From positions 1-61,545 of the IMG/VR virus record IMGVR_UViG_3300035673_000003: a stretch of DNA of 61,545 nt; one strand, written 5' to 3'. This stretch comes from a virus. Taxonomy: Duplodnaviria > Caudoviricetes. The notes under the pieces are model-generated. The model had not been told where the DNA came from. It saw nothing but the letters and a program-made list of their open reading frames with translations, and did no database searches. Both the position numbers and the translations under genes were made by a program. Each line of letters begins with the position of its first letter. Positions within the stretch are counted from its first letter, which is position 1. Shown piece after piece: positions 1 through 61,545 of the stretch.

Positions 1-1148
1 TCCTCGCCTCTCACACGTCGGGCTTTGGCAACAAGCTCTCCACCGGCCTCTCCGCAATGGTGGGCAACCGCATGACGGCGCGTGCGCGCAAGGCGCTCAC
101 CGAGGACGGGCTGTTCAAGGACGGCAAGCTGATCGACCAAGAGGGCTGGATCTCCAACAATTTCGACTGGACCCAGCACCACATTCGGCCGTTGCTCGAA
201 AAGCAGGGAGTGAAATTCGGCGAGGACATGAGCGAGGAGGACAAGGCCAAGGCGGTCAAGTTCACCTCGGCCCACTTTTCGGCAAAGAATGCCGCGGACC
301 TGGTGCTGACCAATCTTCTGGATCAGCCGCTGGTCGAGCGCGCGAGGAGCCGCCACACGGTCGGCCTCGAGAAGATGGACGACCTCCAACGCAAGGATGC
401 AGGGCTCGCCTTTGAAGGTGTCAAGAAACAGCTCCTCGACGCCAGCACCGCAGTGGCGAAGATCGGCCCGGTGATCGACGCCTTGAACAGCGCGGCCAAG
501 GCGCTGGGCAACTTCACCAAGGCGGTCAACAGCGGCAAGGTCGGAGAGGACACGCGCGGCGGTCGCTGGCTGAAAGAACTGGGAACTCCGGTCGAGGCTC
601 TCAACGAGCGAACCAACCGCGAGAACCTCGCGGCTCAGGCGCGCGAGATCGACGGCAAGCTCGCCGGCGGCTATCTGGACGACGCCACCGCCCGCAAGCT
701 GCGCTTGCGCCGGTTCGACCTGCAGTCCGGCATCGATCAATCGAACAACGCCGCGACCATGCCTTCGATCTATTCCGACGCCGAGATGGAGCAGTGGCAG
801 GAGCGCGCTCGCGAGCATAACCGCGGCAACTACGGCTCACGGCCAGGCGCTCCGACCATCCCCACTCCGACGCCGCGTCCTGCGGAAGCGGGCGCGGGCG
901 GGATGCCTCCGGTGCAATCGCTCGAAGGCGCGAACGTGCAGGCGACGTTGTCCGGATCGGCTGAAGTCCACGGCGAGGTGAAACAGACCATCGTGGTGGA
1001 GGCCAGCGAGTATCTCAAGGCGCTGGTTCAGAAGATGGAAAACGGCATCAAGCTGATCGGCTCGCTCACGGCGAACGGTCCCGGCTCGACCGGCAAGAGC
1101 AGTCCGGACGCTGCGGCGCCAGCGGTAGGCTTCAACGGGGTTCCATAA
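1..1148 (+). CDS. Tail tape measure protein, C-terminal part (frame open from window start)
   Basis: The frame of ORF 57..1148 is open back to base 3. Ala/Lys/Leu-rich helical composition; lies directly before the Mu gpN-like gene. Confidence 0.8.
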   Translation, partial: LASHTSGFGNKLSTGLSAMVGNRMTARARKALTEDGLFKDGKLIDQEGWISNNFDWTQHHIRPLLEKQGVKFGEDMSEEDKAKAVKFTSAHFSAKNAADLVLTNLLDQPLVERARSRHTVGLEKMDDLQRKDAGLAFEGVKKQLLDASTAVAKIGPVIDALNSAAKALGNFTKAVNSGKVGEDTRGGRWLKELGTPVEALNERTNRENLAAQAREIDGKLAGGYLDDATARKLRLRRFDLQSGIDQSNNAATMPSIYSDAEMEQWQERAREHNRGNYGSRPGAPTIPTPTPRPAEAGAGGMPPVQSLEGANVQATLSGSAEVHGEVKQTIVVEASEYLKALVQKMENGIKLIGSLTANGPGSTGKSSPDAAAPAVGFNGVP

Positions 1149-2420
1149 ATGGCGACGTTCCCTCCCAACACCGCCCCGGCCCCGCCGGTGCGGCCGCAAG
1201 CCGTGCGCGCGCGCGACTGGCTGCATACGCTGTGGCCCGCCTCCTACAAAGGCGTGCCGTTCAAGGTGGAGTGGGACGAGGAGGAGGGCTCGCGCCGCAT
1301 CGTGGAGCACGAATTCCCGATGCGGGACGATCCGTTCCTTGAGGACCTCGGGGAAGGCGTCCGGCATTACCGCTGCGACGCCTACGTGGCATCCGACAGC
1401 GCGGACGGCGATGCGGCTTCGGTGATCGCGGTATGCGCCACGCGAGGCGCTGGCGCGCTCGTCCTGCCGTCTCACGGTCCTATCATCGTCCGCGCGCTGA
1501 CCTTCAAGCGGAACCGGCAGAAGGACAAGCACGGTTATATCGCGCTGGAACTGCGCTTCGCCCGCGAAGGCGCGTCCTCGGCGCTGGCCTCCATCGGCTC
1601 GCTGGCGAACCTCGTTTTCGTGCAGGCCGACGCCACGTCGCTGGCGATCGCCAACGCCTTCGTGAAGAGCGTCCAAGTCACCCGCCAGGCGGACTACGTG
1701 GTCGCCGCAGTCAGCGACCGCACGCTCGACGCCGTGGCCGTGATGGAAGCGGTGCGGACCTCGCAGCCGGTCGATCCGGTCGTCAGCTCGGCACAGCGGA
1801 ACGAAATCCAGTCCTTGTTCTCCGACGTGCCCGCTCTGCTCGCGGACCCTGCCGCGATCGCCACGCTCCCGCAGCGCATCGTCGCGGTCGCCCGGGCGCT
1901 GGGCGATGCCATGCCCGCCAGCGCGGCGGTCTCGGCGTTCGAGCAAATCCTTACCGATCCCTCGCTGGCCTCGCTTGCCGTCAAGTCCGCTTATCCGACG
2001 CCCTCGAGGCGCACCGCGGACGACAATGCCAACGCCGCCTACCAGATGCTCCGGCTCGCGGCGGCGACGGCCTATGCGGAGGCGATCGCCCGCATGTCGC
2101 TCCCCGACCGGCCGGCCGCGATCACGCTGCGCGCCAATGTCGTGGAGTATTTCGCGCAACAGACCGACGATCTGCCTTCGGGCAGCATTGATCTCGTGCA
2201 CGCGATCTCCCTGCTTCGGGACAAGGTCGTCACGTATCTGTCGCGCACGATCATTGACCTTGCTCCGGTGGTCACGGTCGAGGCGAACCTGTCAATGCCG
2301 AGCCTGTTCTGGGCATGGCGGCTCTACGCCGACCCGACGCGCTCCCCCGAGCTGGTCGCCCGCAATCGCCTCCCGCATCCGTCGTTCTTTCCGATCTCGT
2401 TCGAGGCGTTGTCGCGGTAA
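1149..2420 (+). CDS. Mu-like DNA circularization protein (gpN-like)
   Basis: N-terminal ASYKGVPFKV...GSRRIVEHEFPMRDDPFLEDLG; C-terminal AWRLYADPTRSPELVARN..HPSF. Confidence 0.9.
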   Translation: MATFPPNTAPAPPVRPQAVRARDWLHTLWPASYKGVPFKVEWDEEEGSRRIVEHEFPMRDDPFLEDLGEGVRHYRCDAYVASDSADGDAASVIAVCATRGAGALVLPSHGPIIVRALTFKRNRQKDKHGYIALELRFAREGASSALASIGSLANLVFVQADATSLAIANAFVKSVQVTRQADYVVAAVSDRTLDAVAVMEAVRTSQPVDPVVSSAQRNEIQSLFSDVPALLADPAAIATLPQRIVAVARALGDAMPASAAVSAFEQILTDPSLASLAVKSAYPTPSRRTADDNANAAYQMLRLAAATAYAEAIARMSLPDRPAAITLRANVVEYFAQQTDDLPSGSIDLVHAISLLRDKVVTYLSRTIIDLAPVVTVEANLSMPSLFWAWRLYADPTRSPELVARNRLPHPSFFPISFEALSR

Positions 2421-3466
2421 TGGCGAGCATTGAAACGATCAGCATCAACGGCTGGACCGCCTTTGAGGAAGTCACCGTGCACGCCGCCTTCAACGAGGCG
2501 GCGCGCTCATTCTCAGCCACGCTCGCGGCCGAGCTGGGCGCCTCCACCGTCAACCGCATCTTCGACGTTGGCACCGACGTGACGATCACCACCAACGGCG
2601 AGCTCCTGTTCACCGGCCACGTCGACCAAAAGGAGCCGCACCTCTCCGCGACCGAGGCCTACATCGAGATCAGCGGGCGGTCGAAGTCGGCCGACCTGGT
2701 CGACGGCAGCGCCGAGCACGACACCGGCTATTTCGAGAACAAGACGCCGCTCGAAATCGCGCAGGAAGTTTCCAGCAAATACGGCCCGAAGTGGGAGAGC
2801 GATCAGCAGCTGGAGAAGATCGACCAATATAAATTGCAGCAAGGCGAAAGCTGCTTCCGCTGCGTCGAGAAGATGGCCCGCGATCAGGGCATGACGATCA
2901 CCGGCACGAAGGAAGGCAACGCCAAGATCACGAAGGCGGGAAGCGACCGCCAGGGCGGATCGCTCATCGAAGGCGTGTCGATCAAGATCGGCGTGGCGCA
3001 TCACAACTCGGCTAATCGCCATTCTGAAATCACCGTGCGCGGCCAGCGCCCGAGTGGCCACGATGACGACAACCTGTGGATCGAGGAGACGGAGAAAGAC
3101 AGCGCCGTAAAACGGCACCGCGCGCTCATCATCGTGCAGGACAGCGACACCGACAAAAAGCGGGCGAAGAAGCGGGCGAAAAACCGCAAGGACCGCACCG
3201 CGGGCAACTCGCTCAAGGCGACTATCACGGTGCAGGGCTTCCACGATGACAGCGGCCAGCTGTGGGAGCCGGGCAATCTGGTCTGGACCGAGAGCCCGTT
3301 CCTCGACATCGCGCAAGACATGCTGATCGAGAGCGTCGATTACCACCAATCGGAAAAAGGCAGCATCACCACGCTGAACCTCACCGACCCTCGCGCCTAC
3401 GGCGGCGAGGGGGCGGGCGGCGGTAAGGGCAACCAATCCGGCGGCGAATGGGACATGGGGGAATAA
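2420..3466 (+). CDS. Mu gpP/gp44-like baseplate hub protein
   Basis: ATG overlaps the upstream stop. ISGRSKSADLVDGSA and GQLWEPGNLV motifs; synteny. Confidence 0.85.
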   Translation: MASIETISINGWTAFEEVTVHAAFNEAARSFSATLAAELGASTVNRIFDVGTDVTITTNGELLFTGHVDQKEPHLSATEAYIEISGRSKSADLVDGSAEHDTGYFENKTPLEIAQEVSSKYGPKWESDQQLEKIDQYKLQQGESCFRCVEKMARDQGMTITGTKEGNAKITKAGSDRQGGSLIEGVSIKIGVAHHNSANRHSEITVRGQRPSGHDDDNLWIEETEKDSAVKRHRALIIVQDSDTDKKRAKKRAKNRKDRTAGNSLKATITVQGFHDDSGQLWEPGNLVWTESPFLDIAQDMLIESVDYHQSEKGSITTLNLTDPRAYGGEGAGGGKGNQSGGEWDMGE

Positions 3467-3470
3467 TCGA

Positions 3471-4082
3471 ATGTCCAGCTGGGAGCACGACGACGGCATC
3501 CGGGTGACGACGCGTCGCGGCCGCATCACGAAGGTGGACGACAGCGGCACTCAGCAGCTGGTGGACCTCAAGATACTCAAGAACGAATTGCCGAAGAAGG
3601 TCTGGCGGCCGATGGACTTCGGCTACTTCTCCGTGCCACCGAACGACACCGACGGCGTCGTTGTGCAGATGGGATCTCGCTCCGATCGCACGCTCTACCT
3701 CGACGGCGGCCACAAGGACTATCGGCCGAGGAACCGGCCGGCCGGCTCGGCGGGCCTGTTCGATCAATACGGCAACTTGCTGCAGACCGATAAGGATCAC
3801 TTCGGCGTCACGCACGCCAAGAAGATCAACCTGCAGATCGGCAAGGGCTACGACGCCAAGGATGCCGCAAATTACAGCGGCCCGACGATCTCCATCGTCG
3901 CGGACAGCAACTCGGTGACGATCACTTTCAACGATGCCTCGTTCAAACTGGAAAGCGGCAAGGCCACGGTGAAAGCGCCGACGGTCATCGTCGACAGTCC
4001 CGACGTGAACCTGGGCGGCTTGGGCGGAACGCTCGTCGGGCTGTGCGGCGGCGGATGCGCCACGAAAGTTAAGGCGGTCTAA
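3471..4082 (+). CDS. Mu gp45-like baseplate spike protein
   Basis: RRGRITKVDDSGTQQLVDL and FGYFSVPP motifs; synteny. Confidence 0.85.
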   Translation: MSSWEHDDGIRVTTRRGRITKVDDSGTQQLVDLKILKNELPKKVWRPMDFGYFSVPPNDTDGVVVQMGSRSDRTLYLDGGHKDYRPRNRPAGSAGLFDQYGNLLQTDKDHFGVTHAKKINLQIGKGYDAKDAANYSGPTISIVADSNSVTITFNDASFKLESGKATVKAPTVIVDSPDVNLGGLGGTLVGLCGGGCATKVKAV

Positions 4083-4667
4083 ATGGCTTCTCTCCGCATC
4101 CGGATCAACGAGGGCGAGGACAAGCAACCGATCCTGCTCTGGGACAGCGTGTGGTCGCCGTCCGAAGGTATGGCCGACTGGGCGATGGCGGGCCCCGACG
4201 AGCCGCAGAACCAAGGCGGGCTACGTGCCAAAGCCGCACTGCATACCTCTGTCATCATTGCGCTTTTCACCGACAAGCGAATTCAGGACGACCACCCGCT
4301 GCGCTACCTGGTGGGCGACGGTGATCCTCGCGGCTGGTGGGGCGATGGCGCCGACGTGCAGAGCGATCTCGGTGAGACTGAAATGGGATCGCTGCTCTGG
4401 GTATTCGAGCGCGCACCCCTCACCGAAGATATTCGGCGTTGGGTCGAGGCGATCGCGCTCGACGCGCTCACGCCGCTTGTCAAACAAGGCGCCGTCACCC
4501 GCATCGACACTCAGGCCTTTGCGGAATTCGCGGAGGACCGCTGCGATCTCCTCATCGATCTTTACGGCCGCGACGGCACGCGGTCCTACAGCCACCGCTT
4601 TGACGACATCTGGCAGCAGTCGGTGACGTCGCCGGCGCCGAAGCCCTTCCCGCAATTCCCGACGTGA
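4083..4667 (+). CDS. Mu gp46-like baseplate protein
   Basis: LHTSVIIALFTDKR...RGWWGD...MGSLLW signature. Confidence 0.9.
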   Translation: MASLRIRINEGEDKQPILLWDSVWSPSEGMADWAMAGPDEPQNQGGLRAKAALHTSVIIALFTDKRIQDDHPLRYLVGDGDPRGWWGDGADVQSDLGETEMGSLLWVFERAPLTEDIRRWVEAIALDALTPLVKQGAVTRIDTQAFAEFAEDRCDLLIDLYGRDGTRSYSHRFDDIWQQSVTSPAPKPFPQFPT

Positions 4668-4677
4668 GGCCTGCCGA

Positions 4678-5814
4678 ATGTTCCTGTCATCCTACAAGCT
4701 GCCGTCGATCAACGATCTCGTGGAGCGGTCGCGCTCGGCGTTTCGTTCCGTCCTCAAGGGGAGCGATGCCTGGCTGTGGCCGAATAACGTCTACGTCAGC
4801 GCCAAGGTCATCGGCGCAATGGTGTTCGAGGCGATGGGCTTCCTCGCCTACGTCCAGAAACAAATGTTCGCTTTCAGCGCGCCGGACATCGAGAGCCTGG
4901 GAAATCACGGGATCGAATTTAACATTCCGCAGAACCCGGCCGCGCCCGCCGAAGGCGTCGTCATCGTCACCGATACCGGCGCGGTCTCCATCGCCAACGG
5001 CGCGATCCTGCAGCGCACCGACGGTGTGCAGTTCATTGTCACCACTGGCGGCTCAATCGCGACCGCTGGCAGCGTCAGCGTGTCGGTCATCGCGGCGGTG
5101 GACGGCAAAATCACCAACTGCAATCCCGGCACCAATCTCTCCATCGTCTCCGGCGTGACCGGGACCGCGCCGACGGCAGCAGTCGACAGCAACGGGATCT
5201 CGCTCGGCGCCGACCTCGAGGACATCGAGAGCTGGCGCGCGCGCATCCTGTTCCGGAAGCGCAACCCACCGCACGGCGGCAGCGCCGCGGACTATGTCCA
5301 GTGGGCGGGCCAGGTCGCGGGCGTGTCGTTCTATATCGACCGGCCGACCGTCTACGTCGAGAGGCTGTGGAACGGCCCCGGCACGGTGCGCGTGTTTCCG
5401 CTGATGTATGATCTCTATGCCAACGGCATCCCGTCGCCCGCCGACGTGGTGCGAGTGCAGAACTACATCGAGACCGTCCGCCCCGCTGGCGCGAGGGTTA
5501 CGGTAGCCGCGCCGCAGGCTGTGCCGGTCAACATCACCATTTCGGGCCTGCAGCCGAATACATTGGACGTGCAGAACGCCGTGCTGGCCGAGCTGCTCGA
5601 CACATTCATCCGACTGTCTCGCGTTGCAGGCAATGACAGCAACTTCGGCAGCATGCCGTATCTGGCATATCCCACCTCGTTCTCCCTCTCGTGGATTTGG
5701 CAAGCCGTCGCCAATGCGACCGGCGAACAGCGGCACGTGATCGTGTCGCCGGTCGCTGACGTCGCTCTCACCGCAGGACAAATGGCGACGCTCGGGACGG
5801 TGACGTTCACCTAA
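4678..5814 (+). CDS. Baseplate J / Mu gp47-like protein
   Basis: GADLEDIESWRARIL...PPHGGSAADYVQWA...GPGTVRV. Confidence 0.92.
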   Translation: MFLSSYKLPSINDLVERSRSAFRSVLKGSDAWLWPNNVYVSAKVIGAMVFEAMGFLAYVQKQMFAFSAPDIESLGNHGIEFNIPQNPAAPAEGVVIVTDTGAVSIANGAILQRTDGVQFIVTTGGSIATAGSVSVSVIAAVDGKITNCNPGTNLSIVSGVTGTAPTAAVDSNGISLGADLEDIESWRARILFRKRNPPHGGSAADYVQWAGQVAGVSFYIDRPTVYVERLWNGPGTVRVFPLMYDLYANGIPSPADVVRVQNYIETVRPAGARVTVAAPQAVPVNITISGLQPNTLDVQNAVLAELLDTFIRLSRVAGNDSNFGSMPYLAYPTSFSLSWIWQAVANATGEQRHVIVSPVADVALTAGQMATLGTVTFT

Positions 5815-5835
5815 ACAGAAAGGGCCTTCGTCACC

Positions 5836-6534
5836 ATGCGCTGTCCAACGCTTGACGACATCACCACGGCCACGCTCGCGCTGCTCCCGCGCGGCCGAGC
5901 GTGGCAAACCCGCGAAGGATCGCCGCGTCCTGGGATGGTTGCGGCCTTCAATCCGACCGCGTTCAATCCCGCCGCGTTCTCGGCAGCGCGCAAAAATCCG
6001 AGCATCCTTTATCTCTACTGGCGAGCGTTCGCCATCGTGATGCAATACCTCTCCGACCGCATTTGCGCGCTGCGGCTGGAGTTCTGGTGTCAGAGCATCG
6101 CCGAGACGCGCGCCGACTGGATGAACGAATACGGCCTACCGGACGCCTGCGATCCCTTCCCTGATCTCTGCACGAAGGTCGCGGCGATCGGCGGCACTCG
6201 CTGCGAATACTACGCGGAGGTCGCGGCGCGCTCCGGCTGGTCGATCCAGTGTGGCGAAGCTCTCCGAAGCTGCGGCAGCCACGCCGGCTTCGCGAGGGCT
6301 GGCCGCGCAAAGGCTGGTGCGACGCTAGGCTTCTCCGTCCTCCGCATCATCGTCTCGCTTCCCAACAGTCCGGCCTATCAGCCTGTCGCCCGCTATCTGC
6401 CTTCGCGTGCTGGCCGGATGCGAGCGGGCCGGCGGCTGTCGTGCCAACCCGATCTCCTACCGTTGCAGTGCATCCTTTCGCGCGTGATCCACGCTGAAAT
6501 CCTTCAAGTCTATGAGGTGACAACCAATGTCTAG
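5836..6534 (+). CDS. Mu gp48/YmfQ (DUF2313)-like baseplate wedge protein
   Basis: LALLPRGRAW and DWMNEYGLPD motifs; follows baseplate J. Confidence 0.85.
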   Translation: MRCPTLDDITTATLALLPRGRAWQTREGSPRPGMVAAFNPTAFNPAAFSAARKNPSILYLYWRAFAIVMQYLSDRICALRLEFWCQSIAETRADWMNEYGLPDACDPFPDLCTKVAAIGGTRCEYYAEVAARSGWSIQCGEALRSCGSHAGFARAGRAKAGATLGFSVLRIIVSLPNSPAYQPVARYLPSRAGRMRAGRRLSCQPDLLPLQCILSRVIHAEILQVYEVTTNV

Positions 6535-7918
6535 TATTGATCTCCTTGGCCCCGCCAACGCCCCGGGCGCAGTCACGTCGCGCCCCGGTGATACGCGGGC
6601 CTTCGGCACCGTCGACACATTCTTCAAGGATTGCAGCTCGCCGCTGCTCGACGACGGCACCGAATTCCAAGCCGCATGGTACAATCAAGTCCTGGCGGTC
6701 CTTCGCGCGCTGGCGCGCGGCAACGGCCAGACTGCGGGTGCGATCGACATCGTCACCCAGAACAACGCCGACGACAATCTGGTGCTCAAGGCCGTCCAGC
6801 ACCTGATCCAGCGCGGACAGCCGCAATGGGCGGTCGACACTGGCGCTGCGAACGCGATGGTTATCGCTCCGACGCCCGCCGTGGCAGAGTACACCCCCGG
6901 CCTTCGCTTTTTTATCAAGACGGCCGCCGCGCCGACCGGGCCGACGACGCTCAACGCCAGCGCCTTGGGTAACGCCAACGTCTACAACAACGTGAACCAG
7001 CCGCTGAGTGGCGGCGAATGGGTCGCCGGTCAAATCATCCAGGTCGCCTATGACGGCGCTAACTTCCAGCTCGTCTGGATCAAGCAGCCGGGCGCGCCGA
7101 TCTACCTCAACACGACGCGAGACTACTACATCAACTCCGTCACCGGTTCGAACAGCAACGATGGCCTGACGCCGGGCACGCCTTGGGCGACGCTGGCCTT
7201 CGCCGCGCAATTTATCTCGCGGTTCAATTTGAATGGCTTCAATCTGAATATGCACGTCGCGAACGGCGGCTATGCCAGCGTTTCGCTCCCGGGCCTTTCC
7301 GGTACGGGCAAGGTGAACTGGATCGGCAACCTCGCGTCGCCCGCGAGCTGTGTCATAACCGGGACCAATTCGTCGTCCGTGTTCAGCCTTGGCGCGTCCG
7401 GCCAGCATACAATGGACGGCTTCCGAGTGACCGCCTCGGGCGCGGCCCCCGGCGACGGCATTTGCGGCTTCTCCTGTGCCGGTAACAACACGCTCGTTTT
7501 AGGGGCCATCGACTTCGGCCCCTGCGTCGGCGCTCACATTTCGGCATCGCAAAATGCGCTCGTGTCGAACCTCACTGCAGGCTGTCTCTGGACAATCAGC
7601 GGTGGCTGTAGCGGGAACGCCCTCGAAGACGGATCGTTCCTATATACCTACGGTGGGAAATTTATCACCAACTCGGCCGGTGGCCCGGCGATCAACGTTC
7701 CAGGGCCGATCACGCTGGCCGGATCGTTCGTCGAAGCACACTATTCGGCCTTCGCACAGTTGGTCTACGCATCGTTGACTGGCGGCGGCAACGTCACCGG
7801 TCGACGCTTCCTGTCGGACACCAACTCTAACATTTCCGTCGCTGGCGGGGGCGCGTCTTACTACCCCGGCACGATCGCCGGCGTCGCATCTTCCGCCACC
7901 TTCGGCAGTTACACCTAA
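6527..7918 (+). CDS. Tail fibre protein 1
   Basis: N-terminal baseplate-anchor-like segment (AAWYNQVL...QLVLKAVQ-like), YYINSVTGSNSNDGLT motif and Gly/Ser/Asn-rich beta C-terminus. Confidence 0.85.
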   Translation: MSSIDLLGPANAPGAVTSRPGDTRAFGTVDTFFKDCSSPLLDDGTEFQAAWYNQVLAVLRALARGNGQTAGAIDIVTQNNADDNLVLKAVQHLIQRGQPQWAVDTGAANAMVIAPTPAVAEYTPGLRFFIKTAAAPTGPTTLNASALGNANVYNNVNQPLSGGEWVAGQIIQVAYDGANFQLVWIKQPGAPIYLNTTRDYYINSVTGSNSNDGLTPGTPWATLAFAAQFISRFNLNGFNLNMHVANGGYASVSLPGLSGTGKVNWIGNLASPASCVITGTNSSSVFSLGASGQHTMDGFRVTASGAAPGDGICGFSCAGNNTLVLGAIDFGPCVGAHISASQNALVSNLTAGCLWTISGGCSGNALEDGSFLYTYGGKFITNSAGGPAINVPGPITLAGSFVEAHYSAFAQLVYASLTGGGNVTGRRFLSDTNSNISVAGGGASYYPGTIAGVASSATFGSYT

Positions 7919-7932
7919 CAGGGCAGGGACCA

Positions 7933-8475
7933 ATGATTAGTTACAATCCGCGAAACTGGTACTGGGCTGTCCTCGGACGGTCGACACAGGTTTTTTCGAG
8001 TGCGACCGGCGGTTATGTCGATCTCACCGATGCGACGTTCAAGGCGTGGCTCGACGGCGGCGGCCACGCCACACTGATCGACGGCGAGGCGAGCCTGATT
8101 GCCGTTCTCGCGGAGGCCGCGCCGGACATCGTCGTTCACACACCGGCCGGACTTGCTGCCTATGCGGCGACGGCCCGGTACGCGAAAGAGAATGCCGGAA
8201 TTGTTTTCAACGGCATCCCGATCGCCACAGATGACCGCTCAAAGCAGATGCTCATGGGCGCGCGGATCGCAGCGACTGCGGATCCCGCGTTCAAGGCGAA
8301 TTGGGCGGGCTCGGACGGCAACGTCTACTCGCTGACGGCAGATCAGATCATCGCGGTATCGAACGCGGTGCTGGCTCACGTCAACTCCTGCTTCGATAAA
8401 TTCGCTGCGGTCAAGGCCGCGATCGCGGCGGACACCGTACAGTCGAAGGCGGCGGTCGACGCTCTGTTCGCCTGA
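7933..8475 (+). CDS. Tail fibre assembly/chaperone protein (DUF4376-like C-terminus)
   Basis: RYAKENAGIVFNGIPIATDDRSK...W..SDG....LTADQIIAV...HVNSCF; follows the fibre gene. Confidence 0.75.
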   Translation: MISYNPRNWYWAVLGRSTQVFSSATGGYVDLTDATFKAWLDGGGHATLIDGEASLIAVLAEAAPDIVVHTPAGLAAYAATARYAKENAGIVFNGIPIATDDRSKQMLMGARIAATADPAFKANWAGSDGNVYSLTADQIIAVSNAVLAHVNSCFDKFAAVKAAIAADTVQSKAAVDALFA

Positions 8476-8499
8476 CCTCCGAAGGGTTTCAGATCGCCA

Positions 8500-8527
8500 A
8501 AGGCCGCCCCACCGGGCGGCCTTTTCA
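8500..8527 (+). terminator. Intrinsic terminator-like hairpin
   Basis: AAGGCCGCCC-CACC-GGGCGGCCTT followed by TTCA. Confidence 0.75.
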
Positions 8528-8557
8528 TTTGGTCATTGAGAAGCGAGAAGCATCACC

Positions 8558-10075
8558 ATGCCCGTCAAGCACAATCATCATTCGGGCGCTCCGGATAACG
8601 GCGATCCCACCGAAATCCAGCCGTCGCATTGGGATGCCGACCATGTCTTGACGGGCTTCCTCGCGCTGCTGGACGCGCTGGTTGCTGCACCGAATTCGAT
8701 CATCACGCTCGATGGCGCCGCGCAGCCCTCGACTGTACTGCTGTCGACGCTTGCTCCGTCGTTTTCCCCGAACTTCACCGGCGTCCCGCTGGCGCCGACG
8801 GCCGCGCTCGGCGTGTTCACCAATCAGATCGCGACGATGGCGGCGGTGCAAAACGCGATCAGCGCCCTCGTGGCTTCCGCGCCTGGCACGCTCGATACGC
8901 TCAATGAAATCTCCGCCGCGCTCGGAGCCGATCCTAACTTTTCCGCGACCATGCTCACCGCGCTGGGCAATCGTCTCCGCGTCGACGCCGCGCAAGGACT
9001 GACGACGCCGCAGAAGGCGCAGGCGGTCGCCAACCTCGGGCTTGCCGTCGTCGCGGTGTCCGGCGCCTACGCGGACTTGTCCGGCAAGCCGACGCTCGGC
9101 ACCGCAGCGGCGCTGAATGTAGGCACCGGCGCGAACCAAGTCGTGCAGCTGGACGGTTCCGGGCACATGCCGGCGGTCGACGGATCGGCGCTGACCAACG
9201 TTATTACTACCGGCTCTATTCTTTATTCCGCATCGCAATCGCTGACCGACGCGCAAAAGCTGCAAGCGCTATCGAACCTCTCGCAGGTTCCGCAGTGCGG
9301 GCGTTTTGTGTACTCCAGCGCGACGGCTTGCCAGTTCGCCCCGTTTCGCGGCGACCTGATTAAAATTAACGGCCTTGTGTACCGCATCCCGGGAGCGGGC
9401 ATCGCCGGCCTCGCCAACACCGGCATTTTCATCAACGGAGTAGCCGGGCAAAATCTGGCGGCCTCGACGCTGTATTATGTCTTTGCGTTCATCAACGGCG
9501 GCGTCATCACGGCGGATTTTTCCAACACCGTCGGACACGCCACCGATACTTCCGCAGGAAACTCCGGCGTCGAAGTCAAGAACGGCGACGGCACCCGATC
9601 GCTGATCGGCATGATCTACACCAACGGCAGCAGCCAGTTTCAGGACAACACCGCTACGACGGTCGGGGTTATCTCGTGGTTCAATCGCCGCCAACGGCAG
9701 ATGCAATCGGCTCTGGCAAATTCGGGGACGATCACGACGACCTATTGGCAGGAAGTGGCCGCCGCTATGCGGCTGTCGTTTCTGGTTTGGTCCGATGAAA
9801 ATTGGGTCACTGCGACCGCGACCGGAGATGCCGCGGTGACAGGCGCTGCGGCGAACTACGGGATTGGCATCGGGCTTGATGGCGTCACTGGCACGGCGCT
9901 GTTGCCCGGCTACGCTGTTCCGTATTTCACCAACTCCAACCACAACGCCGTATCGGCAGCGGGAGCCGGGGTCGGGCTTACCGAAGGGGCTCACTTCATC
10001 ACCATGCTAGGCGGTGCCAACGCCGGCAGCGTTCAGTATGCAACCTGCGGCACGACGGCGCGGTTCAGCGGCTAG
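8558..10075 (+). CDS. Tail fibre protein 2
   Basis: SPNFTGVPLAPTA...NQIAT and APGTLDTLNEISAALGADPNFSATM fibre motifs; N-terminal PSHWDADH. Confidence 0.85.
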   Translation: MPVKHNHHSGAPDNGDPTEIQPSHWDADHVLTGFLALLDALVAAPNSIITLDGAAQPSTVLLSTLAPSFSPNFTGVPLAPTAALGVFTNQIATMAAVQNAISALVASAPGTLDTLNEISAALGADPNFSATMLTALGNRLRVDAAQGLTTPQKAQAVANLGLAVVAVSGAYADLSGKPTLGTAAALNVGTGANQVVQLDGSGHMPAVDGSALTNVITTGSILYSASQSLTDAQKLQALSNLSQVPQCGRFVYSSATACQFAPFRGDLIKINGLVYRIPGAGIAGLANTGIFINGVAGQNLAASTLYYVFAFINGGVITADFSNTVGHATDTSAGNSGVEVKNGDGTRSLIGMIYTNGSSQFQDNTATTVGVISWFNRRQRQMQSALANSGTITTTYWQEVAAAMRLSFLVWSDENWVTATATGDAAVTGAAANYGIGIGLDGVTGTALLPGYAVPYFTNSNHNAVSAAGAGVGLTEGAHFITMLGGANAGSVQYATCGTTARFSG

Positions 10076-10081
10076 GCATCT

Positions 10082-10110
10082 AAGGCCGCCCTTTCGGGGC
10101 GGCCTTTTCA
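10082..10110 (+). terminator. Intrinsic terminator-like hairpin (near copy of 8500-8527)
   Basis: AAGGCCGCCC-TTTCG-GGGCGGCCTT followed by TTCA. Confidence 0.75.
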
Positions 10111-10131
10111 ATTTTGACGGGGGCATATTTC

Positions 10132-11478
10132 ATGACGCTTCGCATTGAGGAGCAGCTGCTCCGTCGCATGTGGCCGCACGGCGACAGCCACATTCCCGGG
10201 CTCATCAAGGGCATCGCTCAATCGTCGGAGGCGGTGCTGCGGAAACGCAACATCACCACGGCGCTCCAGCTTGCTCACATCATGGCGCAGCTCAGCCTCG
10301 AGTGCGGCGGCGGCACCGAAGTGGTCGAGAACCTGAACTACACCACGCCGCGCGCGATGATGACCGCATGGCCGCGTCGCTTTCCGACGGTCTCCTCGAC
10401 GGTCGCCTTCCTTCACAATCCCCGGAAGCTGGCGAACAACGTCTACAACGGGCGCATGGGCAACCGCCCGGGGACCAATGACGGCTACGATTTTCGCGGC
10501 CGCGGCGGATCCCAGACCACCGGCCGCTCTGCCTATGACAAGCTCGGCCGCGCCTCGGGCCACGACCTGATCGGCAACCCCGATCTCCTCAACGATCCGG
10601 AACTGTTCTTCGACTTCGCGGTGGCCGACTTCATCATGTGCGGCTGTCTGCCTTATTGCTCGCCGCGCCCGGGCCTGCCGCTCGGCGACATCCTCGGCGT
10701 CACTCACCATTTGAACGGCGGCACCAACGGGCTGGCCGGGCGCAAGGAGTGGTTTGCTCGCTGGTGGCCGGTGCTCAGGGGCATGGACGCCGCAGCGCGG
10801 CCGGTGGCCCTTCTGGCGCCGCCTGTGAACGACGACGACGCGGACGCCGCTCCGACGCTTGCGGACGCTCCTGGAACGGCTCCAGCTGCCGAAGAGCCGG
10901 TTCCGGAGGACGACGGCGTGCTGCGCTACGGCTGCGGCCACGACAAGCCGGACTTCAAGGTCAAGGCGCTGCAGGAGCTGCTCGCCTCCAAAGGCTACAC
11001 CACTGGCCGGATGGACGGCGACTTCTCGACCGGAACCCGGGCTTGCGTCCTCGCCGCGCAGGCCGACAACGGCCTGCCGCTCACCGGCGAGGTCGACCCC
11101 GCGACTTGGGCCGCGTTCCAGAACATGCCGGACAAGCCGGTGGCGGAAGATCGAGCGAACGCCACGGCTGGCGATCTCGCGGCCGCAGGCTCGGAGACGG
11201 TGCGCGACGGCCAGCACGTGGGCCTGATTGGCAAGGGTCTCGCCTTCCTCGGCGTCGGCAAAGCCGCGGACGCGACCGGCGCGCTCGATCACGTCAAGGG
11301 CGCCGTCGACCAGGTCAACACCGCGCGCTCCATCCTCGACAGCGCCGGCGACGTACTGACGTGGGCGGCCTCGCATTGGTGGATCGGCGCGCTCGGCGTC
11401 GGCTTCCTCGCGTGGGTGCTCGGCAATCGCATCATCACCAAGCGCGTTCAGGACCACCGCAGCGCGCGCATTCTCTAG
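10132..11478 (+). CDS. Endolysin: GH19 chitinase-like domain, peptidoglycan-binding domain and C-terminal hydrophobic helices
   Basis: AHIMAQLSLEC...ENLNY...NRPGTNDGYDFRGRG...NGGTNGL (GH19); VKALQELL...GY..G.MDG.F...T...Q...GL..TG.VD..TW (PG_binding_1). Confidence 0.88.
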   Translation: MTLRIEEQLLRRMWPHGDSHIPGLIKGIAQSSEAVLRKRNITTALQLAHIMAQLSLECGGGTEVVENLNYTTPRAMMTAWPRRFPTVSSTVAFLHNPRKLANNVYNGRMGNRPGTNDGYDFRGRGGSQTTGRSAYDKLGRASGHDLIGNPDLLNDPELFFDFAVADFIMCGCLPYCSPRPGLPLGDILGVTHHLNGGTNGLAGRKEWFARWWPVLRGMDAAARPVALLAPPVNDDDADAAPTLADAPGTAPAAEEPVPEDDGVLRYGCGHDKPDFKVKALQELLASKGYTTGRMDGDFSTGTRACVLAAQADNGLPLTGEVDPATWAAFQNMPDKPVAEDRANATAGDLAAAGSETVRDGQHVGLIGKGLAFLGVGKAADATGALDHVKGAVDQVNTARSILDSAGDVLTWAASHWWIGALGVGFLAWVLGNRIITKRVQDHRSARIL

Positions 11479-11490
11479 GGGAGACACACC

Positions 11491-11991
11491 ATGATCGCTT
11501 TAATCACCCGCGCCGCGGGCATGTTCGGCTTGAGCCTGGCCCCGCTTTGGGCCGGCGCGATCGCCGCCCTCCTGATCGGAGGCGGCTTCGGCGTCTACAG
11601 CCTCAAGCTCTACAACGCGGGGTACCGCTCCGCCGATAGCAAGTGCCAGGCGGCGGCGCTGCAGTCCGAGATCGACGCGTTGAAAGCGGATCGCGACAAC
11701 GCGAAGCGGGCGGCTGGCGACGCCGCGCTCCGTCTCGCCACCATCGAGAAGCAGTCCACAGAAAATCAGGAAAGGACATCAGCCTATGTTGCCGAACTCG
11801 AACGAGCAGCCGCCGCGCCGCCGCCGAAGGACGGCAAGCCTGCTGTTGGGAAGCCTTGCGCTCTCACTGCCGCTGATCTCCGGGGGATGCGCGCACCAGT
11901 CGCCCGCGCCCGTCCCATTCGCCCGCGACCTTCCGTCGGCCCCCGATGGCTTGCTCCAGCCGGTAGCGGTCCCGCCGTTAAAGCTAGGTGA
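11491..11991 (+). CDS. Inner-membrane spanin (Rz-like)
   Basis: N-terminal TM followed by a coiled coil; follows the endolysin and overlaps a lipoprotein ORF. Confidence 0.7.
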   Translation: MIALITRAAGMFGLSLAPLWAGAIAALLIGGGFGVYSLKLYNAGYRSADSKCQAAALQSEIDALKADRDNAKRAAGDAALRLATIEKQSTENQERTSAYVAELERAAAAPPPKDGKPAVGKPCALTAADLRGMRAPVARARPIRPRPSVGPRWLAPAGSGPAVKAR

Positions 11992-12112
11992 GGACGCCCG
12001 GATCCCGCTCGCCAAGACGCGGGATGCTCTCGAAGAAGCCAACTCGCGCTTGTCCGGCGGCGCGGGTTGGTATGACAGCGTGCGCCAGGACTACGGAGCC
12101 AAGCAACAATGA
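11786..12112 (+). CDS. Outer-membrane lipoprotein spanin (Rz1-like)
   Basis: RRRRR, a hydrophobic stretch and lipobox ISGG/C, then a Pro-rich segment; overlaps the Rz-like gene in another frame. Confidence 0.7.
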   Translation: MLPNSNEQPPRRRRRTASLLLGSLALSLPLISGGCAHQSPAPVPFARDLPSAPDGLLQPVAVPPLKLGEDARIPLAKTRDALEEANSRLSGGAGWYDSVRQDYGAKQQ

Positions 12113-12492
12113 GCGAGTGGGCCATCATCATCGCCGCGATCAGCCTCGAGGTGGTCATTCTCACCAGCGCCGTCGGCATCGTCTGGAAGCTGTCGCGGAT
12201 CGAGCTGGCACTCCGATCAGACTTCACGGAGAAGCACACGCTATTGGCGGCCCACTTCGCCGACAAGCACTCCTCTATCAGTGCCGACTTCACCGAAAAA
12301 CATGCCCTGTTGGCGGCGAAGGTCTATCAAATCGAAATCTGGGCGCGAGACGAGTTTGTCCGCAAAGGCAGCTTTGACACAGTGGTGGCACGGCTGGAAA
12401 AGACGATGGAGTTGATGGCAACCAAGATTGAAACCGCCGTCGACAAAATGGCGAGCCGCATCGAGAACATCGGCCGCGACCACCACGCCTAA
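12109..12492 (+). CDS. Single-TM coiled-coil protein, holin-like candidate
   Basis: ATGA-coupled; N-terminal TM; position in the lysis cluster. Confidence 0.5.
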   Translation: MSEWAIIIAAISLEVVILTSAVGIVWKLSRIELALRSDFTEKHTLLAAHFADKHSSISADFTEKHALLAAKVYQIEIWARDEFVRKGSFDTVVARLEKTMELMATKIETAVDKMASRIENIGRDHHA

Positions 12493-12516
12493 ACCCTCAA
12501 TCGGAGCATCACCCGA

Positions 12517-13032
12517 ATGAAGCGAACCATGATCGCGGCAGCGTTCGCGCTTGTCGCCCTTTCCGCGCCGGCCGAAGCCCGCCGTCACAAGCCCACCGAC
12601 GTGCCGACCGTCTGCGCCAACCCGGTCGACGTCATGCGTCCCTGCGCGTTCTACTTCACCGACGGGATCCGTTCCGTGTTCAGGCAGATCGGCCGCGGCG
12701 TTGGCGGTGCTGTTACACCCTCGCACCGTCGAGGGAGGGTTCTCGGCGGACGCCCTGCGGCCTGTCGCGGCATCCCGTGGTGCGGCTGTTGGCTGCGGCT
12801 GCAGAAGGGCATCGCGGATCGGCGGCTCAATCTGGCGCGTGCCTGGGCGAGTGTCGGTGTGAGGGCTGGCGGACCCGCCGCCGGCGTCATCGCCGTGTGG
12901 CGTCACCACGTCGGGGAGATCGTCGCCGTTCCCGGGCCCGGGCGCATCATCCTGCGCTCCGGAAACGACGGCCACGCCGTTCGCGAGCGCGAGCGTTCCA
13001 CGAGCGGCATCATCGCCTATCGGCGCGTCTGA
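12517..13032 (+). CDS. Secreted CHAP/NlpC-like cysteine peptidase
   Basis: Signal peptide (MKRTMIAAAFALVALSAPAEA) and WCG...HHVG...SGND catalytic-type motifs. Confidence 0.6.
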   Translation: MKRTMIAAAFALVALSAPAEARRHKPTDVPTVCANPVDVMRPCAFYFTDGIRSVFRQIGRGVGGAVTPSHRRGRVLGGRPAACRGIPWCGCWLRLQKGIADRRLNLARAWASVGVRAGGPAAGVIAVWRHHVGEIVAVPGPGRIILRSGNDGHAVRERERSTSGIIAYRRV

Positions 13033-13082
13033 ACGCGCTGGCAATTGGATCGAGCCTATTCCTGTCAATTCGCGAGGTTCAC

Positions 13083-13733
13083 ATGAGCGGCATCAAGGTG
13101 TTCTGGCTGGAGCCGACCGATCGGGAGCGGCACTGGCTGCGGCGCTTCTCAAGCAGCGAGAAGCGCAAATGCGGCGTGTCCGCATCGTACTGCAACGCCA
13201 TGTTCGAGCTCGGCGAGGCGGACATTCTCTACACCAAGGACGGCTACATCGACGGCGCGCGCAAGGGACCGCCGACGACGGATCCCCGCTGGCCGACGAA
13301 GTGCACCAGATGCGGCGTACCGTTCGCCTCCGACGATGCGTTTCAGGTATTCGGTCGACAGGTTTACGTGAGGCCGGACACCGGCTTTCGGTGCACACTG
13401 GAGGAAGCGCCGCCTGGCGCTTGTTGGGATGCGTGGTGGATCACCGAGCGGAAAAAGAACGGTCCAACCGGCTGCGGCTATCACGTCGGCCCCGATCACC
13501 GCTGCCTGATCGTCAAATGTCCGGACGGCCACGATTGGATGATTGACGGGCGCGCCAGCAACTGCACGCGACCGACCGACAACACGCACCATTGCTGGGT
13601 CCGGCACGGCCGCCCGGAGGACGGTACCCTGCACGTCGACAAACTCGGCGATACCTGTGCCGCCGGCGCCGGGTCGATCGTGACGCCGAAGTGGCATGGC
13701 TTCCTGCGCCACGGCGAACTGGTCACTTGCTGA
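13083..13733 (+). CDS. Cys/His-rich hypothetical protein (possible metal-binding)
   Basis: RBS GAGG before ATG 13083; CTRC, KCPDGHDW, HHCWVRHG and WHGFLRHG motifs. Confidence 0.7.
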   Translation: MSGIKVFWLEPTDRERHWLRRFSSSEKRKCGVSASYCNAMFELGEADILYTKDGYIDGARKGPPTTDPRWPTKCTRCGVPFASDDAFQVFGRQVYVRPDTGFRCTLEEAPPGACWDAWWITERKKNGPTGCGYHVGPDHRCLIVKCPDGHDWMIDGRASNCTRPTDNTHHCWVRHGRPEDGTLHVDKLGDTCAAGAGSIVTPKWHGFLRHGELVTC

Positions 13734-13893
13734 AAAGAGTTCTGTGCTGTGTCGCGATGTTGCGGCTGGCACTCTGGGCGATCCCCGCCCTTGTGAATTG
13801 GTTCAGGCGCGCGAGCGTCTCAAGTAACCGACGCGGATCGCCTTCCGCGTCCGGTCGCCCTTTGCCATAGGGGGCGTATCCTACGAGCAAACT

Positions 13894-13922
13894 GCCCCGC
13901 GCTTCGGCGCGGGGCTTTTTTT
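13894..13922 (+). terminator. Intrinsic terminator ending the late operon
   Basis: GCCCCGCGC-TTCG-GCGCGGGGC followed by T7; lies between convergent genes. Confidence 0.85.
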
Positions 13923-13932
13923 GTGTCCGGAT

Positions 13933-14091
13933 TTAGAGCGGCGGCGCGGGCGAAAAGAACCACAGCACCGCCGCGATGCAGGCCGCGATGCCTACGAGAA
14001 CGACGAGCGACCGCCGTGCCAACTTCGAGCCGGCGATCGCCAGCACCACCAGCATAAAGAAAATCAGGAAGGTCCAGGTCAGGCCGGTCAT
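13933..14091 (-). CDS. 52-aa two-TM membrane protein (not in the ORF track)
   Basis: MTGLTWTFLIFFMLVVLAIAGSKLARRSLVVLVGIAACIAAVLWFFSPAPPL; ATGA-coupled to the upstream gene. Confidence 0.7.
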   Translation of the reverse strand: MTGLTWTFLIFFMLVVLAIAGSKLARRSLVVLVGIAACIAAVLWFFSPAPPL

Positions 14092-14279
14092 CGTTGCTTC
14101 ACTCCAGTTGGTTCGATGAATACCACGGGTTCGAACCTCTCATAACGCCATGAGCCTCCGGACCATGAACGGCAGACCGGGCCGCCGTCCACGATGGCCC
14201 GAACTTGCCACAGGTTTCCGGCCCATTCGAACTTCGCTCCGACATCGACCCAATCAGGTAGTGTCACAGTGCCGGTCAT
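14088..14279 (-). CDS. 63-aa hypothetical protein
   Basis: MTGTVTLPDW...; ATGA-coupled at both ends. Confidence 0.65.
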   Translation of the reverse strand: MTGTVTLPDWVDVGAKFEWAGNLWQVRAIVDGGPVCRSWSGGSWRYERFEPVVFIEPTGVKQR

Positions 14280-14581
14280 TTCCAAGGCTCTCCGTTCGGT
14301 TTCTTGATGTTCACGTTGCCGTCGGCGTCGACCGTGGTTTCCGCGAAGTGCCCCGGGACGACGAGGGGGTTCGCCGGGTTGAAACCGGCATGGTGCAAGA
14401 CGGGTCGCTGGCCCTTTCCGACGGCCTCGATCTCGTCGGCACACACCCTCAATTCTTTGGCGACGTTGCCAGCATACGGCTCGCCAAGACACTCGGCGAT
14501 CTCCCGAATTTCATCGGCGATCTCGCTTAGGGGCCTGACGCCCGCGTTTTCCAAATCTCGTTTTGTCCTATTGGTTTCCAT
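14276..14581 (-). CDS. 101-aa hypothetical protein
   Basis: METNRTKRDL...; GAGG upstream; first gene downstream of the attP core. Confidence 0.55.
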   Translation of the reverse strand: METNRTKRDLENAGVRPLSEIADEIREIAECLGEPYAGNVAKELRVCADEIEAVGKGQRPVLHHAGFNPANPLVVPGHFAETTVDADGNVNIKKPNGEPWK

Positions 14582-14754
14582 CGTGTCGCGCCTCGGCGTT
14601 TTCCAAAAAATGCTAGTAGTTTCCGATACCGCGACGAATTTTAAGTCCCTTGCGTCTACCAATTCCGCCACGTCCGCTCGTTGATTTATAAGACCTTTTC
14701 GGCGTTTCCCGCCTGACGTTTTCCAAACATGCTTAACCGTTTTCCAAAACGGTT
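14545..14754. repeat. attP arm-type integrase binding repeats CGTTTTCCAAA x4
   Basis: Direct copies at 14545, 14597, 14717 and 14738, two on each side of the tRNA-identical core, next to the integrase stop. Confidence 0.8.
14638..14677 (-). other. attP core: 5' half of tRNA-Leu(UAA) (not a complete tRNA)
   Basis: The minus strand reads GCGGACGTGGCGGAATTGGTAGACGCAAGGGACTTAAAAT (acceptor 5' strand, D arm, anticodon 5' strand, CTTAAAA loop). tRNA similarity stops one base after the loop. Confidence 0.88.
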
Positions 14755-15911
14755 CACGATGCACCCCCAGCATCCTTCACCCGCTTGAAGGCGCGGATGA
14801 CGTTCTCCTCGGCTTCGACGTGCCGCGTATAGTGCGCGCCCATGCGCTCGGATTTGTCGCCGAGCAGGCCGGCGATCTCCGAATTGGTGGCACCTCCGGT
14901 CCGCTTCCACCATGCGGCGTAAGAGACGCGCAGGCCGTGCAGCGTGGTCCCGGCGCCGATCAGCCCCTTGCGCTCAAGGTCGCGGAGATAGTGGCTGACG
15001 CGGGTTTGCATTTCCTTTTCGCTCGGCCACGGCGTCCCATCGTCGCGCATCGCAATGAGAGTGCCGGATCGGTTCAAGCCCGCGAGGAAGGGTTGGAGCT
15101 CGGGCATCGCCGGCAGGTAGAGGCCGCGCTTGTTTTTGCGGGTCACGAAGCGGAAGCACATGCCGGTCAACTCGTCCGGTTGGTAATGCTTCCAACTGGC
15201 GACGACGATGCTCTGCCCGCGCAGGCCGCCGAACCGCGCCAGCATCAACGGGATCTTGATCTCCATCGGCGCGTGAGCGAAGGCGGTCGGAAGCTCCGCC
15301 TTGAACCACTCGCGGTTGGCGTTCGGATCGGCTTCGTGAGCCTTGTCCATGCCGCGACAGGGATTGACCATCATCCCTGTTTTGTTTCCGCGCTTCACCG
15401 CCTGGGTGAACATAGACGACAGCGCGCTAATCATCTGATCGGCGAAGCGCGGCCACTTCTGGTTCGCGCACTTGTCGCGGAGGTCGTAAAGGTCGGGCTG
15501 TGTGATGTCGACCAATGCGATGTCGAACTCGTCGCGAAGCCAATCGAAGGCGTCGAGGTAGTCCGTCCTCGTCGCGGCCGCCAGCTTGGTCCGCCACTTC
15601 GGATAACCGTCCGGATTTTCACCGAAGCGGTCCTCTGCCTTTCGCTCCTCAGCCGTGCGGTCAATGTCGCCGTTGGTGAACCAGTGCACGAAGCCGCCGA
15701 GCGTCTCGACAGAGAACGAGCTCGCAGGGCGGGCGCGCGTCCGTGGGCGGTTGTAGCCGGCGATAAATTCGGGGGAAGCGAGCGCGCGCTCAAGGTCGGC
15801 GCGGCTGCCTTCGAGGCCCTTTATCAGGGCCGCGCCGCTCGAACGGAGATAGACGTACCACTTGCCCCGCGCTCGGGCGATCTTCAAACCTTGCAGCTTA
15901 ACCCTTACCAC
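14754..15911 (-). CDS. int: Tyrosine integrase
   Basis: GLRGQS (R), TLHGLR (HxxR), LLGD, AHYTR (Y). Start placed at GTG 15911 after GGAG (ORF track starts at 15980). Confidence 0.93.
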   Translation of the reverse strand: MVRVKLQGLKIARARGKWYVYLRSSGAALIKGLEGSRADLERALASPEFIAGYNRPRTRARPASSFSVETLGGFVHWFTNGDIDRTAEERKAEDRFGENPDGYPKWRTKLAAATRTDYLDAFDWLRDEFDIALVDITQPDLYDLRDKCANQKWPRFADQMISALSSMFTQAVKRGNKTGMMVNPCRGMDKAHEADPNANREWFKAELPTAFAHAPMEIKIPLMLARFGGLRGQSIVVASWKHYQPDELTGMCFRFVTRKNKRGLYLPAMPELQPFLAGLNRSGTLIAMRDDGTPWPSEKEMQTRVSHYLRDLERKGLIGAGTTLHGLRVSYAAWWKRTGGATNSEIAGLLGDKSERMGAHYTRHVEAEENVIRAFKRVKDAGGAS

Positions 15912-16149
15912 CGACACGCTCCCCGATACGCCTACGCTGCGTAGTGGGGGAGGCTGCGTCGTTTTTATCGAGCGTGTCAAGCCATCCGTCGAGGCGGGCG
16001 CGACGGTAGCGGTGCCCGCGCGTGGATTGCGTGAATTCGATGGGCTTGACAGGACACACCTCCTTGAAGGTATCGACGCTCAGACCGCAGTAAGCCGCGG
16101 CCTGGTCGAGACGGAGCGCTTCCGGCCAGTATGGGAGGCGGTCCGACAT
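15898..16149 (-). CDS. xis: Excisionase-like HTH protein
   Basis: PEALRLDQAAAYCGLSVDTF...YRRARLDGWLD; directly upstream of int. Confidence 0.8.
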   Translation of the reverse strand: MSDRLPYWPEALRLDQAAAYCGLSVDTFKEVCPVKPIEFTQSTRGHRYRRARLDGWLDTLDKNDAASPTTQRRRIGERVGGKG

Positions 16150-16347
16150 TCAGGCGTTCGCAACCTCGGGGCACGGATGCGCGGCGATCGCCTCGTCCAG
16201 TGTGATAGCCCGCTCGCTCTCGGCGAGCGGGATCACGGCGATAGTCGTCTGCTGGTTGACTTCCCACTCCATCGACGCGCGCGGATCGAGCAAGTCGAGC
16301 GAGGGCAGGGGACCGCGCAGCCCTCGACGCCAGACTAAATAATTCAT
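16150..16347 (-). CDS. Hypothetical protein (65 aa)
   Basis: Tightly packed in the leftward operon. Confidence 0.6.
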   Translation of the reverse strand: MNYLVWRRGLRGPLPSLDLLDPRASMEWEVNQQTTIAVIPLAESERAITLDEAIAAHPCPEVANA

Positions 16348-16679
16348 AGGGCTACAGGTTCTATGTGGTCGCGCGCGTAGCGCTCAATCTGCTCCGCCGC
16401 GATGCGAGCGCATCGCTCGCCAAACTCGACCGGATCAAACGAGCCGTTATGCAATGCCGCCGCACTGCACAATCCAAACGCAGCCTTCGCTACGTGAGCA
16501 TAGGAGAGCGTCGGCACAATGTCCGCGACCGATAGGCCAGCGTCGACGCCATAAGTCTCCACCACGCGAGCGTCGATCTCGACGGCGACGGCGCTCCACG
16601 TTTCGATCATATCTTTGTGAGTTGGATTGAGCAGCACCGCGTCGTGTGCGCCCTCGGGAATATTGATCTTTGCTTGCAT
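16344..16679 (-). CDS. Hypothetical protein (111 aa)
   Basis: ATGA-coupled to the next gene. Confidence 0.65.
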   Translation of the reverse strand: MQAKINIPEGAHDAVLLNPTHKDMIETWSAVAVEIDARVVETYGVDAGLSVADIVPTLSYAHVAKAAFGLCSAAALHNGSFDPVEFGERCARIAAEQIERYARDHIEPVAL

Positions 16680-16735
16680 AGCGTTTTTGCCTTTTTTGGT
16701 TCTTTTTCAAACGGGAGTTTTAGGGACTTTTCCCG

Positions 16736-17179
16736 TTAGAAGGGAATGTCGTCGTCCATGTCGTTGTTCCGTCGACCGCTTGCAACCCGACCGCCGCCGA
16801 AGTCATCGTCACCACCGCCTTCGCGGCTATCGCGGCCGTCGAGCATAACCAGCTTCGCTCCGAAACCTTGGAGCACCACTTCGGTGGAATACTTCTCGAC
16901 GCCGGATTGATCGGTCCACTTGCGCGTCTGCAGCGCGCCCTCGAGGTAGACCTTTGCGCCTTTCTTGAGATACTGCTCCGCGACTTTCGCGAGCGCCTCC
17001 GACCAGATGACGACGCGATGCCATTCGGTCTTTTCCTTGCGCTCGCCGCTCGCCTTGTCGCGCCAACTCTCGCTCGTTGCCACGCTGAGATTTGCGACGA
17101 TGCTTCCCGAGTTCAGCCGCTTGACTTCGGGATCCTTGCCGAGATTGCCGACGAGGATCACCTTGTTAACACCAGCCAT
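16736..17179 (-). CDS. ssb: Single-stranded DNA-binding protein
   Basis: [19 protein letters not shown]...TEWHRVV...DDDIPF. Confidence 0.97.
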
Positions 17180-17194
17180 TTCAAATTCCCTTTT

Positions 17195-17308
17195 TCACCA
17201 CGGACAGCGGAGACAGGGCACCAGCCACACCGATGCCGACGGGATCTTCCCCTCGACGCCGTAGACGACCACGCGCCCGTCTTCGATCAGCAGTAGCCAG
17301 TGCCTCAC
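17195..17308 (-). CDS. 37-aa hypothetical protein
   Basis: GTGA-coupled to recT; MRHWLLLIEDGRVVVYGVEGKIPSASVWLVPCLRCPW. Confidence 0.4.
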   Translation of the reverse strand: MRHWLLLIEDGRVVVYGVEGKIPSASVWLVPCLRCPW

Positions 17309-18738
17309 GGAAGCTCTTTGCGGCGGGCGATCGCGGCGTCCTGCAGCTCCTTGAACCGAACGACCTTGCAGGCTTCGCGCAGGTCTTTCTGCTCCGGACT
17401 ATTCCACCACGGCGCAACCTCGGCGGCTTTGGTGAACGCGGCGAGCTTCGCCCGCAGGTACCGCTCATATTCCGCATCATTGATCGGCGTTGCGCCGGGC
17501 GGCCACGGGCGGTCCGCGCCGTCCTCCTCCTCGATCTCATCGGACGCCGCTTCATTGGTGGAGGCCGGCGCGGCTTTGTTTGTCCCCTCCGCCGTCGCGC
17601 CAGCCTCCGCGCTCGCCTCACCCCCAGATGAAGCGGCGTTCTGATTGGTGGAAGCCGATGCTACCGGCGCGGACCCGGTCGCGGCATCGGCTTCCTTGCT
17701 CGCCCCATTCGCGCCGGTTTTTTCTCCGGTGGGGTTCGCAACCTGCTTTGTCTCTTGCTTTGCTTCCGTTTTGGCCGCCTGAGTTTGGCCGTCGTTCTGG
17801 AAGTCGCTGCGGTCCGCCTCCGACACTTCGCCCGTTCCGGCGTCGTGGTCGATCACCTGGCCGGCCCCGTCTACCGCGCCGGCATACGTGTCGAACGCCT
17901 CGCGCGGAGCAAGGCGGCGCGTTGACGGCGCGGCGATGGCCGGAGTTGTCTCGTCGATCAGGCCGTGGTCGCGATCATCACGCGAAATCATCGCGTCCAT
18001 GCTCTCGGAGTGCGGGAGCTGCTTGTAGTGTCGACGGCCGACGACCTTTTTGCACATTTCGGGAAAGAACGCGGTGTCCTTCCACGGGCCATTGCCCGCC
18101 TTTGACTTCTCCTGCACCTGCTTGATCTGGAACGCCGACATGACCTCGCGCACCGTCTCGCCAGTAACCAGCTTGGCTATGGAGTAGGCGCCAACGACGC
18201 CGCCAGATGGACCGGCGCCCATGTAAGGCTTGTGGCGGATAAAGGCGTTGTCGCCGAGTTCGTAGTCGAAGTCGTCTTTCTCATAGACGACGTTGACCTC
18301 CCACGACTTCACGTGCCCAGCCTCGAAAATCTTTTTCCTATAACCCTCGATCATCGGCATCCACGTCGCGATCTCCGCGCTACGTTTGCCGTCCTTGTTC
18401 TCACCGTAGGGCGCAATCGCGCCCTCGCGGCCATCCGGCAGCAAACCATCTTGCGCCGCGCGGACACAGGCGTTCCAGAGTGACGGGAAGGTGCATGTGA
18501 GCAGCGATGGCTTGTTCTGCAGGGCGGTCATCAGCACCGAAACAAAGCGCTTCGGTGTGATGGTTGGCGGCAACGCATCCTCCAGCGTTGCCATGCGCTT
18601 CTCGACATAGTCGCGGAACTGCACGATAGGCGGTTGTGCTTTCGCCGCTTGCGTCGTCGCGGGTAGATTGTCGGTTGGAGCTTGCTGCGGTGCGGCCTTC
18701 GCGGCGGTGCGCTCGGCGGTCTTGGTCGTCGTTGCCAT
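17305..18738 (-). CDS. recT: RecT-family single-strand annealing protein with long C-terminal extension
   Basis: AAQDGLLPDGRE, VVYEKDDFDYELG and PWKDTAFFPEMCKKVVGRRHYKQLP motifs. Confidence 0.9.
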   Translation of the reverse strand: MATTTKTAERTAAKAAPQQAPTDNLPATTQAAKAQPPIVQFRDYVEKRMATLEDALPPTITPKRFVSVLMTALQNKPSLLTCTFPSLWNACVRAAQDGLLPDGREGAIAPYGENKDGKRSAEIATWMPMIEGYRKKIFEAGHVKSWEVNVVYEKDDFDYELGDNAFIRHKPYMGAGPSGGVVGAYSIAKLVTGETVREVMSAFQIKQVQEKSKAGNGPWKDTAFFPEMCKKVVGRRHYKQLPHSESMDAMISRDDRDHGLIDETTPAIAAPSTRRLAPREAFDTYAGAVDGAGQVIDHDAGTGEVSEADRSDFQNDGQTQAAKTEAKQETKQVANPTGEKTGANGASKEADAATGSAPVASASTNQNAASSGGEASAEAGATAEGTNKAAPASTNEAASDEIEEEDGADRPWPPGATPINDAEYERYLRAKLAAFTKAAEVAPWWNSPEQKDLREACKVVRFKELQDAAIARRKELP

Positions 18739-18753
18739 TTTCAGTGGTCCTTT

Positions 18754-19536
18754 TTAGCTGCGGCGGAATAGTGCTTCGGCTTCCTCGTAGACGCGCACGC
18801 CATCGACTTTGGTGGCGCCCTTCTGTTTCTTCACGACGGCGCGGACGGCCTTGTCGATGTCAGCGGGCGCAAAAAACATTCGCAGCGCGTTGAGGTCGAC
18901 CTTCGTGTAGTCCTCAATCTGGAATTTCCAGACCATCACGGCTGTTGCCAAGCCGCTGTCGCTGCGGACGCGGGCGATGTCGGCGGCCTTTGGAGCCGGC
19001 GCGGCCTGTGCTTGGCTACTCAGCTGATCGGACGCGCGGACGTGCTCGACCGCCTGATCCGTGTCGCCAAACTCGGCTGCGACTTGGGCGTCTTTCGCGT
19101 GCTGATCGGCCGCCGCGCGCAAGCGCGCCTGTTCCTCGGCCCTCTCGCGTAGCTCCGCTGCGATCTTCGCGCGGGAGTACACGGTCGCCCGTTCCTTCGC
19201 GGCCTCGACGATCTTGACGCAGCGATCTATCGGCCCGCCGAAAACGCTCTTGATGACCTGAGTGATCGGCCGCTGCTCATTGAGGCGGGCGGTGTCGAGC
19301 ACCTTCAACAGCGAGTTGGCGTCAAGGCCTATCTCCGTCCAGGCGCTCAGATCCTGGTCGGTCGCGATCTTCTCCGGCGCATCGTTGGCGCGGGCGGCGA
19401 TCGCCTCGACCTTCGCCAAGTCCAGTCCATAGGTCTCGACCAGTTCGGACGCGAACAGCTCGTGGACCTTCGGCGGCTTGTTACCGCCGAGGCCGAGCCG
19501 CGGATCGACCGCCTCAGAAACGAGCTTGTTCGGCAT
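18754..19536 (-). CDS. Coiled-coil protein associated with the recombination module
   Basis: GGNKPP N-terminal motif, helical body, C-terminal GVRVYEE; strong RBS AAGGAG. Confidence 0.75.
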   Translation of the reverse strand: MPNKLVSEAVDPRLGLGGNKPPKVHELFASELVETYGLDLAKVEAIAARANDAPEKIATDQDLSAWTEIGLDANSLLKVLDTARLNEQRPITQVIKSVFGGPIDRCVKIVEAAKERATVYSRAKIAAELRERAEEQARLRAAADQHAKDAQVAAEFGDTDQAVEHVRASDQLSSQAQAAPAPKAADIARVRSDSGLATAVMVWKFQIEDYTKVDLNALRMFFAPADIDKAVRAVVKKQKGATKVDGVRVYEEAEALFRRS

Positions 19537-20470
19537 CTATGATCTCCTTTGGCCGCAAGTCGGTGACGTTGAGTTTCCGGTACCGCGTCGGCTTCACTTC
19601 GAAGCCTTTGCGGTCAACAGTCTTGTGCGTGACCATGAAGCCGTGGAAGTGGGCCAACTCGGCCGCGCCCATCTTCGCCTTCAATTCGGTTTCGATCTCG
19701 CTAATGCTGGCCTCGGCCTCGGCAATCTCCGTCTTGAGCCGCGCGCGCTCCGCGAGCGCGGAGGTCAGGTAATTGTCGCCGGTAAGGTCGATGTGTATGA
19801 GCGGGTCGCTCTCGGGGTACATGAGCTTGACCAGCGAGGCGTCAACGCTGCCGCTGGCGTCCGGCTCGATCTGCCACTCCACGTCCTGCCAGAATTGAGC
19901 GACGTCGTTCCGGATCGCGGCCTCGGCGCCGGCGTGACGGTCGAATTCGAAAATGTGCACGTCGTCACGAAACGGATGGTCGATGTAGACCGCGATGGCG
20001 CCGAACGCCGCGTCGTGGAGCATCGCCTCCGTGAGAGCTTGCAGCCTGATCCACATGGGCGGCGCAATCACGCCGTCCTCGTCGCGCCACGCCTTCTCAA
20101 AAACGCCTGCGATAGAGAGCTTAGTCTGGAGAATGCCCACGCCGCGAGGATCGCCGTGAATGTAGAAGTCGGGCGTTCCACCGAGCCGCAGCGACGGGTC
20201 GCGGAGATATTCCCCGGCCGGGACAATCTGCCACTCCGGACGCTCCTGACCGACGCGCGCGGCCACCGCCGCCTCGAGCAACGAGCCGCGCCGCATCCGG
20301 ACGTTCTCCTCGACCTTGAAGTCGAAGCCGGTTTTTTCTTTGTAGAGCCGGAGGCGCGACGTGTACGGGTGCAGCCCGCGCAGCGCACCTATGGTGCTGG
20401 CTGTCACGTCGCCCTTGCGGAGATCGAGCCACTGCTCGCGGCTCGTGATCGGGATCCGTTGAACAATCAT
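19514..20470 (-). CDS. YqaJ-like (lambda-exonuclease family) nuclease
   Basis: SREQWLDLRKGDVTAS, GSLLE, GGTPDF and LQTK motifs; partner of RecT. Confidence 0.88.
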   Translation of the reverse strand: MIVQRIPITSREQWLDLRKGDVTASTIGALRGLHPYTSRLRLYKEKTGFDFKVEENVRMRRGSLLEAAVAARVGQERPEWQIVPAGEYLRDPSLRLGGTPDFYIHGDPRGVGILQTKLSIAGVFEKAWRDEDGVIAPPMWIRLQALTEAMLHDAAFGAIAVYIDHPFRDDVHIFEFDRHAGAEAAIRNDVAQFWQDVEWQIEPDASGSVDASLVKLMYPESDPLIHIDLTGDNYLTSALAERARLKTEIAEAEASISEIETELKAKMGAAELAHFHGFMVTHKTVDRKGFEVKPTRYRKLNVTDLRPKEIIDAEQARF

Positions 20471-20661
20471 TGCGCGGCGGCGTCCGCGAAAGCACCACGA
20501 AGAAGCGGCTCCAACTCTTGCGCCGCGCTCCACAACTCAACGTCCACGATAGCGTCGAACAGTGCGTCCATGTCAGGCTCGATGACGCGCTCCGGCAAGT
20601 CGGAGGCAACGTCGGCGAGCTCGTCAGTGACGAACGGGCTCGGAGGGAGAGGGGTGGTCAT
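20467..20661 (-). CDS. Hypothetical protein (64 aa)
   Basis: ATGA coupling in the operon. Confidence 0.6.
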   Translation of the reverse strand: MTTPLPPSPFVTDELADVASDLPERVIEPDMDALFDAIVDVELWSAAQELEPLLRGAFADAAAQ

Positions 20662-20885
20662 TGTGCAAGTTCCTTTGCCGATGGGGACAACTCAAACACA
20701 ACAACAACGCTAGGAATTCCGCCGAAGTAGGTAAGCGCGCGCTCGCGGTAGAGGCGCGTCATGCGCGCCTTCGACAACGCTCCCCACGGCGGTGCGAACC
20801 GCAGCGCTAACTCGTCGATGGCGAGGGCTTGCTTAAAAATCTCGTGCTCGATCGCCTTACTCTGCGCCGGTGATATGATCCGCAT
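20658..20885 (-). CDS. Hypothetical protein (75 aa)
   Basis: Operon packing. Confidence 0.6.
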   Translation of the reverse strand: MRIISPAQSKAIEHEIFKQALAIDELALRFAPPWGALSKARMTRLYRERALTYFGGIPSVVVVFELSPSAKELAQ

Positions 20886-20888
20886 CGC

Positions 20889-21077
20889 TCACGCCCACGA
20901 CCGCTTGAGGCCGATGCGGCGCGTCTGCTCGATCACTTCGTCCACGCAAGCGAGGATGTCACCGCTGAGATAGCCGAGGATTTGCAGCTTGCGGATCACG
21001 TCGCGCTCGTCGCCCAGGTCGACGTCGAGGCAACGGAGCTTGGCAACCATCGAGGCAACGAGGTCGTGGCGCGTCAT
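20889..21077 (-). CDS. Hypothetical protein (62 aa)
   Basis: Operon packing. Confidence 0.6.
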   Translation of the reverse strand: MTRHDLVASMVAKLRCLDVDLGDERDVIRKLQILGYLSGDILACVDEVIEQTRRIGLKRSWA

Positions 21078-21367
21078 GGCCGCACCTCGAAGTTACCGTC
21101 AGCATTGCGGACGACGATGCCGAGCAACAATCCGGAGGAGATGATTGCTGTCTGGCGCTGAATGTCATTTTGGCGCGCTTTCTCGCCCATCACAGCCGCG
21201 TCGATCGACCAGAAGCCGAGCGGCCCGGTCGATCGGCCGAGCGTATGGTGCGACACCATCGAGAACGCGAGTTGCCGGAGAGTTTCTCGCCGAGGTGGGC
21301 AAGCCAGCTTCAAAAGCAGCCGGAGTTGGATGCGCTGTAGCGAGAGAGCTTCGTTTTGTGTTGTCAT
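21074..21367 (-). CDS. First gene of the leftward operon (97 aa, hypothetical)
   Basis: ATG about 30 nt downstream of the PL-like promoter. Confidence 0.55.
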   Translation of the reverse strand: MTTQNEALSLQRIQLRLLLKLACPPRRETLRQLAFSMVSHHTLGRSTGPLGFWSIDAAVMGEKARQNDIQRQTAIISSGLLLGIVVRNADGNFEVRP

Positions 21368-21399
21368 GTGCCCGCCGGACCAAATCAGTTGGTGCGGTA

Positions 21400-21442
21400 G
21401 GACTACATTCCGTAGCGTGACGGTGTCAACTACGCATCGTAG
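21400..21442 (-). promoter_or_regulatory. PL-like promoter with two CTAC-N5-GTAG operators
   Basis: TTGACA (21429-21424), 18 nt, TAGTCC; palindromes CTACATTCCGTAG (21403-21415) and CTACGCATCGTAG (21430-21442). Confidence 0.75.
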
Positions 21443-21479
21443 GAAATATTTTAGGGCGCCGCCGTCAGGCGAGCGACCG

Positions 21480-21659
21480 ATGCACCGATGCACCGTCGTG
21501 TAGGAACCTTGGAACTGAACCTATTCCACTAGACGCGCCCTAAAGGGCGCTAGTGATAGATTAGAATATAACTACTCCGCGCGAGCGCGCGCGTAGCAAG
21601 GTCCGTGCCGGATCGACGGGTGCATCACGATGCACCGCAAATGCACCGTCGATGCACCC
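21480..21659. repeat. Iteron cluster A (ATGCACC/GGTGCAT x6) with GCGCCCT-AA-AGGGCGC hairpin and AT-rich patch; candidate replication origin
   Basis: Copies at 21480, 21488, 21619 (inverted), 21630, 21641 and 21652. Confidence 0.6.
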
Positions 21660-21698
21660 GATTGTGGCGAGACCGTGCGCCTGTGGATAACGGGGAGA

Positions 21699-22328
21699 TC
21701 AGCGCGGCGCGATGGCCACGATCTTGGACGCCCAGACGATCCGTGTGCGGTCGACTACTTGGGCAGACCCGGTTTCGTAGTGTTCGATCTCCGCGCCTTT
21801 GACCCTGCGGAGAACAATGCGGTTACCTTCGAGGCCGAGAACAGCAAGACCTTGAAGGCCGCCCGGCTTGAACGGCTCGCGGTGATCCTCGAAAAAGGCA
21901 TACATGCCTTCTGCCAAGCTTCTGCCCTTAATTTCGAGCGCCACCGTGCGGTCGGTTGCAAACCCTTGACGCTCCAGGCGATCGGCATCGAAGCCATATA
22001 GCGAGCCTTCCCCCGTAGGCACGCCAAACCAGCCGATGACTGGCGTGGTGTGCTGTTCAACCCTTGTTGGAGACCCGCTGGCCTTGGCTCTGGCGATAAC
22101 GGGCGAAGCACCTTCTCCGGTGTATAGCCAGCTCGCGTCACACTGCAGGTGTGGAGACCAGCCTTTCGCCTCCTCCCACTTGAAGTCTCGGCCGCCCGGC
22201 TGCTGCGCCCGCTCCTTCGAACTGTAGGTTGATACCGCAAGTCCAAGCTTCTTCGCCATATCGGCTTGGTTAAGCCCCAAACGCTCGCGAGCGATCCGTA
22301 ACCGGTCGCCTCGTGTGTTCTTCTCCAT
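21699..22328 (-). CDS. cI: CI-like repressor (XRE HTH plus degenerate S24-like domain)
   Basis: RLRIARERLGLNQADMAKKLGLAVSTYSSKE HTH; divergent from a cro-like gene. Confidence 0.85.
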   Translation of the reverse strand: MEKNTRGDRLRIARERLGLNQADMAKKLGLAVSTYSSKERAQQPGGRDFKWEEAKGWSPHLQCDASWLYTGEGASPVIARAKASGSPTRVEQHTTPVIGWFGVPTGEGSLYGFDADRLERQGFATDRTVALEIKGRSLAEGMYAFFEDHREPFKPGGLQGLAVLGLEGNRIVLRRVKGAEIEHYETGSAQVVDRTRIVWASKIVAIAPR

Positions 22329-22399
22329 CAAATCACCCCTGCAGAACGCAAATTGGAATTCTGTCAACACAGAATTGGTCGGTTATACCATAAAAATCG

Positions 22400-22441
22400 C
22401 TACGAAAGGTAGTTGACTTAAAAAAACACAAAACGTAGTGC
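22400..22441 (+). promoter_or_regulatory. PR-like promoter with CTAC-N5-GTAG operator(s)
   Basis: TTGACT (22413-22418), 17 nt, TAGTGC (22436-22441); CTACGAAAGGTAG (22400-22412) and a degenerate ACACAAAACGTAG (22426-22438). Confidence 0.75.
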
Positions 22442-22476
22442 TGCCAGACCGTCGGCAAATCAGAGGCATATTCGGG

Positions 22477-22731
22477 ATGGCACGCGCAAAGACACTGGAC
22501 GACCTGATTGCACTCTGGCCGAGCGTTGCGGCGTTCGGAGAGGACGCCGGATCGGGTCTTCTCGATCCGAAGCCGGTCAGGGCGAACCACGTCCACACGA
22601 TCAAGGCGCGCAAGAAGCTGCCGAGCGAGTACTGGCCGGGCATCATCGCTGGCGCGAAGGCGCGCGGGATCCGCGGGATCACGGCCGAGCTGCTCCTCGA
22701 AATTCAAACCCACATGGCCGAGACAGCATGA
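22477..22731 (+). CDS. cro: Cro-like regulator
   Basis: DLIALWPSVAAFGEDAG...RKKLPSEYWPGII..AKARGI.GIT.E.L; divergent from cI. Confidence 0.75.
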   Translation: MARAKTLDDLIALWPSVAAFGEDAGSGLLDPKPVRANHVHTIKARKKLPSEYWPGIIAGAKARGIRGITAELLLEIQTHMAETA

Positions 22732-22964
22732 GGCGACAAAAGCACTATCCGTTGCTTGAGGCCGCGATCCGCCAGCATCTTGGCAACGATTGGACGTCGC
22801 CGCGCGCTCTGGCCGAGCGATTGACGATTTGGGAAGTCAACACCGTGCGCGACGCGCTGCGTGTCATGGCGCATCGGGGTGAGTTCGAAGGGCGGAGCCA
22901 GGTAGTGCACTCAGCTAAGACCATGAGGCTCTACCGCGCGCCCAGCCACCAGCGTAGCGCGTAA
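22728..22964 (+). CDS. Small winged-HTH-like protein (78 aa)
   Basis: TSPRALAERL...NTVRDALRVM..RG; CII-like position. Confidence 0.55.
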   Translation: MRRQKHYPLLEAAIRQHLGNDWTSPRALAERLTIWEVNTVRDALRVMAHRGEFEGRSQVVHSAKTMRLYRAPSHQRSA

Positions 22965-23010
22965 AAGTCCGAAAGCATCACAGAACAAACCAAACACCAG
23001 CGAGGGGTCA

Positions 23011-23370
23011 ATGGCGGAAGCAGCGAGAGCGAACAATATCAGCCGCGAGGAGATCGAGGCTTATCTGGATCGATGGGAAGGCCTTGAGGAGGAGGCTCTC
23101 GGGATCATGATGACGGCGATGGCGGAGTGCAAAAACGGGCCGCGCTCGGGGCAAAAAGACCTCCGCGCCGAAATGAAGGGCAAGGGCGTCCGGATGAAAA
23201 CGTTTAACGCGTTGTGGGCGCAGCGCGACTTTGAGCGCAAGGCACGCGCGAAGCTCGACGCTCTGGAGGACGACGACCGCGACCAGATGCGGGAATTTGT
23301 CCAAGCGATGGGCGACACGCCGTTCGGCCAGCTCATTCAGGCGCGATTGGACGAACCGCTCCTTCCCTGA
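23011..23370 (+). CDS. GapR/DUF2312-like DNA-binding protein
   Basis: YLDRWEGLEEE...KDLRAEMKGKG...K.F.AL...R...AMGDTPFG resembles the GapR-family pattern. Confidence 0.55.
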   Translation: MAEAARANNISREEIEAYLDRWEGLEEEALGIMMTAMAECKNGPRSGQKDLRAEMKGKGVRMKTFNALWAQRDFERKARAKLDALEDDDRDQMREFVQAMGDTPFGQLIQARLDEPLLP

Positions 23371-23459
23371 TCGTTTTTCCTTTTTTAGTAAAAATCGAAC
23401 CAGCTGCGGCATGTGTATAGCCGCAGCCAAAGGCGAGCCGTCTCGCCCATGGTCGAGCT

Positions 23460-24008
23460 ATGCCCTTTGTCGGCAAAATCATGACGTTCGACCTCGCCGC
23501 CAGCACTGGCTTTGCGAAGGGCGATCCGGACGCGCTACCGTCGTTCGGATCGCACCTATTCAAATCGACAGGCGATAATTTCGGCAGGCATCAAGCGAAC
23601 GTCCGCGAGTGGCTCGGGCAAATCCTCGTCGTCGAAAGACCGGCGCTGATCGGCTACGAGCAGCCGAGCGTGTTCAGCAAGACGACGCCGGCGACCATCA
23701 TCAAGCTCTGTTCCTACGCCTCGACGCTGGAGGAGCTGTGTCTGCGGGAAAACCTCAACATTCCGGTGCGGCAGGTTAATCCGTCACAGGTGAAAAAATT
23801 CTGGACCGGCAAAGGCAACGCAAAAAAGCCGGACATGGAGGCGCGCGCCAAGAAGCTCGGCTTCGCGGTCCGCAACGATGACGAAGCCGACGCGGTCGCC
23901 CAGTGGTTCTACATGGTCCATTGCTATGGCTCGGAGGAGCAAATCGCCCGCTTCGAGCAGATGCGGTTCGAAGTTGACATGGGCCGCGCGCAAAAGGCGG
24001 TGTTCTGA
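23460..24008 (+). CDS. RuvC-like Holliday junction resolvase
   Basis: IMTFDLAASTGFA, GYEQP, VKKFWTGKGNAKK and DDEADAVA. Confidence 0.85.
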   Translation: MPFVGKIMTFDLAASTGFAKGDPDALPSFGSHLFKSTGDNFGRHQANVREWLGQILVVERPALIGYEQPSVFSKTTPATIIKLCSYASTLEELCLRENLNIPVRQVNPSQVKKFWTGKGNAKKPDMEARAKKLGFAVRNDDEADAVAQWFYMVHCYGSEEQIARFEQMRFEVDMGRAQKAVF

Positions 24009-24292
24009 TGAACCCCGCCGCCGAGAAGCGCGCCGACGAAGCGATCACCGTCGCGATGGAGTTTGCCGAGTGCAAGCTCTCGCTGGCCCAAATGATCGAC
24101 TTCGTCTGGCTGCAAGTGCACCTGATCCTCGGCAGTCAGCGCGCGCGGCTTCTTGCTGGTCTCACGGAGGAGCCAGACGCGAGCGAGATCGACCGCGCCG
24201 CTTGCGGCATGGCTGTGGTGAAGTTTCTGGAGAACCTGCGCGACCGCCCCAAGGAAGCCGCTGCCTGGCTGCGGAGCCGCGACAATGGATAG
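24008..24292 (+). CDS. Hypothetical protein (94 aa)
   Basis: Translationally coupled on both sides. Confidence 0.65.
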   Translation: MNPAAEKRADEAITVAMEFAECKLSLAQMIDFVWLQVHLILGSQRARLLAGLTEEPDASEIDRAACGMAVVKFLENLRDRPKEAAAWLRSRDNG

Positions 24293-24677
24293 ACCCGACT
24301 TCGGACTAGGCTCGTATTTCCATATCAAGTGGACGCCGGAGCGGGTCGCCTACGTGCGCCATTGCGCCACTGAATTGAAGATGAGCGCGGCGGCGATCGC
24401 CAAGGACATTGGCCTCGACGCGCGCGGCGGGCCGCGCATCGCGAACGCCTGCAAAGTGCACGGCATCCGGTTGCAGGGCAAAGGCGGAAGGCCGCCGCGC
24501 CGCACGCCGCCGATCCTGCTGGAGATCCCACTCGATTATCTGCCGACCCTCGAAAGGCTCGGCATCAAGCACAAACGTTCCCGCGTGGAGATCACAAGCC
24601 TCCTGCTTGAAGCGATGTTCTCGCAGGGCGAAACGTTCCTCGAAAACCTATTGGATTTGGACGGCGCCGGTGACTGA
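24285..24677 (+). CDS. GcrA-like N-terminal HTH protein
   Basis: WTPERVAYVR...MSAAAIAKDIG matches the GcrA N-terminal W-T-x-E-R-V...S-A-x-x-I-A pattern. Confidence 0.55.
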   Translation: MDRPDFGLGSYFHIKWTPERVAYVRHCATELKMSAAAIAKDIGLDARGGPRIANACKVHGIRLQGKGGRPPRRTPPILLEIPLDYLPTLERLGIKHKRSRVEITSLLLEAMFSQGETFLENLLDLDGAGD

Positions 24678-26355
24678 CGTTGTGGAAGATCAATATCTGC
24701 CGGGCGACATCGAAGGCGAGGGCGGGGAGAAGCTGTCGGACCAACTCGCTGAACATCGCTTGATCGGCATTCTCTTACGCAACCCTGAGATCGCCGCAGA
24801 AATCCGAAGCCTAGTCTCCCCGCAAGAATTCTTTGATCGCGCTCTGGGGCGAGCATTTGACGGTATCGTGGCGGCAGAAGGGCTGCTCAGGAACGAGGAC
24901 GTGATCGACTGGCTCGGCGGTTCTGCCGTCACGTTCGGCGATCGCACGGCGAAGCAATTCGTCGGCCACCTGATTGGCGAGAGCATGGACCTCACGCCGG
25001 CCGACGCCTCGGTGTACGCCAACTCCATCTTCGAATGTGCCGAGCGGCGCTTCACACAGGCGGGCGACACTAACCTGGTCGGTGCCGACGCGTGGCAGTC
25101 CAAGATGGGGCTCTCGACGTGGGGCGATCGCAACTCCGCAGTGACCGACGAATACGACGAGCTGGTGGAGGGCATCATTCCCGAGCGCGAGCTCGTCATA
25201 ATGATCGGCCCGACACAGGCGGGCAAATCGTTTCTCGGCCGTCATCTGTGCTACTGCCTCGCCCGCGGCGTCGACTTCATGGGCCACCGCATCCTCAAGC
25301 CGGTCCCGGTTGTCTGGTGCGCCTATGAAGGCGGGCGCGGCATCAAGGCGCGCGATCAGGCCTATGAGAAGGCGACCGGCTTCGTCGGCGACATGCTGCT
25401 CGCCAACCTAGCCGAGCCGATCGACCTCTGGTCAAAAGAGCTCAACGTTGAGGAGCTGATTAAAGAGATCGAGGGCATCAAGCGCACGGAATTCGGCGGC
25501 CGCGATCCGGCCGCCATTTTCATTGACACGCACAACGCCGCGACACCTGGCGCCTCGGAGATCGACAGCGCTGACGTCTCCAAGATCAGGGACCGCTACA
25601 AGCGGATCGCCTCCGTGTTCAAGTGCACGGTCATCATCATCGGCCACACCAACTCGCTCGGCAAAATGCGCGGCAACGAGCAGCTGCCGAACAACGCGGA
25701 AACGGTAATCATCGTCAACAAAAAGACGCGCACCGAAAACCGCCAGATCATTCAGGTCAAGGACAACGACGCGCGCGACGTTCGCCACGTCGAGCTGTGG
25801 AAGCAGCGCGAGGGCCAGACCGGCCCGCTGTTCGACTTCGTTCTGCCCGCCTACGAAACCGGCCTCAAAAACAAATTCGGCAAGTATCGGACATCGTGCG
25901 TGGTCACGCCGCCGAACTTCGAAAGCGAGCCGGAGAAGGTCGAGGAGAAAAAGACCGTCACCACCAAGGCTGGCTTCAAGCTCACCGACATCGAGGATCA
26001 GTTCTTCGGCGTTCTGTGGAAGCAGCTTATGGAGGCCGGCGCCGACGCGCCGCCCGAGCTCAATCTCCCCAAGGGGACACGCGTGGTGCATCGCTCCGTG
26101 GTCGGCAAGGCCTATCGCGAAAGCTCAATTCCGGAGGACGGCGCGCAGCCGGTGAATTCCAACACCGTCAAGGCGCGGTGGGATCGCTCGTCGCGGCGGC
26201 TGCGAAAGTTCGACGTGATCGGTTTTCAGGAGCCTTACTTCTGGTGGACGGGCAAGCCGATCTTGGGGCGGCCCGCGACCCAGCCTCAACGTTCTATGTC
26301 GTTCGACCGCGACGAAGCACCAACCACCGCCGAATTCGACGGCTTTCCGGAGTGA
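24670..26355 (+). CDS. Replicative helicase: DnaB-like N-terminus, RecA/RepA-type (AAA_25) ATPase and C-terminal DNA-binding-like region
   Basis: AEHRLIGILL, GPTQAGKS (Walker A), IFIDT (Walker B), IIIGHT, KQREG; GTG overlaps the upstream stop. Confidence 0.85.
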   Translation: MTDVVEDQYLPGDIEGEGGEKLSDQLAEHRLIGILLRNPEIAAEIRSLVSPQEFFDRALGRAFDGIVAAEGLLRNEDVIDWLGGSAVTFGDRTAKQFVGHLIGESMDLTPADASVYANSIFECAERRFTQAGDTNLVGADAWQSKMGLSTWGDRNSAVTDEYDELVEGIIPERELVIMIGPTQAGKSFLGRHLCYCLARGVDFMGHRILKPVPVVWCAYEGGRGIKARDQAYEKATGFVGDMLLANLAEPIDLWSKELNVEELIKEIEGIKRTEFGGRDPAAIFIDTHNAATPGASEIDSADVSKIRDRYKRIASVFKCTVIIIGHTNSLGKMRGNEQLPNNAETVIIVNKKTRTENRQIIQVKDNDARDVRHVELWKQREGQTGPLFDFVLPAYETGLKNKFGKYRTSCVVTPPNFESEPEKVEEKKTVTTKAGFKLTDIEDQFFGVLWKQLMEAGADAPPELNLPKGTRVVHRSVVGKAYRESSIPEDGAQPVNSNTVKARWDRSSRRLRKFDVIGFQEPYFWWTGKPILGRPATQPQRSMSFDRDEAPTTAEFDGFPE

Positions 26356-26360
26356 GCACC

Positions 26361-26570
26361 ATGCCTGAATTCTTCAACGCCCATCAGGTGATCGTCGGCT
26401 ACTGCGGCGTGCCGGAGTGCCGCTGTGTGCACGTCCAGCTGCTCGACGCCGACGGCGAGCCGCGCGCCCAGGCGGTGATCGCTTGCGAGGAAGTCGAGGC
26501 GATCATTGGCGACCTGCAGAAGGTTCGCGCTCACGTTCTCGGCGGCCACACCAGCTTGGGGAGGCATTAA
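26361..26570 (+). CDS. Hypothetical protein (69 aa, CxxxxCxCxH)
   Basis: GGAG RBS; operon packing. Confidence 0.55.
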   Translation: MPEFFNAHQVIVGYCGVPECRCVHVQLLDADGEPRAQAVIACEEVEAIIGDLQKVRAHVLGGHTSLGRH

Positions 26571-26571
26571 A

Positions 26572-26775
26572 ATGCCGTTTACCGACATTGAAAAGCTGGC
26601 CGAGATTGATCGCGAAATGGCGCTGCGTTGCATCGTCTATCGCTGGCAAATCCGGAAAGGCAAATTGAGCAAGGAGCAGGCTCAACGCCAGATGGGCATC
26701 CTCACCGCGATCCGGCTGGACTACGCCGCGAAAGTGGCCGCGGCTCCGCGCTCGGCAGGTCCGCTGTTCGAATGA
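26572..26775 (+). CDS. Hypothetical phage protein (67 aa)
   Basis: KLAEIDREMALR..VY...I.KGKLS...A.RQM; GGAGG RBS. Confidence 0.7.
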   Translation: MPFTDIEKLAEIDREMALRCIVYRWQIRKGKLSKEQAQRQMGILTAIRLDYAAKVAAAPRSAGPLFE

Positions 26776-27569
26776 TGGGTCGCGCCGCCAGACGCAAGCG
26801 GATCGCCGAGCAGATTGCGCTCGCGAAGGCGGCTGGCCGGCTCGACGTCATCGCTCGCCTTGAGGCCGCGTTGGAGCGGGTCGAGGACGAGGAGCGCGAG
26901 GAAGGGCGGATCGCATCGCGCGCGCGGCAACTCGACCGTCGGACCCACAAGGATCAGGACGGCAAGAAGCACACGCCGCAGCAAGAGCACTGGTGGCGGC
27001 GTCCGAAAGATTTACCGGAGCCGATAAAGCAACCGGACCTGACACCACCGGCCGGGCCCGGGGCCGAACTGGAGCCGCCGCCGCGCGACGGCCTGATCCC
27101 GGGCACCTTCAGGCTTTTGGATCCCACCCGCGTCGGCGGCATCGTGGACCGGCCGCGCGCGCCGAGGGTCTGGACCGGCCGTCACGTCGGCGCGCGGCTG
27201 ATCGAGGCGCACAAGGTCCTCGCGCGACTGCCCGCGACCATCGGCCCGAAGGAATTCGGCAAGGCGTGGCCCGCCTACAAGCACGAATTCGGGGAACAGG
27301 TGCTGCAGGCCGGCGCCGGGACCTTGCTGTTCGGCCGCAACGCTCCGCTGCGCGGCGCGACCGCCGACGAGGTCGCCCGCATGAGCGAGGCGATCTACTG
27401 GCCGATGCAATTTGCTGACCTGTTCCTGTCCGGGGAAGCCGCCGACGTGAACGCCTGGGCGGCCGACACCACGGAGGAGGAATTCGAGCACGACAGCAAG
27501 GGCGCGCCGTGGTCCGCGCTCTGGCGGATTGCCGAGGCCTTGAACGCGGCCCGGGAGATTGTCCGGTGA
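26772..27569 (+). CDS. Hypothetical protein, possible late-gene regulator
   Basis: WTGRHVGARLIEA..VL.RLP...GPK.FG.AWP motif of the kind seen in alphaproteobacterial prophage regulators (recognised by eye). Confidence 0.55.
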   Translation: MMGRAARRKRIAEQIALAKAAGRLDVIARLEAALERVEDEEREEGRIASRARQLDRRTHKDQDGKKHTPQQEHWWRRPKDLPEPIKQPDLTPPAGPGAELEPPPRDGLIPGTFRLLDPTRVGGIVDRPRAPRVWTGRHVGARLIEAHKVLARLPATIGPKEFGKAWPAYKHEFGEQVLQAGAGTLLFGRNAPLRGATADEVARMSEAIYWPMQFADLFLSGEAADVNAWAADTTEEEFEHDSKGAPWSALWRIAEALNAAREIVR

Positions 27570-27582
27570 ACTCTACGAAACG

Positions 27583-27598
27583 TGTTTCACGTGAAACT
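27583..27598. promoter_or_regulatory. parS: Chromosomal-type parS centromere site
   Basis: TGTTTCACGTGAAACT: 15/16 match to the consensus TGTTTCACGTGAAACA with a perfect 14-bp palindromic core; intergenic. Confidence 0.8.
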
Positions 27599-27633
27599 GT
27601 TCCCAAATGTGGAACTACAAAGGAGATCGCACA

Positions 27634-28257
27634 ATGAGCGAGCAGGCATTTCCGCTCCGCTGGCCCGAAGGCTGGCCGCGGACGCCGTACGGCCACAAAA
27701 AATCGGGCGACGAATTCAAACGCCAGGCATCTCCCGGCAGTCTCGCGAAAGCGATGCCGTCGTTTTCCAAGTCGCGCGACCGCCTGCTGGACGAGCTCCG
27801 GCTCCTCAAGGCGTCCAGCGTCGTGATCTCGACAAACCACAAGCCGGATCGGTACGGCATCCCCGTTGAGGCCAAACGCCGCCCCGACGACGATGGCGTG
27901 GCGGTGTATTTCGTCCTCAACAAGCGGCCGATGGTTATGGCGTGCGACCGCTTCACGACGGCGGCTGCGAACATGACATCGCTTGCGCTGGCCTTCGACG
28001 CGATGCGCCAGCTCGGCCGCCACGGCGGCGGCACGATGATGAACCGCGCCTTCGACGGCTTCGTGGCGATCGCGGCGCCCGGCAAGACCTGGTGGGACGT
28101 TCTGGAATGCCGACCGGACGCCACGCGTGAGGTGATCGAGGCTCAGTATCGGCGGCTGGCGCGCGACCGGCATCCGGACAGCCAGAGCGGCTCGCACGAC
28201 GCGATGACGGCGCTCAACGAGGCGCGGGATGCTGCGATAAAGGCGAGGGCGGCATGA
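27634..28257 (+). CDS. J-domain (DnaJ-like) protein
   Basis: C-terminal WWDVLEC...IEAQYRRLARDRHPD...GSHDAM..LNEA; AAGGAG RBS. Confidence 0.9.
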   Translation: MSEQAFPLRWPEGWPRTPYGHKKSGDEFKRQASPGSLAKAMPSFSKSRDRLLDELRLLKASSVVISTNHKPDRYGIPVEAKRRPDDDGVAVYFVLNKRPMVMACDRFTTAAANMTSLALAFDAMRQLGRHGGGTMMNRAFDGFVAIAAPGKTWWDVLECRPDATREVIEAQYRRLARDRHPDSQSGSHDAMTALNEARDAAIKARAA

Positions 28258-28679
28258 GTTTCGAACGCCCGCTTCACGCCTCGCAACACTGCCGCCATTA
28301 CAGTTACGTGCGCGGGCCGGATTACGGCCCGCGATGCGCTTGCGGAATTGATCTCAAGGCGGAGGGCGCGAACGTCGCTCCCTGTATGCCGATGCCAGCG
28401 GTGACTGCGCCCGTCTGCGCCTGGCGCGAGGAATTCGCGGCCGAGGAGCACGCGGCGTGGGAGGAGTGGAGCTCGGCGCGCACCGTCCGAATGATCGTCA
28501 TCATGGAGAAAATCCCGGGCAATTCGACCGACAGGAAAAACAGGCCGGAGTGGGGCAAGAGCGGCGAATTCGAGTGCCCCGCTTGCCCGATCGGGAAGGT
28601 GATGTGGTCGCGCGCGCGCTCCAACGGGCACGTCCATGCCTACTGCACCACGCCCGGCTGCTTTTCGGTGATGCAATGA
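28254..28679 (+). CDS. Cys-rich Zn-finger-like protein
   Basis: HCRHY, CACG, CPACP and HVHAYCTTPGC. Confidence 0.7.
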   Translation: MSFERPLHASQHCRHYSYVRGPDYGPRCACGIDLKAEGANVAPCMPMPAVTAPVCAWREEFAAEEHAAWEEWSSARTVRMIVIMEKIPGNSTDRKNRPEWGKSGEFECPACPIGKVMWSRARSNGHVHAYCTTPGCFSVMQ

Positions 28680-29008
28680 CCGAAAAATTCATCCCCACAG
28701 ACGGCCGCGCGCTGACGCCGTACGAGCGCGAAATCCTGACCATTCTGCAGGAGGAGTGCGCCGAGGTTATCGTCGCCGCGTCGAAGCTGCTCCGCTTCGG
28801 CGCGGGCAACACCAACCCGTCGACCGGCCAGAGCAACGTTCGGGAGCTGAGCCTCGAGGTGGGCGACGTGCAACGGATGCTGGAATTGGTTGCACTCGCG
28901 GACCTGGTCGAACCGCGGGCGATGAATGAAGGCGTTGCGCGCAAGAGCGCGCGCCTCGCGATCTACCTGCAGAACGGCCCAAAGGAGAGCGACGATGGAA
29001 GAGCATAA
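28676..29008 (+). CDS. MazG-like NTP pyrophosphohydrolase
   Basis: ILQEECAEVIVAASKLLRFG...LSLEVGDV (EExxE...ExxD). Confidence 0.75.
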   Translation: MTEKFIPTDGRALTPYEREILTILQEECAEVIVAASKLLRFGAGNTNPSTGQSNVRELSLEVGDVQRMLELVALADLVEPRAMNEGVARKSARLAIYLQNGPKESDDGRA

Positions 29009-29273
29009 CCTCACGATTGTTTGCATACAGGCGGCACCGGGACGAGATCCCGATCCGCTCGTCCTGCACAACGCGATCAAGGACGGCTGGATCATCGGCA
29101 CGGCCTACGGCGTGGCGCACCCGACCGGCAATTCGATCCTCCACTATTTCGTGCTGCATCGGCCGTTCGCGGTGGCGGACCCGTTGCCGCTGGCCGGTGT
29201 GAAGCCACCGGATGCGCCGGCCGTTCCGACCTCCGGCAGCGGCGTGAGACCGCCGCAGGGGAGGCGGCGATGA
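28995..29273 (+). CDS. Hypothetical protein (92 aa)
   Basis: AAGGAG RBS. Confidence 0.6.
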   Translation: MEEHNLTIVCIQAAPGRDPDPLVLHNAIKDGWIIGTAYGVAHPTGNSILHYFVLHRPFAVADPLPLAGVKPPDAPAVPTSGSGVRPPQGRRR

Positions 29274-29641
29274 CCGCGCGCGAAGGGCTGGCGATAAAGC
29301 CTGAAGCCCTGACGGCCCTCAAGAATTACACGCAGGCCGATGCTGACGGCGTGATGGTCAATGTTTCACGGCAAGCCTTGGATGAAGCTATTGCCGCCCT
29401 ATCCTCCCTCCCATCACCGGAGTTGCCAGCCGGGGGGCTCTGTCACGATCACCCAATGAAGCGGTGCAGTCCTGATGATTGTTGCCTCCCAGCCCGCGCC
29501 CCACATGCCGAGGTGCGGGAGGCGTTGGCAGAGGCCATAGCGGTTTTTGAGGGCATGTGTGATGACGAAATCGACGTTGAATTACTACCGCGCCTGCGCG
29601 CCGCCCTCTCCCCGCCATCAGAACGGGAGACGGGCAAGTGA
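29270..29641 (+). CDS. Hypothetical mosaic protein (123 aa)
   Basis: ATGA-coupled; helical blocks. Confidence 0.55.
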   Translation: MTAREGLAIKPEALTALKNYTQADADGVMVNVSRQALDEAIAALSSLPSPELPAGGLCHDHPMKRCSPDDCCLPARAPHAEVREALAEAIAVFEGMCDDEIDVELLPRLRAALSPPSERETGK

Positions 29642-29972
29642 AGCATAAGTGGCAGTCCAAGGAACGTGCGATCAGAAACGCCGAGGAGAGAACGGGTGAG
29701 AAGTTCGACCTGTTGCCGTGCCCACATTGCGGGCATAGCGCGAACCTGACCGACCCCGATAAAGACCCCGACACATGGGGCGGATACCGATGGTCGATTG
29801 TTTGCTCTAGCTCGCATTGCCGAGCTTCGGTTTCGATGGTCGCAGATGGTTGGTTTGAGCAAATAAACGCCGAGCTAAACCGGCACATTGCATCGAATGA
29901 TCTCTACCGGGATCGAGTGACCGATCTTCGCAGAATGTGGAACCGTCGTGTCACATCAGAACGGGAGACGGG
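29616..29972 (+). repeat. 19-bp direct repeat CATCAGAACGGGAGACGGG bracketing the Lar-like gene
   Basis: Exact copies at 29616-29634 and 29954-29972. Confidence 0.9.
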
Positions 29973-30009
29973 ATGCGAGGTCACGGGGACTGAGCGGGGC
30001 ACCACATGA
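29638..30009 (+). CDS. Lar-family restriction-alleviation-like Zn-ribbon protein
   Basis: LLPCPHCG...IVCSSSHCRAS...MWNRR. Confidence 0.7.
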   Translation: MKHKWQSKERAIRNAEERTGEKFDLLPCPHCGHSANLTDPDKDPDTWGGYRWSIVCSSSHCRASVSMVADGWFEQINAELNRHIASNDLYRDRVTDLRRMWNRRVTSERETGCEVTGTERGTT

Positions 30010-30215
30010 GCAATATCGAGGTTTTGCTGGCCTTTATCGGCTTCATGCTTGTCCTGATCTGGATGTACGTCAGGTGGATTTACCTCAAGGTCGAGTACGG
30101 AAAAGTGTTCGATCCGCAGGCTCCTGTGAACCAGTACGGCGAGGGCCTTGCCGATGCGATCCAAAATTCAATCGAGCGCGGGCAACGCGGAATTTCCACA
30201 TGGGATCACCGATGA
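30006..30215 (+). CDS. Small membrane protein (69 aa)
   Basis: N-terminal TM. Confidence 0.6.
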   Translation: MSNIEVLLAFIGFMLVLIWMYVRWIYLKVEYGKVFDPQAPVNQYGEGLADAIQNSIERGQRGISTWDHR

Positions 30216-30240
30216 CGCGCCCGGAAAGCGGCATCCATAA

Positions 30241-30447
30241 ATGACGAAGCCGCCGCTCGTCCTGCACAGCACCGACCTTCCGCACGTCTTTCGCTGGACG
30301 CGCGACGGTCGCCGTGGGCAGGCGTGCCGCGTCCTCACCCACGCCAAAGACGGCACGTGCATGGTCGAATTCGCCGACGGCTATCGCATGGTGACTTACC
30401 TGAAATCGCTCCGGCGAAACGTCAAGAAACCGGGGGACTGCAGATGA
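30241..30447 (+). CDS. Small beta-rich hypothetical protein (68 aa)
   Basis: GRRGQACRVL....GTCMVEFADG. Confidence 0.65.
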   Translation: MTKPPLVLHSTDLPHVFRWTRDGRRGQACRVLTHAKDGTCMVEFADGYRMVTYLKSLRRNVKKPGDCR

Positions 30448-30591
30448 GCTACACCGAGGGTCTTGTTAATGGCATGGCGGCGTACATCGCCATCCAGGTG
30501 GTCTTGACGGTCGACGGCGGCGAGCGGCCTCCGCTCTGGGCTGTTGCCATTCTGCTCTACGTCGCAGTCATGTGGGCCGCGAGCATTCTCC

Positions 30592-31131
30592 GTGCTTGAC
30601 GTAACCGACGCAAATCAGCTCGTGATCGCAACGGGCATGGCGGCAACAACTCGCAACGAGCAGCTGGCGGAATACTATTTGAAGGCCGCTGGCGTGGCCG
30701 CGATCTGGATTGATCCGGACGGCCACGTGGGGGCCCAAGATGTCGCCCGCCTCAACGTAGATCCCGACCGCATCGCTTATTGCTGCGCTCGCGGCGTCCA
30801 CTTCGTCCTCGCCTACCGGCTGCAGATGTGGAAGCAGGACCGGCCGGCGGGCCCGCCGCACCAGGCCGAGATCGCCGCCATGCTCGAGCAGCTGGCCGAG
30901 GAAGGCCGCGTCGGCCTGACGCCGCACCGGATCGCCGTCGAGCGCGCCCTGGCGGCGGTCGCGACCGTCAACAAGGCGATGGACGAGATGAAGGGCAACG
31001 GCGGGCTCACCGTCTTCAACCGCACCTTCAAGACCGCGCGCAAGGTCGATCCCTCGCTCCGGTACCACGACTATCTTCACAGTCACAAAGCCGGGATGCT
31101 TGAAGCACTGGCGAGGGAGACGACACGATGA
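30592..31131 (+). CDS. Hypothetical protein (~179 aa)
   Basis: Coding-like codon pattern; operon packing. Confidence 0.6.
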   Translation: MLDVTDANQLVIATGMAATTRNEQLAEYYLKAAGVAAIWIDPDGHVGAQDVARLNVDPDRIAYCCARGVHFVLAYRLQMWKQDRPAGPPHQAEIAAMLEQLAEEGRVGLTPHRIAVERALAAVATVNKAMDEMKGNGGLTVFNRTFKTARKVDPSLRYHDYLHSHKAGMLEALARETTR

Positions 31132-31249
31132 TGATGCCGTTTTATGTGGCCATCCGAGCCGCGATCATAATCTGGGTAACGCTCTCGCTGATCCCGGTGG
31201 AGGCCGTTTTCAACGCCGTCGAGGCCGAGATCGATCGCGAGCAAGACCA

Positions 31250-31405
31250 ATGATCGGCCTCATCTCCTGCCTAGCGACCGGCGCCGCGGTACTGGCGCTG
31301 ATCGGCGTGGCCATCTGGGTCATCGCCGGCGAGGCGTGGGGCCTGGCCTACACTGCCGTGGTCGCCATGCTGCTGGCCGCCACGCTCTTCCTGTTGATCT
31401 TCTGA
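31250..31405 (+). CDS. Small two-TM membrane protein
   Basis: MIGLISCLATGAAVLALIGVAIW...LAYTAVVAMLLAATLFLLIF. Confidence 0.55.
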   Translation: MIGLISCLATGAAVLALIGVAIWVIAGEAWGLAYTAVVAMLLAATLFLLIF

Positions 31406-31417
31406 GGAGGTTTCCCA

Positions 31418-31723
31418 ATGTCCGCTTGTCCAGCTTGCCGTGGCCTTCCGTGCCGATGTTTCGAACCGGCCGAGCAGCTTTACCGCCGCTCGTTCGTGAC
31501 GCCCGGTCCGGTGGCGAGTCGTCGAGACGTGGAGCTCCTCCTCTCCGCCGCTACGCTGCTCGCTACGGCGAAGCGGCTGGCCGAGGACGCGCTGCGATAC
31601 GCCAACGAATTGGAGATCGAGGCGTGGGAGGAGCGCGCCACGTCGAGCGTCCGAGCTAAAGCCTTCACCGTGAGCGGCGATCTGGCGGCTCTGCAGGACC
31701 GATTGAAGCAACTGAAAGGGTGA
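31418..31723 (+). CDS. Hypothetical protein (CPAC..PC.C plus coiled coil)
   Basis: GAGGAG RBS. Confidence 0.65.
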   Translation: MSACPACRGLPCRCFEPAEQLYRRSFVTPGPVASRRDVELLLSAATLLATAKRLAEDALRYANELEIEAWEERATSSVRAKAFTVSGDLAALQDRLKQLKG

Positions 31724-31926
31724 CGACAATGGAAAACCAAGACAAGACCGCGACCCTGATCCTCTCGGCCATCGTGGTGTTCGGCTTCGGCGGAGTGCTG
31801 ATGATCTGGATGATGTTTCCGCCGACGTCACACAGCGACGTGCTGTCCGCGCTCGTAGGCGCCCTCGCGGCCGGCTATCTGCAGGTCATCAATTACTGGT
31901 TCCAGCGGCCGAAGCAGACGCCATGA
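31720..31926 (+). CDS. Small two-TM membrane protein
   Basis: Two hydrophobic helices ending in QVINYWF. Confidence 0.65.
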   Translation: MTTMENQDKTATLILSAIVVFGFGGVLMIWMMFPPTSHSDVLSALVGALAAGYLQVINYWFQRPKQTP

Positions 31927-32097
31927 GCCGCCGCAACATCGTTCAGTTCCCGCGACGGGTTCTCCCTGCGGTGCGTCAGCCGAAGCCCGCCGTGGTGGTG
32001 GTCCTGCCGGTGGTCCGCGTCGAGCGGTGCGACGACACGCCCGCGAAACCACGCCGTCGGCGTCGGTGATCCTCACATTGAGGGCGGAAAATTAAAC

Positions 32098-32350
32098 GGT
32101 GCATCCGGGGTGCATCCGGGTGCATCGACCATGCACCGTCCCCAAAACGGCCACTGATTTGCCCGGGTGCGGAAATTATTTTCGTTCATCGAACGGTGCA
32201 CGACGGTGCAAACGCGGTGCATTTGCGGTGCATCCTTGGTGATTTGCTAAAACCTACAAAGTCCGCTGAAACGCCTGATAACATTGGCCTACAGCATGAT
32301 GCGCCCGAGCGGTGCATCGGTGCAAACCTATAAACCTCCTAACTTGCACC
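32098..32350. repeat. Iteron cluster B (GGTGCA x11)
   Basis: Copies at 32098, 32109, 32119, 32132 (inverted), 32195, 32205, 32216, 32227, 32311, 32319 and 32345 (inverted), in non-coding DNA. Confidence 0.75.
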
Positions 32351-32533
32351 GTTGACAAAAGTTGACGGGACCCGGCTGTCTACGCACGCGCGGTCCGAAG
32401 GAGAACTATGTTCGAGGGAGGGCGGCGGCGTCAGCCGACCGACCGACCCACCTGACCGGACCTGAACTCACCACCTAGAAACTACCGGCGACCGGGAACG
32501 ATCCCGGTCGCTGGCGTTTGGGGAGAGATCAGC

Positions 32534-32725
32534 ATGGGGTGCCGGTGCAACGAGCGAGCAGCTGCGATGGTGCGAACCGTCAAGGCAATCGGGACCGGTG
32601 ACGCCGCGGAAGCCGCGGCCCAGGTGCAGTTCATCACGAAATCGGCGGTCGAGGACGTGGCAACCACCGTGCGCTCGCAAATGCTCGCCGCCCGTAGCCG
32701 CCTCGCCATGATGCGGAGGCGATAA
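32534..32725 (+). CDS. Hypothetical protein (63 aa)
   Basis: GGAG RBS; coupled to the next gene. Confidence 0.6.
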   Translation: MGCRCNERAAAMVRTVKAIGTGDAAEAAAQVQFITKSAVEDVATTVRSQMLAARSRLAMMRRR

Positions 32726-33276
32726 TGGCCGCCATCGAGATCAAGGTCGACGTCCACCAGATAGCGGCGATCGCCAGCCGCTTCGCTCACGTCAAAGAAA
32801 AACTGCCAGCCGCGCTCGCCAAGGCCGTGCGCGAAATCGGACCGCCCGCCACAAGCGCCATGAAGGCCGCTCTGCCAGGCCAAACCGGTCTGAAGGCGAA
32901 GGTCATCAACAAGGCGCTCAAAGGCCGAAGCAGTGGTGTCACCTATGTCATCCAGTCGCACGGCGGCAACATTCGCCTGAAATACTTCGGCGCTCGCGAG
33001 ACCGGCGCCGGCGTGACCGCCGCACCGTGGAATAGCCGCCGCCTCTACCCGGCGACGTTTATCAAATCAGGCTGGTGGCCGAACCGCGTCAAGCCGATTG
33101 CCAAAGGCCAAGTGCTGCGCCGAAAGACCGCCGCAAAATTCCCGCTGGAGGTCGTGCGCTCCGGCCTGTTCATTGCCGAGGAGATGGTCAAAGGCCCGTC
33201 AGCCGCTGCCTTCTACGGCACGGTCGATGCGCGGCTGGCGCCAGCCATCGAAGCGGTGCTGCTCAAGGCGCTGTAG
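32725..33276 (+). CDS. Lambda gpZ-like/neck-type morphogenesis protein
   Basis: ALAKAVRE...QTGLKAKVI...IRLKYFGARETGAGV...TFI...R...KFPL pattern. Confidence 0.6.
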   Translation: MAAIEIKVDVHQIAAIASRFAHVKEKLPAALAKAVREIGPPATSAMKAALPGQTGLKAKVINKALKGRSSGVTYVIQSHGGNIRLKYFGARETGAGVTAAPWNSRRLYPATFIKSGWWPNRVKPIAKGQVLRRKTAAKFPLEVVRSGLFIAEEMVKGPSAAAFYGTVDARLAPAIEAVLLKAL

Positions 33277-33766
33277 CCGCCACCATGGAATGACAATGGA
33301 ATTCCATTGCCGCCCGCTGTACAACCGCTGAACACCGCCGCCGCTGCCGCCATCACCGCCGAGCCGCTGCTGCTGCGCGCTTCACTGCACAACACGACGC
33401 ACAACACGACGCGGAGACGCGCGCTAATCGCGCGCCTCTATCGCTGGCTCGTTCCCACCATCGTCCGCATGATCTATGCGGAAACGCCGTGCCTGCACCA
33501 CCGTCCTCCTAATCAACGGGACGCGGACGCCTGTAGCGTCCTCTGGTGCGCGTCGATTTTCGGACAGTCTTTCGAGACGCGGACGGGATCGGACGCACCA
33601 CCGACGTCCCCACGCGCGTCCCTCGCGCACCTCGCAGGGTTTTTTCTAAGTATCTTTTGGCCTCGATCCGCCATGCGAGCGCGACCCGCGCGACGTTTCT
33701 GCGTATCTGGAATTCCAAAAAACTCTGTTTCGTTTCAGTCCCTACGGTGGACGACGGGGGAACCCG

Positions 33767-34021
33767 ATGGCGAAAAATGCGTGGATGCGCCCCAACGGCT
33801 CGATCAGCCGGAACCCCGGGAAGCCGCATAAGGTCAAGTCGTCGGGGCCGTGCCCGATCCTGAGCTGCACCCGTTGCCATTGGAGTGGCCGGCCTCCGGA
33901 GACAAAGCGCCCGCTTTGTCCGCTGTGCACGTGGCCGATTGGGAATTGGGGCTCGCCGCACGTCACACCGTCCGATGCGCGCTGGAACAAGCTGTACAAG
34001 CAGTTCGGTGGCCGCAAATGA
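33767..34021 (+). CDS. Small Zn-finger-like protein (CTRC...CPLC)
   Basis: Paired Cys motifs; ATGA-coupled downstream. Confidence 0.5.
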   Translation: MAKNAWMRPNGSISRNPGKPHKVKSSGPCPILSCTRCHWSGRPPETKRPLCPLCTWPIGNWGSPHVTPSDARWNKLYKQFGGRK

Positions 34022-34212
34022 AACTGCAGGTCCTCGATAACGACGGAACGGTGCTGTTCACCTTCGATCCGGACGCTCCGGTGCGCGGCACATTCATCGC
34101 GCGCCACGTCGGCTCCAAGCTGGTCGACCTTTTCCTTGACGCCGCGCTGTCCCTGAGCTGGACGCGCCGCCCGCCGATCCACCACCGCAATCCCACTGGA
34201 GGGGAACCATGA
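34018..34212 (+). CDS. Hypothetical protein (64 aa)
   Basis: ATGA coupling on both sides. Confidence 0.5.
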   Translation: MKLQVLDNDGTVLFTFDPDAPVRGTFIARHVGSKLVDLFLDAALSLSWTRRPPIHHRNPTGGEP

Positions 34213-34580
34213 GAATTATGATCGTGAACGACGACGGCCTGGCTGTGATGAACTTTGACACGAAGGCCGCGACCGGCAGTCTCCTCGCCGTCGAGCAGGA
34301 AGCCAAAACCGAGATTGCGAACGCGCTGCACGACGCAGCGGCGTTCATGCAACAGGATCGCCACGTGATCTCCTCGATCACCGCGGACATTCGCGCGGCG
34401 GTCTCGAGGATCGAGGCCGAACTCGGCGGGCATCCGGCGTTCACCTGGGCGCAGACTAAGCTCGGCAATGCCATCGCACATCTGGAAGCCTTCGTCGCCG
34501 GAACGTGGACGGAGCCGCCGACGCAAATGGTCGCCGTCGACAATCGCGGGATCCAACTTCCTACGGAGCCGACTAGCTGA
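34209..34580 (+). CDS. Hypothetical protein (123 aa)
   Basis: GGAGG RBS. Confidence 0.65.
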   Translation: MRIMIVNDDGLAVMNFDTKAATGSLLAVEQEAKTEIANALHDAAAFMQQDRHVISSITADIRAAVSRIEAELGGHPAFTWAQTKLGNAIAHLEAFVAGTWTEPPTQMVAVDNRGIQLPTEPTS

Positions 34581-34647
34581 TCGGCGCACTACCGCGCTGT
34601 GCATCGTCCGCGTCTTGAAGGCGGACAAAAACTGAGGGGACTACCAC

Positions 34648-35328
34648 ATGGCTAAACCGCAAGTCGTTATCGTCGGCGCCGACAAAGGCGGCGTCGGCAA
34701 AACCACCGTCTCTCGAATTCTCCTCGACTTTTTCGAGGATCGCGGCGTCCGGACCCGGGCTTTCGACACGGAGACGCCGGGCGGCGTCCTGAAACGCTTC
34801 CATCCGGCAGCGACCACGATTGTCGATCTCACTCACACGGACGGCCAGGTCGCCGTGTTCGACACGTTGCACACCGCGCCGGTGACGCTGATCGACATTC
34901 GCGCCGGCCTCCTGTCGCCGTCGCTCAAGCTGCTCGCTGAGTTGGGCTTCCTGAGCATGGCGCGCGAGGGCAAGCTGGACGTGAAGGTCCTGCACGTCAT
35001 CGGCAGCACCGTCGCCTCGTTCAATGAGATCGCCGCGACAGCGGCCGCGCTCGCGGACGCCAAGCACTACGTCGTCACCAACCACACCAACGACGCCAGT
35101 TTCTTTTCCGGCATCGGCGCCGTCTCGAAGGAGGGTCTCGACGCGGCTGCGGTCATCGACATTGCCAAGCTGGACGAGCGGGCAATGGAGCATGTCGAGG
35201 CGTCCGGCCTGTCGTTCAACGCGTTCCGCAAGGATGACAATCAGTCGCTCGTGATCCGCAGGAAGGTCGGCCATTGGCTGTCGACCGTGTTCGCGGAATT
35301 CGACACTCGCAAGATGATTGCGGACTGA
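34648..35328 (+). CDS. ParA/MinD-like P-loop ATPase
   Basis: Deviant Walker A DKGGVGKTT; AFDTE; LIDIRAG. Confidence 0.85.
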   Translation: MAKPQVVIVGADKGGVGKTTVSRILLDFFEDRGVRTRAFDTETPGGVLKRFHPAATTIVDLTHTDGQVAVFDTLHTAPVTLIDIRAGLLSPSLKLLAELGFLSMAREGKLDVKVLHVIGSTVASFNEIAATAAALADAKHYVVTNHTNDASFFSGIGAVSKEGLDAAAVIDIAKLDERAMEHVEASGLSFNAFRKDDNQSLVIRRKVGHWLSTVFAEFDTRKMIAD

Positions 35329-35533
35329 TCCGATGGCTGACGCGCTGGAGGATCGCTGGATGCCTCGTTCTGGCGTGCGGCTGATCCAACAGCGCGCCGC
35401 CAACCGCACGGCCGAGGAGCGCGCGACCGCCGCAAGGGCGGTCGCCGCAGAGCAGGATGCGAGACGGGCGCGCCCTGGCTACGACGGGGACTGCCCGGAA
35501 CGGATGCAAGGCGCGCTGCGCCTCAAGTGAACA

Positions 35534-36151
35534 ATGGCTGCAAAGAAAAAGCCGACACCGAAGAAAAAGACGCCAGCGCCGCCGAGGACCGAGCGGAAGA
35601 TCGAGGTCGTGCAGTGGCACGTCGATCAGCTGAAACCCTACGCGCGCAACTCTCGCACCCACAGCGCCAACCAGGTCGCCGCGCTCGCGCGCTCGATCAC
35701 GCGCTTTGGCTTCACCAACCCGATCCTCGCGGGCGACGACGGAACGATTGTCGCCGGCCACGGGCGCTTGATGGCGGCCATGTCGATCGGCATGAAAACG
35801 GTCCCGGTTATCGTCGTCTCCGATTGGACCGACGAGGAGCGCCGCGCCTACGTGATCGCGGACAACAAGATCGCGCTCGACGCGGGCTGGGACGAGGCGT
35901 TGCTCAAGCTGGAGCTGGGCGAGCTCGCGGAGGCCGGGATTGATCTGGAGCTGACCGGCTTCAAAGAGGAGGAGCTAAACAGTCTGTTCGGCGCCGTCGC
36001 CGACGACATCGACAACTCCGAAGCCGCAGCGCCGCAACTGGACGGTCTGGCCTATTCGGTGATCGTCCGCTGCGATAGTGAGGCGCATCAAGGCGAACTG
36101 CTGGAACAGTTCGAGAAGCAGGGCCTCAAGACTGAGGCGCTGATAAGCTGA
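35534..36151 (+). CDS. ParB/Srx N-terminal-domain protein (terminase-linked type, no methyltransferase domain)
   Basis: LKPYARNSRTH...SITRFGFTNPIL...IVAGHGRLMAA...AYVIADNKIALDAGWD. Confidence 0.9.
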   Translation: MAAKKKPTPKKKTPAPPRTERKIEVVQWHVDQLKPYARNSRTHSANQVAALARSITRFGFTNPILAGDDGTIVAGHGRLMAAMSIGMKTVPVIVVSDWTDEERRAYVIADNKIALDAGWDEALLKLELGELAEAGIDLELTGFKEEELNSLFGAVADDIDNSEAAAPQLDGLAYSVIVRCDSEAHQGELLEQFEKQGLKTEALIS

Positions 36152-36167
36152 GAGGGGAAAACAGCTA

Positions 36168-37310
36168 ATGAAGGTCGATCTGAGCGTTGAAACGAAGTTG
36201 GTTCGCACGACGCGGATCAAGCAGCTGTCGAGCATGTTCGACGTGCCGGCCGCCGAGAAGCTGGCGCACCAATGGTCCGGAGAGGTTCCGATTGAGGAGC
36301 GCGACTGGAACGTGGGGCTGATCGTCGGGCCTTCGGGCGCTGGCAAATCCTCCGTCATGCGCCAGATGTTTGGCGAGCCGCCGGTGATGAAGTGGGAAGC
36401 GGCGTCGGTCTGTGACGACTTCGACAAGCGTTTCAACATTCAGGACGTGGCGGAGATTTGCTCGGCTGTCGGCTTCAACACCATTCCGTCGTGGATGAAG
36501 CCGCACGGCGTCTTGTCGACCGGGGAGAAGTTTCGCGTCGAGCTCGCGCGGCATTTGCTCGAGGGCGGCGATCCTATCGTGGTGGACGAGTTCACTTCGG
36601 TGGTCGACCGCCAGGTGGCGCACATCGGTTGCCACGCCGTGCAGAAATACGTTCGCAAGAACGCTCGGAAATTCGTCGCCGTCACGTGCCACTATGACGT
36701 GCTGGAATGGTTGCAGCCGGATTGGATTTTAGAACCGGCTACAATGTCGTTCCAATGGAGGTTACTTCAACGAAGACCCTCTATTGATGTCGAAATCGCA
36801 AGGGTCGATCACTCGGCGTGGAAACTTTTCGCTCCGTTTCACTATCTGACCGGGGAATTGCACCGCGCCGCGTCGTGTTACGTGCTTTTCGTTGGCGGCG
36901 TGCCCGCTGCCTTCCAAGGCATCCTGCACCGTCCGCACCCGACGGCGCAGAACATCAAAGCCTCGTCGCGCGGCGTCACGCTGCCCGACTATCAAGGCCT
37001 CGGTCTGATCTTCGTGATGGTTGAGACGCTCGGTGCCGCCCACAAGGCGATCGGCAACCGGTTTCGGACCTATCCGGCGCACCCCTCCCTGATCCGCTCG
37101 TTCGATCGATCGGATAAGTGGATCATGACGAAGGAGCCGGGAAAATTCTCGAACCGGTTGAGCGAAAGCTCGAACCTGGGCGGCCCGCGCCGCGCCAAGA
37201 TGGGATCTCGGCCTAACGCCGTGTTCGAGTATTGCGGCCCGGCGATGGGCGATCCGGTCACGGCGCGCGCCTTCATCGACGGCAAGTCCACGGCGTCCGT
37301 CGCCGCATAA
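36168..37310 (+). CDS. ABC-type ATPase fused to GNAT (Mom-like) acyltransferase
   Basis: GPSGAGKS, LSTGE signature, VVDEFTSVVD and VTCH; C-terminal FHYL...RGVTLPDYQGLGL acyl-CoA motif. Confidence 0.85.
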   Translation: MKVDLSVETKLVRTTRIKQLSSMFDVPAAEKLAHQWSGEVPIEERDWNVGLIVGPSGAGKSSVMRQMFGEPPVMKWEAASVCDDFDKRFNIQDVAEICSAVGFNTIPSWMKPHGVLSTGEKFRVELARHLLEGGDPIVVDEFTSVVDRQVAHIGCHAVQKYVRKNARKFVAVTCHYDVLEWLQPDWILEPATMSFQWRLLQRRPSIDVEIARVDHSAWKLFAPFHYLTGELHRAASCYVLFVGGVPAAFQGILHRPHPTAQNIKASSRGVTLPDYQGLGLIFVMVETLGAAHKAIGNRFRTYPAHPSLIRSFDRSDKWIMTKEPGKFSNRLSESSNLGGPRRAKMGSRPNAVFEYCGPAMGDPVTARAFIDGKSTASVAA

Positions 37311-37481
37311 TCTCGCGGTGGCAGGGGATCAACTCCATGATCGTCTGCCACTCGCGCGCGCGGGCGTGTCCGCCTACGTGTCCGCTCGCGCCGCCGCAAG
37401 GTCGGCCGTTATCGGAGAAAAAAACCGCGTGTCTTTGGATATTTGGATTGTTCAAGGATCGCCGACTGAGGGGAGCGCACA

Positions 37482-37697
37482 ATGAGGCTCGCAACAGCGA
37501 TCAAGGCCGCGTGGGAGAAGCACGGCGAGGTCGACTTCGATCTCTATGAGGCCGAAGCGGAGCGGATGGCAGCGGAGATTGTTCGAGCAATCCCGCTGCG
37601 ATCCATTATTCGCGAATGGCTCGCCCGAAGGCTCGCCGCATCGCGTCTTAATCGGTGGTGGTTGGCGGCGACGACGTTGCCTGATCCGCTGATTTGA
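37482..37697 (+). CDS. Hypothetical protein (71 aa)
   Basis: GGAG RBS; 3' end overlaps the convergent cassette gene. Confidence 0.45.
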   Translation: MRLATAIKAAWEKHGEVDFDLYEAEAERMAAEIVRAIPLRSIIREWLARRLAASRLNRWWLAATTLPDPLI

Positions 37698-37899
37698 CTT
37701 CGTTGCAGCGCGGACAGGGTATTCCGCGCTTCGCCTCCGTCACGGTGTCAAATTGATACCAGTCGGATTGGAAGTGGCATTTCCGGCACTCGAATTGAAC
37801 GACGGGTTTATCCTCACCGGCGCCGGCATCGCAGACGTGCATCAGCTGCCCCCGCGTTTTACGCGGGGGCCTTTCGAACATTTCAGACTGTCTTGCCAT
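37648..37899 (-). CDS. Zn-ribbon protein (83 aa)
   Basis: MHVCDAG...FECRKC...CPRCN; GGAGG RBS. Confidence 0.7.
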   Translation of the reverse strand: MARQSEMFERPPRKTRGQLMHVCDAGAGEDKPVVQFECRKCHFQSDWYQFDTVTEAKRGIPCPRCNEVKSADQATSSPPTTTD

Positions 37900-38269
37900 C
37901 GCTGACGACCTCCTGCAGTCCGGTTCCTCCGGACGCGTGACGGTCGGAAGCGGCGAGCATCTGCTTCTGCAGCCGCTCCGTGGCCTCGCGGTAGACCCGC
38001 TGTCCATACTCGCTCAATGCGCCGGGGCGCACCAAGCGGGCGAGAACGGCGGTCCACTGCGCTCCGGTCAACGTGATCGGAACCTCCGCCTCTGGAAACG
38101 GTGCAGCAGGGCGATCGTGATCCTCGACGATCTCGCGGACGCGATAGATCAGCCCGTTGATTGTCTCGAAAGCGTCCTCTATTGCGTCGTCGCTAGTGTC
38201 GATGTCGTATCTCTCCATTCTCGCGATGGTGCGGAGTAGGGCGAAGGCTTTGCTCTCTGGGTCTGTCAT
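37883..38269 (-). CDS. Hypothetical protein (128 aa)
   Basis: AAAAAGGAGATCA leader. Confidence 0.75.
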   Translation of the reverse strand: MTDPESKAFALLRTIARMERYDIDTSDDAIEDAFETINGLIYRVREIVEDHDRPAAPFPEAEVPITLTGAQWTAVLARLVRPGALSEYGQRVYREATERLQKQMLAASDRHASGGTGLQEVVSDGKTV

Positions 38270-38298
38270 CGTGATCTCCTTTTTGTGTGTTTACGGTT

Positions 38299-38733
38299 TC
38301 AGTCGAAGGGCAGCGTGATCTCCTTGCCATCCGCAAGAATGACGACGCGGTAGGCTCGCTCCAGGTCGCTTGGAGCGATGAACGTTTCGAAGTCCAACAT
38401 GCCGAGCCGCTGCCGCGCGCAAAGGCGGCAGTTGCCGTCGACGATGTGGCGCTCGCCTTCGCAGTCCAGGCTCAAGACTGGCTTCGCCAGAACGTCTGGC
38501 ATCTGGCAGAAGCGGAGGACCTTCGGCCAGTCGATGTTGGCGGTGTGTGCCGCCGTCTGAGGCGGTATCACCGACATGGGGCGCCGGATCGGCGGGCCAA
38601 AAAGGCCCGCCTCCGCATCCTTCCGGATGCGCGTGATGTTCCACATGATCGCCTTGCCGGCGATGCTTGGGTCGAGGTCGTAGACTTCGTCGGTGATCGA
38701 GCATCCGATGAAGTCGATCCGCGGGTCTGTCAT
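38299..38733 (-). CDS. Stand-alone ParB/Srx-like protein (144 aa)
   Basis: KPVLSL...RHIVDGNCRLCARQRLG resembles the IVDGxHR ParB/Srx motif. Confidence 0.6.
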   Translation of the reverse strand: MTDPRIDFIGCSITDEVYDLDPSIAGKAIMWNITRIRKDAEAGLFGPPIRRPMSVIPPQTAAHTANIDWPKVLRFCQMPDVLAKPVLSLDCEGERHIVDGNCRLCARQRLGMLDFETFIAPSDLERAYRVVILADGKEITLPFD

Positions 38734-38903
38734 TGTCTGATCTCCGTTTCAAAATAGCGGCGCTCCGCTTCGTGAACCTCTAGTCCATAGCCAGCGTTCA
38801 CGTCGACTTGGCATCGCTGCCGGAATTGCTCGCGAGTGAGCTTGGGCGGCATTGCATCGAGAATGTCCAAGACATACTCCTCGTCCACGTCGTCGGTCGT
38901 CAT
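38730..38903 (-). CDS. Acidic hypothetical protein (57 aa)
   Basis: AAAGGAGATCA leader before ATG 38903. Confidence 0.7.
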   Translation of the reverse strand: MTTDDVDEEYVLDILDAMPPKLTREQFRQRCQVDVNAGYGLEVHEAERRYFETEIRQ

Positions 38904-38916
38904 GTTCTGATCTCCT

Positions 38917-39318
38917 TTAGAGGTTGAGTAATTCAAGCAACGCTTGCGGCGCTTCCTGCAGGGATTGAACGCCACGCCACGGCACGAACGGCACCGGACG
39001 CGAATTCCGCAACACGAGCGCCCAATGCCCGCGCTGATACCACTTGCTCTTGTGATCGCGGACACAGTCCACGATCTCGGTGATGCCGATGATGCCGCCC
39101 TCCGGAAGCAGGGAAGGCGGTCGAACGCCATAGTGGCGCTCGATCTCGGCGGCGGTTATGTCATCGCCGCGCTTTGACGCGTGAACGATTAACGTTCCGC
39201 GGTACTGTGTCCGCCACGTTCTGTTCTCGACGTCCTTTAGTCCGTTGACGATCAGAGACGCCCACGGTTGCTTTATGGCGAGGACTTTGGCTTTCGGCAG
39301 CATCTGGTTTCCTGTCAT
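38917..39318 (-). CDS. ASCH-domain protein
   Basis: LAIKQPWASLIVNGLKDVENRTWRTQYRGTLIVHAS...GGIIG...DC. Confidence 0.9.
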   Translation of the reverse strand: MTGNQMLPKAKVLAIKQPWASLIVNGLKDVENRTWRTQYRGTLIVHASKRGDDITAAEIERHYGVRPPSLLPEGGIIGITEIVDCVRDHKSKWYQRGHWALVLRNSRPVPFVPWRGVQSLQEAPQALLELLNL

Positions 39319-40168
39319 TGAGAAGGTCTGTTGTTGTCGCCACGCGCCGCAGGTCGTGTTCCATCTGCAGAACGTGTTTACGCACCAGCACTAACCGATC
39401 CGCCATGAGCAGAAGGCGATCAGGAGAGACGCGCTGCGCTGCGACGCATTCGCCTTCCTTAAAGCCCGACTGGATCATGTCGGCCACGAGGTTGATCTTC
39501 CTTTCCAGCCGCGAGAGCGCGGCCAGGTCCTGTTCGGACGCGCGCGGCATTTCGCCGAAGGCGTCGAGTTGGTTCTCCGCATCGCGCAAGGCGATGCAAG
39601 CGTGTTTCACCTGTTCGGACGTTGTGAATTTGCCCGCGCTTATCGCGCGGACCATTGCGATCTGCCGAGCCGGTGGAAGGTGCGCCACGCCTCCCGCCAT
39701 TGTCGACGCGAGCTGTCCCGAAGCCACGAGAGCTTGCACTTCGGGGATCAGTCTGAGCAGCAAGACGCGCTGTTGAACGAGCGCCGTGCTTTTCAGTCCT
39801 AACTCGGTGACGATGCGCTGCGCGTCAAAACCTTGATCGAGTAGGAGTTGAAAGGCGTTCGCCTCCTCGATAGGGTTCATATCCTGACGCTGCAGGTTCT
39901 CCACGATGGCGCGCAACGCCATTTCGTTCTCGTCGATCTCGACAACCTCGGCGCGGATTGTCTCCTCGCCGAGCAGCTGGTGAGCGCGGAAGCGACACTC
40001 GCCGGCTACGATCATGTAGCGGTCCGCTGCGATCCTCCGCAGTGCGATCGGTTGGATAAGCCCGCGCACCTTGATGGACGCGGCCAGCCGTTCAATGTGT
40101 TCCTGCGGGAACGCCTTGCGCGGCTGGCCGGGGTTGGCGATGATTTGTTCGAGTGGGATCATCGTCAT
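39161..40168 (-). CDS. ParB/Spo0J-family protein
   Basis: NPGQPRKAF...LAASIKVRGLIQPI...IVAGECRFRA...IVENLQRQDMNPIEEA plus HTH. Confidence 0.9.
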   Translation of the reverse strand: MTMIPLEQIIANPGQPRKAFPQEHIERLAASIKVRGLIQPIALRRIAADRYMIVAGECRFRAHQLLGEETIRAEVVEIDENEMALRAIVENLQRQDMNPIEEANAFQLLLDQGFDAQRIVTELGLKSTALVQQRVLLLRLIPEVQALVASGQLASTMAGGVAHLPPARQIAMVRAISAGKFTTSEQVKHACIALRDAENQLDAFGEMPRASEQDLAALSRLERKINLVADMIQSGFKEGECVAAQRVSPDRLLLMADRLVLVRKHVLQMEHDLRRVATTTDLLNDRKPDAAESQSPRHKATVGVSDRQRTKGRREQNVADTVPRNVNRSRVKARR

Positions 40169-40413
40169 CGCGAGAGCTTCCTTGCGAGCGCGCGCGCCAC
40201 GGCGTCCTGGCTCCACAGTCCGTATTGCCCCTTGAGGGTCGTTCCGAAGGACTGCAGCTCCTCGACGATGACCGGCGCGGCCTTGTCCGCCACGCTGCCA
40301 TAGACGCGATACACTTTGAGGAAGCGGCCTCCGGATTGAAAAACAGCGCCGGATGGGATCTCGGCGCTGCGCTCAATCATCGGCGGTGGGAAGAGGTCGA
40401 ACTGCCTATTCAC
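40165..40413 (-). CDS. Hypothetical protein (82 aa)
   Basis: GGAGG RBS; coupled to parB. Confidence 0.65.
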   Translation of the reverse strand: MNRQFDLFPPPMIERSAEIPSGAVFQSGGRFLKVYRVYGSVADKAAPVIVEELQSFGTTLKGQYGLWSQDAVARALARKLSR

Positions 40414-40666
40414 GATCCGCCTCCACTGCGACGCGAACGCCTTCCTTAATGCGCTCGCGGCACGTCGCCTTCATGCAGAATTGCTCGTAGTCGGACCAAG
40501 TCTGTTCGCTGTTTTGCGTCCCTGCTCTTGAGAGGAATGCCAACAGCGCCTCATAGAAGGCATTCTCGGCTGCAACCTGCCAAATGGAGCCTTCGTCGTC
40601 TCCGCTTTCGGTTCGTTTCGGGAACGCTTCGATTGCGAGGCGGAGAATTTCACCAAGTTCAATCAT
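40406..40666 (-). CDS. Acidic hypothetical protein (86 aa)
   Basis: GGAGG RBS; operon packing. Confidence 0.65.
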   Translation of the reverse strand: MIELGEILRLAIEAFPKRTESGDDEGSIWQVAAENAFYEALLAFLSRAGTQNSEQTWSDYEQFCMKATCRERIKEGVRVAVEADRE

Positions 40667-40817
40667 GGCGCCCTCCCTCGATCACGCGGAACGGGCCGAC
40701 GCGAGCGCCCGGCTCGGCGGCCTTCCTGATATCGGCCACAATGGCGTCCTGCTTGTCCTGCGGGATGCCCATCGCGTCCCATAGCCGACGCAAGGCTGTT
40801 TCGGGGTCGTTATTCAT
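40659..40817 (-). CDS. 52-aa hypothetical protein (not in the ORF track)
   Basis: MNNDPETALRRLWDAMGIPQDKQDAIVADIRKAAEPGARVGPFRVIEGGRHD after AAAGGAGATCA. Confidence 0.7.
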   Translation of the reverse strand: MNNDPETALRRLWDAMGIPQDKQDAIVADIRKAAEPGARVGPFRVIEGGRHD

Positions 40818-40939
40818 CTTCTGATCTCCTTTTCAGAGCCGACATTTGGTAGTAGGATCAGGCCACGTCGGCGTTTCGGCCTGATCTCCTTTTCGCTGGC
40901 GAGGGCCGCGACCTGTACCGGGTCGCGGCCCGCATCGTT

Positions 40940-42697
40940 TTAGCGCTTCGCCTTCGCGGTCTTTTTCGCAGATGCCTTTCTCGCGGGTCCATCGTATCCG
41001 GACACGCGCAGCTGCTTCGGAAGCCACTTCGTCTTTGACACGTTGCCGACTGCGAACTTCACAGCCGACGCCTTGTCCATCTTCGCGACGGTCGCAGCGT
41101 GATCGTCGCCCATCGCTTCGCGGACGGCCTCCACGATGGTGGCGCGGGATGCCGACGTGAAATAATCTTTCGCGTCGAACTTCTCGCGCAGCGCGGCGTT
41201 CAGCGCCTTGCTGTCGATCGCCTCACACAACGCCTTGAACGGCTTCTCCTCCAAAGCCGGTAGCTTGCTGTACGGCTTTGCGAGGTTGACCGACTTCGCG
41301 GCAACTTTCGCGAGCTCCTTCACCAGTTCGGCGGTCGACAGTTTGAGCGCCGCAGCGAAGGCCGTTTCGAAGGCAGTACGTCCGCGCGATCCTTCGGCGC
41401 GGACGGCGCAAGCCTGATCGCCACTGGCAAATCCGGCGAGCATCGCGGCGAGCGCGACGTTCGAGGACTTGTCGAGTGTCGCCTGGGCGGCGGCCGTCAG
41501 CTGCTCGGCCAGACGCGTCACGAGATTGCCGGGGATCGCGTCCTCGGCCGCGACCGGCTTTTTTGCCTCCTCTTTTCCGCCCGTAGCCGCTTTGGCTGCG
41601 ACTGCGGCCTTCGGCTCCGTGCGGCCGTAATCGACCGACAAGCCTTCGCGCCAAGCAACGGAGACGAAACAGCCGGCCTTGGCTTTCTGTTGCGGAGTGT
41701 AGGCGCGCAACTTGATCGCCGTCTCCAGCGCATCGTATTCAGCGCTGGCCGCCTCGTTGCCTTCGTTAGTGGTGCTCTCGTCGTCGCAGATCGCGGCCAG
41801 TTCCTTGAGCCGCTTTTTCTCCGTCGTTGTCGGTTTCGTCTCGACGTTTAGCCGTCCATACTGCCAATCGTTCGCCACGTCGGCGTCAGGCTTGGCCCAC
41901 GCCCATCCGTCCTTGACAAGCAGTTCGCATGTCGCGGCGACGAGCTCGCCCACCATCGTCTGCACGAGCGCGGGATCGCTAACGACGTGATCCTCTCCGA
42001 ATAGATCGCGGGTGATCTTTCCGCCGCGGGCTTCGTATGCCTCGGAGCCGATCACGCCGATCCATTTGCCCGCCTCGTTGTTGCCGATGCCGAGCGCCTC
42101 CCTGACGCGATAGGGATTGACAAAGCCTTCCAAGACAGTCTTGAGCGCCTTCGCCTGCAGCCTTTTGTCGGTGGACAGAGTGAACGTCTTGGCGACCTCG
42201 CCGCTGATCGTTCCATCTTCCCACGCCTTCAACACGCTTTCATCGAGCGAGCCAAGAGCGAGGCGTTGCTCGACGGCGCGGACAGGAACGCCAAAACGTT
42301 CCGCGATCTTCGCCGGATCGAGCGGCGCTTCCTTGTCGGTGTGAAGCGCAGCAAAGGCCCGATATTCGTCGACCGGGTGCATCGCAGTCCGCGCGACGTT
42401 GAGAGCGAGCGAAACCTCGCGCGCCTCCGCGTCCGTCTCGGGTCGGATGATAACAGGCACTTCGCAGTTGTCGGCAAACTCGCCGGCCTTCTGCAGAGCT
42501 TGGAGGGCGGCCAAGCGTTGTCCACCGTCGACAACGAGGTATCCCTTGCCGTTCGGTCGAACGGTCAACGGTTGCCGCAGTCCGATCGCCCTGATGGAGG
42601 CGACGAGGACGGGATCCACTCCACGGTTGGCGTGGCGAACGTTCGCCTTGTCGTCAATGCGGAGTGCCGAGAGCGGCAAAGTGGTTCGGTCAGACAT
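40940..42697 (-). CDS. Long ParB-like protein (plasmid/ICE accessory type, 585 aa)
   Basis: ANVR...LVASIRAIGLRQPLTV...VVDGGQRLAALQ...NVARTAMHPVDEYRAF...IAERFGV..RAVEQRLALG; YEARGG.ITRDLF. Confidence 0.88.
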   Translation of the reverse strand: MSDRTTLPLSALRIDDKANVRHANRGVDPVLVASIRAIGLRQPLTVRPNGKGYLVVDGGQRLAALQALQKAGEFADNCEVPVIIRPETDAEAREVSLALNVARTAMHPVDEYRAFAALHTDKEAPLDPAKIAERFGVPVRAVEQRLALGSLDESVLKAWEDGTISGEVAKTFTLSTDKRLQAKALKTVLEGFVNPYRVREALGIGNNEAGKWIGVIGSEAYEARGGKITRDLFGEDHVVSDPALVQTMVGELVAATCELLVKDGWAWAKPDADVANDWQYGRLNVETKPTTTEKKRLKELAAICDDESTTNEGNEAASAEYDALETAIKLRAYTPQQKAKAGCFVSVAWREGLSVDYGRTEPKAAVAAKAATGGKEEAKKPVAAEDAIPGNLVTRLAEQLTAAAQATLDKSSNVALAAMLAGFASGDQACAVRAEGSRGRTAFETAFAAALKLSTAELVKELAKVAAKSVNLAKPYSKLPALEEKPFKALCEAIDSKALNAALREKFDAKDYFTSASRATIVEAVREAMGDDHAATVAKMDKASAVKFAVGNVSKTKWLPKQLRVSGYDGPARKASAKKTAKAKR

Positions 42698-42878
42698 AGT
42701 GATCTCCTTTTGGAGCGTTTGAAGTCGCCGGAATTGGCGCTTCGTTCCGCGCACCACGAGAGGATGCGCGGCGGCGAAGCGTCAGGAATTGTCAACCGCT
42801 TCCTCGGCGGTTCGCGCATATTGATAGTGGTCGAACGGCCCCGCGCCCGGTGCGCTGCGGTACCAATGCGGCCCGCCT

Positions 42879-43265
42879 TCATCCCACGTCCATCCCGCAG
42901 CTATGGCGGCCTGTGACGTAGCGTCGTCGCGACGCCGGATTGCTCTCGCGGTACAGCGCGACAGCGTCCTCCGTGGACGGGATTTCGACGCAGCGGGGAT
43001 GCTGCGCATCCGTCAGCATGTAGACGAAGTGAGGAACGAATTCCCAATCGAACAAGTCGGGGCGCTCCTCCGGGGTAAGCTCGTCCCAAACGTCGCAGCA
43101 CAGCAATGACAGCGCGATTGCCGCGTGGCGCATTTCGCCGGCGCCTCTCTGTTCGAAGCAATCAACGATGGCGTCCGGCTCGGCGTCGTCACGGGTACGA
43201 CGCTCGAGCAGCGCCTCCCAAATGCAACAGGCAGCCTCGGCGTGTTCGGTGAAAAGGTTGGACAT
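42879..43265 (-). CDS. Acidic hypothetical protein (128 aa)
   Basis: AAAAAGGGAGATCA leader; FDWEFVP motif. Confidence 0.7.
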   Translation of the reverse strand: MSNLFTEHAEAACCIWEALLERRTRDDAEPDAIVDCFEQRGAGEMRHAAIALSLLCCDVWDELTPEERPDLFDWEFVPHFVYMLTDAQHPRCVEIPSTEDAVALYRESNPASRRRYVTGRHSCGMDVG

Positions 43266-43339
43266 TGTCTGATCTCCCTTTTTGAAACAGAGACGGCGCG
43301 CAATCGCGCGCCGTCTGGTGAAGCGGGTTTAGGTTTCGG

Positions 43340-43681
43340 TCAGTGGCCGTGGTGCCAGGTCTTGCCTCCGTCGTGTGAGTGGTGGCCGTGGGCTACAGCC
43401 TGACGGTTAATAGCGCGTCCGGACATTTGCTCCGCGCGCGCAATCGCAGCCTTTGCGAGTGCCGATCCGGTCGCCATGACGCGGCGATAGATGCAAGCGT
43501 CGGTGACGCCGTCGCGTTCCTCGGCGGCGATGCCGTCGAACGTGACAGCGCCTTGAGGCCCGATAACAACGCGGACCTTTCCGGACGCCAGCCCCTTATT
43601 GACGCGGTCGAGGACGGCGCGCACTTCCGTGACGCGCTCTTGGATGGTCTGTCTCTCCTTCAATCGGGTATCGCACGGCAT
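43340..43681 (-). CDS. AAA-associated small protein with His-rich tail (113 aa)
   Basis: MPCDT..., RDGVTDAC, C-terminal HGHHSHDGGKTWHHGH; 2 nt from the upstream gene. Confidence 0.75.
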   Translation of the reverse strand: MPCDTRLKERQTIQERVTEVRAVLDRVNKGLASGKVRVVIGPQGAVTFDGIAAEERDGVTDACIYRRVMATGSALAKAAIARAEQMSGRAINRQAVAHGHHSHDGGKTWHHGH

Positions 43682-43683
43682 AA

Positions 43684-44466
43684 TCAGAGCTCCACTGCGT
43701 TGGCGGTTACAGTCGGCTTGCCCACCGGGCGAAGCGGGGCGAGGTCAAGCGAACGTCCTTCGACTTGCGGCGCGGCGATCTCGCCGGCGTCGTCAAAATC
43801 GAGGAACGCCGTTCGGGCCTCCTCAATGCGTCGGATAGCTTGGCGGTCGATCTCCGCCTCGCCTTCCTCCGCTGACTTCACGATCTGGCGAGCCGCGGAG
43901 CGCGCAACGTCAATCGCGTTCCGCACTCGGGCCGCAGCGTCGCCAGTGAGCATCGCGCCAATGTTGCGAGCCCGGTTGGCCGCATCGCGGACCGTCTTGG
44001 GGTCGAGTTTCTTTAGTCCGTCCTCCATCGCTTCCATGAGCTCGCGGACTTCACTGTTGATCGCCTTGACGGCTTCCACGTCGTCGGGCGCGATGCGACC
44101 GATCATGACGTAGACAGACACGTGGGTGAGCGTGGCAGTCGCGTTGAATTCGTCCGCGAGCCTCCGCGCTTCGGCGATTGCGCTTTGCAAGCTCTCGGAC
44201 GCGATCTCCGGACAGAGCAGTCCAAAGGCCGAACGGGAGCAAACGCTGCGGACGAGCGAGAGAGCCTTCGAACGCACCTTGATTGCGTTCTCGTGCTCCT
44301 CCGGGTCGCTGATGACGCGTTCGGTGAGCCACTTCGCTTGCCGCTTGCCTTCCTCCGTGACGTGATCGGCTTCGATCTCCTCTTTGTTGTAATTCACGTT
44401 GCCGCGAACAGAGGTGTTGAGGCTGACCAAGAGGCCGGGGCGGAGCGTGTTCATTCTGATAGCCAT
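43684..44466 (-). CDS. AAA-associated protein (DUF3150-like, 260 aa)
   Basis: AAGGA RBS; RSKALSLVRSVCSRSAFGLLCPE...EARRLADEFN pattern; family call by eye. Confidence 0.6.
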   Translation of the reverse strand: MAIRMNTLRPGLLVSLNTSVRGNVNYNKEEIEADHVTEEGKRQAKWLTERVISDPEEHENAIKVRSKALSLVRSVCSRSAFGLLCPEIASESLQSAIAEARRLADEFNATATLTHVSVYVMIGRIAPDDVEAVKAINSEVRELMEAMEDGLKKLDPKTVRDAANRARNIGAMLTGDAAARVRNAIDVARSAARQIVKSAEEGEAEIDRQAIRRIEEARTAFLDFDDAGEIAAPQVEGRSLDLAPLRPVGKPTVTANAVEL

Positions 44467-44500
44467 TGTGGTGGTTCCTTTTCGAATTGAGTTTCAAAAA

Positions 44501-46072
44501 TTACGCAAGGTCGAGAACACGGTCGCCGGGCTGCGCTTTGGTTTTCGCATCCGACACACTGGCAGGACGCGCGCGCCCTTTTGCCCAATTACGCAAGCGA
44601 GTGATTTTCTCGCTGGCGGTTTTGCTGAGTGGCACAACGGTTCTGGCCGCAGCGAGAAGGTCGGCCGTGCTGAGAGCGCGGGCGTCATCTGCAAACGCGG
44701 TAAAGAGAGCGTCCGGAACGATGGCGGCGATCTCCGATCCGGTGAAGTCCTCGCACGTCGAGGCGATCCCGATCAGGTCAATGCCGTCATCTGTCCTGCC
44801 GTGCGAACGGAGCGCAGCGCGAAGAATTTCGATCCGTTCGGTGCGGGTCGGAAGATCAACCCACCAGACTTCGTCAAAGCGGCCCTTGCGGAGCAACTCG
44901 GGCGGAAGCCCTTCGACATCGTTCGCGGTCGCGATCACAAACGCCTCTCCGGAACGCTCTTGCATCCACGACAGGATGGCGCCGAGCGCATCGGATGACA
45001 CTCCGCCGTCGGCAGAGCCCGACGTGGCGCCCTGCAGAGCCTTCTCGATCTCGTCAAACCAAACGACGCAACGGCCGATGGCTTCAATGACCTTGAAGGC
45101 CTTCCGCATGTTGCTCTCGCTCTCGCCGACGAATTTGGAGCGGAGGGCTCCAAGGTCCATCCGGAGAAGCGGCACTCCCCAGGCGGTGGCGATCGCCTTC
45201 GCGGTGAGGCTCTTGCCGCAGCCGGGGAGGCCGGCGAGCATCGCTCCTTTCGGAGCGGGCAAGCCATATTCGCGCGCCTTCTGGCTGTAAGCCGAGGAGC
45301 GAGCGTTCAGCCACGCTTTCAGGTTCTCCAGTCCTCCGACGGCGTCGAGGCCGCCCGGGAGCGGGTCGAACCACTCCAAGACACGTTCGCGAGCGATCAC
45401 GCGGCGCTTCTCCTTCGCGATCACCTTCGGGTCGATGCGGCGCAGCTGGACGATGGACCGCGCGAAGCAGGACGAAGCCTCCTCGCCGGTCAGCCCGACA
45501 GCAGCGTCAATCGCGGCATCACGAGAGCCGTTCATGGCCGTGCCTTGCATGTCCTCCGGTAGCGAACGGACCGCAGCGTCGAGAATGGCGGCGATCTCCT
45601 CGCGATCCGGCATCGGCCACTCGATCACCGTGGCGTGGTTCGAAAGCTCGGGAGGAATGTCCGACGACGGCGACAGGATCACGATGGCTTGCGCCCGTTC
45701 GCGGTCGACGGCTGGAAGCGATCGAGCGAGATTGCGGAGTTGGCGCAGCGTCGTGGCTCCGGACGGTCCGGACAGCCACGCGGGAAGATCCCGCATGATG
45801 GTCAAGGTCCGTTCATTGCCGGTTTCGGCGCGAGAGCGAATGTTATTGAGCGCCTCGCCCGGGTCGTTGAGCTGATCCAGCACCTTTCCCGAAATATCGC
45901 AGATGCCTTGGCCGACGTCCCATGTCCGCATCGTGTAATTGGCGGCGGCCGCGGCTTCGATCAGGAGGCGTTCAACGCGCGCCTCTTCGCGTGTGACAAT
46001 CCAGATGAGCGGATTGCGAGCGCGCAGCAACGCGGAAACGTCGGCTGCGACTTCCTGTCCTTTGGTAGTCAT
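44501..46072 (-). CDS. Ycf46-like AAA+ ATPase (degenerate N-terminal module plus active C-terminal module)
   Basis: LLRARNPLIWIVTREEAR N-terminus; VGGLENLKAWL, GLPGCGKS, VVWFDEIEK and ATANDVEGLPPELLRKGRFDE. Confidence 0.9.
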   Translation of the reverse strand: MTTKGQEVAADVSALLRARNPLIWIVTREEARVERLLIEAAAAANYTMRTWDVGQGICDISGKVLDQLNDPGEALNNIRSRAETGNERTLTIMRDLPAWLSGPSGATTLRQLRNLARSLPAVDRERAQAIVILSPSSDIPPELSNHATVIEWPMPDREEIAAILDAAVRSLPEDMQGTAMNGSRDAAIDAAVGLTGEEASSCFARSIVQLRRIDPKVIAKEKRRVIARERVLEWFDPLPGGLDAVGGLENLKAWLNARSSAYSQKAREYGLPAPKGAMLAGLPGCGKSLTAKAIATAWGVPLLRMDLGALRSKFVGESESNMRKAFKVIEAIGRCVVWFDEIEKALQGATSGSADGGVSSDALGAILSWMQERSGEAFVIATANDVEGLPPELLRKGRFDEVWWVDLPTRTERIEILRAALRSHGRTDDGIDLIGIASTCEDFTGSEIAAIVPDALFTAFADDARALSTADLLAAARTVVPLSKTASEKITRLRNWAKGRARPASVSDAKTKAQPGDRVLDLA

Positions 46073-46145
46073 GTCTTGATCTCCTTTTGTGAAGTGCCGA
46101 CATGGCGCTTCGTGCCGCGCTCCGGTGGAGCGCGGTGTCGAAACG

Positions 46146-46283
46146 TCACTGAATGTCGGGAACGACGCCGAGGATTTGGACCCAGAGCGTAACGACGGCG
46201 ATGAAGATGCCGATGACAACGATGGCGATCGGGTCGCGAACCGGCAGCGGTCCGAGTTCGTCGCGGTGGTGATTGTCTTGCAT
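46146..46283 (-). CDS. 45-aa single-TM protein (not in the ORF track)
   Basis: MQDNHHRDELGPLPVRDPIAIVVIGIFIAVVTLWVQILGVVPDIQ after AAAAAAGGAGATCA. Confidence 0.7.
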   Translation of the reverse strand: MQDNHHRDELGPLPVRDPIAIVVIGIFIAVVTLWVQILGVVPDIQ

Positions 46284-46368
46284 TGGATTTGATCTCCTTT
46301 TTTAGAAACAAAAAAGAGACGGCGCGCGGTACCGGCGCGCGCCGTCCTTTTGATCCGGTCCGATTAGT

Positions 46369-46515
46369 TCAGCTTGATGCGCCCGTTTTCCAGCGGACCG
46401 CGCGGACAATCGACGCGTCGCTTAGGTGGATGCGTCGAGCCGAGCGGCGGGTGATTGGGTAGAACGAGGTCAGCCACGTTCCGTCGGCGAACTCGAATTG
46501 ATGATAGCGTTTCAT
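46369..46515 (-). CDS. 48-aa basic hypothetical protein, first gene of the cassette operon
   Basis: MKRYHQFEFADGTW... after AAAAGGAGATCA. Confidence 0.65.
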   Translation of the reverse strand: MKRYHQFEFADGTWLTSFYPITRRSARRIHLSDASIVRAVRWKTGASS

Positions 46516-46860
46516 CTTGATCTCCTTTTGATGCGGCATTGCATCCCGTCGCGCCGCACTGTCACTGCGGCGCGAAAGGCTGAAATCCGATCTTCCTAAT
46601 CCCATCGGTGCATCGGTGACGTGCCACTGCTCTTGCATCTGTTTGCTGCGGGAGGGCGTTGTCGGTTGCTGTGATGGCGTCGGAAAATGTTCAGCGATAA
46701 ATCAGAACGATGGATTGCAACGCGTGTTCGCTTCGGCTGACATATTCTGTGACGTGGCCCAGATGATCGGCACTGCACTCAATGCGAAGCGTATGGCGCG
46801 GCGGGCGGAATAGTCTCCGGCCCAGTTGGCGCTGGCGTTGCGGTAGGATCGTTCTAACGA

Positions 46861-46978
46861 TGTCAAACAGCGGCTGCGAAGTATGTCTCCGCGCGTTTCG
46901 TGTTCTTGACGTCCTCTGGGGCTTCACAGCCGCGCGACGTGCACTACGTAATGTAGTGGAACGCCAGATGGGTTGGAA
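46861..46978 (-). promoter_or_regulatory. Cassette-operon promoter with CI-type operator, 5' stem-loop and boxA-like element
   Basis: TTCCAA (46978-46973), 17 nt, TACATT (46955-46950); CTACGTAATGTAG (46944-46956); 12-bp stem 46933-46922/46881-46870; CGCTGTTTGACA (46872-46861). Confidence 0.65.
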
Positions 46979-47133
46979 GCTCTATTTTATTGGCAAGTGA
47001 CTGAATTTGTTAGTGTTTTGATAATAATTACGTGGAAAACGCGCGTTTTCGGACGAAAAACGACTATCCCAGACGTTCCCACGTCCTCCGCCTTCGGATA
47101 ATCAGAAGCTACAGAACGTATTGAGAGGGCGAC

Positions 47134-47640
47134 GTGGCGGAGGAGAAGCTCGGCTCTGGCGAGTGCAACAGCGACACCGGCTCCAAATTGCTCATGTGCA
47201 CGCCGCAGTGGTTCAATCAGCTGGTGCGCGACGGCTGGATTAAAAAGCTCGGCAAGAACCGCTACCGCGTCGTCGACGTGGTGCAGGGCTATATCAAACA
47301 CCTGCAGGACGAAAACCGCCGCGCTCAGAAAAGCGCCGCTGCATCGCGCGTCCAAGACGCGCGGGCCGCCCAGATCGAAATGCTGACCGCGCGTGATATG
47401 GGCAAGCTGGTCGATGTGGATGACGTGCTGACGTGGCAGAGCGAGATACTCGGCGCGCTGCGCTCCGAGTTGACCGGCGTTCCCGCCGCGACGACGCGCG
47501 ACCTCGCCGTCCGCGCGGAGATAGAAAAGCAAATCAATGCCGCCGTTGACCGATCCCGCACAGCGTTTGAGGAAGCGTGGTCGCTTCTACAGAGCGGCAA
47601 GCCAGTCGCTGTGGACGCCGAAGAAGCAGACGCCGGATGA
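47134..47640 (+). CDS. terS: Terminase small subunit (Nu1-like)
   Basis: wHTH-like NQLVRDGWI...YRVVDVVQGYIKHL followed by a coiled coil; precedes and overlaps terL. Confidence 0.8.
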   Translation: MAEEKLGSGECNSDTGSKLLMCTPQWFNQLVRDGWIKKLGKNRYRVVDVVQGYIKHLQDENRRAQKSAAASRVQDARAAQIEMLTARDMGKLVDVDDVLTWQSEILGALRSELTGVPAATTRDLAVRAEIEKQINAAVDRSRTAFEEAWSLLQSGKPVAVDAEEADAG

Positions 47641-49606
47641 GTGGGGTGCCGAGAACCGGGTCTATGGTCCTGGCACCGGCTGGCCGGGGCAGCGCAATCC
47701 GAACCTGACGCCATACGCCACGCCGTTCGCCCGCGCCTTCACCGATCCGAAGTATCGCCGCGTCGTTCTGGTCACGGCGGCACAGAGCGCCAAGACGGAG
47801 ACGCTGCTCGACGTGATCGGCGAGCGCCTCGACAACCGGCCGGCGCCGATCCTCTACGTCGGACCCAACAAGCAATTCATCACCGATCAGTTCGAGCCGC
47901 GGGTTCGGGAATTATTCGTTCAGGCGAAGTCGCTCGCGTCCAAGATGATCGGCGGCATTGACGGCAAGCAACAGAAGCAGGCGCTCAAGCGGGTGAACGG
48001 CACTCGCCTCCGCCTCGCGCACGCCGGATCGTCCACCGCCTTGAAGTCGGATCCCGCGTCTATGGCGCTGGTCGACGAATACGACGAGATGCTGGCGAAC
48101 GTGAAAGGGCAGGGCGATCCTCTCGGCCTGGTCGAAGCTCGCGGCGATACCTATGCGGACTTCGTGGTCGGCGTCGTTTCAACCCCTTCGGTCGGCATGA
48201 TTGAGATCGAGCGCGACGAGGACGCAAACCTCGAATTCTGGAAGGCGGTCGATCCGGACGCCATCGAGGACGTGAAGTCGCCAATCTGGCGGCTGTGGCA
48301 GGAAGGCACACGGCATCACTGGTGCTGGCCGTGCGTCCACTGCGGCGACTACTTCGTGCCGCGCTTCGCGCAGCTCGAATGGCCGAAGGATGCCTCGCCG
48401 CTGCAGGCTCGGCGCAACGCCTTCGTCCGCTGTCCGCATTGCGGCGGCGTGCTGGAGGACCGCCACAAATCCGAGATGAACGCGCGCGGCCGTCACGTTG
48501 CGCCCGGGCAGAAGGTCGATCGGGAAGGCGTCGTGGTTGGCGATCCGCCCGACACCTCGACGCTGTCGTTCTGGGTTTCCGGCCTTGCGTCGCCGTTCGT
48601 GACCTTCGGCCAGCGCGCGGAGACGTTCTTGACCGCGTTGCTCTCCCGCGAGAGCGGCAAAATCCAGACGGCTACCAACTCGCAGTTTGGCGAGCTTTAC
48701 ATCGACGGCGGCGGCGAAGTCCCCGCCTGGGAGGCGATCTTCGCGGCGCGGCTCGGCTACAAGCCGGGCACCGTTCCGGAAGGCGTCCGCTACATCACGG
48801 CGGGGATCGACGTTCAAAAGGACCGGCTGATCTACGTGGTGCGCGGCTGGGGGCATCGCGCAACGTCGTGGCTCCTCAAACACGGCGAGCTGCTCGGCAA
48901 CACCGGCGAGCCGGAGGTCTGGAGCGACCTTGACGAATTCCTGGCGGCGTCGATGGACGGCCACACCATCAAGCTCGTCTTTCTGGACAGCGGCTTTCGC
49001 CCCGGCAAAAAGGAAGGCGTTCCTGTCAATCGCATCTATGAATTCTGCCGACGCCACCGGCGCTTCGTGTTCCCCACCAAGGGATCCTCGCACTCGATGC
49101 TGCGCCCGCTGGTCAAGTCGCAGATCGAAGTGACGCAGCAGGGCAAGGTTTCGAAATACGGCCTCGAGCTCGTGCGCCTCGACACCGACCACTGGAAGTC
49201 CTTCGTCCACGAGAAGCTGGTCTGGCCGGCCGATCAGCCAGGCGCGTGGTTCCTCCACAACGATGTCAACGAGAGCTACTGCCGCCAGCTCGTCTCCGAA
49301 GTCCGCGTCACCACCGAGAACAACAAGCACCAATGGATAGTGCGTTCTCGCGAAAACCATTTTCTCGACGCGGAGGCTCTCGCGGCCGCCGCGGGCTACA
49401 TGCTCAACGTTCAGCATTTGCGCGGCGGGGGCGGGCGGTCCCCTCCTCGCGTCACTGCCGCGCAAACAGTGGAGCCGGAGGCGATCCAGACGCCTTCGGC
49501 TCCACGCCCAATTCCGCAACAGCCCCCGCAGCCCGCGCCGATCGCGGCGGCGACAGCGGCCAAGAAAAACCGCTTCGCCAGCCTCGCGGCGCGGCTCAAC
49601 AGGTAG
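47537..49606 (+). CDS. terL: Terminase large subunit (lambda GpA family)
   Basis: AAQSAKTE, LVDEYDE, VSTP, CVHCG/CPHCG, ITAGIDVQKD, FLDSG and NHFLDAE; exact start uncertain. Confidence 0.95.
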   Translation: MPPLTDPAQRLRKRGRFYRAASQSLWTPKKQTPDEWGAENRVYGPGTGWPGQRNPNLTPYATPFARAFTDPKYRRVVLVTAAQSAKTETLLDVIGERLDNRPAPILYVGPNKQFITDQFEPRVRELFVQAKSLASKMIGGIDGKQQKQALKRVNGTRLRLAHAGSSTALKSDPASMALVDEYDEMLANVKGQGDPLGLVEARGDTYADFVVGVVSTPSVGMIEIERDEDANLEFWKAVDPDAIEDVKSPIWRLWQEGTRHHWCWPCVHCGDYFVPRFAQLEWPKDASPLQARRNAFVRCPHCGGVLEDRHKSEMNARGRHVAPGQKVDREGVVVGDPPDTSTLSFWVSGLASPFVTFGQRAETFLTALLSRESGKIQTATNSQFGELYIDGGGEVPAWEAIFAARLGYKPGTVPEGVRYITAGIDVQKDRLIYVVRGWGHRATSWLLKHGELLGNTGEPEVWSDLDEFLAASMDGHTIKLVFLDSGFRPGKKEGVPVNRIYEFCRRHRRFVFPTKGSSHSMLRPLVKSQIEVTQQGKVSKYGLELVRLDTDHWKSFVHEKLVWPADQPGAWFLHNDVNESYCRQLVSEVRVTTENNKHQWIVRSRENHFLDAEALAAAAGYMLNVQHLRGGGGRSPPRVTAAQTVEPEAIQTPSAPRPIPQQPPQPAPIAAATAAKKNRFASLAARLNR

Positions 49607-49616
49607 GATCACCACC

Positions 49617-51215
49617 ATGCAGGCGAAGCCGCGCTTTCGAATTGGCAGCGATGGCAGCAACGCGCGCCCGGTGCCCGGTCTGCCGATGACGCGCCCGGGC
49701 ACGAGCGCGGGCTACATGCGCGGCGACAGCCCGTTTTTCTATTCGTGGAACCCGGCGCTGCGCGATCAGCGCGAGGACGTTCGCGCGGGCTATCACCGCG
49801 CCGCCGCGCGCACCATCGACACGCTGCAAAACTCCGGCTGGCTTTCGGGCGGTGTCGATCAGGCGATTGTCAACATCATCGGCGACGGGCTTCGCCTTGC
49901 AGCGAAGCCGGACGCGGACGCGCTCGGCTGGACGAAAGCGACCGCGGACAAATGGGCGCGTGACGTGGAGCGCCGCTTCGAGGCCTATGCCTGCAATCCA
50001 GTGGAGGTTGACGCCGCAGGGAAGCAAACCCTCGGGCAGATGACGCGCGCCTCAGTGAACAGCTTTTTCAGTCACGGCGAAGTCGTGGCGTTGATGCCGC
50101 GTCTCTCCAACCCGTTCGCGCGCACCCGCATCAAGCTCAAGCTCCTCCCCGCGCACAAGCTGCGGCAGGACAGCAACGGCTTCGATATGTATCAGGGCGT
50201 CCAGATGACGAAGTGGGGCTTCCCGCTCGCCTATAAAATGGACCTGCGCCTTCAGCAGTGGGACGTCGAGCTTCCGGAAGTCGTTCCGGCGCGCGACCGC
50301 ATTGGCCGCAAGCAAGTCCTGCACGTATACGACGGTCTCGCCGGCCAGGTGCGCGGCATCACGCCGATGGCGTCCGCGCTCAAGGTCATCCGGCAGTTTG
50401 AAAACCTCTCGGATGCGACCCTGCAAACGTCGCTCCTGCAGACGATCTTCGCCGCAACGCTGCAGAGCGAAGCGCCGACCCAAGACGTGCTACAGGCGTT
50501 GCAGGATGACGACGAGCAGGGCGTGGGCGGCGGCAGTATTGACGGGCTGCTGGACGCCAAGGCCGGCTGGTACGAAGGCGCCAAGATCGACCTCGGCCGC
50601 CACGGCAAGATCGCGCATCTGTTCCCGGGCGAGGAACTGAAATTCAATAACGCCGTAAGCCCGAACGATAACTATGAGGCGTTCGCCAAGATGCTCTTGC
50701 GCGAGATCGCGCGCGGCCTCGGCATCACGTTCGAGACCCTGACCGGCGACTACACCGGAGCGAGCTATTCCAGCGTCCGCATGGCGACGAGCGAGACGTG
50801 GCCGACCACGCTCTACCGTCGCAAGCACATCGCAGCGCCGGTTTGTCAGGAAGTCTATCGCGGCTGGCTGGACGAGCAGATCGAGGCGGGCGAGATCCAG
50901 TTCCCCGGCGGCATCGACGCGTTCCGCGAGAAGGCGGACGCAGCGACGAAGTGCGACTGGCGCGGTCCTCCGAAGCCACAGGCCGACGACCTCAAGACCA
51001 TGAAAGCCCACGAAGGCTATCGCGGCATGGGCGTGATGACCGACGAGCAGATTTGCGCCGAACTTGGGCACGACTGGGAAGATGTCTACGAGCAGCGTCA
51101 GCGGGAAATGGAGCTTCGCAAGAAGCTCGGCCTTCCCGAAGGCAACGTCGACCAGGCGGCGACCGACGACCGCATGGTTGACACGCTCCTCAAGGACGAC
51201 AGCGGCGCGGCTTAA
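49617..51215 (+). CDS. Portal protein (lambda family)
   Basis: GQVRGITPM, LTGDYTGASYSSVR and ELGHDWEDV..Q...E. Confidence 0.93.
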   Translation: MQAKPRFRIGSDGSNARPVPGLPMTRPGTSAGYMRGDSPFFYSWNPALRDQREDVRAGYHRAAARTIDTLQNSGWLSGGVDQAIVNIIGDGLRLAAKPDADALGWTKATADKWARDVERRFEAYACNPVEVDAAGKQTLGQMTRASVNSFFSHGEVVALMPRLSNPFARTRIKLKLLPAHKLRQDSNGFDMYQGVQMTKWGFPLAYKMDLRLQQWDVELPEVVPARDRIGRKQVLHVYDGLAGQVRGITPMASALKVIRQFENLSDATLQTSLLQTIFAATLQSEAPTQDVLQALQDDDEQGVGGGSIDGLLDAKAGWYEGAKIDLGRHGKIAHLFPGEELKFNNAVSPNDNYEAFAKMLLREIARGLGITFETLTGDYTGASYSSVRMATSETWPTTLYRRKHIAAPVCQEVYRGWLDEQIEAGEIQFPGGIDAFREKADAATKCDWRGPPKPQADDLKTMKAHEGYRGMGVMTDEQICAELGHDWEDVYEQRQREMELRKKLGLPEGNVDQAATDDRMVDTLLKDDSGAA

Positions 51216-51224
51216 ACAGGGGCG

Positions 51225-51509
51225 ATGACGATGGCGGTTGATTGGGACGATCCGTGCGCGCGCTACGCCGCGCTGCGCGATGCTTACTTTGCCGCCACAA
51301 CGGGCGTCGGAGAAGTCATGATCCGCCGCAAAGGTCCTCACGGCGAGGAGGAGGTCCGCTACCACCCTGCGGACATCAATCGCCTCTTCACAGAAATGAA
51401 TTCCGCACAAGCCGAGTGCGCCGTGAAAACTTCCGGCGTCAACCCGCGCCGGCGCTCCGCTATCCGCCTCGGCGCGCGGCGTCGCTTCACTCCCCCCGGC
51501 TATTACTGA
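51225..51509 (+). CDS. gpW-like head completion protein
   Basis: ALRDAY...TG...EEVRY..ADI..L...RRSAI. Confidence 0.7.
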   Translation: MTMAVDWDDPCARYAALRDAYFAATTGVGEVMIRRKGPHGEEEVRYHPADINRLFTEMNSAQAECAVKTSGVNPRRRSAIRLGARRRFTPPGYY

Positions 51510-51519
51510 GAGGCGTTCA

Positions 51520-52869
51520 ATGTCCAGGCTCCATCACATCGCCGATCGGGTGCTCAATCGCCCGCTGATGCTGCTTCCCGACAAGCTCGCGCTGATCGCG
51601 CAAGTCTTGGACGGTCGGATCGGCATCGACGCCAGCGACTTGCCGGAGATCGAGGCCGAGCATCTGAAAAACGGCCCGGACGCATCGCGCTTCGTCGGCT
51701 CGTTCCAGCTGGCCGATCCGATGGACCCGAAGTCGGTTAAGCCGTATCGCGTCAGCGAAAAGGGCGTGGCCCTGATCCCGGTCCTCGGCTCGCTGGTGAA
51801 CCGGGGCGCTTGGATCGGTGCGCGGTCGGGCATGACGTCGTATGAGGGCTTGAAGTACCAGCTGGCCGTTGCAGCTTTGGATCCCGCGGTGGCCTCCATC
51901 CTCCTCGATATGGACAGCCCGGGCGGTGAAGCCGTCGGCGCGTTCGAGGTTGCGGACGCGGTGCGCGCCGTCGCGAAGTCGAAAGAGGTTGTCGCCGTCA
52001 TCAACGGCATGGCGGCCTCGGCGGCCTATGCGATCGCCAGCGCCGCCTCGAGCATCATCACCACGCCTTCCGGCGTTTCCGGCTCCATCGGCGTCGTCAT
52101 GCTCCACGCCGACTATTCCCACGCGTTGCATGAACGTGGCGTGGTTCCCACTCTGATCCACGCCGGTGCCCGCAAGGTCGACGGCACGCCGTACAAGGCG
52201 CTCACCGATGACGTGAAGGCCGAGCTCAAGGCCGAAGTCGATAAATTCTACGATCTGTTCGTGTCGTCCGTCGCCACCGGCCGCAAAGGCAAGATGAAGG
52301 ACGCCGCGATCCGCGCCACTGAGGCGCGCACCTATATCGGCGCCGACGCGGTGAGCGTCGGTCTGGCCGATAGTGTCGGCAGCTTTGAGACTGTGCTCGC
52401 CGATCTTTCCAGACGCGGCACAGTCCGCAACTCCAACCACAAGAGGGCTACAATGGAAGATAAGACCTATTCGAAGGCCGACCTCGATAGCGCCGTGCTG
52501 TCGGCCGTCAACGCCGCGAAAGCCGAGGCGGCTGCAAACCTGGCCGCGGCTGTGACGGCGAACGAAACTGCCGTGGCGGCAGCGCGCAGCGAAGGCGCAA
52601 AGGCTGAACGCGAGCGCGTCAAGGGCATTCTCGCGAGCGACGAAGCGAAGGGCCGCGAGAAGTCCGCGCTGCACTTCGCGATGTCCACTGGCTTGTCGGT
52701 GGACGAAACCAAGGCCGCGCTCGCGGGCGTTGCCAAGGATGCGGCCGCCGCAGCCGCGACTAACGCTCATGGCCTGTTCCTGAGCGAAAATCCTTCGACG
52801 CCGAAGGCCGACGCCGACGCTTGGGGCGACGTGGTCGCGAAGATCAACGACCAAAACAAAAAGCGTTAA
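51520..52869 (+). CDS. S49 head maturation protease with C-terminal scaffold
   Basis: LLDMDSPGGE, MAASAAYAIAS and SGSIGV; Ala-rich C-terminus. Confidence 0.93.
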   Translation: MSRLHHIADRVLNRPLMLLPDKLALIAQVLDGRIGIDASDLPEIEAEHLKNGPDASRFVGSFQLADPMDPKSVKPYRVSEKGVALIPVLGSLVNRGAWIGARSGMTSYEGLKYQLAVAALDPAVASILLDMDSPGGEAVGAFEVADAVRAVAKSKEVVAVINGMAASAAYAIASAASSIITTPSGVSGSIGVVMLHADYSHALHERGVVPTLIHAGARKVDGTPYKALTDDVKAELKAEVDKFYDLFVSSVATGRKGKMKDAAIRATEARTYIGADAVSVGLADSVGSFETVLADLSRRGTVRNSNHKRATMEDKTYSKADLDSAVLSAVNAAKAEAAANLAAAVTANETAVAAARSEGAKAERERVKGILASDEAKGREKSALHFAMSTGLSVDETKAALAGVAKDAAAAAATNAHGLFLSENPSTPKADADAWGDVVAKINDQNKKR

Positions 52870-52924
52870 TCCGAGGCCGCGTTTTCTCGCCTCAAATCCC
52901 ACCACTTAAACGGAGACAACTCCA

Positions 52925-53605
52925 ATGGTTGCTACTGTTCTCACGGAAGGCCTCCACGCCGGCGCGTTCATCGTGTCGGAAGCGGAGCAGGGCTTTTATA
53001 CCCGCGACCAGGTTACGGTCGCGCTCTCGCAGACCATCCTTGCCGGTCAAGTCATCGGCAAGATCGCCGTCCCCGCCGGCGTGACCTCCTCGGTTGCGGC
53101 CGATGCGGGCAACACCGGCAACGGCGTGTTCACGCTGGACGCGACCAACCCGGTCGCATCTGGGGCGCAGGACGGCGCATATCGCGTCGTTTGCATCGCC
53201 ATCGCCGCCAACGCGGGCACGTTCGAAGTCCTCGACCCGAAGGGCATCGAGATCGGCCGCGTCCAGGTCGCCGCCACCTTCAACAATCAGATCAAGTTCG
53301 TGATTGCTGACGGTGCAACCGACTTCGCGGTGGGCGATGCCTTCACCGTTCTCGTCGGTCGCGAAACCGGCACCGACGAGCAGGTCGTGGCATGGACCCC
53401 GAGCGCCACCGACGGCTCGCAGAACCCGGCCGGCATCATGTACGGCCCCGTCACCACGGATGGCACCGCAACCAAGTTGGGCACGATTGTCGTGCGCCAC
53501 GCCGAAGTGCGGCTCTCCGATCTGACGTTCGGCGGCTCGCCGACGGCGGCCCAGAAGGCGGCGTGCATCGAGGCGCTGCGTCGGCTCCCCATCATCTGCC
53601 GGTAA
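52925..53605 (+). CDS. Head decoration protein (gpD-like)
   Basis: TRDQVTV...AGQVIGK...ATDGSQNPAGIMY...RHAEV...L. Confidence 0.85.
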   Translation: MVATVLTEGLHAGAFIVSEAEQGFYTRDQVTVALSQTILAGQVIGKIAVPAGVTSSVAADAGNTGNGVFTLDATNPVASGAQDGAYRVVCIAIAANAGTFEVLDPKGIEIGRVQVAATFNNQIKFVIADGATDFAVGDAFTVLVGRETGTDEQVVAWTPSATDGSQNPAGIMYGPVTTDGTATKLGTIVVRHAEVRLSDLTFGGSPTAAQKAACIEALRRLPIICR

Positions 53606-53709
53606 GACCACCAACCACCCGAACCTCCTGCCTACACGGCGGCGCATCCAGCGCCGCCGTTTTCGTTTCAATCCCGCGCTGAGAGCGCAAACCCAAAAAG
53701 GGAAGCACA

Positions 53710-54741
53710 ATGCTTTCGATGAACGTTTTCAAACAGGATGCTTTCAGCGCTATCCAGCTGTCGGCTTCCATCGACCGTCTGGACTATGTCCCGACCTTCC
53801 TCCAGACCCTGCCGGGCATCGTGGAAGTCGAGCCCGTCCGCACCGACGTGATCTGGATCGAAGATCGCGCGACCGGCGCCACCATCCTGCCGTTCTCGCC
53901 CCGCGGCGCTCCTCCGCACCAGACCGGCGGCGACATCCGCAAGGCGCGGTCCTACCCGACGCTGCGCTACGCCGACGCCTCGCGCATCACCGCGAGCGAG
54001 TTGTTCAACATTCGCGGCTGGGGCAGCGAAGTGAACATCAAGACCGTGCAGGAGGAGATTGCGCGCCGTCAGTTCAAGATGAAGCGCAACTTCCAGCTGA
54101 CCAAGGAATTCCACCTGTTCAACCTCATCACGAAGGCTCAGGTCATCGACCCTGCGACCAGCAGCGTGATCCAAGACTGGTCGACCGAATGGGGTCAGAC
54201 GATCCCGACCGCGCTCAACTTCGACCTTTCCAACGCGACGCCGGCCGAAGGCGCGGTGCGTAAGCTCTGCACCCAAATCCGCCGCTCGATCCAGGTCAAC
54301 TTGAAGGGCCTCGCCACGCCGAGCAAGATCGTCGGGCTTTGCGGCGATACCTTCTGGGACAACCTGACCAGCCACCCCGAAGTCGTGAAAACCTTCCTCA
54401 ACTGGTCCGCCGCCGCCGATCTCCGGAACGGCTACGGCAAGGAATGGTCCGCGTTCCGCTACGGCGAGATCGAGTTCGTCAACTATCGTGGCACCGATGA
54501 CGGAACCACGCTCGGCGTCGGCGCGAAAAGCTGCAAGTTTTTCCCCGCTGGCACCGGGATCTTCAAGTGGGCGCTGTCGCCGGGTGAAAAGTTCGAGCAC
54601 CTCGGCACGCTGGGCCAGGATATGTACTCCAACATGGTCGTCGACGATGACCGTGATGCGTGGGCCGACGTCGAAGCCTACTCCTACCCGCTCCCGGTCT
54701 GCACCCAGCCGGCCGCGCTGCATCAGGCGACCACGCCCTAA
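53710..54741 (+). CDS. Major capsid protein (lambda gpE family)
   Basis: FKQDAFSAIQLSASI, LCGDTFWDNLTSHPEV and SYPLPVCTQPAAL. Confidence 0.92.
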   Translation: MLSMNVFKQDAFSAIQLSASIDRLDYVPTFLQTLPGIVEVEPVRTDVIWIEDRATGATILPFSPRGAPPHQTGGDIRKARSYPTLRYADASRITASELFNIRGWGSEVNIKTVQEEIARRQFKMKRNFQLTKEFHLFNLITKAQVIDPATSSVIQDWSTEWGQTIPTALNFDLSNATPAEGAVRKLCTQIRRSIQVNLKGLATPSKIVGLCGDTFWDNLTSHPEVVKTFLNWSAAADLRNGYGKEWSAFRYGEIEFVNYRGTDDGTTLGVGAKSCKFFPAGTGIFKWALSPGEKFEHLGTLGQDMYSNMVVDDDRDAWADVEAYSYPLPVCTQPAALHQATTP

Positions 54742-54779
54742 TAGGGCGCGTGATCTTCTAAGCTGAACGAGGCTCGCCG

Positions 54780-55184
54780 ATGGCCGATCCAAATCCCGCC
54801 CGAACTTCAAAACTCGCGGCGTCGATGAAGAAGGCCTTCGGCGAGCTGTTCGCTCTCTACCCGATGGCTCCACAAGCCGACGTTGACAGCCGGAAGATGC
54901 CGGACGGCTCGCGCGCGGCGATGCTCAGCCTCACCGGAACGTGGGACGGTCCCTCCGACAGTAAGACGCCCAGCACACGCGGCGCGATCACGGACGACGT
55001 TGCCCACAACTGGACGGCCACTTTCCCGGCCGCGACATTCTACGATGCCGATTTGCTCTGGACGCCGCGACGTGGCGACAAGCTCGTCCGCAGGCTCGAC
55101 GGTGCGACGTTCGAAGTGATCGCGCCATTTCCTGACGGCCTCGGCAAAACGATGCTGCAGCTCTCCAACAAGGCGCGATCATGA
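54780..55184 (+). CDS. Head-tail joining protein (FII-like)
   Basis: Position; PRRGDKL...FEV...PDGLG. Confidence 0.65.
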   Translation: MADPNPARTSKLAASMKKAFGELFALYPMAPQADVDSRKMPDGSRAAMLSLTGTWDGPSDSKTPSTRGAITDDVAHNWTATFPAATFYDADLLWTPRRGDKLVRRLDGATFEVIAPFPDGLGKTMLQLSNKARS

Positions 55185-56119
55185 GCCTCGCCCGAACCGC
55201 GCTGCGCCTGGCCGCTCTCAATGCCTTGAAGGGATCCAGCCCGACCGCTGGCCCGACCATTGCCTGCAATCGCTTCTATGACAGCCGCATAAGCGACTTT
55301 TCGCCGGAGACCTATCCGGATGATGCGAAGCCGACCGTGATCGTTCTCACAGACGAGGACGACGGCGATGCGCTTTCCGAACAGAATGGCGGTCCGCCGT
55401 TCCGTCGCAAGATCAAGCTCGTTTTCGAATTCGCGATGGTGCAGGGCTTCGATGTTGATGTCGCCCACGGCGGCACGGAGTTTGTGCCTGGCTACCCCGC
55501 GACCGACGCCGAGCACGAGGCTTCGCTCGACCTCCTCGAATTCCAAATCATGAGGCGGCTCGCCTACGATCCGGCACCGGGATCCGTTCTGTTTCGCAAC
55601 ATCACCCGCTCATGGAAGCACGATTGCCATCGGCAAGTGCTGGACGAAACCGGCGTCAAGATCGCGGCTCGCGTGCTGACGCTGGAAACCGAAGTCACCG
55701 ACGATCAGGTCAAGGTCTACCGGACCACCGAGACCCTGCCCACAGGCCTTGATGTTCTGCCGGAGCCACTTCGAACCGTCGCAAAAAGCCTCCCGGTTGG
55801 ATCGAATGGACGGGCGATCTGCACGGCGATCGCTGCGGCGCTTGCGCCGCTCACCGTTGGCCCCTTCGCGGGCATGGATACGACGATCACGGATGCCGAC
55901 AACGACACCGACGTCTCGGACAGAATTTTTGGCGCAATCAATCTGTTGCCGCCAACGACGACATACACGCCAGGAATGGACTTCCGCGATGCGCGGAACA
56001 GCCAATACCTCGCCCTGATCGGGGCTGGTCGCGTTGTTTTGCCCAACGCCCCCTATGGCGTTTTGAATTTCTCGATAGCAGCCAACAGCGGCCTTCTTGC
56101 CGCAATCGGAGAGGCATAG
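55181..56119 (+). CDS. Tail completion/terminator protein with C-terminal extension
   Basis: MSLARTALRLAA..AL...YDSR...P.VIVLTDED; ATGA-coupled. Confidence 0.65.
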   Translation: MSLARTALRLAALNALKGSSPTAGPTIACNRFYDSRISDFSPETYPDDAKPTVIVLTDEDDGDALSEQNGGPPFRRKIKLVFEFAMVQGFDVDVAHGGTEFVPGYPATDAEHEASLDLLEFQIMRRLAYDPAPGSVLFRNITRSWKHDCHRQVLDETGVKIAARVLTLETEVTDDQVKVYRTTETLPTGLDVLPEPLRTVAKSLPVGSNGRAICTAIAAALAPLTVGPFAGMDTTITDADNDTDVSDRIFGAINLLPPTTTYTPGMDFRDARNSQYLALIGAGRVVLPNAPYGVLNFSIAANSGLLAAIGEA

Positions 56120-56123
56120 GACC

Positions 56124-56798
56124 ATGACAATTCAAGTTATCGACGCAAACGGCGTCAAGCAGACGATCACGACGCTGGATGACTTGATCTCTATCGTCGC
56201 TCTGGCGGCGAAGCAGGACGCCGGCAACACGTCACTGACCGCGATCCTTGCCAAAATCTCAGCTGATCCGGCAACGCAGACCACCATGGCGGCGGTCTTG
56301 GCGAAGCTCTCGTCGGACCCCGCGTCGCAAACCACGTTGGCGCAGATACATGCCGACTTGCAGCAAAATCACACCGACGAGTTGACACTACACGCCGACA
56401 TTGCGACGACCCTCCACGGCGATCTCGTAGCTCTGAATGCCGGGACGAAGGATGCCGGCCCGGCTTGGGCGAGCGTCTGGGGCGTCGGCGGGGTGCCTTT
56501 CGCAAGCGCCGATCAACATGCGGCTGTAGCGAGTGTGACCGATGCGCCGACTGTCGGGCAAAAACTTGTGATCGACGACCTGATTGTGTCCGTCGACACG
56601 GCCATGTCGGTCACGTTCAAGGAAGAAACGACGGGCAATGTCGTTTTTGGCCCGTGGTACCTGCCGGCGAACAGCGGTCCCATTCAATTCACGCCGCGCG
56701 GCAAGAAGAAGATGGGGACCGCAGACAAGAAGCTTCAGGTCATCACGAGCGTCGCCGGGAACGTCACGGTTCAGGCCGGCTATCACAGCGAGGCTTGA
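56124..56798 (+). CDS. Putative neck appendage protein with short helical repeats
   Basis: LTAILAKISADPATQTT/MAAVLAKLSSDPASQTT repeats followed by a beta-rich C-terminus. Confidence 0.55.
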   Translation: MTIQVIDANGVKQTITTLDDLISIVALAAKQDAGNTSLTAILAKISADPATQTTMAAVLAKLSSDPASQTTLAQIHADLQQNHTDELTLHADIATTLHGDLVALNAGTKDAGPAWASVWGVGGVPFASADQHAAVASVTDAPTVGQKLVIDDLIVSVDTAMSVTFKEETTGNVVFGPWYLPANSGPIQFTPRGKKKMGTADKKLQVITSVAGNVTVQAGYHSEA

Positions 56799-56801
56799 TC
56801 G

Positions 56802-58544
56802 ATGTATCCGCACGCTGCGCGTCCGAAGTCACGCATGAACGTTATCGACGGCTATGAAGCATATCTTCGAGCCCTCGGCCCCGCCGGCTTCTGGAAGCTA
56901 GATGAGGCGCCTAGCGCTGCGACCTTCGCAGACAGCAGCGGCAACGGCTTAACGGCGACAGGTTCAGGTTTATATCTTTCGGGTCTCGATGCGGTCGTTC
57001 CTAATTCGTCGGCTAAGTCATCGGTTCATTGGGCTGGTCTAGGTCAGGCGGCAGTTGCTAGTAGCGCGGCTCTTGATATGTCGTCTGTTTCAGCCTTTTC
57101 GTTCGTCACTACATTTTCCTTTCCCCGCGGTTCGCCGACGTCCTTTCTTTACTCCAAATGCACGACAACTGGCGCGGGCCATTACCTCATCACGTACAGC
57201 GGCATCTTTGAAATTGGGCTAGTTCAAGACGGGGGCAATTTTGCGAAGTGGACCTTTCCAGTCCCGACGACTGGAATTAAGCATCTTGTAATTTCCTTCG
57301 GTGGCAATCTTGCAACGCGGCCGCAGGTTTGGATCAACAACGTCTTGCAGACGCTTTCCGGAAGCCCGACCGGCAGTCCGACGACCTTCACAAACTCAAG
57401 TGTGTTTCGTCTCGGCGGTCGTTCTGATGGTCTTCAATGGAACGGCTTCATGCAGAACGCCGCCTTTTTCAATCGTGCTCTTACATCGACGGAAGCGACA
57501 AATCTCTGGACAAAACACCAAATCGTTGATCGCTCGAATGCGGCCCCGTTCTTATATCTCAACGATGGCGGCAGCACGGATATAGGCGACTTCGGTGCGC
57601 TTGCTTATGTCATCCACAAGCATCGGATGGGTCAAATTAATCTGTTGGGCTGCATGGTCGATGCAGGAGATGACATCACGGCGCCGGCCACGCGCGCGGT
57701 TCTCGACTACTACGGGCTGACCGGCATTCCAGTCGGTGCTTACAAAGGATCGGACATCCACGTCGGCGGAACGACAGGAACACCGGCGAGGATTGTCAGG
57801 GACGCTTTCCGGCCGGGCGATACGCGCAGCAACGCCATCTATAACGATCCTGTCACCTTTTATAATGCCCTGCTGCCGGGGCAAGCTAACGGGTCAGTGA
57901 CCACAAGTGCAGGCGGATTTTTGAAGTCGGTCGCGGACTATCTCAATTCGTCCAATGCGAACAAAGCCGTCTGGAATTCGAAGATCAAGCTGTTCGAAAT
58001 CACTGCGGGGCAATTTCCAAACTCATCCACCGGGGCAACCCCGCCCGGGAACTTCCCAGCATCAGGCCCCGGCGATTGGAATATTGGTGGCTCAGAGACG
58101 GGGGGCCCCAACGGTCCTGTCGAAGCACTCGCCGCGGTGAATATCATTTCTCTTTCGACGGTTCCGCATGTGTGGGGCGGGGACGAGATTTGCGGCAACG
58201 TCAATGGAGCAGCGTCTCTTATTGAAAGCGGGTTGCCTACGGATTGGACTAACTCGAACCCCTTACATCTTGGGTTTCCGACCGTTCGCACGGCCTGGGA
58301 TGTGCTCGGAACGGCTCTCGCCTACCAGACTGCAAAGTACGGCGTGAGCAACCAGTTGTTTTCGCAAGTGGCAATCAATGCGCCAGTGATCGACACGGCA
58401 CAGGCGACCGCCGGGCAAAACACGTCAACGGCGGGCTCCAGCAACAATGTCTATACGACGCCCAAAACAGGTGCCTTTAGCATCACTCAATGGCGCGCGT
58501 TGATGGCAAGCATCTTTGATGCTCAAGTTCCAGCGGTCAGTTAG
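56802..58544 (+). CDS. LamG/concanavalin-like domain fused to nucleoside-hydrolase-like domain
   Basis: GFWKLDEA...DSSGNG...AFFNRALTSTE (LamG); DIGDFGAL...INLLG...YYG...IPVG...GQFP...WNI...AWD (IU-NH-like). Confidence 0.7.
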   Translation: MYPHAARPKSRMNVIDGYEAYLRALGPAGFWKLDEAPSAATFADSSGNGLTATGSGLYLSGLDAVVPNSSAKSSVHWAGLGQAAVASSAALDMSSVSAFSFVTTFSFPRGSPTSFLYSKCTTTGAGHYLITYSGIFEIGLVQDGGNFAKWTFPVPTTGIKHLVISFGGNLATRPQVWINNVLQTLSGSPTGSPTTFTNSSVFRLGGRSDGLQWNGFMQNAAFFNRALTSTEATNLWTKHQIVDRSNAAPFLYLNDGGSTDIGDFGALAYVIHKHRMGQINLLGCMVDAGDDITAPATRAVLDYYGLTGIPVGAYKGSDIHVGGTTGTPARIVRDAFRPGDTRSNAIYNDPVTFYNALLPGQANGSVTTSAGGFLKSVADYLNSSNANKAVWNSKIKLFEITAGQFPNSSTGATPPGNFPASGPGDWNIGGSETGGPNGPVEALAAVNIISLSTVPHVWGGDEICGNVNGAASLIESGLPTDWTNSNPLHLGFPTVRTAWDVLGTALAYQTAKYGVSNQLFSQVAINAPVIDTAQATAGQNTSTAGSSNNVYTTPKTGAFSITQWRALMASIFDAQVPAVS

Positions 58545-58610
58545 CCCCGGACAATTCGTCGACATCAACTTGTTCCGCAGCTAAGCCGCCTTACACAAGG
58601 AAACCCCAGA

Positions 58611-58874
58611 ATGTCTGTGATTTACGTCAAGCCGTCCCCGGGCGGCCGCGTCCGTATGCCTGATCGCGACTTCCGGCCGATGCCGGAGGAGGGTGCTTAC
58701 GTTCCGCGCAACGACTACTACGAGCGCCTCATCATCGGCGGCGATCTAGTCATCACCGATCCGCCCGCCATTGAAGCGGCCGTGCCGTCCTCGATGCCGG
58801 CGAACTACACCGCCGCCGATCATCCCGTGGGCGACTACACGTCCGCGACACTCCCGCCCGTCAACAAAATCTAA
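58611..58874 (+). CDS. Mu gp38/DUF2635-like protein
   Basis: IYVKPSPGGRVRMPD...MPEEGAYVPRNDYYERLI..GD. Confidence 0.85.
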   Translation: MSVIYVKPSPGGRVRMPDRDFRPMPEEGAYVPRNDYYERLIIGGDLVITDPPAIEAAVPSSMPANYTAADHPVGDYTSATLPPVNKI

Positions 58875-58914
58875 CGCAACGCCCGCTTCGGCGGCCTCAC
58901 AGGAGAACTAAGCG

Positions 58915-60423
58915 ATGCCCGTTGCCTTCAACTCTATTCCCTCGAACCTTCGCGTTCCGCTGTTCTATGCGGAAGTGAACGCCGGGCAGTCGCCGTATCA
59001 GGGGCCGTCGCGCACCCTGCTCATTGGTCAAAAGACCTCTGACGGAAGCGCGCCCGCCAACTCGCCCATCATTCTGAGTGGCGATCCGCAGCCGCTCGTC
59101 GGCGTCGGTTCGATGCTCTCCGAGATGGCGATCTGGGCGCGGCAGAACAATCCGTTCGGCGAAATCTGGATGCTCCCGCTCACCGATCCGGGTGGCGTGG
59201 CACAGACGTTCACCATCACCGTAGCGTCAGGCATCGCCGGTCTCAGCGGTTCGGCCTCCGTCTATGTCGGCGGCGAGAAAGTCACCGTCGGCGTGGCTCC
59301 GACCGACACCACCACCAACATCGCTGCGAACCTCGCGGCTGCGATCAACGCCGGTTATTACAAGTTCGGCCGGCTGATCTCGTTCCCCGTCATCGCGGCG
59401 GCGGCGACCAACGTTGTCACGTGCACCGCGCGCCACATCGGCGCTCTGTTCACCAAGTTTTCCATCGTGACCAACCTGGTGGGCGACGAAGGCCCGCTCG
59501 CGCAGTATCTCACCGTAGCGTCCGGCGTGACCGGCACCGGCGTCCCGGCGCTCGGGGCTGGCCTCGCCTCGCTCGGCGATGCGGCATTCGATTACATCGC
59601 CTCGCCCTACAGCGACACCACGTCGCTCGACACGCTCAAGACCTTCCTTGACGGCGTATCCGGTCGCTGGTCTCCGATCCAGCAAATCTACGGCCACTAC
59701 CTCACTGTCCAGTTCGACACGTTCGCCAACCTCGCGAGCTTCGGCAGCGGTCGCAACGATCCGAACGTCTCGATCTTGGGCGTTGCCGAGAGCCCGTCTC
59801 CTCCGTGGCGCTGGACCGCTGCGTATGCCTCGCGCATCGCGGGAGACAAGAACCTCGGCGGTGAAGTCGATCAGGCCTACCGGATCAGCGTGCCGGTGCA
59901 GACGCTCGACCTGATCGGGATCCGTCCTCCGCAGGCGCGCGTGAATTGGTTCAACATCACCCAGCGCAATACGCTGTATCAGGACGGCATCGCAGGCTTC
60001 ACCGTCGCGATGGACGGCACCGTCATGCTCGACCGTGTTGTGACCACCTATCGGCTCAATGCTGGCGGCCAGCCGGACATCACCTGGCTGGACATCGAGA
60101 CCCGGCTGCAGATGGTCTATTTCGTCCGCTACATGAAGCAGCGGATCACCCAGAAGTATGGTCGCTGCGCGCTTGCCGACGACAATCCGACCGGCCAGCC
60201 CGCCATCGTCACGCCGAAAATCCTCAAGGCCGAGTGCATTCACATTTACTCGGAGCTGGAGGCGGGCGGCCTGGTCGAGAACTCGGACCTGTTCGCGAAG
60301 TCGCTCGTGGTCGAGAGGTCGACGGATCCGAACCGCGTCAACGCCTATCTGCCGGTCGATGTGGTGAACCAGTTCCGCGTGTTCGCCGCCAACGCGACCA
60401 CCTTCCTGCAGTACCCGGCTTAA
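58915..60423 (+). CDS. Tail sheath protein (Mu gpL-like)
   Basis: FNSIPSNLRVPLFYAE...VTTY..N..G.PD...VTPKILKAE...PNRVN..LP.DVVNQFRVFA. Confidence 0.95.
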   Translation: MPVAFNSIPSNLRVPLFYAEVNAGQSPYQGPSRTLLIGQKTSDGSAPANSPIILSGDPQPLVGVGSMLSEMAIWARQNNPFGEIWMLPLTDPGGVAQTFTITVASGIAGLSGSASVYVGGEKVTVGVAPTDTTTNIAANLAAAINAGYYKFGRLISFPVIAAAATNVVTCTARHIGALFTKFSIVTNLVGDEGPLAQYLTVASGVTGTGVPALGAGLASLGDAAFDYIASPYSDTTSLDTLKTFLDGVSGRWSPIQQIYGHYLTVQFDTFANLASFGSGRNDPNVSILGVAESPSPPWRWTAAYASRIAGDKNLGGEVDQAYRISVPVQTLDLIGIRPPQARVNWFNITQRNTLYQDGIAGFTVAMDGTVMLDRVVTTYRLNAGGQPDITWLDIETRLQMVYFVRYMKQRITQKYGRCALADDNPTGQPAIVTPKILKAECIHIYSELEAGGLVENSDLFAKSLVVERSTDPNRVNAYLPVDVVNQFRVFAANATTFLQYPA

Positions 60424-60489
60424 TCCATCGGCGCGGCTTCGGCCGCGCCTTTTCCCGTTTCATTCTGATCCAATCGAAAGGCCCGCACC

Positions 60490-60876
60490 ATGCACACTTC
60501 AGGCGGTCGCGTATCCGTGACCATCAACGGCATCAACTACTCCGCGCGCGGCGTCATCAAGCTGATGCCGTCGAATATGTCGGTCGCGTCCGGCGTCAAC
60601 CAAGACGGCAGCTTGTTCCGCACCGTGGCACCGAAGGCGCGCACCGCTGAACTCACCTTCGACCGCTTCGTGGACGTCAACGGCGACCAGCTCACGTGGG
60701 ACGAAACGGTCCTGAGCGCGGTCAACTTCGGCTGCACGTTCATCGAGCAGGACACCAACCGCACTCATCTGTTGAGCGGCGCGTTTTTCGTCGGCGATCC
60801 GAACATGGACACGTCGACCGGCGAAGTCGACGGCATCAGCATCGCCGCCGATAGTTACAAGTCCATCAAGAGCTAA
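60490..60876 (+). CDS. Tail tube protein
   Basis: Follows the sheath; size and beta composition fit a Mu gpM-like tube. Confidence 0.8.
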   Translation: MHTSGGRVSVTINGINYSARGVIKLMPSNMSVASGVNQDGSLFRTVAPKARTAELTFDRFVDVNGDQLTWDETVLSAVNFGCTFIEQDTNRTHLLSGAFFVGDPNMDTSTGEVDGISIAADSYKSIKS

Positions 60877-60907
60877 GGCTCTTTAATCATCGAGGAGGGG
60901 AACTACC

Positions 60908-61219
60908 GTGAGCGTCACCATTAAATTGACTACACCAATCGAAGGGCCGGACGGTCCGATCAGCGAAGTCGTTATGCGCGAACCCAAATTTGCGGAAGTG
61001 ATGCTTCTGGGTGAGCCGGTCGCGTTCGCCCGAAGCGACGGCGGCATGGTCTATCAGGCCGACAACGACGACGTGATCCGCGGCTACATCGAGCGGCTCG
61101 TCGAGAAGCCGGCCGATCGCGCGTTGCTGAACCAGTGCTCGTTGACCGACACTCTAAAACTCCGCGAGGCGGTGTTCGGTTTTTTTCGGGCCGCCCGAAA
61201 GGCGATCTCGGGCGATTAG
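60908..61219 (+). CDS. Tail assembly chaperone
   Basis: IKLTTPIE...EVVMREP...D...L.EAVFGFF; between tube and tape measure. Confidence 0.85.
   Translation: MSVTIKLTTPIEGPDGPISEVVMREPKFAEVMLLGEPVAFARSDGGMVYQADNDDVIRGYIERLVEKPADRALLNQCSLTDTLKLREAVFGFFRAARKAISGD
61180..61186 (+). other. -1 programmed frameshift site (T TTT TTT) extending the chaperone to 61374
   Basis: GGT TTT TTT in frame; the -1 frame is open to 61374 and encodes the P2 gpE'-like DRLVFEL...LTIAALDYW. Confidence 0.8.
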
Positions 61220-61385
61220 TCGACCGGCTCGTTTTCGAACTCCGGTGCCTAAGCCTCTGGGAAGCGGAGCAGCTCACCATCGCGGCGCTTGATTATTGGG
61301 AAGCTCGTCTCGACCAGCGAGCCTCCACTGCGGCTCGCAAGGTCCGCCTGGCGCCTCCACCCTCCAGCCGTTGAGGCGCTCCTGA

Positions 61386-61545
61386 ATGTCCAAGATCATC
61401 GAAGCAAAAGCCGTCATTTCGGCCGCCGACAAAACCGGCAACGTCTTTGACGCCATCGCCAAGAAGTTCAAGGGCATCGAGAAAGCGGGCAAATCGCTGG
61501 AGGGCATCAAGGCCCCGAAGTTTACCGGCGATATGTTCAAGGAGC
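61386..61545 (+). CDS. Tail tape measure protein, N-terminal part (runs off the window end)
   Basis: MSKIIEAKAVISAADKTGNVFDAIAKKF; GAGG RBS; typical TMP start. Confidence 0.85.
   Translation, partial: MSKIIEAKAVISAADKTGNVFDAIAKKFKGIEKAGKSLEGIKAPKFTGDMFKE

Follow-up and report, generated by a model that had tools for sequence, protein, structure and literature searches.

A temperate-phage attachment site that carries the 5′ half of tRNA-Leu(UAA) and probably places the prophage upstream of the rebuilt gene

INTRODUCTION

In 2002, as the title of their report has it, Zhao and Williams reportedly described elements that integrate through the 5′ side of tRNA genes, and Williams, in the same year, is said to have distinguished an anticodon-loop sublocation whose usual block of identity extends from the loop as far as the 3′ terminus of the gene. 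In phage lambda, the pL transcript reads through int and across attP. In Streptomyces, bldA is the tRNA-Leu(UAA) that gates TTA-containing genes.

Among the 3919 islands counted in Table 1 of the Islander paper, 3760 carry a 3′ fragment of the target gene and 159 carry a 5′ fragment (PMC4383910); the statement in a preliminary description of the present DNA that tRNA-targeting elements usually supply the 3′ part is therefore right as far as that table goes. An integrase clade that inserts upstream of arg2 has been reported in Klebsiella (preprint 10.1101/2020.11.02.365908). In Sinorhizobium meliloti, phiLM21-like prophages occupy tRNA-Leu(UAA) at a frequency of 0.16 among 25 prophages, and according to the authors the gene is reconstructed on integration (PMC12429752). 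This was the only paper found by a literature search combining Bradyrhizobium prophages, tRNA-Leu and integrases; supplementary files might list the clade described below. The passages found in PMC11476347 and PMC9897764 make no statement on polarity.

Here we analyse a viral record of 61,545 bp (the window, meaning the whole stretch of DNA analysed), which has a GC content of 62.7%, a completeness rating of 99% and a topology rating of 'linear'. Positions 13933-16149 are probably the integration module of a temperate phage whose host is probably Bradyrhizobium or a near relative. The module would consist of xis, an int gene for a tyrosine integrase of the lambda type, which has arm-binding sites, and a roughly 200-bp attP that contains the 5′ part of tRNA-Leu(UAA), so placed that the prophage lands upstream of the tRNA and the native promoter faces a 5′ fragment. 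We put the probability of this explanation as a whole at roughly 0.8; what it is built on is the anatomy of the window and the junction architecture observed in relatives.

RESULTS

Layout of the integration region

Gene names in the window were assigned from PHROG matches, which mark an endolysin (10114-11478), an Rz-like spanin (11786-12112), a CI-like repressor (21699-22370), a primase/helicase-like protein (24409-26355), a ParB-like protein (39161-40216) and the large terminase, terL (47537-49606). The attP region is placed where the rightward lysis block ends and meets a long block of leftward genes, the last of which are xis and int. Read on the minus strand, the order is xis, int, two arm repeats, TATAAAT, 6 nt, a 40-nt core, two further arm repeats and three ORFs. 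When the DNA of 13900-16200 was compared with deposited phages, the sole match was a 41-nt tRNA stretch in two Synechococcus phages, and no Rfam family reached its gathering score anywhere in the window.

The xis gene (15898-16149, minus strand) lies directly upstream of int, overlaps it and encodes a small excisionase-like DNA-binding protein of 83 aa. Its family matches are weak (phrog_66, 'excisionase and transcriptional regulator', E 0.0011; TIGR01764, 16.5 bits, under the cut-off of 28.8), and 14 of 66 related loci have a relative of it immediately before int. The int gene (14754-15980, minus strand) matches the phrog_1 integrase family at E 6.7e-21, and alignment with relatives suggests that it probably starts at GTG 15911 rather than at TTG 15980 of the longest ORF. 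Against Pfam Phage_integrase (PF00589) the protein scores 11.5 bits for a cut-off of 27.1 (E 0.26), covering profile positions 23-169 of 172, a sub-threshold score that we read as that of a divergent member and not of a non-member. The single Int sequence matched no solved structure; a profile of 15 clade members matched lambda Int structures (5j0n, E 1.6e-4) along the core-binding as well as the catalytic domain, with the catalytic Arg, His-x-x-Arg and Tyr (LRGQ, HGLR, AHYT) aligned to those of lambda and invariant in all 15 members. Deposited phage records hold one distant relative only, from a Mesorhizobium phage, at 23% identity.

The attP core and its arm repeats

Direct comparison with host genes bears out the earlier proposal of a 40-bp core that corresponds to tRNA-Leu(UAA) from its 5′ end through the anticodon loop. 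Tract 14638-14677 (minus strand) equals tRNA positions 1-40, that is, the acceptor strand, the D arm, the 5′ anticodon stem, the loop with its anticodon TAA and one more base. It agrees with tRNA-Leu(UAA) of Bradyrhizobium at 40 of 40 positions in two genomes (G001, G005) and at 39 of 40 in three others. After position 40, one base past the anticodon loop, the window departs from the tRNA gene. ARAGORN found no tRNA gene in the window, the 3′ half being absent, and an Rfam tRNA search of 13800-15000 gave no match at E <= 10. We also considered an A5:C68 acceptor-stem mismatch in the rebuilt tRNA as a peculiarity of the element and rejected it, because both strands of the stem are identical in Bradyrhizobium genes that no element occupies.

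Four exact 11-nt copies of TTTGGAAAACG, all in one orientation on the minus strand, lie within 204 bp around the core, as had been noted earlier: an int-side pair (14738-14748 and 14717-14727) after the stop codon of int and upstream of the tRNA part, and a far-side pair (14597-14607 and 14545-14555) on the other side of the core. Elsewhere in the 61.5 kb the repeat recurs once, as a single copy with one mismatch, and five matches at one mismatch were reached in none of 100 shuffles. The repeats thus flank the core on both sides, differ from it in sequence and adjoin int, as in a heterobivalent attP; the attP/attB identity stops at the anticodon stem-loop, as at an anticodon-loop site; and the attP fragment extends to the 5′ end of its target gene, as in the 5′-fragment islands of Islander. 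The TATAAAT element reported about 7 nt upstream is likewise present, at 14684-14690, 6 nt before tRNA position 1.

A further DNA motif (14556-14568, minus strand) precedes the arm repeat at 14545-14555 and overlaps the first codons of ORF101, the first of the three ORFs behind the core. It recurs in two related loci (L037, L083) and beside int in relatives of opposite orientation. Because it stands in differing reading frames among relatives, it is conserved as DNA and not as coding sequence, and part of the 5′ end of ORF101 is therefore constrained as DNA. In an alignment of the spacers between int and the tRNA, relatives carry repeats at the same two positions; their sequence varies between elements (GGAAAAC, GCAAAAC, GTCAAAC, GCATAAC, GGAAACA) and agrees within each element, and such covariation with the element is the behaviour that arm-type Int sites should display.

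Polarity and ends of related elements

Relatives of int were searched in one genome per species, which yielded 25 bacterial loci at 48-79% identity in Bradyrhizobium, Afipia, Rhizobium, Shinella and uncultured Alphaproteobacteria. A tRNA-Leu(taa) gene is present in 17 of them. In 14 loci the complete gene is on the int strand and starts 85-118 nt past the int match, with a pair of arm repeats and a conserved block in the spacer; two further loci have it farther downstream, at 1357 and 2245 nt. A 5′ fragment adjoins int in seven loci: twice the fragment occupies the usual place of the gene, at junctions with a further element; four times it is on the opposite strand, 144-173 nt after int; and once it adjoins a partial int. 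The last two loci (L013, L017), one of which stops 132 nt after int, show neither gene nor fragment, so that the 5′ half, as gene or as fragment, accompanies 23 of the 25 integrases.

The other ends of these elements were sought by whole-genome pattern searches. One Bradyrhizobium genome (G002) holds two 5′-half copies in the same orientation 16.3 kb apart; the distal copy stands behind native host upstream sequence, and the arm repeats after it belong to the variant that also occurs at the int of that element. A whole element of 10.6 kb has its fragment upstream of the gene (L016), and a 9-kb element with int in the opposite orientation has fragment and gene in the expected configuration (L011). 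In these three relatives the integrated state is thus seen as gene, int and an upstream 5′ fragment in the same orientation; the arm repeats at a displaced fragment equal the int-side repeats of the same element, and the displaced fragments give element sizes of 9-16 kb. Three other loci (L033, L034, L036) are tandem-element junctions, in which the arm of one element, the core and the arm of another follow each other. Similarity to the tRNA stops at positions 39-44 at all clade junctions, which places recombination in this clade at the anticodon stem-loop, with the element contributing the 5′ part every time. These prophage and island junctions support the geometry claimed in the preliminary description, with the rebuilt tRNA downstream of int and the host promoter facing phage genes.

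Int relatives also occur in 16 viral contigs. Five stop within about 20 nt of int and one within 15 nt, leaving no view of attP, and one (L083) has the same layout as the window. In the remaining nine (L071-L077, L079, L081), the 5′ half is on the strand opposite to int. Read in the direction of the tRNA, attP is alike in both layouts: the half-gene is preceded by two arm repeats and a promoter-like block, and it is followed by further arm repeats and the conserved motif. The position of the int gene alone differs. Thus, the 5′ polarity belongs to attP and to the clade, not to the placement of int.

A search with the core for attL and attR had been suggested for this phage, and it gave a divided result: the clade junctions match the predicted site, and none was found for the phage itself. 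Its int-side arm junction pattern had no exact match in metagenome contigs, and its other-arm pattern had none in viral contigs and none in metagenome contigs. No RNA run is listed as containing the stretch. In the sole DNA run that contains it, the contigs stop within the core (overlap 14643-14672), with equal depths of 25.7 and 25.5 on its two sides and a depth of about 390-460 in the core, which is common to many other organisms; because the contigs break in the core, this run cannot tell attP from attL and attR. That this particular phage integrates at tRNA-Leu(UAA) is inferred. The missing junction, together with a record that is a single metagenome assembly, would suit the idea that the half-tRNA is a dead relic, for example of imprecise excision, in a phage that integrates elsewhere or nowhere. 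This idea is hardly credible: the fragment ends where the similarity ends at all clade junctions, and four perfect arm repeats in the standard layout of the clade directly follow an intact xis-int pair.

Occupancy in Bradyrhizobium and the promoter of the rebuilt tRNA

We sampled 61 Bradyrhizobium genomes, 60 of them with a match, leaving an unpublished one (G021) out of all counts, and sorted by eye the 110-115 nt before each full-length tRNA-Leu(UAA) gene in 53 genomes (species representatives). Element DNA, recognized by arm repeats and the conserved block, lies upstream of the gene in 11 of the 53, about one fifth, and the other 42 have a native upstream region with a conserved TTCCA(C/G), 16 nt and C(T)TAAGT, some 20 nt upstream of the gene. 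Occupancy is confined to genes of an 87-nt tRNA type (11 of 38); a second, 89-nt type is occupied in none of 15 genes. An int relative stands directly upstream (E <= 1e-5) in four of the ten occupied loci that have 1.5 kb of flank; the remaining occupied loci may have the other layout or be decayed.

The UUA codon can be read only by a UAA anticodon. Five lysogens (G001, G023, G040, G054, G064) have no full-length match of at least 85% identity apart from the gene flanked by the element, and the other full-length matches are 78-79% identical, a level at which we take them to be other leucine tRNA genes. Since the apparently sole tRNA-Leu(UAA) gene of these lysogens is element-flanked, element DNA must provide its transcription. 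The candidate source in the window is a promoter-like block supplied by the phage (14678-14716, minus strand), which includes TATAAAT and aligns with the block of the clade. The clade form is TTG(C/A)nG, 16-17 nt, (C)TATGn or TGAnnn, and 8-11 nt to tRNA position 1, a spacing that fits a promoter with a very short leader. Position and spacing are kept across relatives with 50-70% Int identity, including those with int on the opposite side. The window has the best −10 of the clade (TATAAA) and a poor −35.

Generic promoter scores say little here. A sigma-70 scan of 13700-16400 returned no sites, and TATAAAT alone is not beyond chance, its TTGACA/TATAAT hexamer score being equalled by 51% of shuffles. 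Neither the phage-type nor the native tRNA upstream regions beat chance in 200 shuffles, and because native promoters fail as well, the score is uninformative in these bacteria and not negative.

The rebuilt tRNA might instead be transcribed from a promoter further upstream, or as a read-through product of the xis-int (early-left) transcript, with the block acting as an intasome site for IHF, Xis or Int. The space between int and core lacks a terminator, the conserved AATCAA of the block resembles part of an IHF site, and the poor −35 and a hexamer score no better than shuffles would agree with such a role. Int expression is normally low in lysogens, yet the five lysogens have no full-length tRNA-Leu(UAA) other than the element-flanked one. 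In addition, the block still precedes the half-tRNA where int is at the far end of the prophage, and these far-end relatives have a good TTGACG, 16 nt and a −10-like hexamer. Read-through is a live alternative, though a rather unlikely one, to the TATAAAT block as the candidate promoter of the rebuilt tRNA.

The ORFs behind the core

Three minus-strand ORFs, overlapping twice by ATGA and translationally coupled, follow the far-side arm repeats. ORF101 (14276-14581) is an orphan with gene-like GC by codon position (0.63/0.42/0.73); a word search of 5.8 billion proteins found only itself, Pfam, PHROG and NCBIfam gave no match, and the Atlas gave nothing usable. ORF63 (14088-14279) encodes a small conserved protein. 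It too was the only hit of its word search; an exhaustive HMMER search gathered 23 representatives at E <= 1e-3 including the query, mostly of 62-121 aa and with conserved Trp/Arg motifs in their alignment. The family matched no named family, its PHROG matches are all of unknown function bar a weak MarR match in one member, and the Atlas model of ORF63 is a small beta-rich fold (pLDDT 0.78). A KilR-type FtsZ inhibitor was considered for ORF63 because of an Atlas feature score of 0.88, a lead only, and rejected, as none of 20 family members, among them ORF63 itself, matched PF27398 (E <= 0.01). ORF52 (13933-14091; GC3 0.88) encodes a small hydrophobic protein in which we read two putative membrane spans; its membrane-protein matches are all sub-threshold.

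After integration, the native tRNA promoter would read into these ORFs. No hairpin or terminator was found between the core and ORF101 (RNA structure z-score 0.55). Beyond ORF52, a GC-rich hairpin (13894-13915, plus strand) stands between the convergent lysis operon on the plus strand and the cargo ORFs on the minus strand. The T-run follows its stem on the plus strand only, three T being all that follow on the minus strand, and it would be at best a weak terminator for a cargo transcript.

The preliminary description had gone further and proposed integration-dependent expression of lysogeny genes, for example for superinfection exclusion. Neither half of this proposal is supported. Before integration the ORFs already lie downstream of same-strand xis-int and of the tRNA-type block of the phage, with no terminator-like hairpin intervening, which suggests that integration swaps one upstream context of the cargo for another rather than switching it from off to on. 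As to conserved lysogeny genes, tblastn of all three ORFs against the 66 related loci, including the flanks of displaced fragments, found no relative, and no function could be assigned to any of the three.

The ORFs could be ordinary genes of the early operon, or morons, that phage promoters express; the fusion to a host promoter would then be incidental and without a selected role, and we give this somewhat less than an even chance. They share their strand with xis-int and the long leftward early-gene block, which they follow directly; they are conserved at this position in none of the 66 related loci; relatives of ORF63 in seven viral loci lie among small genes of one strand, and no tRNA gene is located within 3 kb of them; and the gene content after the displaced fragment differs among elements and is not always co-directional. 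Against an incidental fusion, the geometry sends native-promoter transcripts into the ORFs unless they are stopped, no terminator-like feature being seen, and the first gene after the fragment is co-directional in four other loci as well (L016, L035, L083, L002).

TTA codons

Control by the phage of the decoding of TTA, a rare codon in high-GC hosts, had also been suggested, with a tabulation per gene as the check. On a crude set of 83 ORFs (17,514 codons) we counted 20 TTA codons; four are in doubtful or antisense-shadow-like ORFs, which leaves about 16 in 14 plausible ORFs. They occur in genes for the CI-like repressor, the primase/helicase, the ParB-like protein and terL, and in an ORF beside the spanin gene. 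The three codons singled out earlier are only part of these and not special: those at 24775 and 47912 are indeed in the primase/helicase-like gene and terL, and that at 11500, attributed to the i-spanin, is in an unassigned ORF beside the Rz-like spanin. Codons so spread over early, late, lysis and repressor genes are not restricted to a regulated subset, as they would be in a bldA-like system, and the sequence of the rebuilt tRNA is native; neither observation supports the suggestion.

DISCUSSION

Our data suggest a model in which strand exchange would take place at the anticodon stem-loop, at the right-hand end of the identity block; by analogy with known sites, the crossover should fall within the 7-nt loop, which the symmetric arms of the stem enclose, or next to it. 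With the 5′ part of the gene on the phage, the prophage would end upstream of the tRNA. The working tRNA after integration would then consist of a 5′ half from the phage and a 3′ half from the host, preceded by int, two arm sites and the phage-supplied promoter-like block, and the native promoter would be left driving a 40-nt tRNA fragment, whose transcript in this phage could continue into ORF101, ORF63 and ORF52.

One may ask whether the attP of the clade is a transcriptional exchange device, which provides a substitute promoter for the only UUA-decoding tRNA and in return gives the native promoter to cargo. We consider this improbable, and the regulatory consequences proposed earlier are speculation. 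If it were true, the −35 would abut the Int arm sites, so that Int occupancy could tune the supply of tRNA-Leu(UAA), and a native promoter under growth-rate control would offer lysogeny genes a ready, host-tuned expression slot. The survey also points to cultured lysogens in which the exchange of promoters could be measured.

Independently of such a role, the clade offers a clean and complete example of the rare front-half insertion into a tRNA gene, with clade-wide evidence that comprises both ends, tandem arrays and two int orientations, and the apparently single tRNA-Leu(UAA) gene of Bradyrhizobium emerges as a busy landing site. The front-half polarity itself has already been catalogued and is not a new type of mechanism.

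Among the closest known systems are the 5′-side elements of the Islander class, which likewise carry the 5′ part of their target and, as the relatives of this phage do, sit upstream of the rebuilt gene and displace a 5′ fragment; what differs is that a complete phage genome of 61.5 kb with an intact attP is at hand here, and that the int clade is one of Hyphomicrobiales and specific for tRNA-Leu(UAA). With the anticodon-loop class the locus shares the end of the block at the anticodon stem-loop, whereas from the loop its block extends towards the 5′ end instead and reaches it. The phiLM21-like prophages use the same tRNA gene in rhizobial hosts; the comparison made there of their integrases with Azospirillum phage Cd (PMC12429752) sets them apart, Cd being absent among the matches of the present integrase at E <= 1e-10. 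The likeness to bldA is an analogy only: the same isoacceptor would read a codon that is rare in a high-GC genome, but TTA is not confined here to a class of genes. Finally, the locus resembles the Int/attP system of lambda in that xis-int adjoins attP, direct arm repeats lie on both sides of the core, the integrase profile aligns over both domains, and the leftward early operon would read through int and over attP; it differs from lambda in that its target is a tRNA gene and in that the similarity to lambda Int is remote, reaching E ~1e-4 with a profile and giving no match with a single sequence.

Two forms of the tRNA-Leu(UAA) gene are found in Bradyrhizobium, and element DNA lies directly before only one of them in the loci compared. 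The second form, of 89 nt and with a different acceptor stem, is present in 15 genomes (loci L095-L109) and retains its native upstream region in all 15 (0/15 occupied), compared with 11 occupied out of 38 for the 87-nt form. The 87-nt gene natively has A5 opposite C68 in its acceptor stem (L041-L067 and others), at occupied and unoccupied loci alike; the tRNA-Leu(UAA) genes of Afipia (L025) and Rhizobium (L012) have a T at that position and pair perfectly.

Within the integrase clade, int lies on the strand opposite to the tRNA-Leu 5' half in nine viral contigs (L071-L077, L079 and L081) and at four genomic loci (L004, L011, L015 and L020), the remaining attP layout being unchanged. Because of this opposite-strand arrangement, int in the prophage adjoins the displaced fragment and faces the native promoter. 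A 13-nt motif directly ahead of the outermost arm repeat (motif and repeat at 14545-14568, minus strand, in the window; also at L037, L083 and L071) is kept across the clade as DNA, with differing reading frames, and may be where an accessory intasome protein binds.

Among the cargo genes, ORF63 (14088-14279, minus strand) is the basis of a family of small uncharacterised proteins of about 60-120 aa (relatives P0003-P0023; loci L110-L116), with the conserved motifs LPxW, VR..VDG and RW.Y, whose members in other viral contigs sit among runs of small genes on the same strand. The 200-nt gap separating ORF52, the last cargo gene, from the lysis block contains a sub-threshold Rfam match (34.2 bits; gathering score 41) to the alphaproteobacterial sRNA family suhB/mmgR at 13850-13930 (plus strand), with two hairpins, the second being the terminator; at the gathering score, the family was absent from the Rfam search over the whole window.

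Att-type junctions that would be expected to form pairs lie 2.0-2.4 Mb apart in G001 (C1:3154260 and C1:5551575) and G003 (C4:3736546, 5503939 and 5747884), both of them Bradyrhizobium genomes that are complete or nearly so. Those of G001 are inverted in orientation and roughly symmetric on the chromosome, and the distant junctions of both genomes look like large rearrangements between related elements. More than one 5' fragment was found upstream of a single tRNA-Leu(UAA) gene in G064, G018 and G023, including three within 47 kb in G064 (C1:8146764-8193896), a pattern suggestive of elements arrayed in tandem. In the Bradyrhizobium sample as a whole, 14 5'-fragment rows in nine genomes stand against three 3'-fragment rows; one of these three, a 4.8-kb interval in G063, resembles an element of the usual polarity in the tRNA-Leu(UAA) gene.

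Follow-up and report, generated by a model that had tools for sequence, protein, structure and literature searches.

A repeated start-associated leader in a minus-strand gene block of a phage with a probable Bradyrhizobium-like host

What is a block of phage genes that lies antisense to both of its neighbours and in which one short leader recurs ahead of gene after gene? We analyzed this locus in a 61.5-kb window, which is the whole stretch of DNA under study and represents a near-complete virus record. The host of the phage is probably a Bradyrhizobium-like soil bacterium.

Gene block and cargo

Between an ABC_tran/GNAT-like gene (36168-37310, plus strand) on one side and terS/terL (from 47134, plus strand) on the other, 16 co-directional minus-strand ORFs were counted at 37648-46515, from g1 (46515-46369) to g16 (37902/38007-37648). 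Number and flanks agree with the initial annotation, which had described about 16 genes between the ABC-GNAT gene and terS. The ORFs are arranged in the translation units g1, g2, g3-5, g6, g7, g8-12, g13, g14 and g15-16. Only the first gene of each unit is preceded by the leader, while the genes inside units are coupled and lack it (7 of the 16). We hold with moderate confidence that the block forms an accessory operon of its own in a temperate phage, composed of a string of translation units that each stand under one lineage-specific, start-associated leader. The genes are:

46369..46515, minus: g1, 48 aa, basic, no family
46146..46283, minus: g2, 45 aa, hydrophobic
44501..46072, minus: g3, AAA+ ATPase, 523 aa; AAA (Pfam, 1.4e-28), phrog_8638
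43684..44466, minus: g4, 260-aa partner; phrog_11021, homologue of Corndog gp95
43340..43681, minus: g5, 113-aa His-tailed partner; phrog_11784, homologue of Corndog gp93
42879..43265, minus: g6, 128 aa, orphan
40940..42697, minus: g7, 585-aa ParB_N+HTH protein with a long C-terminal part; phrog_7783
38917..40817, minus: coupled unit of g8 (52 aa), g9 (86 aa), g10 (82 aa), g11 and g12, leader at g8 only
40168-39161, minus: g11, ParB, 335 aa; ParB_N+HTH (1.3e-24)
39318-38917, minus: g12, ASCH, 133 aa, from family search
38730..38903, minus: g13, 57 aa, acidic, orphan
38299..38733, minus: g14, 144 aa, ParB/Srx-fold protein; the family motif DGNHR is DGNCR here
37883..38269, minus: g15, 128 aa, orphan
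37648..37902, minus: g16, Zn-ribbon protein, 84 aa when counted from MARQ, with the longest ORF beginning at 38007

The cargo described earlier was recovered for the AAA protein, the g11 ParB and the g12 ASCH, and proved weaker for three others. The ParB_N domain of g7, whose homologues (47-49% identity) carry Bradyrhizobium names, scored below the Pfam cut-off (25.3 against 26.3 bits) but was clear in PHROG. For g14, family searches gave zero matches and the assignment is by fold: with its model (pLDDT 95) Foldseek matched ParB/Srx-fold chains alone, at weak E-values of 0.004-0.2. The Zn ribbon of g16 is read from CxxC pairs, accompanied by a weak Lar-like PHROG match (E 0.0025), and the shorter start of this gene is favoured by its homologue in the relative L059. 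A fourth ParB/Srx-fold protein is encoded just outside the operon, beyond the operon's three. The sole widely conserved part of the operon is the AAA+ three-gene core (AAA, g4 and g5), which recurs in Corndog-type (Corndogvirus) mycobacteriophages and in over 100 metagenomic contigs.

The leader and its lineage-specific extension

Nine exact copies of the 11-base leader AAAGGAGATCA are present in the record as a whole; all are on the minus strand, and eight lie within the block. With up to one mismatch allowed, the number rose to 15, of which 11 fall in the block; shuffles led to an expectation of 0.58, and none of the 100 had as many as 15. Nine of these block copies are located 2-7 nt ahead of an ORF-opening ATG (g1, g2, g3, g6, g7, g8, g13, g14 and g15); the other two lie at 40882-40892 without an ORF and at 38316-38326 within the 3′ end of g14. 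The tenfold recurrence reported earlier is thus about right. Leaders listed apart from the junction elements below are:

46518..46528, minus: leader AAAGGAGATCA of g1
46290..46300, minus: leader AAAGGAGATCA of g2
43270..43315, minus: GC hairpin and, 3′ of it, leader AAGGGAGATCA of g6
40822..40832, minus: leader AAAGGAGATCA of g8
38908..38918, minus: leader of g13, within the last codons of g12; the homology block between the window and L088 stops here
38738..38748, minus: leader AACGGAGATCA of g14, within the end of g13
38272..38282, minus: leader of g15; an additional one-mismatch copy (38316-38326) lies inside g14

Outside the block, the leader was found at 2 of 64 genes (starts 19536, minus strand, and 27634, plus strand), these comparison genes coming from a crude GC3-based map and not from gene-finder calls. 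Compared with 9 of 16 block genes, this gives p = 2.3e-6 (Fisher test). The claim of an operon-specific leader conserved past the Shine-Dalgarno (SD) core is supported. Also present are the reported string CATTGTCTGATCTCC at 38731 and 43263 (family D1) and the common beginning of g14 and g15, which both open with ATGACAGACCC. Seven nucleotides of the leader are complementary to the usual anti-SD, it stands in an A-rich, G-poor context, and ATG is the sole start codon. SD matches of the remaining phage genes are mostly 4-5 nt or absent. Judged from these letters, strong translation from the leader is plausible. Of 301 alphaproteobacterial genomes in the sample, 300 contain the 11-mer only rarely (0-9 copies each); rarity in the host is read from this class-level sample.

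Many phage contigs with the AAA module carry their own 'GGAG + 4' word (ATCA, ACCA, CAAC, ACAA or TCCA). Such lineage-specific words, strand-specific and followed by starts, were found in 29 of the 88 sources that reach 8 kb or more, counted before de-duplication, and in 27 of 51 after de-duplication by AAA sequence. On a quick AAA tree the word changed 13 times compared with 25.4 when shuffled, with ATCA and ACCA intermixed in the window's own AAA clade. All these loci were retrieved via the AAA gene, so that the link between leader word and phage group is an ascertained one.

Operator, 5′ region and junction elements

Upstream of g1 two elements were delimited:

46942..46958, no strand: 17-bp palindrome CACTACATTACGTAGTG, candidate repressor operator; it encloses a -10-like TACATT (46955-46950, minus strand)
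46529..46941, minus: 5′ leader region of the operon, conserved, apparently non-coding; boxA-like CGCTGTTTGACA at 46872-46861 and covarying hairpin at 46586-46538

The palindrome CTAC-N5-GTAG is present in five copies in the window, compared with 0.07 expected: the operon copy at 46944-46956 and four others (15932, 21403, 21430 and 22400) around an HTH repressor gene. In the relatives L088 and L017 the palindrome upstream of the operon is kept at the same place. A promoter overlapped by the operator, as previously claimed, was found in part. The single minus-strand promoter of the consensus scan (47013-46984) lies upstream of the palindrome without overlap, whereas the -10-like TACATT does lie inside it; the -35 partner of this embedded -10 is weak (TTCCAA in the window) and is weak in L088 too. 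The palindromes of the immunity region adjoin -35 boxes without covering a -10, and the one of the operon lies over a -10, so the operator geometry differs. Repressor control of the operon is nevertheless plausible because the palindrome is common to the immunity region, is kept in two relatives and contains a -10-like hexamer.

The 5′ leader region aligned with L088 and L050 at 72-73% identity (blastn), with indel lengths that are not multiples of three. The boxA-like word, so named from its resemblance to the boxA of E. coli, and a 5′ hairpin with changed stem letters were found in the window, L088, L050 and L017. The hairpin has a fold z of -3.0, and zero Rfam families matched the region. 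The arrangement can be compared with the repressor-controlled early operons of lambda-type phages. It resembles them in that one palindrome stands next to the HTH repressor gene, at a leftward promoter and upstream of this operon, together with a boxA-like word and internal terminators. It departs from them in that this operon would be the third to bear an operator, at a distance of 24 kb from the immunity region and opposite in direction to both neighbours. Its operator lies in the -10, that of the immunity region beside the -35, and no N- or Q-like gene was identified.

GC-rich stem-loops precede several leaders. Hairpins were found at six junctions, and two of the stem-loops represent a conserved junction element of 70-85 nt:

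46317..46347, minus: intrinsic-terminator-like hairpin of 12 pairs with a T-run, followed at once by the g2 leader
46077..46148, minus: junction element before g3, a bipartite stem-loop, then CACGAAGCGCCATGTCGGCACTTCAC, then the leader
42700..42784, minus: second copy of junction element and leader, before g7, from folding and alignment
40855..40931, no strand: two hairpins and an ORF-less leader copy (40882-40892); on the plus strand they resemble tandem terminators

The junction stems consist of 7+9 pairs with an internal loop and are located 25-30 nt ahead of the SD. Alignment and consensus folding gave 18 pairs, three of them compensatory, and a fold z of -4.9. The 73-nt g2-g3 spacer, comprising stem-loop and leader, is 92% identical over 77 nt to L088 (9658-9734), with flanks at about 71%, and the L088 counterpart heads a different gene. 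Hairpin and orphan leader of the 40855-40931 region also occur in L088, L059 and L050, the second hairpin with a compensatory change in L088. A promoter scan detected no sigma-70-like promoter in the junction elements.

In the mechanism that we propose, transcription of the operon would start at a promoter with its -10 inside the palindrome that also flanks the repressor gene; given such an operator-embedded promoter, the operon would be expected to stay off during lysogeny and to be expressed early once induced. The conserved 5′ leader (about 430 nt) with its boxA-like word may enable RNA polymerase to pass the internal terminator-like hairpins, and every unit would be translated from its own strong site, formed by the 7-nt SD match, the A-rich/G-poor context and ATG. 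Because the four bases after GGAG are constant within a genome and different between lineages, they may be read by a phage or host factor or be homogenised via leader-leader recombination. Repeated units of leader and hairpin could serve as seams for gene gain, loss and re-ordering.

Gene exchange, rival readings and known systems

In three relatives of like layout, the operon retains GGAGATCA leaders and has a different cargo. On the operon strand, L088 has six leader-led ORFs and one ORF-less copy, L050 has seven leader-led ORFs and others, and L059 has four leader-led ORFs and one ORF-less copy with AACGGAGATCA as leader; the opposite strand of all three holds few copies or none. As the initial annotation had supposed, gene content is not fixed: the cargo varies among the window, L088, L059 and L050 around the constant AAA+ core.

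Of 11 blastn blocks shared by the window and L088, four stop no more than 1 nt from the final base of a leader, and the same 73-nt stem-loop-plus-leader junction heads different genes in different phages. In close pairs, internal block ends within 35 nt of a leader amounted to 7/20 (L072/L074) and 1/4 (L089/L090), and to 0/9, 0/9 and 0/5 in three CAAC-type pairs. The leaders had been proposed as recombination joints; leader/hairpin junctions do coincide with the differences between relatives, but three of the five close pairs show no breakpoint near a leader. The leader marks where related phages swap genes, and a causal role of the leader is a matter separate from this coincidence. Breakpoints at gene starts are, as a general observation, expected whatever the cause.

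Several other readings were weighed against a lineage-specific leader. A plain strong ribosome-binding site, in which an optimal SD and a G-free spacer are spread by copying or gene conversion and the extra bases are unread, appears rather unlikely. It would account for the invariant GGAG core with an always G-free extension that differs by lineage, the A-rich, G-poor context with ATG, the variable spacing of 2-8 nt to the start and the lack of an RNA-binding candidate in Pfam among the phage's other genes. It fits poorly with GGAGATCA being kept at many independent sites despite proteins just 50-80% identical between lineages, and with L059, where the SD is weaker at its 5′ end (AAC) in every copy yet ATCA is retained. 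Moreover, drift under composition alone should yield mixed spacers per genome, whereas within one AAA clade the leaders of each genome are all ATCA or all ACCA. Stem-loop and leader junctions might instead be sites of RNA processing or stabilisation, as the RNase III sites between the early genes of phage T7 exemplify: each unit cut from the polycistronic RNA would have a free ribosome site at its start and a protective hairpin at its end. The bipartite, compensated stems ahead of the SD and the hairpins at six junctions speak for it; two hairpins with T-runs resemble ordinary terminators, however, and the pair at 40855-40931 is better read as opposite-strand terminators. We regard this as decidedly unlikely, although it could be compatible with the leader-led operon as our best explanation.

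The initial annotation had placed the block among immediate-early anti-defence or host-takeover arrays. Its variable, orphan-rich cargo, the shared strong leader and the probably repressor-gated promoter would suit such a function, as would the Lar-like match of g16 and the ParB-N and ASCH genes, a cargo type which that annotation likened to plasmid leading regions. [quoted passage not shown] Nevertheless, searches of Pfam, PHROGs, NCBIfam and PADLOC linked no cargo protein to a known family of defence or anti-defence proteins, save for generic AAA similarity and the weak Lar-like match, ESM Atlas gave no usable match for g6 or g15, and the only widely conserved part, the AAA+ trio, is shared with Corndog-type mycobacteriophages. 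An array of this kind is therefore unlikely as the main nature of the block. Finally, the repeats could act at the DNA level, as stoperator-like repressor sites or loading sites for one of the phage's ParB-type proteins, of which three are encoded in the operon and a fourth just outside. Cluster A stoperators (PMC3203893) are likewise short, asymmetric and in one orientation. All functional-looking copies here, however, contain GGAG and lie 2-7 nt from an ATG, in other lineages GGAG is constant and only the bases behind it differ, and the repeat is unlike the CTAC-N5-GTAG palindrome. Nor is it palindromic, unlike parS sites. Action as a DNA site is highly improbable.

Two known systems come closest to the leader-led operon: Cluster K mycobacteriophages have start-associated sequences (SAS/ESAS), and T4-type phages have PeSL cassettes. 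The SAS contains an SD core 3-7 nt before starts, with an ATG bias, in one orientation and at non-structural genes only, and its flanks are unable to pair with 16S; inverted repeats lie upstream of about half (excerpts of PMC3203893). As far as the accessible text of PMC3203893, PMC11373665 and PMC12699233 goes, SAS/ESAS and our leader are alike in being short asymmetric repeats with an SD core a few nucleotides before an almost invariable ATG, in one orientation, at non-structural genes only and with conservation that extends to positions incapable of pairing with 16S rRNA. In both cases the genes that follow are unrelated, cellular genomes rarely contain the repeat, a subset of copies has an upstream inverted repeat, and part of the consensus varies by sub-lineage. 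They differ in word (GGGATAGGAGCCC for SAS, AAAGGAGATCA here), phage lineage and host phylum, and our leader, unlike SAS, stands at the head of coupled units in a single operon. For ESAS, Pope et al. (PMC3203893) saw little evidence that the RNA pairs, and promoters were later located there, in contrast to the compensatory stem changes and the lack of sigma-70-like promoters in the junctions here.

PeSLs (promoter-early stem-loop; Arbiol et al. 2010, PMC2839356), resemble the junctions here: both are composite intergenic repeats in which a stem-loop is joined to an SD that runs up to the start codon, both cluster ahead of ORFans in variable parts of the genome, and in both the insertions, deletions and replacements between relatives fall on the units. 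Each PeSL has a strong sigma-70 promoter, and recombination and mini-circles were proven by experiment, compared with no promoter and a coincidence of breakpoints here; the conserved part of this operon is a ribosome site and not a promoter. Like the Aca-bound RNA motifs in 5′ UTRs of anti-CRISPR/anti-defence operons, for which the quoted part of PMC13551039 proposes joint translational control, the junctions are structured RNA by ribosome sites of phage accessory operons. Unlike the Aca systems as described there, no Aca-like HTH gene or anti-defence gene was identified in the operon, and the leader motif is repeated inside the operon as well, whereas the Aca motif lies in the 5′ UTR.

A SAS-like 26-bp repeat has been reported from Citrobacter phage Mordin (PMC4611695). 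The leader array would be a new example of these poorly understood phage sequences (PMC3203893, PMC11373665 and PMC12699233), one that also marks gene-swap sites.

The antisense operon and its leader repeat

The window is an entire IMG/VR virus record (61,545 bp, completeness rating 99%). It was mapped with our own GC3-based ORF calls and with family scans, and all gene counts rest on this map. The sequencing runs listed for the sequence comprised three soil DNA runs, one of which is probably its origin, and no RNA run. The family scans placed the following genes.

Gene layout of the record
47134 (terS) across the record's ends to approx. 13.7 kb, plus strand: virion and packaging genes
47537-49606, plus strand: terL of the lambda-GpA type
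Leftward block: YqaJ-like exonuclease, RecT and SSB genes
21699-22370, minus strand: HTH repressor-like gene
Rightward early block: genes for a DnaB-like helicase, a J-domain protein, a ParA-like ATPase, a ParB-N protein and an ABC-ATPase/GNAT-like protein
35534-36151, rightward early block: ParB-N protein
36168-37310, rightward early block: ABC-ATPase/GNAT-like protein, last member before the flagged block

The flagged block lies antisense between the ABC-ATPase/GNAT-like gene and terS, and is filled from 46515 to 37648 by 16 minus-strand ORFs (g1 to g16). A 408-aa ORF at 14754-15980, which matched no Pfam family at E <= 0.001, adjoins the reported attP and presumably encodes the integrase.

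The ribosome-binding 11-mer AAAGGAGATCA, here called the leader, was found in nine exact copies in the record, all on the minus strand and eight of them inside the block. Allowing up to one mismatch raised the number to 15 copies versus 0.58 expected, with 11 of the 15 inside the block. Nine block copies are located 2-7 nt ahead of an ATG (g1, g2, g3, g6, g7, g8, g13, g14 and g15), and two copies outside the block are positioned likewise. The two other block copies comprise one without an ORF (40882-40892) and one within the end of g14. The leaderless genes (g4, g5, g9-g12 and g16) overlap or closely trail the preceding gene, and therefore the leader heads translation units rather than every gene. 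The motif is commoner before block genes (9/16) than before the other phage genes (2/64; p = 2.3e-6 with our GC3-based gene calls). Both leader-bearing genes outside the block are non-virion genes, namely a 260-aa ORF of no assigned family between the YqaJ-like exonuclease and RecT genes (18754-19536, minus strand) and the J-domain protein gene (27634-28257, plus strand). The remaining phage genes, including the capsid gene, mostly display SD matches of 4-5 nt or none.

The four bases following GGAG, below referred to as the word, read ATCA in the window; of the 34 sites collected, 30 have them unchanged, and relatives retain them. In 300 of 301 alphaproteobacterial genomes (a class-level sample), AAAGGAGATCA occurred 0-9 times per genome. 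The outlier genome, G276 (loci L176-L187), contained 86 copies within a dispersed longer repeat not placed before genes. This repeat includes AAAGGAGATCAAGCC, the same 15-mer as in the ORF-less leader copies of two related phage loci, L088 and L050.

Variable cargo and probable gene-exchange seams

No near-identical phage record was found for the 9.3-kb block. A terL scan of the genome collection returned a single distant MAG match only, and the AAA protein gave six distant matches (36-40% identity) and no close prophage in a class-level sample of 401 alphaproteobacterial genomes. Relatives were fetched by terL and AAA-protein scans, which provided 20, 57 and 80 loci. Three phages have a common layout of terL/terS, the antisense operon, then ABC-GNAT and/or ParB-N.

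Relatives of the window
L088: AAA protein 80% identical to that of the window; same layout
L059 (= L012): AAA protein 70% identical to that of the window; same layout
L050/L051: AAA protein 71% identical to that of the window; same layout
L017: short fragment of a fourth phage

All layout-sharing relatives carry GGAGATCA leaders on the operon strand. There are six leader-led ORFs and one ORF-less copy in L088, seven leader-led ORFs with tCAAAGGAGATCA in L050, and four leader-led ORFs plus one ORF-less copy, all AACGGAGATCA, in L059. Across the window, L088, L050, L059 and L017 the leader is conserved ahead of unrelated gene families. It is a real, non-random and conserved feature.

The gene content behind the leaders is not fixed among relatives, in line with the gene shuffling proposed in the initial annotation: in the window, L088, L059 and L050 only g3 (AAA), g4 and g5 are constant, and the surrounding cargo differs. 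L088 retains g11, g12, g14 and g16, lacks g6, g7, g8-g10, g13 and g15, and has other small genes instead. L059 retains g14 and g16 in changed order, and L050 only g12 beyond the constant trio. Judged from these comparisons, operon units appear to be exchanged among relatives.

The product of the constant g3 is an AAA+ ATPase of the classical type whose N-terminal part is long. The products of g3, g4 and g5 match PHROGs 8638, 11021 and 11784 and are 49%, 43% and 56% identical to gp96, gp95 and gp93 of mycobacteriophage Corndog. The trio (43340-46072) is homologous (43-56% identity) and syntenic with Corndog (L030, 56866-60055), and a long ParB-like gene is often found a few genes past it (window g7, the loci L089, L141 and L071, and Corndog gp90). 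ParB_N+HTH proteins are encoded by g7 and g11, and the named g7 homologues, at 47-49% identity, are from Bradyrhizobium. An assignment of g7 as PRTRC-ParB (NCBIfam) was discarded, the match being sub-threshold with 56 bits versus a cut-off of 279 bits. g16 encodes a Zn ribbon with a weak Lar-like match; g1, g2, g6, g8-g10, g13 and g15 are orphans.

Among the small ORFs, g14 (38299-38733) had no family match. An exhaustive search retrieved 85 relatives with the consensus DGNHR, which reads DGNCR in the window; in an alignment of 50 relatives, no fewer than 90% have the motif His, which is replaced by Cys in the window phage. With a model of pLDDT 95, Foldseek matched only ParB/Srx-fold chains, with weak E-values of 0.004-0.2. 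Sulfiredoxin, Noc, ParB, a serine kinase and SbnI stood at the top, and the same proteins were obtained by profile (E 0.01-0.8). The predicted structure points to a ParB/Srx fold with a DGxHR-type motif. g6 and g15 yielded no usable feature match in the ESM Atlas, and their models were of low confidence. The anti-defence role suggested for the cargo in the initial annotation has found no support yet: searches of Pfam, PHROGs, NCBIfam and PADLOC linked no cargo protein to a known family of defence or anti-defence genes beyond the weak Lar-like match, and PADLOC reported only generic AAA similarity (IetA, TRIP13).

g12 encodes an ASCH protein (38917-39318). A general link between ASCH and leader use was rejected because, among the fetched loci, the ASCH gene is limited to L050/L051 and L088. 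ASCH (38917-39318) and ABC-GNAT (36168-37310) co-occur in the window, L088 and L050, whereas neither was detected in L059; speculatively, and in view of ASCH and GNAT biochemistry, they may form a writer/eraser pair of an acetyl-type nucleic-acid modification.

The initial annotation further proposed that the repeats act as recombination joints. In a blastn comparison of the window with L088, 4 of 11 blocks end within one base of the leader's last base (46518, 46076, 42700 and 38908). Between g2 and g3, the 73-nt spacer shares 92% identity with a spacer that L088 has ahead of a different 60-aa gene, compared with approx. 71% for the neighbouring coding DNA. In the related loci L072 and L074, which are 93% identical, 7 of 20 internal block ends fall within 35 nt of a leader versus 7.8% of random points (p = 5e-4), and in L089/L090 one of four does so. 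In three other pairs, L127/L129, L070/L127 and L070/L129, 0/9, 0/9 and 0/5 ends were near a leader (0/23 in total); most of their block ends fall in a leader-free part of the loci. Leaders coincide with seams in window/L088 and L072/L074, although gene starts, where leaders sit, are expected to hold seams anyway. Leaders may play a causal part in recombination.

Junction hairpins and the candidate control region

The likeness among leaders mostly spans 22-33 nt, and two junctions share a longer stretch. The longer shared strings and the twin ATGACAGACCC gene starts listed in the initial annotation are both present. The spacers before g3 and g7 represent copies of one element of 70-85 nt, consisting of a bipartite stem-loop followed by CACGAAGCGCCA..GGCACTTCA and the leader. 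These copies fold with z = -4.9 and -3.4. A consensus structure calculated from six copies (window, L088 and the further loci L052 and L053) contains 18 pairs, three of which exhibit a compensatory change in one sequence each. Hairpins also precede g1, g2, g6 and g8; among the GC hairpins at junctions other than those before g3 and g7, the ones after g1 and g5 possess T-rich tails resembling intrinsic terminators. A simple consensus scan limited to sigma-70 detected no promoter at the junctions of the window and L088, neither a sigma-54 nor a sigma-70 promoter was recognized in the junction element by eye or scan, and no Rfam family matched in the window.

The combination of a hairpin and an ORF-less leader 3′ of g7 recurs in the window, L088, L059 and L050 behind different genes, and the second hairpin after g7 shows a compensatory change in L088. 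Both hairpins (40855-40941) were scored as intrinsic terminators of the plus strand, opposite in direction to the operon, and both are conserved in L088 (13010-13084). They could stop antisense transcripts entering from the convergent rightward operon. A credible tiny ORF was sought behind the leader copy at 40882-40892 and none was found; this copy may instead serve as the T-run of a plus-strand terminator.

The palindromic pattern CTAC-N5-GTAG is present in five copies in the window versus 0.07 expected.

Copies of CTAC-N5-GTAG
22400: between the HTH gene and a divergent gene, abutting TTGACT
21430 and 21403, minus strand: abutting and following TTGACA
15932: further copy
46944: upstream of the operon, 17-bp palindrome CACTACATTACGTAGTG, candidate operator

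The same palindrome is thus found beside the HTH gene (21699-22370) and at the candidate promoter of the operon (46944), where L088 (CACTACAATACGTAGTG) and L017 (CGCTACATTTCGTAGTG) retain it too. A -10-like TACATT/TACAAT lies in the left half of the palindrome, and L017 displays TTGGCA-17-TACATT. The -35 partner in the window is weak, and the consensus scan picked another candidate upstream. From this arrangement, the accessory operon is probably repressor-gated.

Palindrome and g1 are separated by 430 nt, for which identity to L088 and L050 amounts to 72-73% and the indels do not follow a triplet pattern. This region harbors CGCTGTTTGACA in four of four relatives, which is boxA-like in its resemblance to the E. 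coli rrn boxA, and a hairpin whose stems differ yet stay complementary in each phage. Together with the canonical terminator directly after g1, the boxA-like word and the hairpin region suggest antitermination in the 5′ region of the operon.

Leader words across lineages and related start-associated elements

Words were called as the commonest GGAG-led 8-mer per source, strand-specific, with at least five copies of which at least 60% are then followed by a start codon. Of the 88 sources with a length of at least 8 kb, 29 had a word, several contigs being represented twice among these sources. De-duplication by AAA sequence left 51 rows, 27 with a word (at least four start-linked copies) and 24 with none.

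Words among AAA-bearing contigs
ATCA: word of the window
CAAC: 15 copies in L053
ACCA: 14-20 copies in L072/L074/L082, 7 in L089
ACAA
AGAG
TCCA: 15 copies in the 9-kb L096
ACGC

All word-bearing loci were fetched through the AAA gene; four long terL-only loci contained no such word, too few to claim a link between AAA gene and word. On a quick AAA tree, from which loci below 8 kb, partial AAA matches and identical AAA sequences were dropped and which was midpoint-rooted for drawing only, the word was clustered, requiring 13 changes versus 25.4 for shuffled labels. The well-supported clade of the window mixes ATCA (window, L088 and L061) and ACCA (L089/L090), and L051 (ATCA) adjoins the CAAC clade.

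Nearly every formal feature of the leader is common to the start-associated sequences (SAS) of Cluster K mycobacteriophages. Both are short asymmetric repeats that hold the Shine-Dalgarno core and lie a few nucleotides before starts, mostly ATG, in one orientation and at non-structural genes. An upstream inverted-repeat element accompanies a subset of sites in both. According to the original description, such inverted repeats are found at about half of the SAS sites, and part of the element differs between sub-lineages (PMC3203893). A SAS-like repeat has been noted in Citrobacter phage Mordin (PMC4611695). Another related design are the PeSLs of T4-type phages, described in PMC2839356 as units of stem-loop, promoter and SD before ORFans that were shown to mediate shuffling. 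Stem-loop and SD are repeated before variable ORFs in both systems, but PeSLs carry a promoter in each unit, whereas none was detectable in the window units by the simple sigma-70 scan. The leader is best filed within the start-associated-sequence kind, in an accessory operon.

The most interesting point is that the four bases after GGAG are uniform genome-wide and changed between lineages. That ATCA pairs with the 16S tail was set aside as a main explanation: a hand check against the usual 16S 3′ end gave no convincing pairing, and the differing words of other lineages also disfavour it. GATC as a Dam or restriction signal was likewise dismissed, its 553 occurrences in the genome versus 499 expected being not unusual. 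If nothing reads the extension, the leader amounts to a strong but otherwise ordinary ribosome site that recombination has spread. A more far-reaching proposal, which we regard as rather improbable, is that the lineage word (ATCA, ACCA, CAAC, ACAA, TCCA and others) serves as a translational address combined with sockets for new genes. Each lineage would encode or recruit a reader recognizing its own SD-plus-four-base word, and translation of the entire accessory regulon could then be turned on or off without affecting host messages. Changes in the word would be matched by changes in the reader and would reach every leader of the genome at once; the presence of ATCA phages and ACCA phages in a single AAA clade would be an example. 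The same stem-loop-plus-leader units would provide portable sockets for recombining new genes.

The question of what recognizes start-associated sequences dates from 2011, and papers of 2024 and 2025 still call their role unknown (PMC11373665, PMC12699233). The present case extends the design to a phage group that is Gram-negative and probably rhizobial. At least six four-base extensions occur there over dozens of related contigs, and even close relatives sometimes differ. With this natural mutational series, a reader protein or RNA that co-varies with the extension can be looked for by comparison. Furthermore, the leader and hairpin units appear to mark gene-exchange seams, which is of use in annotating the accessory cassettes of uncultured phages and in setting their limits.

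The window contains a single GANTC site (31516) versus 266 expected from a second-order model. Observed and expected numbers were 1 and 102 in L088, 1 and 72 in L059, 4 and 92 in L026, and 8 and 92 in L028; in L096, L050, L072 and L089 the depletion was much weaker or absent. The scarcity points to a host restriction or methylation system specific for GANTC, against which selection on the phage has been strong. Each of the fifteen CAGGAGTCCA leaders in the 9 kb of L096 includes a GANTC site (GAGTC), and the GANTC-free lineages use GGAGATCA or GGAGACCA leaders rather than CAGGAGTCCA.

What the first reader, a model, noticed from the sequence alone, without database searches (positions are those of the whole stretch)
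43340..46072. Three-gene Ycf46-like AAA+ ATPase module carried by a phage
Seen: a 523-aa AAA+ with intact Walker A/B and arginine finger in its second module is tightly followed by a 260-aa helical protein and a 113-aa protein with an N-terminal MPC, a TDAC motif and a His-rich tail. Established: Ycf46-type ATPases usually occur with small conserved partner genes of unknown function. Inference: an ATP-driven remodeller with its adaptor or substrate and a metal-binding subunit, expressed early, perhaps disassembling host complexes. No known function could be assigned.
Basis: partly seen in the sequence, partly recalled or inferred. Interest (0 to 1): 0.7.

Follow-up and report, generated by a model that had tools for sequence, protein, structure and literature searches.

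The report
Conserved phage AAA+ unfoldase three-gene cassette
A soil phage carries a tightly linked set of three genes, a protein-unfolding ATPase and two partner proteins of unknown fold, that recurs unchanged in very different phages and probably forms one still uncharacterised protein-remodelling machine.

Summary
On the minus strand lie a 523-aa classical AAA+ ATPase (44501-46072), a 260-aa protein (43684-44466) and a 113-aa Cys/His protein (43340-43681). The window is a near-complete temperate phage record. The trio is a real module. In 80 viral loci found through the 260-aa protein, the ATPase is present in 79 and the 113-aa gene in 75, and every miss is a locus that ends too early. Nothing else in the flanks is conserved, and 11 of 79 loci carry a permuted order. 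The same three genes occur in 34 Mycobacterium phage records (Corndog gp96, gp95, gp93), where published proteomics detected the products.

Additions and corrections:
- The 260-aa protein is not simply helical. It has a beta-rich domain, a four-helix bundle and a disordered tail.
- That tail carries the same short peptide (R-x-hydrophobic-D-hydrophobic) with which the ATPase itself ends.
- Both partners have no known fold. There is only a weak structural likeness to DUF3150.
- The usual Ycf46 partners, DUF1257 and DUF2997, are absent.

Function remains unknown. My best reading is one ATP-driven remodelling machine that recruits its partner by tail mimicry. Earlier notes of this scan found this cassette (e1-4175845) and related five-gene modules on other DNA. 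I found no paper that describes it.

The parts
44501..46072 (-). AAA+ ATPase, 523 aa. It has an N-terminal non-catalytic domain (aa 1-245, nt 45338-46072) and a classical AAA module with lid (aa 246-480, nt 44633-45337).
   Evidence: PF00004 at E 1.4e-28 and AAA_lid_3 at E 1.9e-4, under the cut-off. phrog_8638 at 1.5e-176. The best solved relatives are Cdc48/p97 D2 domains, matching residues 243-465 only, at E about 1e-54. The N-domain matches PF30482-bearing clusters, including a 509-aa mostly cyanobacterial AAA cluster at TM 0.83.
44504..44524 (-). C-terminal tail peptide of the ATPase, DRVLDLA (aa 517-523).
   Evidence: 57 of 58 non-identical homologues end in hydrophobic-[D/E]-hydrophobic plus 0-2 residues. 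53 of 58 also have Arg two positions before. Corndog gp96 ends in RVLDL.
43684..44466 (-). p260, the partner protein of 260 aa (256 aa if the second Met is the start). It has a beta-rich N-domain, a four-helix bundle and a disordered tail.
   Evidence: phrog_11021 at 9e-59. No Pfam family. 1377 relatives at E<=1e-3. 998 representatives of 50% clusters. AF2 model with pLDDT 81. No solved fold apart from generic helix bundles. Weak structural likeness to DUF3150.
43741..43758 (-). Tail motif GRSLDL (aa 237-242) inside the disordered tail of p260. A second, degenerate copy, AVEL, is the C-terminus (nt 43687-43698).
   Evidence: R-x-hydrophobic-D-hydrophobic is present in 33 of 33 aligned family members. 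24 of 33 also end in hydrophobic-[D/E]-hydrophobic plus 0-2 residues. Corndog gp95 has GRAIDF and YALDFEEVV.
43340..43681 (-). p113, the small partner protein with conserved Cys3, Asp61, Cys63, His101 and His103 and an Asp-box-like hairpin SHDGGKTW.
   Evidence: phrog_11784 at 5e-40. Alignment of 54 sequences. AF2 model with pLDDT 89 and pTM 0.81. No Foldseek match at E<=0.001. Best VIA Z is 4.3. Weak BNR/Asp-box match in 45 of 54 members.
46076..46087 (-). Stereotyped leader and Shine-Dalgarno sequence AAAGGAGATCAA, just upstream of the ATPase start codon. p260 and p113 have no copy of their own.
46317..46347 (-). Strong terminator-like hairpin upstream of the cassette (12 pairs followed by a T-run).
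43296..43309 (-). Weaker G+C-rich hairpin directly after p113. It closes the cassette.

Best explanation
The three genes are one self-contained cassette that moves between phages and encodes an ATP-driven protein-remodelling machine used inside the infected cell.

Shown:
- The 523-aa protein has every catalytic and substrate-threading feature of a classical AAA+ unfoldase, plus a non-catalytic N-domain of the Ycf46-like type.
- The two partner genes always travel with it.
- p260 has a folded body and a disordered tail. That tail carries the same short peptide (R-x-hydrophobic-D-hydrophobic) that forms the ATPase's own C-terminus.
- p113 is a small protein of no known fold with invariant Cys3, Asp61, Cys63 and His103.

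Inferred:
- The ATPase works as a hexameric ring.
- p260 is its dedicated adaptor or first substrate. It is recruited because its tail mimics the motor's own tail, so both tails dock into one receptor site. That site could lie on the ATPase N-domain, on p113 or on a host protein.
- p113 binds a metal, probably zinc, and acts as a bridging or regulatory subunit.
- The machine acts during lytic growth on a target that is still unknown.
For: Linkage:
- Of 80 viral loci found through p260, 79 hold the ATPase and 75 hold p113. The 1 and 5 misses are loci that end within 358 or 193 bases of the p260 match.
- The order is ATPase-first in 68 of 79 loci and ATPase-last in 11 of 79, with p260 followed by p113 in both orders.
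- Among 65 non-redundant loci plus the window, only these three gene clusters are shared (65, 62 and 60 loci). The next real cluster occurs in 14 loci.
- The trio is also in 34 Mycobacterium phage records, at 49%, 43% and 56% identity.

Motor features.

Tail peptide: on the ATPase in 57 of 58 sequences, inside the p260 tail in 33 of 33, on p113 in 0 of 54, and conserved in Corndog.

Disordered tail and folded body of p260.

Conserved Cys and His residues of p113.

Expression: Corndog gp96 and gp95, and the Catdawg counterparts of gp96, gp95 and gp93, were detected by mass spectrometry in infected cells or lysates. gp96 was not found in the virion preparations. gp95 gave no peptide after two rounds of CsCl banding (passages of PMC4351075).

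Translational coupling in the window: a 2-nt gap between p260 and p113, and one leader for the whole trio.
Against: - No call shows physical contact between any two of the proteins.
- The receptor of the tail peptide is unidentified. The peptide is short, so part of the likeness could be convergent. In the window itself 3 of 73 predicted proteins end this way, against 1.5 +/- 1.2 expected, which alone is not significant.
- Metal binding by p113 is inferred from conserved residues only. I could not inspect the model's coordinates. Part of the 'His-rich tail' is explained by an Asp-box-like hairpin.
- The flanking genes vary widely, so context gives no target.
- The likeness of p260 to DUF3150 fails the profile-profile test, at probability 1.9%.
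Confidence: 0.5

Rival explanations
1. Counter-defence or host-takeover machine. The same trio works as above, but its clients are host proteins, such as defence complexes or a host regulator, which are unfolded to favour lytic growth.
For: The module is an accessory cassette that moves between unrelated phages with variable flanks. That is typical of host-interaction genes. It is kept by non-temperate cluster O phages and made during infection.
Against: No known anti-defence family matches. PADLOC gives only AAA-domain hits for the ATPase and nothing for the partners. No client is known. The trio is conserved at 42-74% identity across phages whose hosts probably span phyla, which argues for an internal or universal target rather than a strain-specific defence.
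Confidence: 0.15
2. DNA-transaction accessory tethered to the sliding clamp. The tail peptide (many copies read RQLDL or RQLDF at the very C-terminus) acts as a clamp-binding motif. This would bring the unfoldase and p260 to replication or recombination sites, for example to strip proteins from DNA or from clamps.
For: The peptide resembles the clamp-binding consensus QL[S/D]LF. That consensus is recalled and comes from no call. The peptide lies at C-termini or in disordered tails, as such motifs do. The usual neighbours are DNA-metabolism genes: ParB-like proteins in the window, Corndog, L020, L045 and L052, as well as recombinases, endonuclease VII and helicases. The Corndog arm also encodes a beta clamp (passage of PMC4351075).
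Against: The Gln is often Ala, Val or Ser, and the final Phe of the consensus is usually missing. ParB-like neighbours were seen in only 3 of the 30 loci scanned. No clamp interaction was tested.
Confidence: 0.1
3. Defence, exclusion or toxin-antitoxin-like cassette carried by prophages. This would be by analogy with AAA+ ATPases paired with an effector, as in IetAS or SGI1 sgiAT.
For: The window phage is temperate, with an integrase at 14754-15980. PADLOC IetA models hit the AAA domain at 76 bits. A passage of PMC10954446 describes an AAA+ antitoxin of the SpoVK/Ycf46/Vps4 group.
Against: The partners match no PADLOC model and no protease or nuclease family. The trio is present in all 34 Mycobacterium phage records matched, and their authors could not obtain lysogens from such phages. 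It is rare in bacterial genomes: 6 loci, all in metagenome-assembled genomes, among one genome for each of 185,579 species.
Confidence: 0.07
4. Three co-transferred but functionally independent genes, or a virion-assembly chaperone set.
For: Terminase genes lie divergently upstream in the window and in L008, L009, L016, L037, L039 and L067. gp95 peptides were found in once-banded Corndog particles.
Against: The linkage survives gene-order permutation and complete turnover of the flanks. The shared tail peptide links two of the proteins. The authors regard the extra proteins of once-banded Corndog particles, gp95 among them, as contaminants from lysed cells, and gp96 was seen only in infected cells.
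Confidence: 0.05

Closest known systems
Mycobacterium phage Corndog gp96 (AAA-ATPase), gp95 and gp93, and their cluster O orthologues
   Same: These are orthologues of all three genes, at 49%, 43% and 56% identity, in the same order. A ParB-like gene lies a few genes downstream. The tail peptides are conserved.
   Different: An extra 86-aa gene (gp94) sits between gp95 and gp93. The host phylum differs, and the phage is a non-temperate siphovirus. The partners are annotated only as hypothetical proteins, and no function has been published.
Cyanobacterial and plastid Ycf46 (slr0374; Synpcc7942_0417) and its three-gene stress operon
   Same: It is a single-ring classical AAA+ protein of about 500 aa with a non-catalytic N-domain. 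The window's N-domain is the structural neighbour (TM 0.83) of a 509-aa, mostly cyanobacterial AAA cluster carrying the same N-domain family, PF30482. It is also encoded in a three-gene operon of unknown biochemical function.
   Different: The cyanobacterial partners are a CopG-like protein and other small proteins. DUF1257 and DUF2997 are absent from the window. No call names the neighbouring cluster 'Ycf46'.
Cdc48/p97/VAT-type unfoldases with dedicated cofactors, and proteasomal ATPases that dock through C-terminal HbYX peptides
   Same: They are the best solved relatives of the ATPase module, with a canonical pore loop. By recalled knowledge, cofactors and partner rings are recruited through N-domains and C-terminal peptides. 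That is the logic proposed here.
   Different: The window protein has one active ring, not two. The N-domain is different. The tail peptide is R-x-L-D-L, not HbYX. The partners are unrelated to Ufd1-Npl4, UBX or 20S subunits.
DUF3150 (PF11348) proteins beside CobT-like VWA and MoxR-like AAA_5 genes on mobile elements of Pseudomonadota
   Same: There is a weak structural likeness to p260, at TM 0.45-0.50 and Foldseek E 4e-3. DUF3150 also lies beside an AAA+ ATPase and a third partner: CobT-like VWA in 4 of 4 loci and AAA_5 in 3 of 4.
   Different: The profile-profile comparison is not significant, at probability 1.9%. The Pfam model reaches E 0.0089 in only 2 of 33 members. The ATPase clade differs (AAA_5 against PF00004), and there is no VWA protein here.

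Membership tests
Classical-clade AAA+ ATPase (PF00004) | Walker A GxxGxGK[ST] and Walker B hhhhDE | tested here: met
   GLPGCGKS at 281-288 and VVWFDEIE at 336-343. PF00004 at E 1.4e-28 against a cut-off of 21.2 bits. Conserved in 58 homologues.
Classical-clade AAA+ ATPase (PF00004) | Pore loop 1 (aromatic-hydrophobic-Gly) and second-region-of-homology arginines | tested here: met
   KFVG at 313-316 and RKGRFD at 395-400. Both are conserved in the family alignment.
Classical-clade AAA+ ATPase (PF00004) | Hexameric ring assembly | not testable with these tools
   Inferred from the family. No oligomer was modelled.
Ycf46 family | Family-specific N-terminal domain before a single AAA module | tested here: inconclusive
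   The Atlas structural neighbours of residues 1-245 carry PF30482 and include a 509-aa, mostly cyanobacterial AAA cluster at TM 0.83. PF30482 is not in the local Pfam copy, and no call attaches the name Ycf46.
Ycf46 family | Partner genes DUF1257 (Ycf35-like) and DUF2997 next to the ATPase | tested here: not met
   The whole phage record has no match at E<=1, while the control Synechococcus elongatus does match. Neither family is among the 25 Pfam families listed for the 54 p113 homologues at E<=5; 26 matched and one is not shown.
DUF3150 (PF11348), for p260 | Match to the family model above its cut-off | tested here: not met
   No hit for P0002. 2 of 33 family members reach E 0.0089, below the cut-off. 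hhalign gives probability 1.9%.
DUF3150 (PF11348), for p260 | Shared fold | tested here: inconclusive
   TM 0.50 to a DUF3150 cluster. Foldseek E 4e-3 and TM 0.45 to a phage DUF3150 protein.
IetAS-type defence (PADLOC) | IetA ATPase together with the IetS protease partner | tested here: not met
   The IetA models hit only the AAA module, at 76 bits. p260 and p113 hit no PADLOC model.
MoxR-VWA systems | AAA_5-type ATPase with a VWA partner | tested here: not met
   The ATPase is PF00004, with no AAA_5 hit. Neither partner has a VWA domain.
BNR/Asp-box motif (PF02012), in p113 | S-x-D-x-G-x-T-W hairpin | tested here: inconclusive
   SHDGGKTW at 102-109 fits the motif. The Pfam E-value is 0.009, below the cut-off, and similar weak hits occur in 45 of 54 homologues.

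The most novel reading that the evidence does not exclude
This would be an undescribed class of phage protein-remodelling machine. A Ycf46-like AAA+ motor recruits its dedicated partner by 'tail mimicry': the partner's disordered tail copies the motor's own C-terminal peptide. A small new-fold Cys/His protein acts as the third subunit. Solving it in the tractable Corndog / M. smegmatis system could also reveal what the long-orphaned Ycf46 ATPases of cyanobacteria and plastids do.
Probability: 0.3. Interest if true: 0.8.

Novelty: new variant of a known kind. Interest (0 to 1): 0.6.

Why it matters
The cassette is widespread. The p260 family alone has 998 representatives of 50%-identity clusters. 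The cassette crosses from mycobacteriophages to soil phages with very different virion genes, yet none of its three proteins has a known role and two have no known fold.

A conserved, ATP-consuming machine made during infection is likely to matter for phage biology. The shared tail peptide gives a concrete handle for experiments, such as peptide binding, tail deletion and substrate trapping. A cultivable model exists: cluster O phages on Mycobacterium smegmatis mc2 155. Any answer would also bear on the uncharacterised Ycf46 family.

Tried and rejected
- Complex prediction of p260 with p113: no verdict, score 0.00. It says nothing either way.
- Foldseek against PDB gave no match at E<=0.001 for either model. 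VIA-align wide gave a best Z of 4.3 (TetR-like helices) for p113 and only generic four-helix bundles, Z up to 11.2, for p260.
- Pfam, NCBIfam and PADLOC gave nothing above cut-off for p260 or p113.
- hhalign of p260 and p113 against the two genes that follow the distant ATPase of Rhizobium phage L338C: no relation.
- hhalign of p260 against a four-sequence DUF3150 alignment: probability 1.9%.
- tblastn of p260 against plasmids: no match at E<=1.
- DUF3150 was not found in the 5 genomes that hold the cassette, nor in 301 genomes of one class.
- Plasmid KX029331, named in a preprint, is not in the collection.
- PF30482 is not in the local library.
- Sequencing runs: no RNA holder listed.
- The 45-aa membrane ORF upstream and the 128-aa ORF downstream have no relatives in the 80 loci at E<=0.01, so I left them out of the module. 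In the same script I gave wrong coordinates for a third small ORF, and that result is void.
- Co-variation of the Arg in the two tails: one matching case (L017) against L023, L054, L057 and L062, which do not match. There is no pattern.
- Literature: searches for 'Corndog / AAA-ATPase / Cluster O', 'DUF3150', 'Ycf46' and 'slr0373/4/6' found no paper on this cassette. Supplements were not opened.
Full report
**What is there.**
- The window is a virus record of 61,545 bases, estimated 99% complete.
- It carries terminase, portal, protease, capsid, sheath, tube and baseplate genes. It also carries an endolysin, an integrase, a RecET-like recombination set and a primase/helicase. It is therefore a temperate myovirus-like phage.
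- The finding lies on the minus strand, at the head of a leftward operon that diverges from the terminase genes.
- The three ORFs are at the stated coordinates and have coding-type composition.

**The ATPase.**
- The 523-aa protein starts at the ATG at 46072, directly after an AAAGGAGATCAA leader. The longer TTG-started frame overlaps another small ORF and finds no support in homologues.
- Residues 278-406 match PF00004 at E 1.4e-28.
- The best solved relatives are Cdc48/p97 D2 domains, over residues 243-465 only.
- Walker A, Walker B, the KFVG pore loop and the RKGRFD arginines are present and conserved in 58 non-identical homologues.
- Residues 1-245 have no family in the local Pfam copy.
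- The protein atlas places them with clusters that carry family PF30482. Among these is a 509-aa, mostly cyanobacterial AAA cluster at TM 0.83.
- That the N-domain is a degenerate AAA-like lobe is my inference from motifs such as WPMPDREE.

**The partners.**

p260:
- It matches only phrog_11021, of unknown function. It matches no Pfam, NCBIfam or PADLOC family.
- Its family is large: 1377 proteins at E<=1e-3 in the 90%-clustered collection and 998 representatives of 50% clusters.
- The AlphaFold2 model (pLDDT 81, pTM 0.64) has a beta-rich N-domain with two helices (11-125), a four-helix bundle (130-226) and a disordered tail.
- Foldseek finds no solved relative. VIA-align finds only generic helix bundles.
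- Two independent structure libraries list DUF3150 proteins among weak neighbours: TM 0.50 and E 4e-3 with TM 0.45. The profile-profile comparison is not significant.

p113:
- It matches phrog_11784.
- It gives a confident model (pLDDT 89, pTM 0.81) with no structural relative.
- In 54 homologues M1, C3, G44, F48, D61, C63, G88 and H103 are invariant. H101, S102, D104, G105, G106 and W109 are nearly so.
- The stretch SHDGGKTW fits the Asp-box pattern, and 45 of 54 members give weak BNR hits. Part of the 'His-rich tail' is therefore a structural hairpin.
- The invariant Cys/Cys/His/Asp set suggests a metal site or, less likely, a catalytic triad. Neither was tested.

**Is it a module?** Yes.
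- A scan of viral contigs with the p260 alignment returned 80 loci.
- tblastn found the ATPase in 79 of 80 and p113 in 75 of 80.
- The single locus without the ATPase has only 358 bases upstream of the match. The five without p113 end within 193 bases after the p260 match, or inside it.
- The ATPase comes first in 68 of 79 loci and last in 11 of 79, with p260 followed by p113 in both orders.
- I clustered all ORFs of 65 non-redundant loci plus the window. Apart from alternative-frame shadows of these genes, only the three genes are shared (65, 62 and 60 loci). The next real cluster is in 14 loci.
- I scanned 143 flank proteins from 30 loci against PHROGs. The hits were terminases of several types (6 loci), a putative antiterminator (4), ParB-like proteins (3), PAPS reductases, methyltransferases, recombinases and nucleases. 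Most proteins had no hit.
- In the phage collection each partner matched 34 records, all Mycobacterium phages, and the ATPase matched 34 Mycobacterium records among 123.
- In Corndog the genes are 96, 95 and 93, with a ParB-like gene 90 downstream.
- In representative bacterial genomes the scan found only 6 loci, all in metagenome-assembled genomes of several phyla.
- More distant phage relatives of the ATPase, such as that of Rhizobium phage L338C, are not followed by relatives of the partners.

**A shared tail peptide.**
- The ATPase ends in DRVLDLA.
- Among 58 homologues, 57 end in hydrophobic-[D/E]-hydrophobic plus 0-2 residues, and 53 also have Arg two positions before.
- The disordered tail of p260 carries R-x-hydrophobic-D-hydrophobic in 33 of 33 aligned members. 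24 of 33 also end in a degenerate copy.
- p113 never does (0 of 54).
- Corndog gp96 ends in RVLDL, and gp95 has GRAIDF and YALDFEEVV.
- I saw this before reading the scan's earlier notes, which report the same trait in related modules.
- Within the window 3 of 73 predicted proteins end this way: the ATPase, p260 and the neighbouring 128-aa ORF. The expectation is 1.5 +/- 1.2. That is suggestive but not significant alone.

**Expression and regulation.**
- In the window a promoter-like site (47013-46984) is followed by a strong terminator-like hairpin (46347-46317). After that come a 45-aa membrane ORF, the trio, and a second hairpin (43309-43296).
- The leader AAAGGAGATCA occurs 23 times in the window against 2.6 expected, mostly before genes of this operon. 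It does not occur before p260 or p113. The trio therefore reads as one cassette.
- Published proteomics found Corndog gp96 only in infected cells. gp95 gave peptides in once-banded particles and in infected cells but none after two rounds of CsCl banding, and the authors take such extra proteins to be contaminants from lysed cells. The Catdawg counterparts of gp96, gp95 and gp93 were found in an unpurified lysate. The authors could not obtain lysogens (passages of PMC4351075).
- Timing (early or late) is not known. No RNA run holds the stretch.

**Mechanism.**
- I commit to one ATP-driven remodelling machine (confidence 0.5). It would be a hexameric unfoldase whose partner p260 is recruited because its tail copies the motor's own C-terminal peptide, with p113 as a small, probably metal-binding third subunit.
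- The catalytic features, the linkage and the shared peptide are shown.
- Ring assembly, docking, metal binding and the target are inferred.
- The rivals differ mainly in the target: host defence or host regulators (0.15), clamp-tethered DNA transactions (0.10), a prophage defence or toxin-antitoxin cassette (0.07), and independent or assembly roles (0.05).

**Comparison with what is known.**
- The module works like Cdc48/p97-type unfoldases with dedicated cofactors.
- The ATPase resembles Ycf46, which also sits in a three-gene operon of unknown function.
- The defining Ycf46 partners DUF1257 and DUF2997 are absent. I therefore file this as a variant, not a member, of that module.
- DUF3150 genes in Pseudomonadota lie beside CobT-like VWA genes in 4 of 4 loci and MoxR-like AAA_5 genes in 3 of 4. 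This is an intriguing parallel, but homology with p260 is unproven.

**Novelty.**
- No paper found by four searches describes the cassette.
- Earlier notes of this scan had met the same cassette and related five-gene modules on other DNA.
- I rate it a new variant of a known kind (an AAA+ unfoldase with dedicated cofactors), with interest 0.6.

Noticed in passing
window 38271-46528, minus strand: A stereotyped leader AAAGGAGATCA[ACG] sits just upstream of most start codons in the leftward operon. The window has 23 matches with up to 2 mismatches, against 2.6 expected. It looks like an extended Shine-Dalgarno sequence that marks the head of each cassette.
   Followed up: partly
window 40940-42757, minus strand: The 605-aa ParB-like ORF probably starts at the ATG at 42697 (MSDRTT...), right after a leader copy. 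That gives 585 aa rather than the GTG-started 605 aa. It weakly matches the PRTRC-system ParB model at E 2.9e-15, far below the cut-off.
   Followed up: partly
window 35534-36151 (+), 39161-40216 (-), 40940-42757 (-): One 61-kb phage carries three separate proteins with the ParB N-terminal domain. Two of them are in the same operon as the cassette.
   Followed up: no
window 42879-43265, minus strand: The 128-aa Cys-rich ORF directly after the cassette ends in GMDVG. This resembles the tail peptide of the ATPase and p260. It has no relative in the 80 related loci and no family.
   Followed up: partly
window 46146-46283, minus strand: A 45-aa ORF with one hydrophobic helix and its own leader lies between the upstream terminator-like hairpin and the ATPase. 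It is not conserved in the related loci.
   Followed up: partly
window 46984-47025: Back-to-back promoter-like sites lie on both strands in the roughly 1-kb gap between the cassette operon and the small terminase gene.
   Followed up: no
L096-L099 (Pseudomonadota genomes): DUF3150 genes lie next to CobT-like VWA genes (4 of 4 loci) and near MoxR-like AAA_5 genes (3 of 4). SSB, RecT, YqaJ or TraI_2 genes are nearby, so these appear to be mobile-element backbones with their own uncharacterised AAA+ trio.
   Followed up: partly
protein P0156: In one 670-aa family member, the first 204 residues of p260 continue into a region with SAM-methyltransferase-like motifs, including NPPF. This was seen by eye and not scanned. 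It may be a real fusion or an assembly artefact.
   Followed up: no
L001 (Corndog) 11539-11799: Cluster O phages have an extra 86-aa gene (gp94) inserted between the p260 and p113 orthologues.
   Followed up: no
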